From Haliotis cracherodii (lineage: Eukaryota), in NCBI RefSeq assembly GCF_022045235.1, contig NW_027266297.1, positions 53,816,001-53,880,000 of the forward strand: a stretch of DNA of 64,000 bases, in the 5' to 3' direction. Made by a program: the position numbers and the translations under genes. The notes under the pieces were generated by a model that saw nothing but the letters and a program-made list of their open reading frames with translations, ran no database searches and was not told the origin of the DNA. Shown piece by piece: positions 1 to 64,000 of this stretch (its first letter is position 1; each line of letters opens with the position of its first letter).

Positions 1-1806
1 ATTTGCATTTGCAGTGGGGCGACACACCAATCATGATTTATTACTGCTCGATACAAGCAGTGAAAATATGTCATGAAAACATAAATATTTTCACCCATTG
101 CGCCATACTTGACACTGTCAACTGTAAGTCATCAGTGTGCCAGGTATTTGGCCACCCTGTCTATGAAAGAGAAGGCTTACCCACCACATGCCACAGTGCA
201 CATGCCAGTTTTGTGATAAATATCAGATCACAAGAAAGAAATCGTGATACGTATCAGATCGCAAGTTGGTGTATCGTCCTGGCCCTAATCAGCATCCAGG
301 TGTTTAAATTCTCAGTACGAGAGTGAAGCCTTCAGAGCAGCAGAAGATTTCTCTATCTCGAAAAAGAACATAAACAGACAGTTCTGAAAGAAAAGGTAAT
401 AATAGCTGAGCTTTAAATACTGTGGATATTTTACACACTGTGCTGTGGCACAGCAGTATGATATCTCTACACCCTAATAAACGATGTATCCAATATGTGT
501 ACTTTGTCAGTTTTCATTGGTTAAATTCAAAATTTCCCAATAGAATTCAAGGGCAAGAAAGCAGAAAAACGGACACCTGCCGACATTTTGGTACGGGACG
601 TACATGAGCTGATTCTTTTGTGACGTTCTCTTACTTTTTCAGGCACCATTTTTGTCGCCTTGCTAAAATAACAGGGGGTTTGAGGGCTTGCCCCCCACAC
701 AATAGCTGGAATGATTTCATATGTAAATGTTTATTGTTAAATTACCAAAGTAGATACAAAATATATGTTCGCTGAAATGTGGCTCTGATGGATGTCAGTG
801 ATGAGGTTGTCGCATGTCATTATGGAACTTATAATTTTGAGTACTTTTTCAATGTTCCAATTTTCGACGTTTATGCATATATTCAATTTCAAGGTTTAAT
901 TATATAAACCAAACAAGGGTAATTTTTTCTGCTTATTAGGGGCTTTATCGCCCTATGTTTCAAATAATGGTGCTGCCGTGTGCGGCTTTATTAGTAGCAC
1001 AAAACAAACATGGCCGATAGGTGTCAGGTATAATGCATGTGCACCGAATTCAAGCATCATTCATTTAGATTGGGATTGCTCAGGGTTCACACAATGCGAC
1101 TTGATATGCAAATCCTTCTTGTGTGAGAAAAGAAGGATGGTCTGGTATTTGCTTAGGTATTTGAATCTAGGGACAATATAAATCTGACATTTGGGTTATG
1201 ACAAGGCCCCCTTTACATACATGCATAATTTGGAACAGCATGCTTACCCTTTGATAATCAGGTGCACAAATTGTTGAAAAAATCCTCTTATTGGTGACTT
1301 GAAAAAGGGGTACATGCAGTCAAAATATGTTTCACAGAGGGCCACAAAACACAAGCTGACATATATTGTGCCTTCAAAGAAACCTTTACACTGGACAGTA
1401 GAAACTGAATGGTTATTTCCTTGATAAGTTTGAAATTTCCTTTATGTTATATGCACACTTAATGCAGTCATGGTTTAACTTTTGGACATACAAATCTCAC
1501 AAAGTACAAATCACAGTGGGTACATGTTACTTGGTTACAGAACACAAGTATTGCATATATTCTGTGAGGACCGTTGACACACGAAGACTTTAAAGGAGGA
1601 TTTACATAAAAGGCAGATAAGTGAGTTTGGTTTTACACCTCTTTTAGCAATATTTCAGTATAATCATGGTGGGGGACACTGTACCTATGTGGGAAACTGA
1701 CCCTGGGTCTTCTGCATGATGAACGAACGCTTAACCACTAAGACACCCCACAAAAAGCAGATGATATCAAACTGAATACAAAATAATCAACTTTGAGGAT
1801 ATTTAC

Positions 1807-2760
1807 TACATCTTTGAGCATGCTGTGCAAGTTATTTTGAGGACAGGTATCGTGTTCCCTTGAAACCAGTTTATTAATGACCCAAATGTGATGTCTATCA
1901 ATATCAAGGCCTTCAGTCAAGTTCAGGTTAGACACCTTTATCAGATAAACCTGAAAAAAATATCCTGTTAAATTGCTTGCTTGACATAATCAAAGACGAT
2001 GTACATTACTAGGGACTAGATGCAACGAATTATATATCCTGTACTTAACACCAGAAAAATATCCTAGAACCAAAAAGTCCAATTTTGACAGAATGAGAGT
2101 AATGCAAACCATTATCTAGTCATAGACATGTGAAATATCATAACAAATATTATATGTCCATAAGACATCGGGGTCATGACAATTGTTTGGTGATATCTTT
2201 TTCTTACTATCAGATTAAAACGTGATTAATTCACAAAGAGGAAGTGGTATCTTGCATTTGCTGCGGAAATTCTGTTGTGTTACTTCGAACAAACGCAAAG
2301 CTGCTATAATTAGACCATTCTCAAACGTCACAGACACAACTCATCTGGTTGTTTTCAATCTTAAATGCAGAAATAGTTCACGTGTTTGATTATGTTGTGA
2401 GTCTGTACTTCGATTTCATCGCAAAACATCAGTTTGCACAAAAACTGCATTATCCCGTGTGTTTTGACGTACGGTATGGCGATCGAAAAAGAGAATAATC
2501 GGCGAGTTCCGGGCAACAGACGAACGAGTTAATGCATGCTTTTCCAGTTCACTGCACGGTTACACTAAGGCGAAGGACAGAATAATACCCAGACGACCGA
2601 ATCATACAATAACTGCACATGAGAACCAAAAATACAACACTGAAGCACATTCACTTACAGTCACACACCACCATCGGCATGGAGCAGTTGTCAACTCTGA
2701 AATCTCGCCTCCGCCCCACGTGACGATATCTTCGCGCCCGCATCCGCGAGAGGTCGCCAT
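1807..2760 (-). CDS. Putative first two exons (2760-2659 and 1950-~1807) of an unidentified gene running off to the left
   Basis: CpG-rich patch; gtcATGGCG start, 34 codons, donor ACT|gtaagt. Strong acceptor tttttttcag at 1951 continues in phase 0 (VYLIKVSNLNLTEGLDIDRHHIWVINKLVSREHDTCPQNNLHSMLKDV). No family recognised. Confidence 0.45.
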
Positions 2761-4415
2761 GACCTTATTTATAGCAGACGAAGTTCCTAGACAATCGTGA
2801 ATAAATTACTAGACTTGTTGTAGCAACGATCATCAACACTACTGTTTGAGGTATAGCAATTATTTTCAATTACTTTGATTTGTTCTCAATATTAGTTCCT
2901 TGTTTAACCTATTTTTTGCTGTCATTTCGAGAAAAAAAAACGTGTTTGTATAATATATTACTATCTACAAACATAGTCATGTTTGTAAATTAACGATTTC
3001 GAAATAAATTTTTATCAATGAACTGCGCATGAATTGAAGTAACATATTATTTTCAGAGGGCAAACTTAAATTAATTTGCCAAAAAATATTGGGGAAATGA
3101 ACCTGATCATGTCAAATATGATCAAATATGCCTTACTCCTAATATGGGCAACGTGAGCAACACTAAACAAATAGTGCTATAATGTCTTATAAAAACAACT
3201 TTTTTCGGTGTTTTGCTACTAACCTGATAAAAACGACATTTTCATTTATCATCCAAAACTGCCTTCCACAGGAGATATCGATTGTGTATGATTAAGCAAT
3301 ATTTCCTAGGAGATATCACTACAATGAAATTGCACCACAATACTACGGTGGCCCATACCCGACACTGGTGAGATCATTTTTCACTGTATGCCTCTATATT
3401 TTATCTGGCGAGATCATTTTTCACTGTATGCCTCTCTATTTTGCCAGATACTTTTCGTTTCAAATTGGCATACCACGTGTGACCAGAATTACTTCCAGAC
3501 CAGTGCCCTGGCAATCGACAGGTTGGAGATTGTATCCTAAGATTGAACTTTGATTCTAAAGTATGTATCACCTGCTTGATGAGCCATTAGCAGAGAATTA
3601 GAAGTGCTGATTGGGTACTACGCCGGGGCTAATTCTCACATAATGACAAATGAAAAGTCACTCACACATACACAGCTACCTCACACACGTTGACCACTGC
3701 ATGGTTACTCACATAATTATACAGTGTTCATAGTCACTCACAATAGGCCTATATAGAGTGAACTGTATAGTCACTCAAATACATTGACCACTGTGTCATG
3801 TCATATGTCATGTCATAATTTTTTTATCATGTATTGAAAAGGACAATCCCCCGAGAGCTTAATTTTGCCACATATAGTCAATTTACTGGGACATCACTAT
3901 GGCAACGGTGTCCATAGCTTCCATATATTTGCAAACCCCAGGGCCACCGTACAATACCATTGAAGCGTCATCGGTTACCATGACGTCACACCCAAATGAC
4001 ATCAATAAGCCACTGAATCGGTGTAGTACTATTTACACAGAGGACACTGGTACAAACTGAAAAAAAGTTGGAAGAATGAATTTGGATGGTAAACAGAATC
4101 GCGGCATGCCCCGGAGTTAAGCGTTTGTCGACTCATGTTACTATTTTTGATATCAAAAGCCACTCGAATAGGATTTCTCTATCTTTTCCCTTATTCTTTG
4201 GTGGAAACCAAATTAAACCAAAGTGGTCCGTATATGATTAACAAAATCGAGTTAGTACAAAGACACACCAAGCATGTTAGACTATGTGTGTAATGATAAT
4301 TTAACGCACAATCCTTTGATGACGTAATAAAGACTGCATTGTCATGTAATGACGTCACAGCCGATCACAATGTTGACTGTTATCCCAACCATACGGTTTC
4401 CAATATAATAGATAG

Positions 4416-4950
4416 TTATACAATGTGAATAATACGTAGATTATTACATAACGAAGCGTGCTGTATTTCACGATGAAACATTGTTCTATCATGACGTCAT
4501 TTCTGGAGATTTGAACATGCGCTCGCAACTTGATGACGTCGTAAATAGGACGCGTTATTTTTTAGAGGACAATATCTATAGAGTTGTTCCTCATAGATGT
4601 AGCCGGACAGCATAGATGTAGCTGAACGATCGTACCCAATAGTGGGAGAGATATGACAATCGGTATTGGGAGAAAAGGTGCTAATAATCGACGCGAAAAT
4701 CGTGAGAATACCGAACTTAATCTCCCTGTACATAAAATGGAGTTGACCGACATTGCCGAGGTCGGATTGTATTCTGGGAGTCATCATTATTGAAATACTG
4801 GTAAATGTTTTTAAAGCTTGTAGGATTTTTTGACATCCTTAATAAGGCTGTACAAAATGTTGATATCTCGTATAAGAAATACACGACTCGTGCTCGTTGT
4901 TTATCGTACAATAAAACACTGCCAACGACCACGAGTCATTTCTTTCTTAA
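4416..4950. mobile_element. Unclassified interspersed repeat, copy 1 (copy 2 at 5761-6184)
   Basis: Shared ATTTCACGAT.AAACA..GTT.TATCATGAC.TCATTTCTGGAGATT.GAACATG.GCTCGCAACTT, GAGATA.GACAATC.GTATTGGGAGAAAA and terminal TTCTTAA. Confidence 0.78.
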
Positions 4951-5760
4951 ATAATATATTCAACTAATTCAGCTAAATCCGACTAAATATATTTAAACCT
5001 GCCGACAAAGGACAACTAGCGTATCAGAGATTTGCATTTAAAACTAGTCTGTAACCATAAAATATAACTATTAATAACAATACATTTTAACAACGGACTC
5101 TGAATCACCAGCAACCAAATTTAGGCCATCATGTGGGACTTACGGTACACAAGCTACCTACACGGTTCCCCAGCAGGATTTAAACCATCTCTTTAGTCAC
5201 TGGTGATTATTGACAAATTATAGCCTGAAATTAAAACAAACAATTATCCTGCGATTAAGACACTGGTACATAAAAATACACTGAATGACGTAGGCTATAA
5301 TTGAAAGATAAGAAAACATCATTACAAAATAGAGACATCTGAACTTCTGATTGTTAATGATGTAGTTGTGACGATACTGAACAATCTGAAAGCGTTTATC
5401 TCCAGGTATTACCCAAGTAAAAATATAAATAGATGATATTTATGTTTTCTTGTCAAATAACTTACCAGTATTTATTTCATTGAGCGACCTGCCAAAGTTA
5501 ATTATTTTGTCATGTGAAAATGTCGACTGTGTCAGGTCACGAGATGAGTTAAACATGTCATCTGACAGGTAAACACTCATCTTCACGACCTTACAAAAGT
5601 GAGGGGCGGTCGGGTAGCCCATTTCTGGTGTCCCCCGCCGTGATATTGATGGAATATTGCTAAAAGCGACGCAAAACCATACTCACTCATTCACTTACAA
5701 TAGTGTCGTTGAATTCCAGCATTATGTGTTATTTCATTTGAGTGGGATAACAGTTATTCT

Positions 5761-6184
5761 ATTATATAAGATATTTACGCGCTACATCGCAAAGAACAGT
5801 GAAGAAAAAAAGCGTGCTTTATTTCACGATAAAACAATGTTATCATGACATCATTTCTGGAGATTCGAACATGTGCTCGCAACTTCATGACGCTGTAAAT
5901 AAGATGACGTTATCTTTTAGAGGGAAGTGTCTACTGAGATGTTCTCCATAGATGTAGTTGGCCACCGCAGATGAACGCAATGGCCGAACTATGCATTCAA
6001 AAGTGTGAGAGATAAGACAATCTGTATTGGGAGAAAATGTACATAGAATGGACGTGAAAATTCTGTACATTCTATTAACATCGTTGAAGAGGCTGTACAA
6101 TATATTGATACGTCATGATTTATTTTCCCTGCAGTGTTTTATTGTACGATGATAAACAACTCCCACTCGTCGTTTATTTCTTAA
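5761..6184. mobile_element. Unclassified interspersed repeat, copy 2
   Basis: Direct homology to 4416-4950. Confidence 0.78.
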
Positions 6185-6366
6185 GTAATATTCACAATGT
6201 GATGTCATACGCCAACAGTGCTATAGACTCGTGATATAATTACAACGCGTACGCAGAATACAGATTTTATTAACTTGTCGATACGGGCTACCGAATACCG
6301 ACTCTGTCTTTGATCTAATATATGTCTACATTTCATTTTTGTAGCACAGAGCATTTATTATGCATA

Positions 6367-7555
6367 CGAGAGGTGCCTAAAAATACTACGGATGGCTGAG
6401 ACCCACAACGAAGAATGTTAAGTACACCCTTAACAGTTCGCATGTACTAAGTACAATACATTCTATGTTGCATTTGGACCAAATGCACAAACCAACAGCA
6501 TATTGATGTTTCTTTGTTATTTAATTCCACTCAGCAATTTTCGAGCTATATGATAGCGGTCTGTAAATAATCGAATCTGGACCAGACAATCAAGTGATAG
6601 ACATCATGATCGGAGATGATCCAAGATCAGATCAGGAAGACCTTCAACTGCACCACATAGTCAATACAGTGGGCATCTCTCATGAGAGAATTGAGAACAT
6701 CCCGAGGAATTAACAGGGCGTAACATAGGTTAACCATCTCTCGTGAGTATTTACGGCGTTTTGAAGCAGCTATAGTCTGTCTCCCAGACCCTGGAGAATA
6801 AATGAAAACATAAACCCAATTCAAGCATAGAATGATTTGACAAGTCTAGAAAATAAGCATTGTTCTGGTCTTCATTTGGATTATATTTTTATTTTGTAGA
6901 TATATTTTGAATAAGAAAACTTAATTTCTGGGACTAAATGTTAATCTCAAGCAGACCCAGCTGATTGTTTTGAGCGAATTGTAACCATGGGTTCACCGCC
7001 ATCAGTCAGAGACTAAACAACAGTCAACGCAGTAGAAACATCAAACGTCTCCTGCTCCAAAGAGGCTATAGTCTGTTGAAACAGTTGGCTAGGGGATGGC
7101 TTCGGGCTTTTTTGGATTCCAAAGGAATCATACTGGTGGACTACCTAACGAAAGGCCAGACCATTAGCGTTTGATGTTATGCTAATCTGCGTGAGAATAT
7201 GAAGGCTAAATGTCGTTGTTCCACAGAACAATGCACCTGTGAACAAATCTGTTGAAGCCATGCTTGCAATGCATAACTAGGCTTTGAACTCATTGAACTT
7301 CCTCCGTATTCACCAAATTTGACACCGTCCGATTTACACCGCTTGAAGAAGGAACTGTCTGGCAAACATTATGCATTATTTCTGATGTTGAGGACTTGTT
7401 CACGCCACCGGGAGGTAGCCTTCTACACTGGCGTGATCCGGACTGGCAGGCATCGTTGGCAGAAGTGTGTCAACCTCGGAGGAAATAACATTATTAGTAA
7501 CCAACTCCATCAACGCAGGTCATAGTCAGGCTTCGAACTGTTCAACCACCCCTCG
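6367..7555 (+). mobile_element. Decayed mariner (Tc1/mariner, DD34D-type) transposon
   Basis: TA|CGAGAGGTG...CACCCCTCG|TA termini. Frameshifted transposase remnants at ~6990-7495: FWDSKGIILVDYL.KGQTI, LGFELIELPPYSPNLTPSD, LKKELSG, RWQKCVNLGG. Contains a nested SINE fragment at ~6510-6612. Confidence 0.88.
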
Positions 7556-8910
7556 TATATGTGACTTGCCCCTGATTGTTGTATGTACAATGACAGTTTG
7601 TCTTTACACGCAATCTACCGGTCTTCAGGGGCTTTCAGCTTAGGGTATATACACAACTAATATAATGGTTCATGTAAGTCCAATATAAGATGCCCAATCA
7701 GAATGGAATATATTTAAGACTTTTCTTTCATATTCAAATAGTCAGTTAGCTCGTCTGTACATGTGTCTGCAAGCTTGCTGTTGCTGCGGAAAACAACATT
7801 CATCCATTCAATCGTTCCATGGCGCACCTCCACTAATCACGTCCATGTGGCTGTGTGTACACATACCTCGTACATACTGTAGGTTTAAGGGTTCTAAAGA
7901 CGTGTCCTGTGTGCAGATATATCTGGTTACTCACTATAACGAATGCTGAAGCCTTCTAACACAGACTGGTTCATGACAGTATTGCCTTACGTCACCTTTA
8001 CTAAATATACGAGTATCCGGATCTACTCAGTGATCTATTTCGATAAAAACCCGCTTGGATCATGCATTCGCCAAAATTCATCTCACAAGGAGCGGTAATA
8101 ATCTTTGCAGTTTTAAGGATTTGACCATCCAAATAAAATACAACTCACAAATCGCATTTTCACATTGAAATATGAATGTACTTTGAACAAACTACATACC
8201 ATAAACATAATTATTACACCATTTTCAGTATACTGTTCCACAGTATGATGTCAATCCGTGTTTTGTTTGTTTACATGTTTGTTGTTTAACGCGGCGTGCA
8301 CTCAGCAACATTCCAGCTGTATGAAGGCGGTCTGTGAATCGTGTCTGGATCATACAATTCAGAGATTGATATTATGAGCAACAATACACCCAATCATGGT
8401 ACGCAATGAAATCATTCTCGAGCCTGACCACCCAGATCCGCCTCTTACCACAAGCATATGGTTGCTGGGGACTTATTCTGTACCCTGAATCCAAACAGGG
8501 CGCTCCTCAGACACCTGAAGATGTTAACAACAAGCAACACAGTTTGTTTCACAGTTTGGAATGGCTGTCTCCATCACCTGTGACAACCGACGGTTGGAAA
8601 GGGAAACTTGACCGTTTTATAATAATGGACATCCTCGAAAGCCTGGAAATATTGCCAGGGCAGAACCAGCCCTGCGTTAACGAAACACGCTGAAGGTGCA
8701 AGGTTGTTCTTTGTATATATAGGCTGCTATACAGTTGGAAAACAACCATAGCTTTGGTCCCTCATAAACATCAGGACGCCTATTGTTTCTTGTCCACCCT
8801 CTACTGACTAACCATATCCTGTGGTCAGGCTCGCTGACTTGGTTGCTGCATGTCATCGTATCCCAATTGCGTGGATCGATGCTCATGATATCAATCACTG
8901 GATTGTCTGG

Positions 8911-8911
<1 letters not shown>

Positions 8912-8955
<44 letters not shown>

Positions 8956-9225
8956 GGTGGATGTGTACCAGTCCGGACTGATGCCGATTTCTGTTAGCAC
9001 ACTGAGATACCATGCTGCAGTTTCACATGAATACTAGTACCCCACTCAGACACAGTATACTGACTCCAAGCCGACCAGTCCTTGTTTTAGCCCCTTAATG
9101 CCGAGCGCCAGACTGGGTAACAACAAGTCACATCTTTTCACGTCTTTTGGTATGACACGGCAGGGGATCGAACTCCGGACCTTCCGCTCTCCAGAGGACT
9201 CTCTACCACTAGACCACAGAGGCGA
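8912..9225 (-). mobile_element. SINE family C copy with (TG)n, 3' end missing
   Basis: Highly similar to 9450-9720. Confidence 0.88.
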
Positions 9226-9369
9226 ACATTATGCCTAAGGAAATTTGTTTTTCCATAATGAGGAACTCAACAGCAAGGAACATTATAAATACAGATATAT
9301 AATGTCAAATATATTATCATTGCTTGTGTTGAACCCGTTTAGCTTTTCAGACTGATATATTGGTTGAGA

Positions 9370-9722
9370 GGTGAGGTGAAATGGGGTTTAACGTCGCGTC
9401 CAAGATTATTGCACTTATATAGCGACGTGCATGCACGTGTATGTGTGTGTGTGGCTGCTTGTACTAGTCCGGACTGATGCCGATTTATAGTGCTAGCACA
9501 CTGAGATACCATGCCGCAGATTAACATGAATACCCCACTCAGACACAGTATACTGACCCCGAGCCGACCAGTCCTTGTTTTAGCCCCTTAATGCCGAGCG
9601 CCAGACAGGGTAACAACAAGTACCATCTTTTAACGTCTTTTGGTATGACGCGGCTGGGGATCGAACCCCCGGACCTTCCGCTCTCCGGGCGGACGCTCTA
9701 CCTTTAGACCACGGAGGCGGTC
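9370..9722 (-). mobile_element. tRNA-derived SINE family C (V-SINE-like core), full length
   Basis: Head GACCGCCTCCGTGGTCTAAAGGTAGAGCGTCCGCC..GGTTCGATCCC; V-domain-like GTCATACCAAAAGACGTTAAAAGATGGTACTTGTTG..GCGCTCGGCATTAAGGG (family name recalled, not searched); 13-bp TSD ATATTGGTTGAGA. Confidence 0.92.
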
Positions 9723-10506
9723 ATATTGGTTGAGAAGACTGACACTATTGGTATAAACTCGGAAAATGTTTGTTTAAGTTTTCAGTACATGCAGCGGTCT
9801 TCCAGAAAGTACATGTTCATTTGTTTTAAAGCCATATCCAGCTATATGACATAGGTTCGTAAGTAATCGAGTCTGGACAGGACAATCAAGTGATTGATAT
9901 CATGAGCATGGATCCACGCCATTGGAATACAATGACATGCATCAACCAAGTCAGTGAGCCTGGTCACCTGATCCTGTTTATCGCCTCTTACCAAAGAAAG
10001 GGTTACTGAAGGCCAATTCTAACCCACATTTTCATATGCAGTGAATACATTTAGCATTTCACTTGATTTTTGTTGTTTAATATTCTTCTTTTTTCATAGT
10101 AGATGTCCACATTTACATATCAATATATTTGTGTAAGTTTGTTACGTTATAAGTGTTCCATTATTACTACCTACTTTACCAATTGAAATATGATTCCGTT
10201 AGCTTAAATATGAACAATAATGATGAAAATCGTCAATAGGATATATTACAATTAAGTACAAAACACACAGAGTATTTCTCAAATAAATAAGAAAACTAAG
10301 TTCATTCTAGTAATTAATCTTCTTCTGGACAACCATAGACATTCCAATGCATTTATATATACATATAATTATACAACAATGTACGATAACGACCTCAATC
10401 CTCCCCCACACCCATACTTGAATCACGATTGTACGATAAACCCTGTACCAACCCTGACAAGGATAGGTTCTAGTCATTTAACGCCTTTGACACTAAACTT
10501 ATAAGG

Positions 10507-10710
10507 TTATTACAATTTACGTAAAAAGTTATTACATTTTACCGCAAGTTGAGATTATTACAATTTACGTCAATTTTTATTACAATTTGCGCATTACAAT
10601 TTACGTCAAATTTTATTACAATTTACGTTGTTATTACAATTTACGTCAAAATTATTACAATTTGCTGCAAGTATTACAATTTACCTTTTTATTACAATTT
10701 ACGTCGTAAC
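10507..10710. repeat. Short tandem TTATTACAATTTACG repeats, likely subterminal repeats of a DNA-transposon end
   Basis: About 10 copies of TTATTACAATTT(A/G)C, ending abruptly in GTCGTAACA. Confidence 0.75.
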
Positions 10711-10963
10711 ATGGCCTCCTTGACTCAGATGGCACAATTTCCTGATTTAGTCAGCAGTTGTCTGGCAATGGTGGGTTCGAATCCTATATTTGTCCTGATA
10801 ATGATTCTTGGTTTGTCTGCACCATACCATGCACATGGGTTTCACCACACTGGTTCTTCCGAATTAAACTTACAGCTTGTGATATAATACTGTGTAAACA
10901 CTAACACACTCACTATGAAACATAATCCATAAAACACTCAAAATTGAATTGATAATTAAAAGT

Positions 10964-10969
10964 TTTATT
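10964..10969 (-). terminator. Candidate TRMT13 polyadenylation signal
   Basis: AATAAA on the minus strand at the end of a ~1.3 kb repeat-free stretch after the stop codon. Confidence 0.4.
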
Positions 10970-12240
10970 TCCAGCCTGGCCACACAGCACACATGTTACA
11001 AATCGTATTCCTTGTCAATATCCTCTAGACACACATAAACATGAAGTCAATACATTATAAAAAGACAAAAATAAAATTACAATACTTACAAAAAATGGAT
11101 GGGATTATCACTGTTAGCACCAGAAACAGTGGTTTGTTTGTGTCCAGGACTGTAGAGAAATGTTTAAGTAAAAGTGCATTCCAAATTTAACTATTGAAAT
11201 GGTTACCGTCCTTCCCCTAATGACTGACTTTAAATGCATTTCATTAGGCCGCAAAAAATATATAATTAGATTACATGTGAGGCACGCATGTTATGTATTT
11301 TTATTTTTTTTGAACAAACTGTTCAAGACATCTGTGAACATAAACACTTGTGAATCACATGAAGCATGAATGTTTGGTAGTAGTGAGTGCGTGGTGTATT
11401 TCATCAAGTAAAGAAAGAAGGCACCCAGATAGTGATTTTCTTTATCTGTAGGTACTTGGGGGCTATACCATGATGTGAAGCAGTGAAGGGGGCAACAAAA
11501 GAAACCTAATGACGTATATTTATTATGGCCTCACTGAAAATAGTTTACAGACTGGACAGGAAGAAAAAATATTCTGTAAACTAAAATTTTAATGTCATCG
11601 TTGAACCAATCATTAAAAATAAATTCAAGTAACAAGTGAAACATATTCAAACGACCCGGGTGTTGTTCTGCAAATGAAATCAGCATTGCCAGGTGCTAGA
11701 AGAGTATAATGCTGACAGTTATAAGGACACCCGCTGGTAGGAAGATTTCACACAGATGTATCACGCCTCTGTTCATGGCTTGCAACACTTAATACAAGCC
11801 AGGTTATGTACATTAGATACCAACACAACTGGTCAACATGTAGCTGCAGTTGACTATCTCAGTGCTGCTCTCTACACACAACTTAGATTTTGACTTGTCG
11901 CTACACACCGCTAGGGGCGTCCCACTGATCCACACGTCAAAATATACATTGATTACAGGAGCAGCACAGAGATTTGGTTACCACAGCTGGTAAGTACTGA
12001 CCCCTCACAGATCAGTCATGGCACAATGACTATCATACATCTATGTTAAAGTATAGGAGATATGTTTGTTGTGTCATCGCAACTGTCTGTGAGAGGGTAC
12101 AGGACAAAAAACAAATAAGCTATTTCATGAACAGACATATTTGTCATCAATTACAGTATTCTGTTTCCAAAAGAAGACAGATTTCAAGCTTCCAGAAAAA
12201 ATGACATTTTATGAGTATTGTGTATGCTGCCTTGGGTCAC

Positions 12241-12424
12241 TCAGTCTTTGAAAGGTTTAGCGATCAGGACAATGTTTTCTGGTGTGAGGTGGTGGTCGAT
12301 GTACTCCCTTAAGTTGCTGTCCATTTGGTATTGTTGGAGGTACTTGATGCGTCCGTAGTCTATGAGGCGCTTGCACCGTCGCCCAATTTCTTCTCTCTCA
12401 GTCTCACTCAGCTTCAACCCAGAC
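12241..12424 (-). CDS. TRMT13: TRMT13 exon 14 (terminal)
   Basis: ttccag|SGLKLSETEREEIGRRCKRLIDYGRIKYLQQYQMDSNLREYIDHHLTPENIVLIAKPFKD*. Confidence 0.95.
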
Positions 12425-15400
12425 CTGGAAGGAAAGAAACAATCATGACTTGTTCATGACCTGTTGGATATACTCATGACTAGTTCATGACCTGTTAGAT
12501 ATACTCATGACTTGTTCATGACCTGTTAGATATACTCATGACTTGTTCATGACCTGTTAAATATACTCATGACTAGTTCATGACCTGTTAGATATACTCA
12601 TGAATTGTTCATGACCTGTTAGATATACTCATGACTTGTTCATGACCTGTTAGGGACACTCATGACTAGTTCATGACCTGTAAGATATACTTATGACATG
12701 TTCATGATCTGTTAGATATACTCATGACTAGTTCATGACCTGTAAGATATACTTATGACATGTTCATGATCTGTTAAATATACTCATGACTACTTCATGA
12801 CCCGTGGGAGACACTCATGACTAGTTCATGACCTGTTAGATATACTCATGACATGTTCATGACCTGTTAGATATACTCATGACTAGTTCATGACCTGTTA
12901 GATATACTCATGACATGTTCATGACCTGTTAGATATACTCATGACTAGTTCATAACCTGTTAGATATACTCATGATTTGTTCATGACCTGTTAGATATAC
13001 TTATGACTCATTCATGACCTGTTAGATATACTCATGACTAGTTCATGACCTGTTAGATATACTCATGACTAGTTCATAACCTGTTAGATATATATACTCA
13101 TGACTAGTTCATGACCTGTTAGATATACTCATGAATTGTTCATGACCTGTTAGATATACTCATGACTTGTTCATGACCTGTTAGATATACTCATGACTTG
13201 TTCATGACCTGTTAGATATACTCATGACTACTTCATGACCTGTTAGATATACTCATGACTAGTTCATGACCTGTTAGATATACTCATGAATTGTTCATGA
13301 CCTGTTAGATATACTCATGACTTGTTCATGACCTGTTAGATATACTCATGACTTGTTCATGACCTGTTAGATATACTCATGACTACTTCATGACCTGTTA
13401 GATATACTCATGACTAGTTCATGACCTGTTAGATATACTCATGACATGTTCATGACCTGTTAGATATACTCATGACATGTTCATGACCTGTTAGATATAC
13501 TCATGACTTGTTCATGACCTGTTAGATATACTTATGACTCATTCATGACCTGTTACATATACTCATGACTAGTTCATGACCTGTTAGATATACTCACGAA
13601 TTGTTCATGACCTGTTAGATATACTCATGACTTGTTCATGACCTGTTAGATATACTCATGACATGTTCATGACTTGTTGGGGACACTCATGACTAGTTCA
13701 TGACCTGTTAGATATACTCATGACTAGTTCATGACCTGTTAGATATACTCATGACTTGTTCATGACCTGTTGGATATACTCGTGACTAGTTCATGACCTG
13801 TTAGATATACTCATGACATGTTCATGACCTGTTAGAGACACTCATGACTAGTTCATGACTTGTTAGATATACTCATGACTAGTTCATGACCTGTTAGATA
13901 TACTCATGACATGTTCATGATGTGTTAGGGACACTCTTGACTAATTCATGACCTGTTAGATATACTCATGAATTGTTCATGACCTGTAAGATATACTAAT
14001 GACAGGTTCATGATCTGTTAGATATACTCATGACTAGTTCATGACGTGTTAGGGACACTCATGACTAGTTTATGACCTGTTAGATATACTCATGACTTGT
14101 TCATGACCTGTTAGATATACTCATAACTCATTCATGACCTGTAAGATATACTCATGACTAGTTCATGACCTGTTAGATATACTCATGACTTGTTCATGAC
14201 CTGTTAGATATACTCATGACTAGTTCATGACCTGTTAGATATACTCATGACTAGTTCATGACCTGTTAGATATACTCATGACTAGTTCATGACCTGTTAG
14301 ATATACTCATGACTAGTTCATGACCTGTTAGATATACTCATGACATGTTCATGTCCTGTGGGAGACACTCATGACTAGTTCATGACTTGTTAGATATACT
14401 CATGACTAGTTCATGACCTTTTGGATATACTCATGACTTGTTCATGACCTGTTAGATATACTCATGACATGTTCATGACTTGTTGGGGACACTCATGACT
14501 AGTTCATGACCTGTTAGATATACTCATGACTAGTTCATGTCCTGTTAGATATACTCATGACTAGTTCATGACCTGTTAGATATACTCATGACTAGTTCAT
14601 GTCCTGTTAGATATAGCCATGACTAGTTAGATATACCGTGGGAGACACTCGTGACTTGTTCATGACCTGTTAGACTTCTTTTTGCTATTTATGTTCCCTT
14701 CTTTTTTATTGGATGAATTATAACAAATATGAAGTCTAACCACACTTTCATGCTTCCTGTGAATGACACATGTTGACAGTTGATGTACAGTTCCAGCACT
14801 GGCACTGCTGTTCCATGTAACTGCCCTGAGTTGTGAGAAGAACCTCAGTTGCCTTGCATGTCACTGGAGTAGAGGACCCCCTTGTTACAGTGTGGGACCT
14901 GGCTGTTGTTTTGGACATTCGGTACCTGTGTACTCGACTACGTTATGGTACTATCAACCACTGCTCTGCGTGGTCCAGACTGGATTATTTATAGTCTGAC
15001 TATATGGAATATTGGAGACCAAGGTTTCAAATAACATTTACTCATTCACTTAGGTGAATTAGGAAATGTCTTAAATAGGACGCAACAAAGTTGACTGTTT
15101 AGTAAGCAACACTTACGTCTGAGCGCTGTTGATGTCTGCTGCCTCAATGTCATGCTCGTCTGCAGTGCTGTCCCCCACATCCTCCTCTGGTCTGTCCTTC
15201 TGCTCCGGCTGCTGCTTTATGCCTGGAGGAATACAACACATGGTAAAACACATTAATAAAACATCTGACTCTTCTGTGATTTATGTAGCTCTTAGCAATA
15301 TTATAAAATATGTCAAACTTAATCTTCACATTCCCTCTGCCCTACACCTACCTGTCTCCCTCCAGCCCATCACCCAGTCAACTACCTGTCTCCCTCCAGC

Positions 15401-18400
15401 CCTACACCTAGTCACCTACCTGTCTCCCTCCAGCCCTACACCCAGTCACCTACCTGTCTTCCTCCAGCCCTACACCCAGCCACCTACCTGTCTTCCTCCA
15501 GCCCTACACCTAGTCACCTACCTGTCTCCCTCCAGCCCATCACCCGGCCACCTACCTGTCTTCCTCCAGCCCTACACCCAGCCACCTACCTGTCTCCCTC
15601 CAGCCCTACACCCAGCCACCTACCTGTCTTCCTCCAGCCCTACACCCAGCCACCTACCTGTCTCCCTCCAGCCCTACACCCGGCCACCTACCTGTCTCCC
15701 TCCAGCCCTACACCCAGTCACCTACCTGTCTCCCTCCAGCCCATCACCCAGTCACCTACCTCCCTCCAGCCCTACACCCGGCCACCTACCTGTCTCCCTC
15801 CAGCCCTACACCCAGTCAACTACCTGTCTCCCTCCAGCCCATCACCCAGTCACCTACCTGTCTCCCTCCAGCCCTACCCCCAGTCACCTACCTGTCTCCC
15901 TCCAGCCCATCACCCAGTCACCTACCTGTCTCCCTCCAGCCCATCACCCAGTCACCTACCTGTCTTCCTCCAGCCCTACACCTAGTCACCTACCTGTCTC
16001 CCTCAAGCCCAACACCCAGTCATCTACCTGTCTCCCTCCAGCCCTACACCCAGTCACCTACCTGTCTTCCTCCAGCCCTACACCCAGTCACCTACCTGCC
16101 TTCCTCCAGCCCTACACCCAGTCACCTACCTGTCTTCCTCCAGCCCTACACCCAGCCACCTACCTGTCTTCCTCCAGCCCTACACCCAGTCACCTACCTG
16201 TCTTCCTCCAGCCCTTCCAGGTACAGGTGGCCCAGCTGCTCATGCTGCTGAGGAGCTGGAAGTCTCGGGCTGATATCCCACAGTGCTTCATGAACTCCTT
16301 GCCGACATATGCCTTCCAGGTACATCGGTGGTGGCAGCACAGCGCTATCACTACACCCGAGGGCAGCCTAGGAAGGAGGGAACATGTTATTATAATTTGT
16401 ATTTGTCTTAGAGTATACAGTGAGTAAAACATATTACATGAATTGGAATCCATGCATTTATAAGACAAAAGTAGCAATAATGGCCTCCAAGCAGCGTTCA
16501 GCAACCATTTTATTATCCTCATAAATAAATTGTTCAAATATAAGTTGCCCTGGCTGTAGGGGAACACCACAGTCTGCTCTATCATTGCAGCCGCTCAGGT
16601 ATAAATTATTATTTTTTTATTACAAGTCCGCAAAAATCATCTGCTACAGAATTGTCATCTAAATAATGGTGAACGTGGTAGCCCACAAGGAAATGTCACT
16701 AGTCCCTCCTGGCTAATGTTAATTTGAACCCAGTCATCCTTTAGACAATCAAGCTTGGGACCATCTTCCCGAGGCAAGGGAGTTAACTGACCTTAAAAGT
16801 CCAGTTTCCACCCTTGCCGAACTAGGCTGGAATTTCTTGGCTCTATCGTAGGCCCACCAGTGGCTATTACAAGTTATGTCCCTTCTAAGCCTCTCCTATA
16901 GACCAATAAGATTCCACCTCGTACCACTTGCATTTGCTTCAAACATAAGTGGCTCCCAGTCAAGACGATCTGATCGATAATCAAGGTCTATATTGTAATA
17001 AAATGGGTCTTACATCACAAAATGCATCAAATCACGTGAGCACCTTGATTAAAAACATGGAAAGATTTGGAAAATATCTGTTGACAGGGAGTTGGCAGTG
17101 CACATGCTTTGCAAATACTGCCATTGACCGAAATCTGCACAACAGATTACAAACCGGATTTCTATTTGGTTGCGTAATTTTGATTGGACTATGCATAGAC
17201 TCTTTAGTCCAGCCAAAATGTAACTCCATAATACCAGCCTAGTTTGGCAAGGGTGGAAATTGGACTTATATAGTCAGTTAACTCTCTTGCCTCGGGAAGA
17301 TGGCTTGGGACAGAGAAACACATGGATGATGAGCACTACCCATGCAGTCGGGGTCCAATGTTCGTTGTTTAACGCCTCACTCAGCAATATGCCAGCTATA
17401 TGACAGTGGTCTCTACATAATCTAGTCTGGACCAGACAGTCTAGTGATTGACACAGTGAGCATAGATCTACGCAAGGCCAACCTGGGTTGCTGAAGACCT
17501 ATTCTAACCCGGATCTTCATTGGTCTCTGGGTTCAATGACATCATCAGGTCACATGGGGTACTGGGGACATCCCTATGGAGGTTGCCAGGGAACAAAATG
17601 ATAGTGTACTTGTAAGGAAAGTTGGAAGTCTTGAAAAATAGAAGAAAATAATGGGCATTACTTCTACAGGGCAACACTAACAATGATTGAGTGAGTATGC
17701 AGTATCCAGCAATATCACAGCAGGGTACACCAGAAATTGGCTTTACACATTGTACCCATGTCGGGAATCAAACCCGGGTCTTCGGCGTGACGAGCGAATG
17801 CATTAACCACTGGGCTACTTGACAGCCCCAACGCCAACAATGCTTGTGACAGTGTGATTAGTGACTACCTGTGTTTATGTTCTGTTCTGGGCTTCTTGGA
17901 AGGAGATTGTTCACAGGTTTGGTTGTCATCTGACTTGGGAAGTGTCTCAAGTAGACATCTCAGTGCTAGATCTAGCAAAGTGGTGAAAAACAATCCTTTT
18001 GAACCATAAGATTGAAAAGATAAACAAAAATTTATTAGTTGACAAAATCTTATTATTCATTAAACATAGCTGTGTAAAGACTGATATGACTGGCTACCTT
18101 TATATAAATATTTTTGCGACAATACAAATATATCAAATCTGGCATTTCCATCAGAACTTCACAACATTCAGTCCCTGTGGCCTTAATCAGATGTTTACAG
18201 CAATGCAATACCTTGTGAAGATCTGATCTGATGCCATATCCATAAAAAGTCATGTAAGGTCAACCCTGAGTGAATATTCACCGTCCAATAAAATGAAGGA
18301 AGCGTGGGTTCTTGAGCCAATCATATGTCGGCTTTCTGATTGATTTATTGGCTGATTTTAAAGCAATTCATCTTCATTTCTTTAACACTTTGATGACATT

Positions 18401-21400
18401 TTGAGGTCAACAAAAGATAACCCACACACAACATATATATTCCTTTGGTGGACTGATTGGGTGTAGAGTGCTCAAGGCCCTCAGAACCAACAGGGGGTAG
18501 AACATGTTTTGCAACAATTCAATGGTGTGGCCTTTATCCTTTATGACAGAAATGGTGGTCAGATTGCCTGGACGGTTCACCTGTTTAGATCTTCAAGCAG
18601 AGAGGAATATATCGTATGAGAGTGGAAGACGTGATATTACTGCAATTAGTACCTGTGGCTGCACCACACAAGTGTTTTCCCATAGCAACCACTGGACGGT
18701 GGTCATCTGCTGATATTGTGTTGTACTTCCCTGAAACAAAGAATCAAGACGACATGGTAAAAACGTACATTTATTCAATTTAATTCACTAGTGATATGCA
18801 TACAGTGTGCAACCACTGAATTACCTCCCTTTGTAGGTCTTTAAATTGGAAATGCAGGTGGTTACAGATACAGAGGAAAGATGAAACACAAAACTCAATT
18901 AACTGTTATTTATTTACTGGTATGTGATTCACAAATGCTTTTGATTCTTGATGTTTCATCAAAATTGATGTTGATGCAATGAAGCACATATTCCTTAGAG
19001 TGGTTAATGTTAATGTTTCAGCTTCCACCGTCACTACAGATCACCAGCAGTAACACACCCACATACTTCCTGTAGAAACCCCAACAAGATATCAAACAAC
19101 ATGACGCACCCAGATTTAAGTGTTCAATGTCTATCCTGAGCCTCTCAAACTTGGGTCCCTGTTCTTCTCGGTGCTGGTTGTCAAGCTGAAATAGCATTTG
19201 GAATATTATGGGACAACTTTCTATTTTCTGTTACAGATTAAACTAAACCAAAGCAGAAAATAAAATAAAATAGTTTTATTTGTTTATTAATATTTATTTA
19301 ATGTGCTCATCTTTGAAGGATCAGTAAAACTATGAACTATTTACTTTCTTAATAATAATTAATTAAATGCATTGTCAGGTAGTCTCTCCTCTCCGCAATC
19401 CCCCTTAAAAAAGTAAAATAAAACCTTCTCTTATATATACATATTACTGTAAAAATACTAAATGTCCTGCACTCATAATTAATCATTTTTTCCAACTAAA
19501 CAAACCTAACCAAACAACTTAATAATATTTATGTCTCAAAACATTTAAATATTGAGATACCCAAATGTATATTAGCTTATTTTGAGTGCCAACACCTCCA
19601 TGTCCTTACTTTGTATCGTATCGTGCCTCTGTCCACCAAGACGAAGGAAACTTTATCACACTTCTCCACCGCTCGCTGGACCCAGTGAGACAGCTGACCT
19701 GTACAAGGGACATCACACAGTGGGGGAACATTTCTACTTCAACAATAACGTAATAAAAAAGACATTTTATTCAAAAAAGGTTTTTGAGAAGATTACAATC
19801 CACTAGTGATCAGTGATCCTAGGTGACAAGGCCATACAACGATCCTTTCAAGAGTAAGATGACGATTAAACCACCTTGCCACCAACCAAAATTAAGGACA
19901 TTACAAAGCCTTTTCAAAGCAATGGTCACACTTTTCTGGAAGTAAGACCCACAAATTTATTTCAAAACAGATATATTAAGACATTCTCTATTTTATTGTC
20001 AGAATGCAAATCCAACTAAACTATTAAAATCTAAGTCAAATCAGTGTTTCTATTTGATTTATCAATCGAGTATTGGCCTTACTTTTGCAACATGACATCA
20101 CAAATTGATAGTGAAAAAACAATAATAATACATCTAATTTATGGCAGAGTTAACAATGATAGCCAAATTAAATGTTAACATGTTCAAGACATTTTATCAA
20201 TTTTTTTAAAGGCAGATTCAATCTTATGTTCTTTTCAAGCCTGGATTCAAGCCCGGATTCAAGCCTGGATTCAAGCCTGTCTATGGTAGTGTTTGGTATG
20301 TAAGGGTCAGGACTGAACACAGAAAACCTGCCCTGTACCATGACAACATACCTTTCCCTGCACCCATCTCCACAAAGCAGACGCCATCTTTCAGCAGCTG
20401 CAGCTTGTCTAGGTGGCCGACCAGTGAGGCCTGCAATAACCATGGTCACGTATCTCACCAACACTTCACAATATCATGATTATTTCAGTGGGAAAGCTAG
20501 TGTCACATGAGCTGTGTGTCACTGCAGGAAACAACAAGATGCTAACATATCTGACTCAAATACTTGATTTTCTTCCCGTAGACTGTTTAGAAACGTCTTC
20601 ATGCACAGAATTAACGGATCTCTAACAATGACAGTTGGTGAGATCAATTAAACTTGTGATTTTTATTTCTCACCCTTATAAGTTATGACAAATATAAACT
20701 GTTGGTCTTGTAAGATACTAACTAATCAGAAGCAGATCATCATTCCGCTGAAGGGGTTGTTGTCAACACGGGTACTACAGATATGTACCCCTGGTACGTT
20801 TTTGTATACAGAAATGTACCCTAGCCAAAATCAGAATACAGAAAGGTACCCTAGGATGAGTCCATTCCCCCACAGGCTGTATTGCGCAATGCGCTGAACC
20901 GGCTCCTTGAACGCTTTAGACGTATACAACACGGCCTTCATCCCAAACCGCAGTAAAATTCAACATGGCAGTACACGCTGTATATTTTTTTTTTCTCTTG
21001 GCATTTCCTTTCCATAAATGGATCAGAACTGTCATGTTGTATGAGATGCATTCCAGCGTGCTATATAAAAAGTGAGCAATCACAGTGATGTACATACATT
21101 ACTCTAATAACAATGCAAAGCATTGTCCTGCATGCACTTATCATCTAGCGAACCAGAACTACAACATGACCCGGTTTCGGTTTCAGGTTGAGGAATAAGG
21201 ACTCGTCTGCCGTTAAGGGTACGAGGTACCTTTCTGTATTCTGACTTTGGTACCTGGGGTACATATCTGTAGTACCCGTGCCGACAACGACACCTTCATC
21301 TATAATCCCTGGCAACTGTTAATACCAAATAAAACATAAACACATCCTAGACAGAAATGAATACTTGTTACTGTGGAAATAGTAAACATTCACATAAAAA

Positions 21401-24400
21401 AGGCAAAATCATATACAACTGCTTGAGTTCAAAGTGACAATGAAGGGTCATTGTCAACGCTGATCAGTTCCACATGGAAGTAGTTTCATCCAGAACAAAT
21501 ATTTCCAGTGTAAATGTATCATGGAAAAGGTTTCCTAGGGAAAACAGTCCCAGGGCTTAATTCCCCTCGGGAAAAATGGTACAAAGACACAATTTCGCTA
21601 CAGGGACAGGTACTCTTTGACATCATTGTCATGCCACTGAAGTCTGGTTAGAGTTACCTGCCCTTGCCCAAAGCTGTACTGAAACTACATGCACATCACG
21701 GCTGGGATGGGTAACTCAGGTACTCGGGCCGGGGGCGGTTCCTGAGTAGGATGCGGGGACCCACATGACTACCCGGACCCGTGGTTAGTCATGTGATATA
21801 CTAGTATTGTTTAATGACAAAAATTATTTAGAACTCCATGGTTACAATACAAGTCAATAATTTGTTTCTTTATAATGATGGAGGCTTAGCTTCTGACTTT
21901 TATATGTTTGGGTAAAGATAAACCTTCAGTCAACTTCAGTGTATGCATGACCAGATCGTGTTATACATGTACCTAAATACTTTTGCCAAAGCTCCGTTCA
22001 AACAATACTCAATCAGGCATTTTGTACCCATCTCTTGAGACATACAGTCCTAATGCACATTGAGTGTGTTACCTGCTGTTTGCGATGTCTCAGTGCTGGT
22101 GTGCCATATGAAGGATTCTCCAACTCTTCCCTCAGACAACTGTGGCTGAGGATGTCTGTCTTGATGTCTTGTATGTGTTCTGTCAGGGGACATAATTCAT
22201 CTCAATAACATTCTATTGGTTATATATTCAAGGTAACGTTGAAGTAAACATTAAATTAAATTAATCTATTTAGTCTATGACAGGTTGGGCTTTATGTTTG
22301 TGTCATTCGTTATCAGTGCTGAGAAAATGTAATCTGTAATATATTTTTCATGAGTTTACGTTTTCCATTGGATAGGTGGCCTGTCCCATAAATGTGAAAC
22401 CAGTGTTAATTAGTGTATAAATGACACATTTATCCATTCATACATTTTTCACAAGACTGTATTCTTGAAATGATATAAACACTCACAGACAACTTCCACA
22501 TTCGGTGTGGTAGGGTGGCCTAGTGGTTAAAGCGTTCACTCGTCACGCCGAAGACCCGGGTTCAACGTGTGAAGCCCGTTTGAATATTGTTAAAAGCAGC
22601 GTAAAACCATAATCACTCACTCACTCACTTTTACATTCCTGGGGAAACCCCAGGGAATCCTGTAGCAAGAGTACATATGTTGTCTGATCATTTAGACACC
22701 TTGGTCTTTGAACTCAGCATTTTATCACACACTGGAAAAAGTCTGACTGTTTGTCTGCATGCCTGTGATTAAATATCGTCACTACGACCCCTCCTAGTAA
22801 ACAAAACAAAGAAAGGCACACCCACACTATTGACTCCATCTGTGCCGAGACTGACAGTGACAGTCAACATTATTCTACAGAAATCTAGGAATTTACTGCA
22901 GTCTCTGTTCGACACTTCGCTATAATCACAATGGAATGATCAACCCATTGATGAATGAGGTTTATACTGCCTTATCTACATTTCTAGACAAAATTCAACA
23001 TAGCTGGAAATCAACAATCAGAATTTGACTGAAAGTGTTCAGCTGCGTATACCGGTATGTCTTACCGTTATATAATTTATTCACTCTGTCAATGAGACTC
23101 TGCAGTTCCTCATCCTTCACAGTACACACTGTCACCTGCAATAAACAAACCACGCTCTCATTGAAACATTACTAGAATCCGTGTTTGAAATAGCAAACTG
23201 GGCAGGCTGCCATCAGGACCCACCAGTGCACAGACCATAGAACATGCAGGCTCTGGTTAACATCTTCAGGCCATCATTTAAAAAAACTGCAGCTTATTGT
23301 GACAAATATATTGACGCACAAACTTATTCCAGGACACAAGACCCCCCACAAATTTGAAACTACAGCCCCCGACAAGAGATCTACCTGCCACAGGCCTACA
23401 GGCAGGCGCTTATTGCGAACACTGAGTTGAATGTATTCCTCGACAATGGTGAACCCTATGATTGATGTCTTCATGAATTTAACACAATTTTCTGACACAA
23501 TGACAGTTCCAACAGATGCTAAGACCTTGTCACATACATGACATGGGCCTAAATATATCATTAACAATCATTTTATTTGAGAGGGATATCTTTTAGAAAA
23601 TATCTCAAATTAATTCAGTAAAATGTAAAACTAAACTATAGAACTTTTTATCCACATCACCAGTGAAAAAAAGCCAAATCAGAATATTTTGCGAACATCT
23701 AGAGGTGTTCAATTAGTATGCCCAACTTGCTCGACCTATGAAAATAAAATTTAGTTGCCCTCGGGCAAGTATGACATTGGGCAGTATTAACTTCGAAACT
23801 TAGAAGATGCATAGTGTGTTTTTCAACTGCATATGAACTGACTAGATATTTTTCTATTCTGCACATCTTCCATTAGCTGTAGCTACAGTACTAACGTTTT
23901 TTTGGCAAAATGAAACTTTTTAATTTTCTCTAATTTAGCAGGGCAAGTTAAAAATCAGGACGGGCACGGAGAATGTATTAATATGTTTATTTGCCCTTGG
24001 TCAAGTAGGAAGATTTGGTATTTGAACGCCCCTGACATCACAATAACAGATGCTGATATTGTAACTTTTGACCCAGACTGGTAGGATCATGTTCATAAAC
24101 ACATCAAACGTTTTATAACACTGGCATAGAGTTCCAGCAAAATGGCCCACAGTAGTCCGCTAAGCAGCAAGTATATCTTTGTGACAGCATCAAGGAGTTG
24201 AGTACACATCTGCAGAAATAAATGCTTTCTGTCAAAAGTGGCAAAACAATTTAATTTAAAAAAATGTTATCAGAAGAACTAGAAAAAAAAAGAAGAAGAA
24301 TATGAACAAACCTTGGGTTGAGGGGCAGCATCTCCGTCATCATTGCCGGCGTTGATTCCCTGCTGGTGGTAGCCCTGGCAACCAGGACAGAAGACAACAG

Positions 24401-27400
24401 CATCAGCAGACAACCAGGAGGAGATAAACCTTACCACCAAATTTGAGGTGGTCTCACGGTAGAATCGACACCTCTTCTTTTTCATTCGGAACCAAGCATT
24501 AAAAGTAGCTTTATCGCTTACATATTACATACCGGTACATCAATTATTAGATTATCATCCCTGCCAACCTCATGACCAAACATTGTCTTATTGCCCCCCA
24601 AAGACATATTGATGAAAAAATAATCTACTATTTGATTTCCCATGTGTGCACTTGAATGGCACCATGAATCAGTGTTGAACATACCCACCTGTCCATGATG
24701 ATGTATTTTGCTGACGGACGGTTAGTTTTGAAAAGTTGCACGCCCTATATTCTGGAGTTAGAGTTACTAAGTTAACAATCCACCAGTTTATTGTTACTTT
24801 CTGAGAACAAACATTAAACAATACTATTCTTATGTTTACACTTTTGTTGTGTCAAACTTTGATGTGTTGAACTTATGTTTGTCTCAAAGTAAAAGCTTGG
24901 TCCCTGGGTATTCCTTCTTCATTCATCATTTTCTGTTGTGTAGAACTTTGAATAACTCAAAGTATTTACGTAGGTCCCTTCAACTTTGACACTGTGGTGT
25001 TTGTCTGTACCACTATAAGTGTCATGTTAATGATCAATTTTGGGCTATTCAAACATGTGGTTGACAGCATGAACAACGATCCACACTGGTTGGGTACACT
25101 GACATACAATCAGCCAGGTCATTCAACCTCCTGATTCCAAATAGTCAGCATTTATGACCCGCAGTGGGTACCAGGGATCTACTGCCCTGGAATCCCTGGA
25201 AAGTGCATCATCAGAACAAGAAGCATATAGATATTAGGGCTGGGACGAGTTCAAATTTACTACCCGATTCTACCCGGGTACACACTGTTGGTGTCAAGAT
25301 ATAGGTACAAGATGTCCGATTGATTATAGTTTGACAGTAGCCCTGGCAGAATGTTTTTAGATACACGTATAAAACGATGTGATCATGCATACACTGAAGC
25401 TGACTGAAGTTTTAGCTTTGTTCAAACATATTTAAGTCAGAAGAAACGTGTTCATAGTCATGAAGTAATGCGAACATTAGATATTTAAAATTGTCGTGTA
25501 ACCATGTAGTTACATAGTGGATTTTTGTCATGAAACAACATATCACGTGACTAACCACAGGTCCGGGTAGTCCTGTGGGTACCCGGGTCCTACTCAGTAC
25601 CCACCCGACCCGGGTACCCGAGTTTACCGTCCCAGTCCAAATAGATATGCTTGTAAATATATCAGGACGTCATTTACCTCAACAGCATTCTTTGTTACAC
25701 TTTTGTTACATTTCTTTAAGTGTTTTTCCAGACTGTCTTCATAACAGGTGCTGAAACGGAGAGAAAATGAGGTTTCAATTTCATCCATTCTTTCAATGCT
25801 ATCAAAGTGTACATTATTTTCATGATGATGGTTTTGACATCTTCTGTACAACAGAGACCATATAAACATAATAATCTAACTATCAATATGGTCGCTCTGA
25901 ACATGCTGAACAAGAAAAACATGTTAACTGTTATTTGTTCTACTAGCTGGTTACAATGATCAGCTGATGATTTTGAAATTGAAAAACTTACTGTTTTGGA
26001 TCCAGAGGACATGGTATTCTTTTTCTTCCCAGTTGAACCTGCAACAAACAAAGCACACTTTACCAGCAGGTCATGTCAGTGTGTCCAATTAGGAAAGTTA
26101 TAACATAAACTGCCAGGCTGGATCTGGTGGAACAAAATTTTATGTCACAAAATAAGAAATATGAACAGATGAATTGGTATTGGAACAGGAAACTTGCCAA
26201 AAATGTTCGACAATTTGATGTACAGCATTATGATTTGAATCACCTACCAATTCATTTGATTGGCATTTTTAGAAGTTGGTAAGTAACAGTAAAGACAAGA
26301 TATTTTATGGATGGCAACTTCTTTATTCAGTTATGATGCGATGTTTTCGTATAGATCCATATACCATTGTCAAGCATTAAAGGGGCACTGATCTAAAGCA
26401 ATTTCCTGGGACTGGTTGTTGCCTTTGTTGATGTTATTTCCCAGTGAGTACCCGGATGTATAGCAGAAATCTAGACTAGATCGCGACCTGTGCTGCGTCA
26501 TTCGTAAGTTCACTAGTCACTTTTGTTGGTAGTAATAAGGGCATATGGTCACATTGATCAACAAAATGAAATACAGTTTTCGAGATAATAAGGAAATATA
26601 GGTATCTTTGTGGGTAGCATCAGTAATGGTGACGAAGTTTTGATAAGTCACTTGCTTTGTAATTTTGCGATTTTCGTTAACACTATTTTGACTTGCAACA
26701 CAAAGTAAATATTTCACCTGTGCATTGCATTTTTTATAGTGTGTATATCTTTTTACTGTCAAAATTGCTTTAGATCACTATCACAGCAGGAGACATCAGA
26801 AATGGGCTTCACACATTGTACCCATCTGGGAATTTGAACCCGGGCCTTCAGTGTGACAAGCAAACACTTTATCCACTAGGCTACCCCATTGCCCCAAACA
26901 AGTAAGAGAGCAGCACAGTACAGACTAATATACATCTCAGAAGGATTTAAGAAGAACAACATAAGGATGTACACGAAAGGGATTAACATCAACAAAGGAT
27001 AATGGTTGAATGATACAGTGACAACAGAAAGAAGCCAACTGAACATGATGGGGAACAGAAATTAGGGTACGTAGGAAATCATATTCAATGTATTCAGTAA
27101 TGTATTCCTAGACATTTTCAATTGCACAGAAAGGAGTGTTTGTATTTGTATTCATACAGTAACCAAGTTTTCGAGAGACTAGGCATGAGACAATTGATAG
27201 TTATTGCAAAATGGGTTCAAGCACCTCTATATTTGTTTGCTGACTCATGTTCTTAGATGAATTTTAATCTAGCAATTAAATGATAATACAATATTCGAAA
27301 TCTAAAAAGAAAAAAAAAACATATGGAAAACTGAAATGGCTTCCTTGTTTATCTGATACAGTCAACTTTCAGCAAATGTCACGAATGATGTGACCGTTAA

Positions 27401-27661
27401 AATGCTTTATTTTTCACCCTACTTAGTAGTTTATACACTGCTTAACATAATCAATAGGGCGAGTATTCTGAACACATCCTCCGTTTGTCTGTGTCTGCTG
27501 AACTTCCATTTTCTTACCCCCATTACACAGGCGTGCTCAGCACAGTATTTTTGTCCTGTGTTTGGTCTAAATTTGCAGAATCGCCTCTTCTTCGGTAAGA
27601 AAAATGCACAACACCCATCTGGAGGTATACTGTCCATACTGTCAAGCTTCTTAACTTCCAT
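12241..27661 (-). CDS. TRMT13: tRNA:m(4)X modification enzyme TRM13 homolog; 14 coding exons, 1389 nt, 462 aa
   Basis: Hand-spliced CDS: join(27661-27518,26038-25992,25750-25678,24374-24312,23135-23066,22179-22073,20430-20352,19698-19610,19185-19110,18730-18653,17971-17869,16367-16198,15222-15117,12424-12241). All junctions are GT-AG with matching phases. Family motifs: CAFFLPKKRRFC..YCAEH (zf-TRM13 CCCH), RIPCPLDPKHTCYE..LEKHLKKCN (CHHC finger), FVEMGAGKGQLSHW (SAM binding), RLRIDIEHL, GKHLCGAATDLALRCL, IALCCHHRC, SSWA, CKRLIDYGRIKYL, TPENIVL. Confidence 0.96.
12443..14676. repeat. 31-bp minisatellite, ~72 copies, in TRMT13 intron 13
   Basis: Unit CATGACTAGTTCATGACCTGTTAGATATACT with recurrent variants. 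Confidence 0.98.
15117..15222 (-). CDS. TRMT13: TRMT13 exon 13 (acidic linker)
   Basis: tccag|(G)IKQQPEQKDRPEEDVGDSTADEHDIEAADINSAQ(T)|gtaag; required to bridge phase 1 to phase 2. Confidence 0.88.
15335..16215. repeat. 34-bp minisatellite, ~26 copies, spanning the TRMT13 exon 12 donor
   Basis: Unit CAGCCCTACACCCAGTCACCTACCTGTCT(C/T)CCTC; on the minus strand it reads GGGCTGGAGGAAGACAG|GTAGGTGACTGGGTGTA. Confidence 0.97.
16198..16367 (-). CDS. TRMT13: TRMT13 exon 12
   Basis: cctag|LPSGVVIALCCHHRCTWKAYVGKEFMKHCGISARDFQLLSSMSSWATCTWKGWRKT|gtaggt. Confidence 0.95.
16762..17302. mobile_element. MITE, 541 bp, ~70-bp TIRs, 9-bp TSD
   Basis: CATCTTCCCGAGGCAAGGGAGTTAACTGAC...GTCAGTTAACTCTCTTGCCTCGGGAAGATG flanked by GCTTGGGAC at 16753-16761 and 17303-17311. 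Confidence 0.93.
17687..17829 (-). mobile_element. SINE family A copy
   Basis: Reverse complement of 60092-60253 (CACATTGTACCCATGTCGGGAATCAAACCCGGGTCTTCGGCGTGACGAGCGAA). Confidence 0.88.
17869..17971 (-). CDS. TRMT13: TRMT13 exon 11
   Basis: gctag|(D)LALRCLLETLPKSDDNQTCEQSPSKKPRTEHKH(R)|gtagt. Confidence 0.92.
18653..18730 (-). CDS. TRMT13: TRMT13 exon 10
   Basis: ttcag|(G)KYNTISADDHRPVVAMGKHLCGAAT|gtact. Confidence 0.94.
19110..19185 (-). CDS. TRMT13: TRMT13 exon 9
   Basis: ttcag|LDNQHREEQGPKFERLRIDIEHLNL|gtgcgt. Confidence 0.93.
19610..19698 (-). CDS. TRMT13: TRMT13 exon 8
   Basis: tacag|(G)QLSHWVQRAVEKCDKVSFVLVDRGTIRYK|gtaag. Confidence 0.94.
20352..20430 (-). CDS. TRMT13: TRMT13 exon 7 (SAM-binding motif)
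   Basis: tgcag|ASLVGHLDKLQLLKDGVCFVEMGAGK(G)|gtatgt. Confidence 0.94.
20749..21298. mobile_element. Non-autonomous TIR element (~45-bp TIRs)
   Basis: TGAAGGGGTTGTTGTCAACACGGGTACTACAGATATGTACCCC...GGGGTACATATCTGTAGTACCCGTGCCGACAACGACACCTTCA; second copy at 63293-63779. Confidence 0.88.
21697..21975. mobile_element. Truncated inverted copy of the 25235-25640 hAT-like element
   Basis: Shares CTACCCGGACC(C/T)GTGGTTAGTCA.GTGAT, ATGACAAAAAT and CTTCAGTGTATGCATGA in reverse orientation. Confidence 0.8.
22073..22179 (-). CDS. TRMT13: TRMT13 exon 6
   Basis: gacag|(E)HIQDIKTDILSHSCLREELENPSYGTPALRHRKQQ|gtaac. Confidence 0.92.
22504..22628 (+). mobile_element. SINE family A copy
   Basis: GGGTGGCCTAGTGGTTAAAGCGTTCACTCGTCACGCCGAAGACCCGGGTTC plus (CTCA)n tail. 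Confidence 0.88.
23066..23135 (-). CDS. TRMT13: TRMT13 exon 5
   Basis: tgcag|VTVCTVKDEELQSLIDRVNKLYN|gtaag. Confidence 0.88.
23700..24034. mobile_element. MITE with 5-bp TSD
   Basis: TAGAGGTGTTCAA...TTGAACGCCCCTG termini; ACATC on both sides; internal TTGCCC/GGGCAA repeats. Confidence 0.72.
24312..24374 (-). CDS. TRMT13: TRMT13 exon 4
   Basis: gccag|GYHQQGINAGNDDGDAAPQPK|gtttg; conserved INAG motif, phase 0/0. Confidence 0.88.
25235..25640. mobile_element. Non-autonomous hAT-like element, 406 bp
   Basis: TIR TAGGGCTGGGACG...CGTCCCAGTCCAA; perfect 8-bp TSD ATAGATAT; subterminal TACCCG repeats. Confidence 0.9.
25678..25750 (-). CDS. TRMT13: TRMT13 exon 3
   Basis: ttcag|(H)TCYEDSLEKHLKKCNKSVTKNAVE|gtaaat. 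Confidence 0.92.
25992..26038 (-). CDS. TRMT13: TRMT13 exon 2
   Basis: tgcag|VQLGRKRIPCPLDPK(H)|gtaag. Confidence 0.93.
27518..27661 (-). CDS. TRMT13: TRMT13 coding exon 1
   Basis: ATG at 27661; MEVKKLDSMDSIPPDGCCAFFLPKKRRFCKFRPNTGQKYCAEHACVMG|gtaaga. The downstream Met is an alternative start. Confidence 0.9.
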
Positions 27662-28054
27662 AATCAAGCTCAAAATATTTGACCTTAGTGAAAATCTACT
27701 TGAGGGAAATCCCTTTGGAATATCCGGAAGTAAACAAGAACAGTGGAAATGAGATCCGCAGCAACTGTCATTCAGCCTTGTAATTCGCTATGTATATCAA
27801 AATAAAGCACTGGTGTCGTTATCGAAAATATTTTCTATAATCAATATTTTTACCGATACCGCTATACAAGTATGGAGTAGAGGAGTACGATCAAATTAAT
27901 GTATTTGACGTGATATTTCAATGATAATTTACTGCGATACGTACTTTCATGGCGGCGAGCCCGACAAGGGTAGCATTACTTTGCAACATTTGTTGAAGCA
28001 TTTATCATTATTTATTTGTAGTTTCCGGTGGTTTCGTAGAATCTGAAATTCAAA
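27662..28054. promoter_or_regulatory. Bidirectional promoter / 5' UTR region shared by TRMT13 and RAD23
   Basis: 393 bp between divergent ATGs. ETS-type CCGGAAGT 27724-27731 and TTCCGG 28023-28028, YY1-type ATGGCGGC 27949-27956, CRE-like TGACGTGA 27906-27913. Confidence 0.75.
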
Positions 28055-28120
28055 ATGTTAATTACACTTAAAACCTTGCAACAACAAACGTTTAAGGTTG
28101 ATATCGCAGAGGAATCAACG
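28055..28120 (+). CDS. RAD23: RAD23 exon 1 (UBL start)
   Basis: [22 protein letters not shown]|gtaag. Confidence 0.96.
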
Positions 28121-31100
28121 GTAAGAAAAAATCGGCACAATGCCACAAGTGTATTTCCGTCAATAGCTGTGATTACCCACGCGTTCTCTTATTTCCAACA
28201 GTGATATAACTGCTTTCAGCGTAACTGTACTATTTTCTGTTAGAAAAAGAACTATTTTATTTCAGATTTACAGTATTTGAGAGTTGGTAATGAGAGTTTC
28301 ATTATGAGGTACTAATGATGCGACAAGGCCGCAGAACATTCATGAATGTGTCGTTAAAAATAAAATGGCAGTTATCAGTAGATTAGAACTCATCTTCAGA
28401 AATTACACCGCACCCATTTGCGCTTGTAAATGGTTTTGTCAATACATACCACAACCACTAACTAGGTGGTATTTTTACATTCTTAAGTATTTCAAATGTA
28501 TTGATGTGAATTTCAAGATATCCCCCATATACCGACATATATCATGTACACTTTGTATACATATGCTAATGTGAAGTGAATCTGATGTTCTGATCAATTT
28601 ATCGTACATACCAATCACAATATTATTGATAACTTTTTTCTTAAGCATGGTCAGTGAGGTCATACTTATCATTTGCTTCCATCTATGTGATCTATGCATG
28701 TCTCCATGTGTATAGTGCTTATCATGATTATAGGGGTTTCACAATTCACCTGCCATTTACAATAAATGCAGGTGCAAGTTAAAATGTCACCTTAGCAAAA
28801 TGTCACCGATTTCATCAGACGAAAACGGTACATAATCTATGTAGTAGTACATATGTGCTTTATATGATAGTAATATTTATATATCTTTTATTTCTATTAT
28901 ATTGTCAATGTCATCTTGCGATTGATTTCACCATCCACAAGTATCGTTGTCCGCTATCATTGGTGTCAACGGATGTATCAGAGTAGAGGCTAATAAGTAC
29001 TTTAAGCATGTTTTAAGGCAATTAACATTTCACATTTTCATATTTTTTGTAAACCAAGGTAAAAATATGGTGCTGTATTCACCTCCCAAAAGTAGCAGTT
29101 TTCGCTTTTGGCAAGGTTCCATTTTCGCCAATCAGTGTCGTTTTGCTGAGGTTACATTTATGGACAATCATGAAACAAAATTCTAAATCATATTGCATAA
29201 TACGACTACATTACAATGGGCCTAAATGAACTTGTCATGTGATTTAAACATAAACTGGTTTATAGCAACAATCTCAGACAGGCCACATGGAACATTGAGA
29301 AACTCACTAGTAGAAACAACACAAATTATAGTGATATGTACCAATTTGGCACCTGTCTATGCATTATGTACCGATACTTGAAGTAGGTGTATCCTGATGT
29401 CTATGGCACATTATTTCCTTTCAAAATATATATAAACATGATAAAAAAGACAGTAGAGTTCTCTCAGGCACAATACAGCAAAAAGAAATAGCTGAAGTAA
29501 AATTGAACAGTTTTAATTGACTAGCGCTTTCAACTCATACCACATACCAGTCTCATCAGTTGAAAGCACAAGTCAATTAAAACTGTGTTAAATTACCAAT
29601 GGCTATTGGTCTAAAACTGTTGCACACTGATCTAGTTGATTAATCAAATCTTTTATGTAAGGTGACTCGGGGAACTCAAAATATGTGTGTAGCTATTTTG
29701 CCAATTCTAGTTTGCAGGAATCAAATTACACTTAGCTCATTTGCTGGGATGACCAATATATCTTTTTCTGAATAAGCATGTGAAAGAGTTTACATATCAT
29801 TGGTTAATGAGATTCATATAAACAATTTTAATTACTATCTCAGTAAGTAATTTCTATCCCCCTGACAGGAATGCTGGGCAGAATAAGAGTAGGACTCATG
29901 AGTCTTGGACACCGACAATATTTGTTTCCAACTCTCAAAAGACACCATTCTGCATATCAGTTCAGGCTACGTTGATGATTCATGGTTAATGCACATATGA
30001 TTCAAGTGTATTGCAAAATCAGCAAGACTATTCACTAAATGCACTGCTTAATACAGGCACTGCTTAATACAGGCGCATGTGCCTCTACTAAACGCAATGC
30101 TACAGACCAAAATGGTTTTAAAAGGTATGACTTCACTGTGCTAGAAAGGCCAAGAAGTATTTATATCATTTTACAAATCCATAAGAAAATATTCTAGACT
30201 CTCACCAGCGGTCCAGTGTTAGTGACGAACACTGTTTGAGGGCATGGCACAGATATAGAGTGGCAGTCACATCACTGGAAGTGTTGCAGGTTCGAACATA
30301 AAAAATAAACATTTCGCTACATGGACAGTGTAGTCCATTGGGACAGTGGGTTCATCGAACACTGTATTCTGTGTTGCTGGTGCTTGTGTGGTGGAGCAGC
30401 AGCCTAGTGGCCATCAAGGGCAACCTTCACATATGTCACTGACTGTTCCCTCTTCAACAGTTGACATGCGCAACAGTTTGCTATGCACAGTTGTGTCCTG
30501 AGAAGTCTATGTTTGTGGATTTGAATCCTCAATTTTCTGTGATTCCAATTCCTGGTTTGTCAGCACATTACCCAAGTTTGTAGGTTCCTTCAAACATTTC
30601 TTAGGTGGTAGACATCTTAGATGTGCATCACATCAAGAATTCGTCATACCTTACTGTTCAAAGTACCCTGTAACCCATCTTACTGTCTTAACCACTGGAC
30701 AATTGTGAATATTTTTTATTTCCTTATTTTGCTTGAGATATTTGAACCTACACTTTTGTCTTAACTCTTAAACAATAAGAGGTCTGCCCATCTATATAAT
30801 CTAAGGCACTCTTCAGTAGTGCCTGAATCAGATTTCAAATTTTCCCCTGTTATGTTGGCCCCATATATTAAGGGGTTCACCAAAGTGGTAAACCAGATCA
30901 CTCTGATCCAGGGGATCAACACGGCGCAAAGAAATTTTGTAGCATAGCTACTTATTCATGCAAGTACTTATTGTCTCACACAGCAAGGTAAAATAAGTTG
31001 TAATTCACACCTGGTACCTTCAGAATAAGGAATGAGAATATGGCACATTTCAGTTGCAATATTTTTGTAATTTAAAAGTAGATATCAAACATGTGAAAAC

Positions 31101-34100
31101 AAAACTGTTTTCACAACTATGACTTCCTGAAACTGTTATTGTTTTCAAGGAACAGGGGGTATTATGTTGACACAGTCATAGTGGTATACATAATACTGTT
31201 GACATTGATATATCTATAGTGGTAAAGTTATTGATATTCTTTCATAATTAATCTTCTAATTCAAAGTAATAACTACATTGTTGTAATATTATTTTATGAT
31301 CAAGTAGATCAGTGGAGAGATGCAGACATTGTTAAAACTGAAACCCACAATGTTGTGTGTGCATTTTTGTTGTATTTGTAACCATGAACTATATTTTCTA
31401 TGAGAGTTACCTCCATAATGCTAATATGTTTACTCCTGACACTTCAATTATTCACACTGTCCAAAAGTGCTAATACCTCACAACATGGAAGCTGACATTC
31501 CTCCAGGCAGAAATACTGTGATATAACCACATTACTATTCAGAGCAGAGTTCACTCTCACTGACTCACTCACTCACTGACTCACTCACTCACTCACTCAC
31601 TCACTCACTATTGTGTGTTTGCCATTTTACAGGTGAAAGACCTGAAAGAGAAAGTGGAGGGAGAGAAGGGGAAAGAATTTCCTGCTGGAGGACAGAAGCT
31701 CATTTATGCAGGTAAGATAATTTGTCCATGTGTCCATTGTAGTTGTAATTGTAGTTCTGATGGGAAATCTGGGCAGAGTACTCCATTGGCTCCCAGTACC
31801 CTGTGATGTGCTGGTGACGATATGGTGTCACTTTCCTGATTTTGTCATCATGCTCATACAGTGGAATCTGTCCAATTCAGACTCAGTTGAGACTGGTTAA
31901 AAAGTCTGGTTACGGTTACGCTGAGGTCCGGATTACACAGGGTACAGAAAGTTGGACTGAAGAGAAAGTGAAAAAGCAAAGATCATTCATCTTTTTATTA
32001 CATGCACATACACTGCACATAAAGTATTGACATGGGATGGCATTAAATACAGATAAAAACATTCTTGAAAAAGTCATTTAGAACAGACTGCTTATGTTTC
32101 TGAAGAATGTTTTTCAATATCGTTCCTTATTAATAAATGAAATTAAGTAATCGAACAACAAACTGTTAATTTTAATAGGATTACTGTCAGGATCAGCATT
32201 GTTGTTTTAGCTGACAATGACTGAGCTTACTTCAAAGTGAGAGAACATCCAGTCCAGTCCGATTCAGACAGCTTCTTTTCAATAGTAAATTTGTTGCCGG
32301 GACCGTAATTTCTGTCCAAAGTCCGAAGTGTAAAAAGTCTGTGTTAGAGAGTTGTAGGTGAGTTGTGAGTAATGATCATTTATGAAGTAACTGAGGTAAC
32401 CAGAGAAAAATTCAAATTTTCACTGAAATCCAAATTTGACAAAGTCTGATTTGGACAGATTCCACTGTACCCTGTAACTGCATGGGTTGTTGCTCATGTT
32501 ATCAACCACCTTTGGGATCCAAGGTTGAAATATGTGTTAGCAGCTGAAATCATGCTGATCAACCGTTGCATGGATTTATCTAGGCCTGCTCAGAGGCTGA
32601 TATTCGTCCCCAAGTCGGCAACAAGAATTCCCAATTTGAATTAACACTTCCCAATTCCTCCAGATTTACCAAAACAAGAACACTGAAATAATCAAATTTT
32701 GAACAGTATCACTATTTTGTCCCAATTTTCTTGTCAAGGGCACTTAGTGTGGAATCCTAGACAAATCCTTGCTTTGATTTCCTGTGCAGACTCCATGATA
32801 TACATGGCCACCCTCATACAGCTGGAATATTGCTCACTGCAGGATACAGTAAATTGAATAATAGAAACACTCAGTTTAGTCCAAAGAAACCTCTTTGTTT
32901 CTGTGAGGCGAGACTATGGCATATAGAGCTGGTTCATCAGTTGCTTCACAGATATATTTTCTCAAAACCTTAGGTCGGTAGTTGAAATGAAAATTTAAAT
33001 AAATATGTTGTCAAATGTTTAATTCATGCGTGTCTCAACCATAACAGCCAGTTTCAGTTTCTGCGGACATTGGAGTAACAATGGAAGGGCAAGTGTTTTA
33101 CCCTGCGAGCCATGGGAAAGAAACCCAATGAAACTGTCACAGTATTGTCCTGTTACAAGGAAATCCATAGTGATGGGAACCACAGTGCACATTTTCACAA
33201 AGTGATAAATACACTTTGCCAGAGATAAATAAAATTGGCTGGAGCAAGAAGGTGGTAGCAGTAAATTAAATTGCTTCCAGCAATTAGTCACTCCTGCTGT
33301 TCAGCTGACAAACCTGCTGGCAGTAATAGTCAGTTGGTTGAATACTTGTCATATGATGTGTTATTGATGTTGTTTTTCAGGAAAGATTTTAGAAGATGAC
33401 AAGAAAATATCTGATTATAAGATAGAAGAGAAGAATTTTGTTGTTGTGATGATAACAAAGGTAAGTAAAAAGGGTGCTACTCAGCTTTTGATAGGGATAT
33501 TCTGAGTGTGTGACCAGAATGTGTGATTGTTTGTGTCATACACATAGTATCCCATATTGCCATGTTCAGCTTCATGTGTAGTTGATACAAGTAAGTACAC
33601 AGTTCAAGTACACAACTTGCTGTCCTTTAGTTGTTTGTAACAGCATGACATGGCCCAGTATCCCTCGCAAATGTTGAGTAGTATAGTACAGAAAACTCCA
33701 ATGTTTTATATATCTGGTTTTGTTATCTGTATTGATGAGAGAAGGAAAAATGTTTACATACATAACTCAGTTAAATTTTCTCATGGCTTTAGGATTGAAA
33801 ATTACCAAGTCTCGATCAATACAGTCTAAAAATCACAACACAATGCAGGTGCACACAAGGAAGTTATACTGGAGACATGACACAAAAAGGTACCAGTGAT
33901 AAATTGCAAATATTATCTTTCAGCCGAAGGCGGCACCCCCAGCCAAACCTGCAGAGAGCACCAGCACACAGCCAGCTCCCACAGAACCTGCTGCTGCAGC
34001 TGCCCCCGCCCCTGCCCCCACCCAGACACCCACTCCTGCACCCGCACCGGCACCCACCCCCGTACAGACAGAGGCAAAAGACACACCCAAACCTGAGGAG

Positions 34101-37100
34101 GCTAAGCCAGAGGATAAGCCTGCAAGGTGTGTGGCTGCTTGTACAAACTCTGTGTGTGCTTTTTGTTACTAGAGATAAATTGACCCTTAATATCTCGGCA
34201 CATTTATCGTGACATGTTTATTTTGTTTCATTATTTCATGTTTACCTTGATACAAAGTGCATCTTTCATAGTAATTATGATTTCCTTAATCTGTGTAGCT
34301 AGTTACACAATAGTATTCTCATTACTAAGGAAGGGTCATTTCGCTGTGGAGAGTTGAATCCCAGTCCACACAAATTATATTTCTAGGTTTGTCAGCACCA
34401 TACCCATGCTTGTAGATTTCACCAAATTGGTTAATACAGCTTGTATTTTTCTTCATGCTGTCAACCATTGGTTTGCCTGACCCAGACTTGAATTATTTAT
34501 TATTTATGTCTGCTTTCATTTATCTGGAATGTTACTGACTGCTACTAAAAACCAACAATTTCTCATTTGTTAAGTTTTACAAAATTATTGTGATTACAAT
34601 TGTGAACATAAAAGACCCTCCTTCTTCCTCCGTATCAGCATCCCAGCAGCCACCGGGACATCTGCATCTGGCGAGACCCCTGCACAGCTAGCTGCAAGTG
34701 CATTACCCCAGTCAGCCATACAGTCAGCAGAGAGCTCCCTTGTGACAGGCCAGGAGTATGAGAACATGGTGATGGAGATGATGAATATGGGCTTCGACAG
34801 GGAGATGGTGGTGCAGGCACTCAGGGCTAGCTTCAACAACCCAGACAGAGCAGTAGAGTATCTACTAGGGGTGAGTGATACTGTTCTCATTAGGGGTGAT
34901 GGTGCAGGCACTCAGGGCTAGCTTCAACAGCCATAACAGACCTGTAGAGTGTCTGCTAGGGGTGAGTGACACTGTTCTCAGTAGGGGTGGTGGTGCAGGC
35001 ACTCAGGGCTAGCTTCAACAACCCAAACAGAGCTGTAGAGTGTCTGCTAGGGGTGAGTGACACTGTTCTCAGTAGGGGTGGTGGTGCAGGCACTCAGGTC
35101 TAGCTTCAACAACCCAAACAGAGCTGTAGAGTGTCTGCTGGGGGTGAGTGACACTGTTCTCAGTAGGGGTGGTGGTGCAGGCACAGGCACTCAGGGCTAG
35201 CTTCAACAACCCAAACAGAGCTGTAGATTGTCTGCTAGGGGTGAGTGACTGTTTTCAGTAGGGGTGGTGGTGCAGGCACTCAGGGCAAGCTTCAACAACC
35301 CAAACAGAGCTGTAGAGTGTCTGCTAGGGGTGAGTGACTGTTTTCAGTAGGGGTGGTGGTGCAGGCACAGGCACTCAGGGCTAGCTTCAACAACCCAAAC
35401 AGAGCTGTAGAGCGTCTGCTGGGGGTGAGTGACACTGTTCTCAGTATGGGTGGTGGTGCACCAAAATGGCATGAGCGTTTAGACCTGTTTTACTTTACTT
35501 AAACTAAGAGACCACAGAAACTGAAATAATGTTTTAAGTTGGTTGGTTGGGTTGTTGTTTAACACCGCACTCAGCAGTATTCCAGCTTTATGACGGCAGT
35601 CTGTAAATCATCGAGCCTGGACCAGACAATTGAGTGATTAATATCATGATCATCGATCCACGTAATTGGGATCGATGACATGCATCAACAAAGTAGGCGG
35701 GCCTGACCACCCGATCCTGTTAGTCGCCTTTTGCAAGCATAGTCACCTTTTATGGCAAGCATGGGGTTGCTGAAGACCTATTCTAACCCGGAATCAATGT
35801 TTTAAGTGGCATAAAACCACTTTCTCACAGTAGAGATGACTAGTAAGGGAATATTTCTTACTGATAGTTAAGAGCACTATGATACTAATACAATGTTGGT
35901 ACTCCTGATGTGTTGATACGTACAGTCAGCACACCTAATTTAAAGCTTTACAACAAAGTGCCTCATGCCCTGTATATTCTGAAGGGTTAATTTTGGGAGG
36001 TGTCATGCAATGGGATGGAACTTGCTCTGTAATGACATATGTACACTGATCATTTCTCATGAAAACATACATGTTTTGCTTTTAGTGTGCATTACGTCTT
36101 AAGATACCAGATTCATTTAAATTGGAGACTACATGCTGCAACTGCATTAGGAAGATGTTTCTAGCGTCAGAAATGTATGCTATGATGCTTATTCTTTTAG
36201 GGTATTCCTGCTACACCAGTTGCTGTAGTTGATGACCCCCCTCCAGCTCAGCCAGCCCCTGCCCCACCCGCAGCCACGACCGGTGCTCCACCCCCTACAC
36301 AAGCTGCACCCCCTGCTGGTACCCCCCCTGTACAAGGCCCGGCACAGGGGACAGGCTCCACCCCAGCCAGTGCTGCGCCTGTAGGAGGCAACGGTAATGT
36401 CAGACAGGTCAAACGGTGACAATTGTTAGCTACAGTGCTTTTTGTTTGATTTATAGGCAACCAGTTGTGCACGATTACGTTTTTACGACTCGCCAAAGTT
36501 GGTGCTTTGTGAAACTGTTTGCTATGATATTATTATATTAGTAGTTTGTGTATTGGTACAGAGAGGAAAAATAGTTAATTTGTAAAATATAAGGGAATAT
36601 CGGAAAGTTTTGAGCCTGGCACATCAAGACACTGTATTCATTATGTATTTCTTCATTGACTTAAGGATACTGAATACGAATTGTTTGGTCTCAAGTCTCA
36701 TCGTGCAAAACTGGAATGTGGCTGTTGAACATGCTGTAAAAAGCGATTCTCCTTGTAAGAGGTGACTAATGGGATCGGGTGGTCAGGCTGGCCGACTTGG
36801 TTGATCCATGTCATCTTATCCCTATTGCGTGGATCGATGCTCATGATGTCAATCACTGTTTTGTGAGGTCCAGACTTGATTATTTACACACCAGTGTCAT
36901 ATAGCTGGAATATTGCTGAGTGCGGGGTTAAACAAAAAACAAACAAACATGACAGGTGTTGAGTATATAAAGTATTGTATAACAAACAACCTATCTATCC
37001 ATCTTGCATATTTCACTACATAGAGGTATACAGTGAGGCCCTTGCAGTATGACAGGAACTGACACTTAAATGGATATACAGCAAAAAGTCTTTTACTCAA

Positions 37101-38588
37101 CTAAAGATATGTTATTTGTTCTATCATTGAGTGAAGTTTTGGATTAAAACAAATACTTTGCACACCTGTATTCCTGTTGAATCAATCAGTTGGCTTGGCA
37201 GAAGTTACACTTTGGTTGTAAGTTTGTAATCTGTCATGTTATGTTTTCAGCTGGAGACCCATTATCATTTTTACGCTTACAACCCCAGTTTCGGCGGATG
37301 CGAGAAGCCATTCAAGAAAATCCTCAATTACTCCCAGTTTTGTTACAGCAAATTGGTCAGACAAATCCTACTCTTTTAACAGTAAGTATATCTTGCTCAA
37401 ATACTGATTGTTTGATGGCCTCCGTTGGGAATTCCAGAGCAGATTTGGTCCCAACAACCTTTTGTTGGCCATACTCGGTGACTTGATGGATTGAATGGTC
37501 ATACTCAATGACTTGATTGATTGTTTGTTATACCCAAATGGGTTGTAGTTGATAATATTAAATCACTGGTCCAGAACATACCGCTTACAAAGGAGTGTGA
37601 CCTGGCTGATTGTTTTTAGTCATACCCAGGTTCCAGGGAGTGTTGCTCAAGCTATCAACCTATGGTTTGACTGTTATGTAGCTTTGTACCTGTAAAGATC
37701 TGGGTAGAGAATAGGTATTCAGCAACCCATGCTTGCTGTGATAGGTGTCTGACATCTAGGTGTCGTTGATGCATGTCATCGTATCCCAGTTGCATGAATC
37801 AATGACATTGATGTCAATCACTGGATTGTCTGGTCCAAACATACATTTACAGACCGCCGTCATACAGCTGGAATATTGCTGAGTGCGGTGTTAAACAACA
37901 AACAAACAATACGTAGCTAGAATATTACTGACTTGCATAATGCAATATCTGCTAATTCATTTGTCAAATCAATGTTATGGAATATGCTCCAGCAAAAATG
38001 TTTTCTTGTTTCTGCAGACTTATATGATTCATGATAATATTCAGTTTAAAATTGAGGGGTCTCCTTGTGATATTTGAATCTACTAACAACTAGGTACCAT
38101 TATCTGACACATCAAGCTGACATGCCGTGATGTAACTAAAATACTGTTGAAAGCAGCATCAAACCAAACTCACTCACTCACTCACTCACTGATACAAGCG
38201 ATTCAGATTAGAATCCATTTTGGGTGTAGATCTCAGACATATGGAAAATAAAAGGTGTAGTTTGTGTTTAAAATTGTTTACTGTTACATCATGATACCGT
38301 CATCTCCAAATACAAGGCCGAAATAAATTATTAGATTTTCATCCCCACAACCTATCAAACGCCACACATCTTTTTATTGTGCTGAAGTACATACACACAA
38401 AGAAAGTTTAGTATGTTTAAACAAATGTTATTGTCCAATAAGACAATGGGGCTGGGCCCAAGTGGAACACTTCTATTGCCTCTCTAGTGGTAGAGTGTCC
38501 GCCTGGAGAGCGGAAGGTCCGGAGTTCGATCCCCGGCCGCGTCTTACCAAAAGATGTTTAGATATGGTATTTGTTGTTACCCTGCCTG

Positions 38589-38649
<61 letters not shown>

Positions 38650-40164
38650 TGCATGCACATTGCTATTTAAGTGCAATAATTAAACCTCATTTCACCTCAC
38701 CTCAACCTTGTTTCTTTACTGGCTAATATACACCTTTTTTGTTTGTTGACAATAGTGCACACATATTCCATGAACAGTTTGTTTACAAAAATAAAATATA
38801 TAGAATTGCCCCTGTCCAACTTTCAATAACATGTATGCTGAAAATCTAACAATTTTTAATTTTGTTGTGTCTAATGAATTATTGGCTCTGATAACCCACT
38901 GCTAATCCTGCAGATGTGGATCAATGATATTTTGATGGATCCTTGCAGTTGACATAGTTGATTGCAACAGTTGGGAGTAGATATGACTGTGGCAGAGATT
39001 GTGACATGTGTTTTGTTATTTCAGCTAATTAATCAGAATCAGGAGCGCTTTGTAGACATGTTAAATGAGCCACTAGACGATGAAGCAGCAGAGCCCCAGG
39101 GGGCTGGGGCAGGGAGTGGCCAGGGTTATATACACGTCACACCACAGGAAAAAGAGGCAATTGAAAGGGTAGGTTGTTGTTACCTAGTGGAGAATAGGTC
39201 CCCAGTGTCTTACCCTTGTCAACTCATTAGGAATGGGTTATCGTCTCTTGCATGATCACTCACTAAATAACTGACATTTGTTTGTGAAGATCCATGTTGG
39301 AGTACGTCTTCAGCTGCCCATGCTTGTCATAACAGGTGAATAATGTTCTGGTTCAGAATCGATTATTTACAGACTGCTGTCATATAGCTGGAAAATTGTT
39401 GAGTGCAGCATTAAACAAACTAACTTAGAATTCCAGTTCGCCACGATTATGTTTCTAGGCTTGTTAGCGCCATACCTGTGCTCGTGGGCTTCACCAAAGT
39501 GGTTAACGTCTGAGACCTGCATAACTTCAGGCTGGTATAACCCAACTCACTCACTTGACATCATTTTCAGTGTCATGTTCTGTTCTCCATTGTAATATAT
39601 CTTCAATGTATTATGATAAATACCCTGGACGCGTTCGTGACCATAGCTTCATTTCAGAAGTTACATCATTATCTCAATCTCTCCTATCTCTAACTTTGCA
39701 CACCAGTTTTTATTATCCTTGTTGTAGCTGACTGAAGTCTGACAAGAGGCTGGGTTGGTGGGGCTCAGTGACTAACTGAGCATCGTGCCTCAATATGGAG
39801 CGTTGTTCATGCTGTCAGTCACTGGTTTTAGACTGGTCAGTCACTCAGATATGTTAATAGGTCGCTGTGATATAACTGGAATATTGCTGACTGGCTTTTA
39901 AGCAATATTCACTCACTCACTTCCACCTTCCTATCAATACTCTGCCGTGATATTGCTGGAATATTGCTAAAAGCGGCGTAAAACCATGCTCACTCACTCC
40001 TGTCAATATTTGAATCCTGTTTTTTCTTCACTTCGCAGTTGAAAGCATTGGGATTCCCTGAAACATTGGTTGTTCAAGCATACTTTGCCTGTGACAAGAA
40101 TGAAGAGCTTGCTGCTAACTTTTTGTTAACCCAAACATTGGATGACGAAGAGCAACAAAGCTGA
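28055..40164 (+). CDS. RAD23: UV excision repair protein RAD23 homolog (UBL-UBA1-XPC-binding-UBA2); 9 coding exons, 1254 nt, 417 aa
   Basis: Hand-spliced CDS: join(28055-28120,31633-31711,33381-33460,33924-34126,34639-34870,36201-36393,37251-37381,39025-39168,40039-40164). All junctions are GT-AG with consistent phases. Motifs: [108 protein letters not shown]. Confidence 0.98.
29507..29586 (-). mobile_element. Penelope-like inverted terminal remnant with minimal hammerhead core
   Basis: 29-bp inverted repeat; minus strand CTGATGA-GACT..AGTT-GAAA-GCGCT-A followed by ATTAAA. Confidence 0.55.
31552..31608. repeat. (CTCA)n microsatellite, probably a SINE tail, just upstream of the RAD23 exon 2 acceptor
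   Basis: Directly visible; same unit as the SINE family A tails. Confidence 0.85.
31633..31711 (+). CDS. RAD23: RAD23 exon 2
   Basis: tacag|[26 protein letters not shown](G)|gtaag. Confidence 0.96.
31859..32467. mobile_element. Tc1/mariner (pogo/Tigger-like) MITE, 609 bp, in RAD23 intron 2
   Basis: TA|CAGTGGAATCTGTCCAATTCAGACT...AGTCTGATTTGGACAGATTCCACTG|TA. Confidence 0.92.
32569..32771. mobile_element. Small TIR element inserted into an old SINE
   Basis: CATGGATTTATCTAGG...CCTAGACAAATCCTTG termini; SINE family B sequence resumes after it. Confidence 0.6.
33381..33460 (+). CDS. RAD23: RAD23 exon 3
   Basis: ttcag|[26 protein letters not shown]|gtaag. Confidence 0.96.
33924..34126 (+). CDS. 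RAD23: RAD23 exon 4 (Pro/Ala/Thr linker)
   Basis: ttcag|[34 protein letters not shown]...KPEDKPA|gtgtgt. Confidence 0.92.
34639..34870 (+). CDS. RAD23: RAD23 exon 5 (UBA1)
   Basis: atcag|IPAATG...[48 protein letters not shown]|gtgagt. Confidence 0.95.
34805..35460 (+). repeat. ~91-bp tandem repeat, 7 units, spanning the RAD23 exon 5 donor
   Basis: GTGAGT donors at 34871, 34962, 35053, 35144, 35241, 35330, 35425. Confidence 0.97.
35537..35791 (-). mobile_element. SINE family B copy
   Basis: Reverse complement of family B with the duplicated core hairpin. Confidence 0.86.
36201..36393 (+). CDS. RAD23: RAD23 exon 6 (linker)
   Basis: tttag|[20 protein letters not shown]...PVGGN|gtaatg. Confidence 0.92.
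37251..37381 (+). CDS. RAD23: RAD23 exon 7 (XPC-binding domain)
   Basis: ttcag|(A)[43 protein letters not shown]|gtaagt. Confidence 0.96.
37689..37910 (+). mobile_element. SINE family B copy
   Basis: Core through tail ACAGACCGCCGTCATACAGCTGGAATATTGCTGAGTGCGGTGTTAAACAACAAACAAAC. Confidence 0.88.
38476..38703 (+). mobile_element. SINE family C copy, internally deleted, with expanded (CA)n
   Basis: GGTAGAGTGTCCGCCTGGAGAGCGGAAGGTCCGGAGTTCGATCCCCGGCCGCGTC; tail TTTCACCTCACCTC. Confidence 0.88.
39025..39168 (+). CDS. RAD23: RAD23 exon 8
   Basis: ttcag|[16 protein letters not shown]...[15 protein letters not shown]|gtaggt. Confidence 0.96.
40039..40164 (+). CDS. RAD23: RAD23 exon 9 (UBA2, terminal)
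   Basis: cgcag|[41 protein letters not shown]. Confidence 0.97.
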
Positions 40165-41892
40165 TCATTTTAAACAAAGACGATTGGGATCATTTCCCCT
40201 ACAGTTATACACATGTAAAGAAAATCTTGGGACTTTAAAGGAAATCATAAGCCCTGTGGAAGATGGCGAAAGTGGTGCCCGTTTTCTTGCATGGATATAC
40301 TATCCATATTTTTGAGAAGGCGATGATTGTATGAAATGCTGACAGATTTTATGCCTGCCATGAAAATTAATGTGCATACCATAGTTGGTCTCGATATAAA
40401 CTCTCGCTCTATCCACCCATCGCAAATATGTACAAACTGATGGTGACATTTACTGATGGAGAAGTAAGTTGAAATTTGCACTAACCAAAGCCAAAGTCAC
40501 TTAGGTTGCTAAGCAACCAACATTTCAAGTGGTTAGTCACTGTTTCAACTACCAAGTCTAATCAGTCGGTGTAATGATGTTGCAGATTTTCATTACGATG
40601 TGGAGCAGTGTACACAGTATTTGATTCTCTGTCATTAAGTTTGATGTTCTTGCTAAGCATAACAAATTTTTACTCCAGGTATTTATGGCGCATAAATTCT
40701 TCACGTAACGAAATATTACGAAGCCACAATTTGCTGAAAGTATTTTGTGATTGTCTGCATACCTCAGGATTCGTGCTGCAGTTCACGCCAAGTCTTAGAC
40801 AGAAATTACACTGCTTTTTGATACTATGGATACTCAACAACTGATATAGCATAGGGTTTGTCTACAGCAGTCATCCATGCCTACTGCACTGTGACCTTCC
40901 ACTTCAATCAAACTCCTTGCACCACACTTGCCCTGTATGGAGCGACATCACGACTGCATCTGGATGATAGCGTAGACACTGATATGTTATGGACAAAATA
41001 TTGCTATAGTTGAAAATATTAAATTATGTACGGCAATTTTTTCTGGCGTTGCATATTTGTTTTCAATGGATACATTGTACAGGTATTTGAAAAATTCTTT
41101 TTTGAAATGACTTGGTAAATTCTTTACCAGTAGTTTCAATCTGCATGTACTGATCTACTCATTTTCATTCCTTTTGGAAATGGAATTGAGTTTGTTTGGG
41201 GGTTGACCTTCTCAATCAGATCAGTGGCAATCATAACATGTCAAGTAAGATTTCTGTAACTTTTCTTTCAATCGTTATAAGCCACAAACAGTAATCATTG
41301 ATGGCACAGTGCACTACCCCTGCATATACATTCAATTGTGTGCCTTGACAGTCAGTTTTGTCTGTATGCACATGTCCTTGAACACTGTTACAATCAGGGA
41401 ACCAGGCTTCCTCGTGTGGTATATCTTTTCACATATCAGTTAATTTATTTAAAAATGATAGCAGGCAGATATATTTGAGAAATACTTGTTGAAGCTGGTG
41501 AGAATGTTGATTGGTGTAACTACTAATAATCTGATGTCATGTTACATCAGTGAGCTTTGGGACAGGGTGTTACATAGTTGTTCTCTGGAGGTAAAAGGAT
41601 AAGGACATTTAAAACATGTTAGACATGCCTTTTCCTTTGGGTTGCATCACCAGGTAGCACTTGATTGACACGAGATCAGATTATTTCAGGGGAGAGCACT
41701 CTGTTGAAACTGATTGAAGAGTGGTCTTAGATTCAAGTAACTGTCAAAAATGACACATTGGTTAATATTATCCAATGGCTCTTGCATTCCATTTTTGGGA
41801 TTGATCATTAATTGATAAACATGAAACCTTGATCCTTTCGTATGTATTGTTTCTTTTTGTCATTAAATGATGAAAGGTGTGATTCTGATTCT

Positions 41893-41983
41893 AATAAAGC
41901 ATCCTGTTGTTGATGTCCATAGTACTCAAAGCCTTGAAAATTAGCAGATGCTAAAAAATCCCTGCTAAAATTTTATGAATAAA
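41893..41983 (+). terminator. Candidate RAD23 polyadenylation signals
   Basis: AATAAA at 41893-41898 and 41978-41983, followed by GT/T-rich sequence. The ~1.8 kb after the stop codon is free of recognisable repeats, consistent with a 3' UTR. Confidence 0.55.
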
Positions 41984-42486
41984 CTGTTTATTCAACTATG
42001 TAGTTGTGGATTTTATTTACATCTATTACAAATCAGAATCATTTCCTAGAGGAATACTTGTGCAGTATGAAAAGAGACATCTCAAATTACCTGAATCTTG
42101 AACCGTTTCATATGTTGAATTCAATACTCAACCTAAATCAAATACATTAACCTATCTATGTAGATATTTGGTTGTATAGCAAGTACATGTGGAGTCAGTT
42201 TAGATAGGTGGCTTAAATTTGCAAATAAATAATTTAATTTGAAAGTAAGGTTTGTTGGCACCATAGCCTGCCATGTTTTTTTTTTGGAAGAGGTGAAAGT
42301 CCAAGACTTGTTCTGGCTTTCCTTCCACACCATGCTGATACATAACTGAGACATTCTTTTCGAAGTGAGGTTAAGCCATATTCGCTTACAGCAATTATTA
42401 CAGTTTGCTCTAGAATACCACTTCCAAGGATGGCTGGGTACTTGCTTCACTCGTTTATTAATAGCTCATGCCTATGGTCAGTCAAG

Positions 42487-43850
42487 ATGTGGATGGCCAG
42501 GACAGTCCAAGCATCGTTGACGTGTGGATGGTCAGTACAGTCCAAGCATCTTTGACATGTGGATGGTCAGGACAGTCCAAGCATCGTTGACGTGTGGATG
42601 GTCAGTATAGTCCAAGCATCTTTGACATGTGGATGGTCAGGACAGTCCAAGCATCTTTGACATGTGGATGGTCAGGACATTCCAAGCATCTTTGACATGC
42701 GGATGGTCAGGACATTCCAAGCATCTTTGACATGTGGATGGTCCGAACATTCCAAGCATCTTTGACGTGTGGATGGTCAGGACATTCCAAGCATCTTTGA
42801 CGTGCGGATGGTCAGGACAGTCCAAGCATCTTTGACATGTGGATGGTCAGGACATTCCAAGCATCTTTGACATGAGGACGGTCAGGACATTCCAAGCATA
42901 TTTGACATGTGGATGGTCAGGACATTCCAAGCATCTTTGACATGTGGATGGTCAGGACATTCCAAGCATCTTTGACATGTTGATGGTCAGGACATTCCAA
43001 GCATCTTTGACATGCGGATGGTCAGGACATTCCAAGCATCTTTGACATGTGGATGGTCAGTACAGTCCAAGCATCTTTGACATGTGGATGGTCAGGACAG
43101 TCCAAGCATCTTTGACATGTGGATGTTCAGGACAGTCCAAGCATCTTTGACATGAGGATGGTCAGGACATTCCAAGCATCTTTGACGTGCGGATGGTCAG
43201 GACAGTCCAAGCATCTTTGACGTGTGGATGGTCAGGACATTCCAAGCATCTTTGACGTGTGGATGGTCAGGACATTCCAAGCATCTTTGACGTGCGGATG
43301 GTCAGGACATTCCAAGCATCTTTGACGTGTGGATGGTCCGGACATTCCAAGCATCTTTGACGTGTGGATGGTCAGGACATTCCAAGCATCTTTGACGTGC
43401 GGATGGTCAGGACAGTCCAAGCATCTTTGACATGAGGACGGTCAGGACATTCCAAGCATCTTTGACATGTGGATGGTCAGGACATTCCAAGCATCTTTGA
43501 CATGTGGATGGTCAGGACAGTCCAAGCATCGTTGACGTGTGGATGGTCTGGACATTCCAAGCATCTTTGACATGTTGATGGTCAGGACATTCCAAGCATC
43601 TTTGACATGTGGATGGTCAGGACAGTCCAAGCATCTTTGACATGTGGATGGTCAGGACATTCCAAGCATCTTTGACATGAGGATGGTCAGGACATTCCAA
43701 GCATCTTTGACGTGTGGATGGTCAGGACATTCCAAGCTTCTTTGACATGCGGATGGTCAGGACATTCCCAGCATCTTTGACATGTGGATGGTCAGGACAG
43801 TCCAAGCATCTTTGACGTGTGGATGGTCAGGACAGTCCAAGCATCCTTGA
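42487..43850. repeat. 35-bp minisatellite, ~39 copies, intergenic
   Basis: Unit CATGTGGATGGTCAGGACATTCCAAGCATCTTTGA. Confidence 0.98.
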
Positions 43851-44189
43851 TAAGCATTAAACATATTCAATATGTCAGGTTTCATGGAATCATCTGTATC
43901 AGATCATTCTCTTGTGGGGGCCTGGGTGGCGTAGTCGTTTAAATTGCCATGAATTCAGTATGTAGAGTTGCATCATTTTGGCGTGACAGAAACCTGACAG
44001 TGGGTTTTGATTCATGGTTCATGCTTATTATACAAGAGTCCATAAGAACTGAGTCTGACTTTGAAGGAATTGCCTTATTGTTAATTTTGTTGAAGACATT
44101 ACATGATGTTATGGAGGTATTGTGTATATCCACAAAATAAGTAAATTGTCAGTAAAATAAGCAGGGGTTTGTGGCCTTTGCAAAATGGA

Positions 44190-44580
44190 CAAAGTTATGG
44201 AACCTGCAATGACTAAGTACTTGCAGAAATAGGGCTTAACACCAATAGTCATCCATGAAGATATGAATGCAACACTGGGAAAGGATGCCCCTTCCTCTGC
44301 CATCATCAAGAGGGGGCAGCATATTTTAATCAACATCAGAAATGATCCGAAGAATACACGATATGGTGATCATATTATTAGCTTAGGGTGTGTTTCCCAT
44401 GAGAGAATGCATTCTATTATCACAGAAACATTGGTAATGAAGACCGTTTCAGCTCGTTGGGTTCCAACAGACATCGGAACAAAAAGGCACGTCTGGTGAA
44501 AAAAAGCTGTTTGAATCTAATCCAGAAAGGTTCTTGCGACGATTTGTGACTGGGTGAAACCTGGGTTCACCATTCCCAGC
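44190..44580 (+). mobile_element. Mariner transposase fragment (N-terminal half, pseudogenised)
   Basis: IHEDMNATLGKDAPS, MKTVSARWVP (WVP motif), FLRRFVTG-ETWVHH. Confidence 0.82.
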
Positions 44581-45733
44581 GACACAACTTGCTCAAATTG
44601 ATATCTAGGATATCATGTAATGTCGACAATAGAAGATTTTACTGTTACACAAATCCCTTTTGTGAGGCTTAGAACTTAGCAATCAACCCTCAAAAGTTTT
44701 GCAGCACCATACCCAAAGTCTTGGGATTGACCAAGTGATAAACATCGAAGACATGCATCACTTCGGGCTTTCCCCCAACGTTACACGCTGACACACTGGC
44801 ACACTGTGATATTATACTGCTCAAAAGCGCCGTTGAACTACTATCGCTCAAAGAATCACCTATGTCAGATCCTGTTTTGGTTTAGCAGCACAGCAGAAAC
44901 TAAGGACAGCATTGACCTGCCCCGCCTCAAGCGTCACAGCCCTGTTGTTTGAGAAAATGTGTATGGATCTCGTTGAGGATTTCCAGAAAATAAATTCTGT
45001 TTTCCACACTCGGGGCAGAACCAGGACGTCTTATGGCAACAGAAGAGCCGACAAATTGGAAGGTTGCAATGTATGACCTGGACTAGTGTGCCATAAACCT
45101 CCATGGCTTAGGGACCAACCATTTGGGATTTCCTCGAAGAAAATAACTTGTCCCTGAAAATTCTTGAAAAAAATCATTAAGCTTCAGACTGTTGGTACAA
45201 AGAAAAGAGAAAATGCCTGCCTAAAAATTACATTGTTGCATGTTTTTTTTTTTGTTTTTTTTTTAAAAATCAGGCTCAGAGTTTTAAGTTAAAAAAAATA
45301 TCTGGTTTTGTAGCTGTGTATGGCAGGAATATTGTTGACTTCAGCGAAATACTACATTTAATTTACAATACTTAGAGTTGTCAGGTTCTCTCTTAAACAA
45401 AGCATGGTAACAAATACTTTATTCTGCTTGTGAGTTCTTTAATGTAGCAATTCATTCTGGAACCAGATCTGTGAAGAGTAGACTAGAATCTGCTCAAATA
45501 TGATTTCACTGTGTGGATGGTGATCTTATAAAGTCCTATAGCACCTGACGGTTGACCGCTAGTGTTCTTCACATAGCCATAAATCAAACAGAAAAGAATA
45601 TCGATTTCAAAGACGTTATAACAAGAGTTATTTAACGTGTTTTAAATAAAAAAATATTCCAAAATGTACCAACATAACAACATGGCAGTCTTTGGGATCT
45701 AATGTCTCTAACGAACTCGATGAACCAGCGTGG

Positions 45734-46375
45734 TTATTCAGCATAGACAGCATATACTATCCCTGTGGCATGGATGTTGCCCTGGGTGATGTGCACCGTG
45801 GTATAATTGTCATATCTTTGGTCCCACAGACACCGAGACGAGAACTGCATACTCTGTGCACCTTTCTCTCCGATCATCACAAAACAGACGAACTTGAATC
45901 TCTTCATCTCCAGCTTCTTCACCTGTTCCAGGATCTTGTTGCTCAGCATCAGACTCTTGGTCTTCATGGCACCACACTCGTACACGTTCTCCGTGATGTG
46001 GTCCTTGAGAACTGCCTTGATGATCTGCTTCACGTCTCCCTCCTTGAACCGTATGTCCGGGTCCATCTTGTAGGTGTTCTCGTACATGATCATGGCGTGG
46101 TGGTGGTCGTCGGTGACCACGCTGTGGCGGTCGTGGTCCCTCAGATGTTTATCTCGGTTGCTGGCGATGGAGTGGGCGGTGTCCTTGCGGCCGAACGTCC
46201 CCGCCCTAGGCCTGCCCCCCGTCATGCCTGTCTGAACCGGGTTGATTGTAGCACCCCTGAGGGTCGGGTGTTTGTCCTTGGAATGGTGGTCCATGGAGTG
46301 GTGGTCTTTGGGGTGATGGTGGTCCTTGTCTGATTTGCCATGATGGCTGCGGTGTTCGGACTTGACCTCGCTCAT
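45734..46375 (-). CDS. Tctex-1 domain dynein light chain (TCTEX1D1/DYNLT5-like) with His-rich N-terminus, 213 aa, single coding exon
   Basis: C-terminal Tctex-1 signature YENTYKMDP..F....VKQII...RFKFVCFVMIGEKGAQSMQFSSRCLWDQRYDNY...ATGIVYAVYAE*. Acceptor ttgtttcag lies 12 nt upstream of the ATG (exon starts 46387), so an upstream exon exists. The exact paralogue cannot be assigned. Confidence 0.9.
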   Translation of the reverse strand: MSEVKSEHRSHHGKSDKDHHHPKDHHSMDHHSKDKHPTLRGATINPVQTGMTGGRPRAGTFGRKDTAHSIASNRDKHLRDHDRHSVVTDDHHHAMIMYENTYKMDPDIRFKEGDVKQIIKAVLKDHITENVYECGAMKTKSLMLSNKILEQVKKLEMKRFKFVCFVMIGEKGAQSMQFSSRCLWDQRYDNYTTVHITQGNIHATGIVYAVYAE

Positions 46376-47330
46376 CGTGTGTCGCCCCTGAAACAAAAGA
46401 TTGGATCTGTCAGAGGAGACCTGTATGATGTTTAAAGCTGATTATCTGACTATCTATTACCCTCTAATTTACAATTTCTGTTTCAGTTTTTTTTCTCCAT
46501 CTGTGGACTATTTTCATTTTAACAAAACGATATTTTTGTAAGCCTTTCGATGAAGATTGTATGAATATTTCTCAATTCCTTTGATATAGAAATCATTAAT
46601 AACGTCATTGATCGATTAAATCCAAGTACTTTTCAATTAAGGTAAGATAAATCTACAACATGTCAATTGCAACCATGCTATCACAATTTTCAAGCGAGGC
46701 TTCACTACAATGGGCAACGTGCCCAGAGATCGACGTTGGTGCTGACAGCTATCTTCAATGAATGACTACAGGGCAGAAACTAACCCGGTTAGGGCTATCA
46801 ATGTCGGGAGTATTGACACAGGTAACCGACATGTCGGCAGATAGTGCTACAAGCCTAGTTGATCAAGGCTCCAGTCTTTTATCTGACAGAATCAATGCAG
46901 GGACTTGATCGTTTTCGTGGCGTTCATTTTGTTTGGACCCGCGTTACAATAGGTCCCTAGGGCTCTTATTTCCATTCGTACGCTATGACTCAATTGGTTC
47001 GTGTTTATTGTGTAACATCGCACTCCGACGGCGCGGGGCTTTGCTCATAACGTTCCCCACTGGGCCGCCCCAATGGTTTCCATGGCGCCGTTATATAGCT
47101 GCAAACAGTCGAGAAACAGTATGAAGTCAATCATAGGAGGTTGAGCTATAGGTGGGGGTGGGTCAGTGAGAGTCAGGAGAGGGACACCACTAAACAACAG
47201 TCTCTAGTTGTGGACCAAAAAACCTAATACATTTATTTTGGGAGGGTCGTGGACGTTAAATAATAAAACATCCAATGCTTTTGCATTTTGTATGTTCAGG
47301 GAAGGTCACGAACTAAAATGTACAAGGACA

Positions 47331-47771
47331 TGGGGAGGGTTGTCCCAAAATATGACAAGCATTAGGGGAGGATTGTCCAAAAATATGACAAGCATTAGGG
47401 GAGGATTGTCCAAAAATATGACAAGCATTAGGGGAGGGTTATCCAAAAATATGACAAGCATTAGTGGAGGGTTATCCAAAAATATGACAAGCATTAGGGG
47501 AGGGTTGTCCAAAAATATGACAAGCATTAGGGGAGGGTTATCCAAAAATATGACAAGCATTAGGGGAGGGTTATCCAAAAATATGACAAGCATTAGGGGA
47601 GGGTTATCCAAAAATATGACAAGCATTAGGGGAGGGTTATCCAAAAATATGACAAGCATTAGGGGAGGGTTATCCAAAAATATGACAAGCATTAGGGGAG
47701 GGTTATCCAAAAATATGACAAGCATTAGGGGAGGGTTATCCAAAAATATGACAAGCATTAGGGGAGGGTTA
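47331..47771. repeat. 33-bp minisatellite, ~13 copies
   Basis: Unit GGGGAGGGTTATCCAAAAATATGACAAGCATTA; accounts for ORFs 47208..47780 and 47306..47758. Confidence 0.97.
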
Positions 47772-48528
47772 TTATTTTGAGTTCATTGGAGCATTAGCCC
47801 CCCTGACGCCACCCCTACAACCTACAACGTGTCCCCACGCCGTGGGGTCGTCCTGTCAGAACTCTGTATCGCTTTTTGGAAGGGGCAGGGAACGGATGGG
47901 TGATAGTGTGAAGGCCCATCAACGACGTCGGGAAGGAATAGATATATACATCCGTGGTGGGTGTGGGGTGACCCCAACCTGAAGGACTGTCCAAATTCAG
48001 CCGCCATTGTATCCATACGATCCCCATACCAACTTTTCACGAACATCTTTATTACTTGGTAGACCTATTCTCTCCCGGATCCCCGAGTAGAGTTAGACGA
48101 GAGACACGTTAATATTTCAGTTTGATATGACATAGTGATGTCAAATACATACCAGAATAACCCACAAATATTTACAAAAAGCGATCAATAAATACTGTAT
48201 GATTCGAGAGACACGGGTATGTTAATCCGATAATCCATGTGGCAACTACGGCAATATCACACACAAACCATCATGGATCACGGCTTGAAATCAAATTTCA
48301 GAAGTGTCTTATTGATTTGTTTGTCCTTGTGGCAGGTGGTATGTATTTATGGACTAACCGATCCTTTGATAATCCGGACGTTGACAAGTCGGACCCCCTG
48401 ACACTCCCAGCTATCATAGCACCGAGGTCAGGCACGTCAACAGGGGCAGCTGGTGCTCCACAACGCCTCAACACCGTCTCAACAACGTCTCTGTTAGTTT
48501 TGTGTGTGTATGTTTTTGTTTTTCTTTA

Positions 48529-49075
48529 CGCGCGCGCGCGCGTGAGTGTGTGTGTTGGGGGGTTAGGTTGTGAGGTGTGGATGTGGTTGTGGGGTGTGGA
48601 TGTGGGTATGGGATATCGGGTGTGGGGTGTGGCTGTGGAGTGTGGGTGTTAGATGTAGGTGTGGGGTGTGGATGTGGGGTGTGGGATGTAGGATGTGGCT
48701 TTGGGTGTTGGTATGGGATGTGGGATGTGTGTATGGGATATCGGGTGTGGGGTGTGGATGTGGGGTGTAGGTGTGGTTGTGGGGTGGTGGGTGTGGGATA
48801 TGGATGTGGGGAAATGGTCTGGGTGTCGGTGTGAGTGTGGGGTATGGGATGTGGTTGTGGGGAGTGGTTGTGGGTGTGGGGAGTGGGTGTGGGTGTGGGT
48901 GTGGGTGTGAGTATGGGGTATGGCATGTGGTTGTGGGGTGTCAGTGTGAGTTGTGGGTGTGACGCTGGGGTGTTGGTGTGGGATGTGGGTGTGGGATGTG
49001 GTTTGTGGGATGTGGTTGTGGGGTGTGGGTGTGGGGTATGGCTGTGGGGAGTGGGTGTGGGTTTGGGGATGGGCA
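48529..49075. repeat. (CG)n tract followed by GT-rich low-complexity repeat
   Basis: ACGCGCGCGCGCGT followed by ~520 bp of degenerate GTGGGT/GTGGGGT/GTGGAT units. Confidence 0.92.
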
Positions 49076-49904
49076 TGCCTCTCTACTTACCTAAAATGAT
49101 TAGTGATACGTATATCTTAAATCCACATAACGGCACCTGTTCAATGTTGAGTCCGTGCAGGTGGAGTGTGAAATCTGTCATCACGTTGTGCATCTAACCA
49201 TGAAACCAACAAACTTTGAGATCAACTCAGTGTTACACAGTTTGTATAACATGTTTTCTTCAAGCATGTCTTCATATCAGGACACCATGACACTGTCCTA
49301 CACAGGGCAGTTCAGTTTTCATGAATCGGTCAAGACGCCGGATTAAACAAAGGCTGGAGTGTTGATGGAAATAAACACGTTTATGGTGAAATAGATCACT
49401 TTGATATGTGTATGAATGCTTTGAGAAGCTCTTTGTTGACTGCGGCTGGAATTCTATTGACAACTTAACGTACCGTGATATAGACCACTGCGGAATTCTT
49501 ACACCGTAAAATACGATTTGATGTGATATTAAGTGTCCGGCGGTTATGTTTAGAGGGGGCTGAACAACCTATAACGAATCTTCACACTACATTAATAGGG
49601 CCGAATGTCAGCCTTAACAGACATATGTTATTAAACGTGTGGATTGTCTAGCTGAATTCGTGTGATTAATGCATGGAATCGGATTTGTATGCATGGCAAC
49701 ATCGTATATTCACGCATTCATGTTTTGGTCACGTTCGTACAGAGCATGCATGTTGTTCTCATCATAAAGGCATGGATTACGAAATTTGTTTGTTTGTTTG
49801 TTGTTTAACGCCGCACTCAGCAATATTCCAGCTGTATGACGGCGGTCTGTGTAGAACATGAAGAAAGGTCCCCTGGTGCTTCTATGAAGAGATGCATCGG
49901 GAGG

Positions 49905-50146
49905 TTTTGTTTGTTGTTTCATGCCGCACTCAGCAATATTCCAGCTATATGACGGCGGTCTGTAAATAATCAAGTCTGGACCAGACAATCCAGTGATTGA
50001 CATCATAAGTATCGATCCACGCAATTGGAATAAATGCATAAACGAAGTTAGCGAGCCTGACCACCCGATCCCGTTAGTCGCCTCTTATAACAAGCATAGT
50101 CGACTTTTACGGTAAGCATTGGTTGCTATATCGGGATCTTCACGGG
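49905..50146 (-). mobile_element. SINE family B copy (second tail copy at 49785-49852)
   Basis: Reverse complement of the family B consensus, including the duplicated core hairpin. Confidence 0.88.

Positions 50147-62492: not shown

Positions 62493-62565
<73 letters not shown>
62493..62565. repeat. (GA)n microsatellite
   Basis: Directly visible. Confidence 0.97.
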
Positions 62566-62567
<2 letters not shown>

Positions 62568-63292
62568 ATTTCTAGTTGTTTTAATTACTCTTTGGTAATA
62601 AATATTTTGATTAAAAATATCGAATCATGTTTGCACTATATTCATACAAAATAATGTAACTATCAATTCCTGTATTATCACCGATTTATATTTATATTTG
62701 AACGCACTGGAAAACGGTTTTTCTCTGGGTATTTGTTTAGTGGTATTTGAGTATGGGTTATAAATCAGAGTTACTTCCCTTAGATAAACATCGTGAGTAT
62801 GCCATATCTCCCCGTCTCTGCCTTGTGCACTACAAATAATTAATCAAAGATGACACATAGTAAGAGAATAGTATAGTGTAAGAATGCAAGCCTATGTATT
62901 CATTAGACAAATATCACTTGGTAAACTTTGCACCATGCACCAGCAAAATTAAGGCTGCACGTTCGGTTTTCGATCAACATGATGTCGCTTTACCTAGCTG
63001 CATGTTTCTGTGGATGTTCTAAGAATAAATACCAATGATAATATCTACAGGTACATCTACTACAAGGAACTATAATAAATGCCCATGGTAATATATGTAG
63101 ACCTCTGGTTGATATGGCCATATGAAAAAGTCGAAATGGTCATACTGGAAAATCAAAAAGGGCCATATTAGTAATGTAAAAATAAACATCCAGATTCTTA
63201 TGGACAGTTTTGCTACACTTTACCCACTTACAAGGTAAGTGATCTACTTCATCCCTTGTTTATTATACCCATCACTATGACAATGAGTCAAG

Positions 63293-63779
63293 CTGAAAGG
63301 GTCGTTGTTGGCAGATACCCCAGGTACATTTATGTATACAGACAAATCAGAATACAGAAAGGTACCCAGTACTCTTAACGATGCAAGAGTCCATTTTCCT
63401 CAAACCGAAACCGGTTCATGTTACACTTTTTTGCCTGAATATGACTCCGTGCTGGATAATGCTGTGTATCGCGGAATATTTATGTACGTCACTGTGTATG
63501 CTAGTTTTTTAATATTGCACACTGGCATGCATCTCATACAACAGCATGATTGTTCCATTATGTAATGCGTACTGTCATGTTGAATTTTACCGCAGTTTGG
63601 CATCCAAGATGTATTGTATAGGTAATCGTTAAGTGCGTTGTGCAATACATCCTGCAGTGGAATGGACTCATCCTAGGGTAGCCTTTTGTTTTCTGGTTTT
63701 GGCTTGGGTCCATTTCTGTAAGAAAAACTACCTGGAGTACATTTCTGTAGTTCCTGTGGCAACAATGACCCCTGGTCAG
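63293..63779. mobile_element. Second, inverted copy of the 20749-21298 TIR element
   Basis: Shares TACCCTAGGATGAGTCCATTCC, CGGTAAAATTCAACATG.CAGTAC and AACATGA.CCGGTTTCGGTTT in reverse complement. Confidence 0.85.
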
Positions 63780-64000
63780 CACTGTATCAAACTCAAAGTA
63801 TGTATTACCAGCTTGATTAGTGAACACAACACATAGACAAGTTTCACTGATGATCATAGTTTATTGTAATCCTTTGTATTACAGAAATAGATAGAGAAAA
63901 CAAATAGAAGTTAACACTATGCTTGATACATGTCTTTATACTTTGTCATGTGGCCATTTTGAGGGATTGCCTAAAAGTCGGGCCGGGCCGGGCCGAGACG

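Follow-up and report, generated by a model that had tools for sequence, protein, structure and literature searches.

How does a cell splice an intron that offers one acceptor seven identical donors, and does the number of donors matter for the gene? This question is raised by a locus of the abalone Haliotis cracherodii. In the window (the 64,000 nucleotides analysed here, positions 53,816,001 to 53,880,000 of contig NW_027266297.1, assembly GCF_022045235.1) the end of a RAD23 exon is amplified into a tandem array together with the beginning of the following intron. The initial annotation of this DNA regarded the array as a VNTR which could tune RAD23 output through splice-site competition and nonsense-mediated decay (NMD). 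In this study, we describe the array and its host gene, follow it in the DNA of another individual and of related species, and compare the tuning model with assembled RNA, with further arrays of this genome and with known systems of the same kind.

Data

Assembled contigs of three DNA runs were used: X5 (organism A, 2019 study), X7 (organism B) and X9 (organism C). RNA contigs of four runs were placed on 33300-37500, X10 and X13 (organism A, one study), X14 (organism D) and X17 (organism B). RNA of the source species is thus represented by two runs of one study. Logan contigs lose minor branches and NMD would deplete its own targets; the RNA result speaks to the major forms.

Results

The host gene

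The host gene is RAD23 and the repeated exon is its fifth, as initially named. The coding span (28055..40164, plus strand) comprises nine exons with GT..AG introns and an ORF of 417 aa free of internal stops. The encoded protein agrees at 417/417 residues with XP_071117740.1, the RAD23B-like record of H. cracherodii, and H. rufescens RAD23 matches it at 413/417. A Pfam search of RAD23 pieces, six of seven of which were matched, placed a ubiquitin-like domain in exons 2-3, a UBA domain in exon 5 (PF00627, E 3.2e-15), the XPC-binding domain in exons 7-8 and a second UBA domain in exon 9, the order UBL - UBA1 - XPC-binding - UBA2 of the RAD23/HR23 family. Residues 199-220, the end of UBA1, are encoded by the repeated part of the exon and are unchanged in four Haliotis records. 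Each of these records has one protein of 417-419 aa with the UBA1-linker junction intact, and among the RAD23 proteins returned none carries the read-through tail. The H. rubra record is flagged as low quality and goes out of frame in exon 6, at about residue 234; this is probably an assembly indel with no relation to the array.

Anatomy of the array

TRF delimits the array to 34806-35460 (period 91, 7.1 copies, 90% matches, score 1034). Its head-to-tail tandem units measure 91, 91, 91, 91, 95, 89 and 97 nt in order, within the 10-160 nt range of exon-intron-boundary minisatellites. The edge unit 1 spans the exon-intron boundary in use, i.e. the donor of junction 34870/36201 (Table 1). All seven donors read GGG/GTGAGT (the slash marks the exon end), so that the splice signal is retained in 6/6 intronic units, and GGGTGAGT occurs on the plus strand of the window exactly seven times, at the array donors. 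TRF, the seven donors and the unit lengths of 89-97 nt all agree with the proposed array of seven tandem identical donors, built from the end of exon 5 and about 26 nt of intron.

Table 1. Features of the RAD23 array and its surroundings (window coordinates) and boundary arrays found in the genome sample.
Feature	Position	Strand	Basis or remark
RAD23 coding exon 5, encodes UBA1, 232 nt; final 65 nt = exonic part of repeat unit	34639..34870	+	Pfam; both junctions in RNA contigs of 4/4 runs; ORF model
RAD23 intron 5, 1330 nt, GT..AG, spliced out whole in RNA contigs	34871..36200	+	skip of 1330 in X10, X13, X14, X17
RAD23 exon 6, acceptor partner of donor 1	36201..36393	+	RNA contigs; ORF model
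Unit 1, coding copy: 65 nt exon + 26 nt intron, authentic donor GT 34871	34806..34896	+	6-10 aligned differences from other units
Unit 2, first intronic copy, donor GT 34962, in-frame TAG 34919-34921, most diverged intronic unit	34897..34987	+	unit alignment
Units 3-7 (91, 91, 95, 89, 97 nt), donors GT 35053, 35144, 35241, 35330, 35425	34988..35450	+	unit alignment; collapsed consensus unit in DNA run X5
Stub, 10 nt, same letters as a unit start	35451..35460	+	in this genome and run X5
Acceptor-type array, 51 nt x 7.9, strumpellin/WASHC5	L013:3532-3937
Acceptor-type array, 104 nt x 7.6, same strumpellin/WASHC5 gene	L013:8354-9142
Donor-type array, 47 nt x 21.9, after cystinosin exon	L027:7157-8182
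Partial case: array starts at PAN-domain exon end, donor consensus of copies decayed	L015:3306-3775	-

Units 3-7 differ from one another at 2-5 positions and unit 2 differs at 4-10 (4-7 against units 3-7). A 6-nt duplication is carried by units 5 and 7, a 2-nt deletion by units 5 and 6. The variants said to be shared by the intronic copies (CCA AAC, GCT GTA, TGT CTG) are shared in part: TGT is present in five of six intronic units, while unit 2 reads CAT AAC and CCT GTA, and unit 7 reads CGT CTG. CAGTAG is found in 5/7 units; the end of unit 1 is CATTAG and that of unit 7 CAGTAT. The motif TGGTGGTGCA was said to lie at both ends of the array; its copy at 35451 is present and the first copy starts at 34806, not at 34808.

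The array in another individual and in related species

The array was found in the genomic DNA of all three contig runs, that is in another individual and in two related species. Since it is present in three lineages, the duplication predates them. Relative to the assembly, X5 lacks 4 nt in the flank and differs at one base; judged from the contig start, this base would lie in unit 7. In X5 the unit with its head-to-tail junction has a depth of 117 and the flanks have 27 and 38.7 (ratio 3.0-4.3), and the multiplicity predicted from the assembled haplotype for X5 words is 2.45 on average; the copy number of this one individual is similar to or somewhat above that of the assembly, as a rough ratio from collapsed contigs. 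Short-read contigs cannot give exact copy numbers, and the values for the relatives are likewise rough estimates from collapsed contigs: a common 46-nt piece of depth 29 against 14.7-17.4 (ratio 1.7-2.0) indicates about two copies in all in X7, and a depth of 238 against 52-65 (ratio 3.6-4.5) about four intronic copies in X9. The two relatives thus have about 2 to 5 array copies, compared to 7 in the window. Two partial reads at the array were obtained from raw-read run X19 (about 1 in 100 of the run).

That the repeat was collapsed or expanded in assembly, and is an artefact of it, is hardly credible, although its exact copy number is unreadable from short-read contigs. Unit junctions and both flanks are present in X5, which differs from the assembly elsewhere, and in two related organisms. 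Moreover, the units have distinct private variants and the locus is single in its own genome (three overlapping matches, all at the array). An assembly artefact, which the initial annotation had named as fatal to its model, is therefore very unlikely to be the explanation.

At position 35042 organisms B and C read TAT, compared to TGT in the intronic units of this genome (5/6; CGT in unit 7), and the common piece of organism B is identical to the coding copy (GAC). Since B and C have intronic units with TAT, TGT at least spread after the split, which in terms of sequence would mean lineage-specific homogenisation or re-expansion from one unit. The likeness of units 3-7 (2-5 differences), the distance of edge unit 1 (6-10) and the TGT/TAT difference between species constitute concerted evolution. 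Homogenisation among intronic units with the coding copy held, as first proposed, is supported by the TGT of 5/6 units here and the TAT of B and C. A duplication kept in three species is compatible with neutrality and also with some role.

The match at 35451 had been read as the seed microhomology of the array. This reading finds no support in B and C, which carry 105 letters of another kind from the last unit to 35459 and have no match at that place. Rather than a seed, 35451-35460 is possibly what is left of a truncated eighth unit, and the 105 letters, the length of 35354-35458, may be a strongly diverged terminal unit in B and C. The 3' flank gave 0 matches in a metagenome scan.

Predicted products of downstream donors

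Read-through past donor 1 reaches TAG 34919-34921, and the computed product is of 236 aa for 6/6 downstream donors; the predicted consequence, a premature stop and a UBL-UBA1 truncation, is confirmed. The computed single pseudo-exon combinations all end in a premature stop (36/36) and none stays open (0/36). The further suggestion that units act as pseudo-exons with plausible acceptors is unsupported, given the low pyrimidine fraction of the candidate acceptors (0.47-0.59, compared to 0.65-0.88 in eight real RAD23 acceptors) and their position 18-23 nt after their own donor. Besides, in organism B, whose first unit has GACACT and CAGTAG, CTCAGTAG is nothing more than the start of the intron. 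The "acceptor" motif is the old intron start, unit 1 of this genome having changed since.

The RNA fold of 34780-35070 gives no sign that donors are masked by structure, as it is no better than that of shuffles (z +1.69; 196 of 200 shuffles fold equally well). The intronic array (590 nt) contains 10 TAGGG and 18 G-runs; the remaining seven RAD23 introns have 0.2-0.7 G-runs per 100 nt. Silencers that lie between two sites in competition repress the site nearer the intron (PMC2095810, PMC5585400). Because mutated G triplets had no effect in F7 (PMC1557585), we regard G-run/UAGGG silencers as a possible helper of donor silence.

Assembled RNA leaves exon 5 by donor 1

The GT..AG skips in the contigs of X10, X13, X14 and X17 show these to be spliced RNA. 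Those of X10 and X13 show no exon differences from the window. One unbroken contig spans exons 4-7 in each of the four runs, and junction 34870/36201 is the only exit from exon 5 among the joints listed (4/4 runs). The skip of 34871-36200 has depths of 49 (X10), 128 (X13), 91 (X14) and 121 (X17). The bin 34851-34991 has depths of 6.65, 17.2, 12.3 and 16.3 in the same order, compared to 6.64, 17.25, 12.32 and 16.25 expected from the exon only. The bin depth is that of the exon alone, and hence no contig covers the intron stretch that direct use of any downstream donor must include. Likewise, none of the four runs has a contig on 34871-34991 behind donor 1, and depth at 34992-35273 is zero in all of them. 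In X17 the array bin 35274-35414 has a mean contig depth of 11.1, with no listed piece or joint for it. Intron-6 pieces of depth about 5 are retained in the same RNA runs.

At a sensitivity for major forms only, none of the joints listed in the four runs represents an alternative product from the repeat. Normal mRNA from the authentic site is the major product in all four, and 34870/36201 is the only junction used as far as the major forms reach; its exclusive use even under NMD block is the outcome that the initial annotation had set against its own model. This rules out the downstream donors as a major route and leaves room for a small leak. A constitutive leak would employ donor 2, perhaps also donor 3, in a few percent of transcripts, which NMD destroys, with a small unregulated effect on RAD23. 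We consider it unlikely. Even donor 2 requires an exon of 323 nt owing to the 91-nt unit, no contig lies on 34871-34991 in any of the four RNA runs, and in the F7, LMNB2 and PDGF arrays the authentic donor alone is used (PMC1557585). On the other hand, the donors are identical to the real one, rare forms are invisible in contigs, and the products would be hidden since 6/6 donor uses and 36/36 pseudo-exons give a premature stop; for leaky use CBS and 6-16 provide the precedent (PMC1557585).

Apart from the array, two inverted copies of a dispersed SINE-like repeat (35542-35757 and 36732-36948, 80-81% complementary) flank RAD23 exon 6. They show very high RNA depth, which comes from other copies. 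The two could pair across exon 6; neither skipping nor back-splicing of this exon is among the joints listed in the RNA runs.

Boundary arrays elsewhere in the genome

The TRM13 neighbour in the same window appears, by its sequence, to bear a similar array (15345-16215, minus strand), with 25.7 copies of a 34-nt unit and 25 putative CAG/GTAG donors after an exon ending at 16198. A 31-nt minisatellite of 72 copies (12443-14674, minus strand) ends about 19 nt before a TRM13 acceptor; its units carry a branch-point-like CTAAC and AG/GT, and no copy of the exon start. More minisatellites, for which no exon boundary was noticed, lie at 42487-43850 (35 nt x 39) and 47332-47772 (33 nt x 13.4). Near 26000-26045 (window about 26000-28055) the minus strand has a stretch resembling an exon, which suggests a head-to-head arrangement of RAD23 with TRM13 or another gene.

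The frequency of boundary arrays was sampled with TRF in 80 evenly spaced 10-kb pieces (800 kb) of the same contig. From 276 non-overlapping arrays, minisatellites were filtered by a period of 20-300, at least 2.5 copies, at least 80% matches and an entropy of at least 1.7. This left 93 minisatellites, one per 8.6 kb. Judged from DNA sequence alone, three of them clearly and one partially span a coding boundary; they lie in 3/80 pieces. An ORF filter with Pfam yielded 20 candidates from 15/93 arrays and two Pfam hits. Two of the cases were chosen by eye, L013:8354-9142, of which the filter caught the wrong strand only, and the one in L027, a candidate that had no Pfam hit. The count is therefore a lower bound and not blind. 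Another array, L067:1549-1961, has donor-like units and was rejected, no coding exon being found. In a loose test, blind to a few percent, the 93 units showed no enrichment of donor motifs (21, compared to 20.3 +/- 3.7 in shuffles), nor of acceptor motifs (7, compared to 7.4). By chance, about 2% of seeds of 50-65 nt would overlap exon boundaries, as estimated from gene counts. The observed share of 3-4% is near this value and calls for no special process. Extrapolated from this sample, provided that it is representative, boundary arrays would number thousands genome-wide.

Discussion

We conclude, with a probability of roughly 0.8, that the RAD23 array is a minisatellite over the exon 5/intron 5 boundary, that assembled RNA uses donor 1 only, and that the six further copies are silent neutral passengers. 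The array would have arisen before the split from B and C, when 65 nt of exon and about 26-30 nt of intron were duplicated once in tandem. The intronic unit may then have been expanded and homogenised in each lineage, to about one extra copy in B, about four in C and six here, probably by unequal crossing-over or slippage, with the coding copy under purifying selection. The silence of the copies can be understood as exon definition from the acceptor to the nearest donor, which amounts to the most-upstream-donor rule of F7: exon 5 reaches its nearest donor after 232 nt, and any other donor would require an exon of 323-786 nt. Dense UAGGG and G-runs possibly help the choice of donor 1. As a backstop, a rare mis-splice would run into TAG 34919 and be likely cleared by NMD.

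Tuning of RAD23 output by the array is unsupported. In the model initially put forward, copy number sets the share of transcripts that goes to NMD or to a truncated UBL-UBA1 protein. Competition between donors is at odds with 34870/36201 as the sole exon 5 exit listed in 4/4 runs, with the exon-only depth and with the non-competing donors of F7, where deletion of units from six to one left splicing unchanged (PMC1557585). Organism B, with about one extra unit, uses the same junction, none of the joints listed in the RNA runs is an alternative product, and such arrays also occur in TRM13, strumpellin and cystinosin, genes that have no relation to one another, which is what a mutational by-product would give. 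Although copy number differs between species, X5 is one base off the assembly in what the contig start suggests is unit 7, and human VNTRs can alter splicing and expression, as for ABCA7 (PMC6660495) and, by the title of a paper cited in PMC2630376, CBS, we judge this model very improbable. Equally far-fetched is a copy-number rheostat, by which donors 2-7 divert RAD23 to NMD or to a truncated shuttle factor in unsampled tissues or under stress, abalone arrays, which may number thousands, serving as tunable sinks.

As it stands, the array is one more exon-boundary minisatellite which leaves the mRNA intact, and carries little weight. Here a mollusc, with seven identical donors on offer, follows the most-upstream-donor outcome. 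Related organisms provide a natural copy-number series (about 2, 5 and 7) suited to non-mammalian minigene and long-read work. By the sample, with three clear cases and one partial case in 0.8 Mb, such arrays seem frequent in this genome, and a catalogue of them could put the mirage model of intron gain to the test. Were RAD23 tuned by copy number, a wild population would have its DNA repair and proteasome shuttling tied to a mutable repeat.

Comparison with known systems

A literature search returned no paper on the RAD23 locus in Haliotis, nor, among the matches listed, one on such arrays in abalone, which is no proof of absence. Comparable arrays are known from other genes. The 37-bp VNTR in human F7 IVS7 has 5-9 identical donors for one acceptor, of which only the most upstream is used, and identical downstream donors do not compete (PMC1557585). 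RAD23 resembles it in the first unit over the exon-intron boundary, the repeated identical donors and splicing from the most upstream of them; it differs in its 91-nt unit with 65 nt of exon, in its GGG/GTGAGT signal and in being from a mollusc, whereas F7 was studied in mammalian cells. The LMNB2 (100-bp unit) and PDGF (81-bp unit) arrays are similar in unit length and likewise use the authentic donor only (PMC1557585). In CBS and the interferon-inducible 6-16 gene a donor is also found in each unit, but the first two pseudo-sites are used beside the authentic one (PMC1557585), and no such use was seen at RAD23. The 31-bp VNTR in human CBS intron 13 reiterates the donor in each unit and, by the title of a paper cited there, is among the human repeats that can alter splicing (PMC2630376). 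ABCA7 intron 18 is a model for the tuning idea: VNTR length is associated with lower expression and altered splicing (PMC6660495), yet the effect scales with expansions of several kb and was shown by association. The amphioxus "mirages" in Adh3, BflGb6, BflGb9, troponin C and PGBD5 (PMC3087553, PMC3902484) are, like the RAD23 array, tandem duplications of invertebrate exon-intron boundaries, with units of 10-160 nt, concerted evolution that excludes edge units and no aberrant mRNA seen; they belong to another phylum and somatic instability is reported for Adh3, whereas the RAD23 array was traced across three related organisms. With the five defining features examined found at this locus, the RAD23 array is an exon-intron-boundary minisatellite of the F7 and mirage type.
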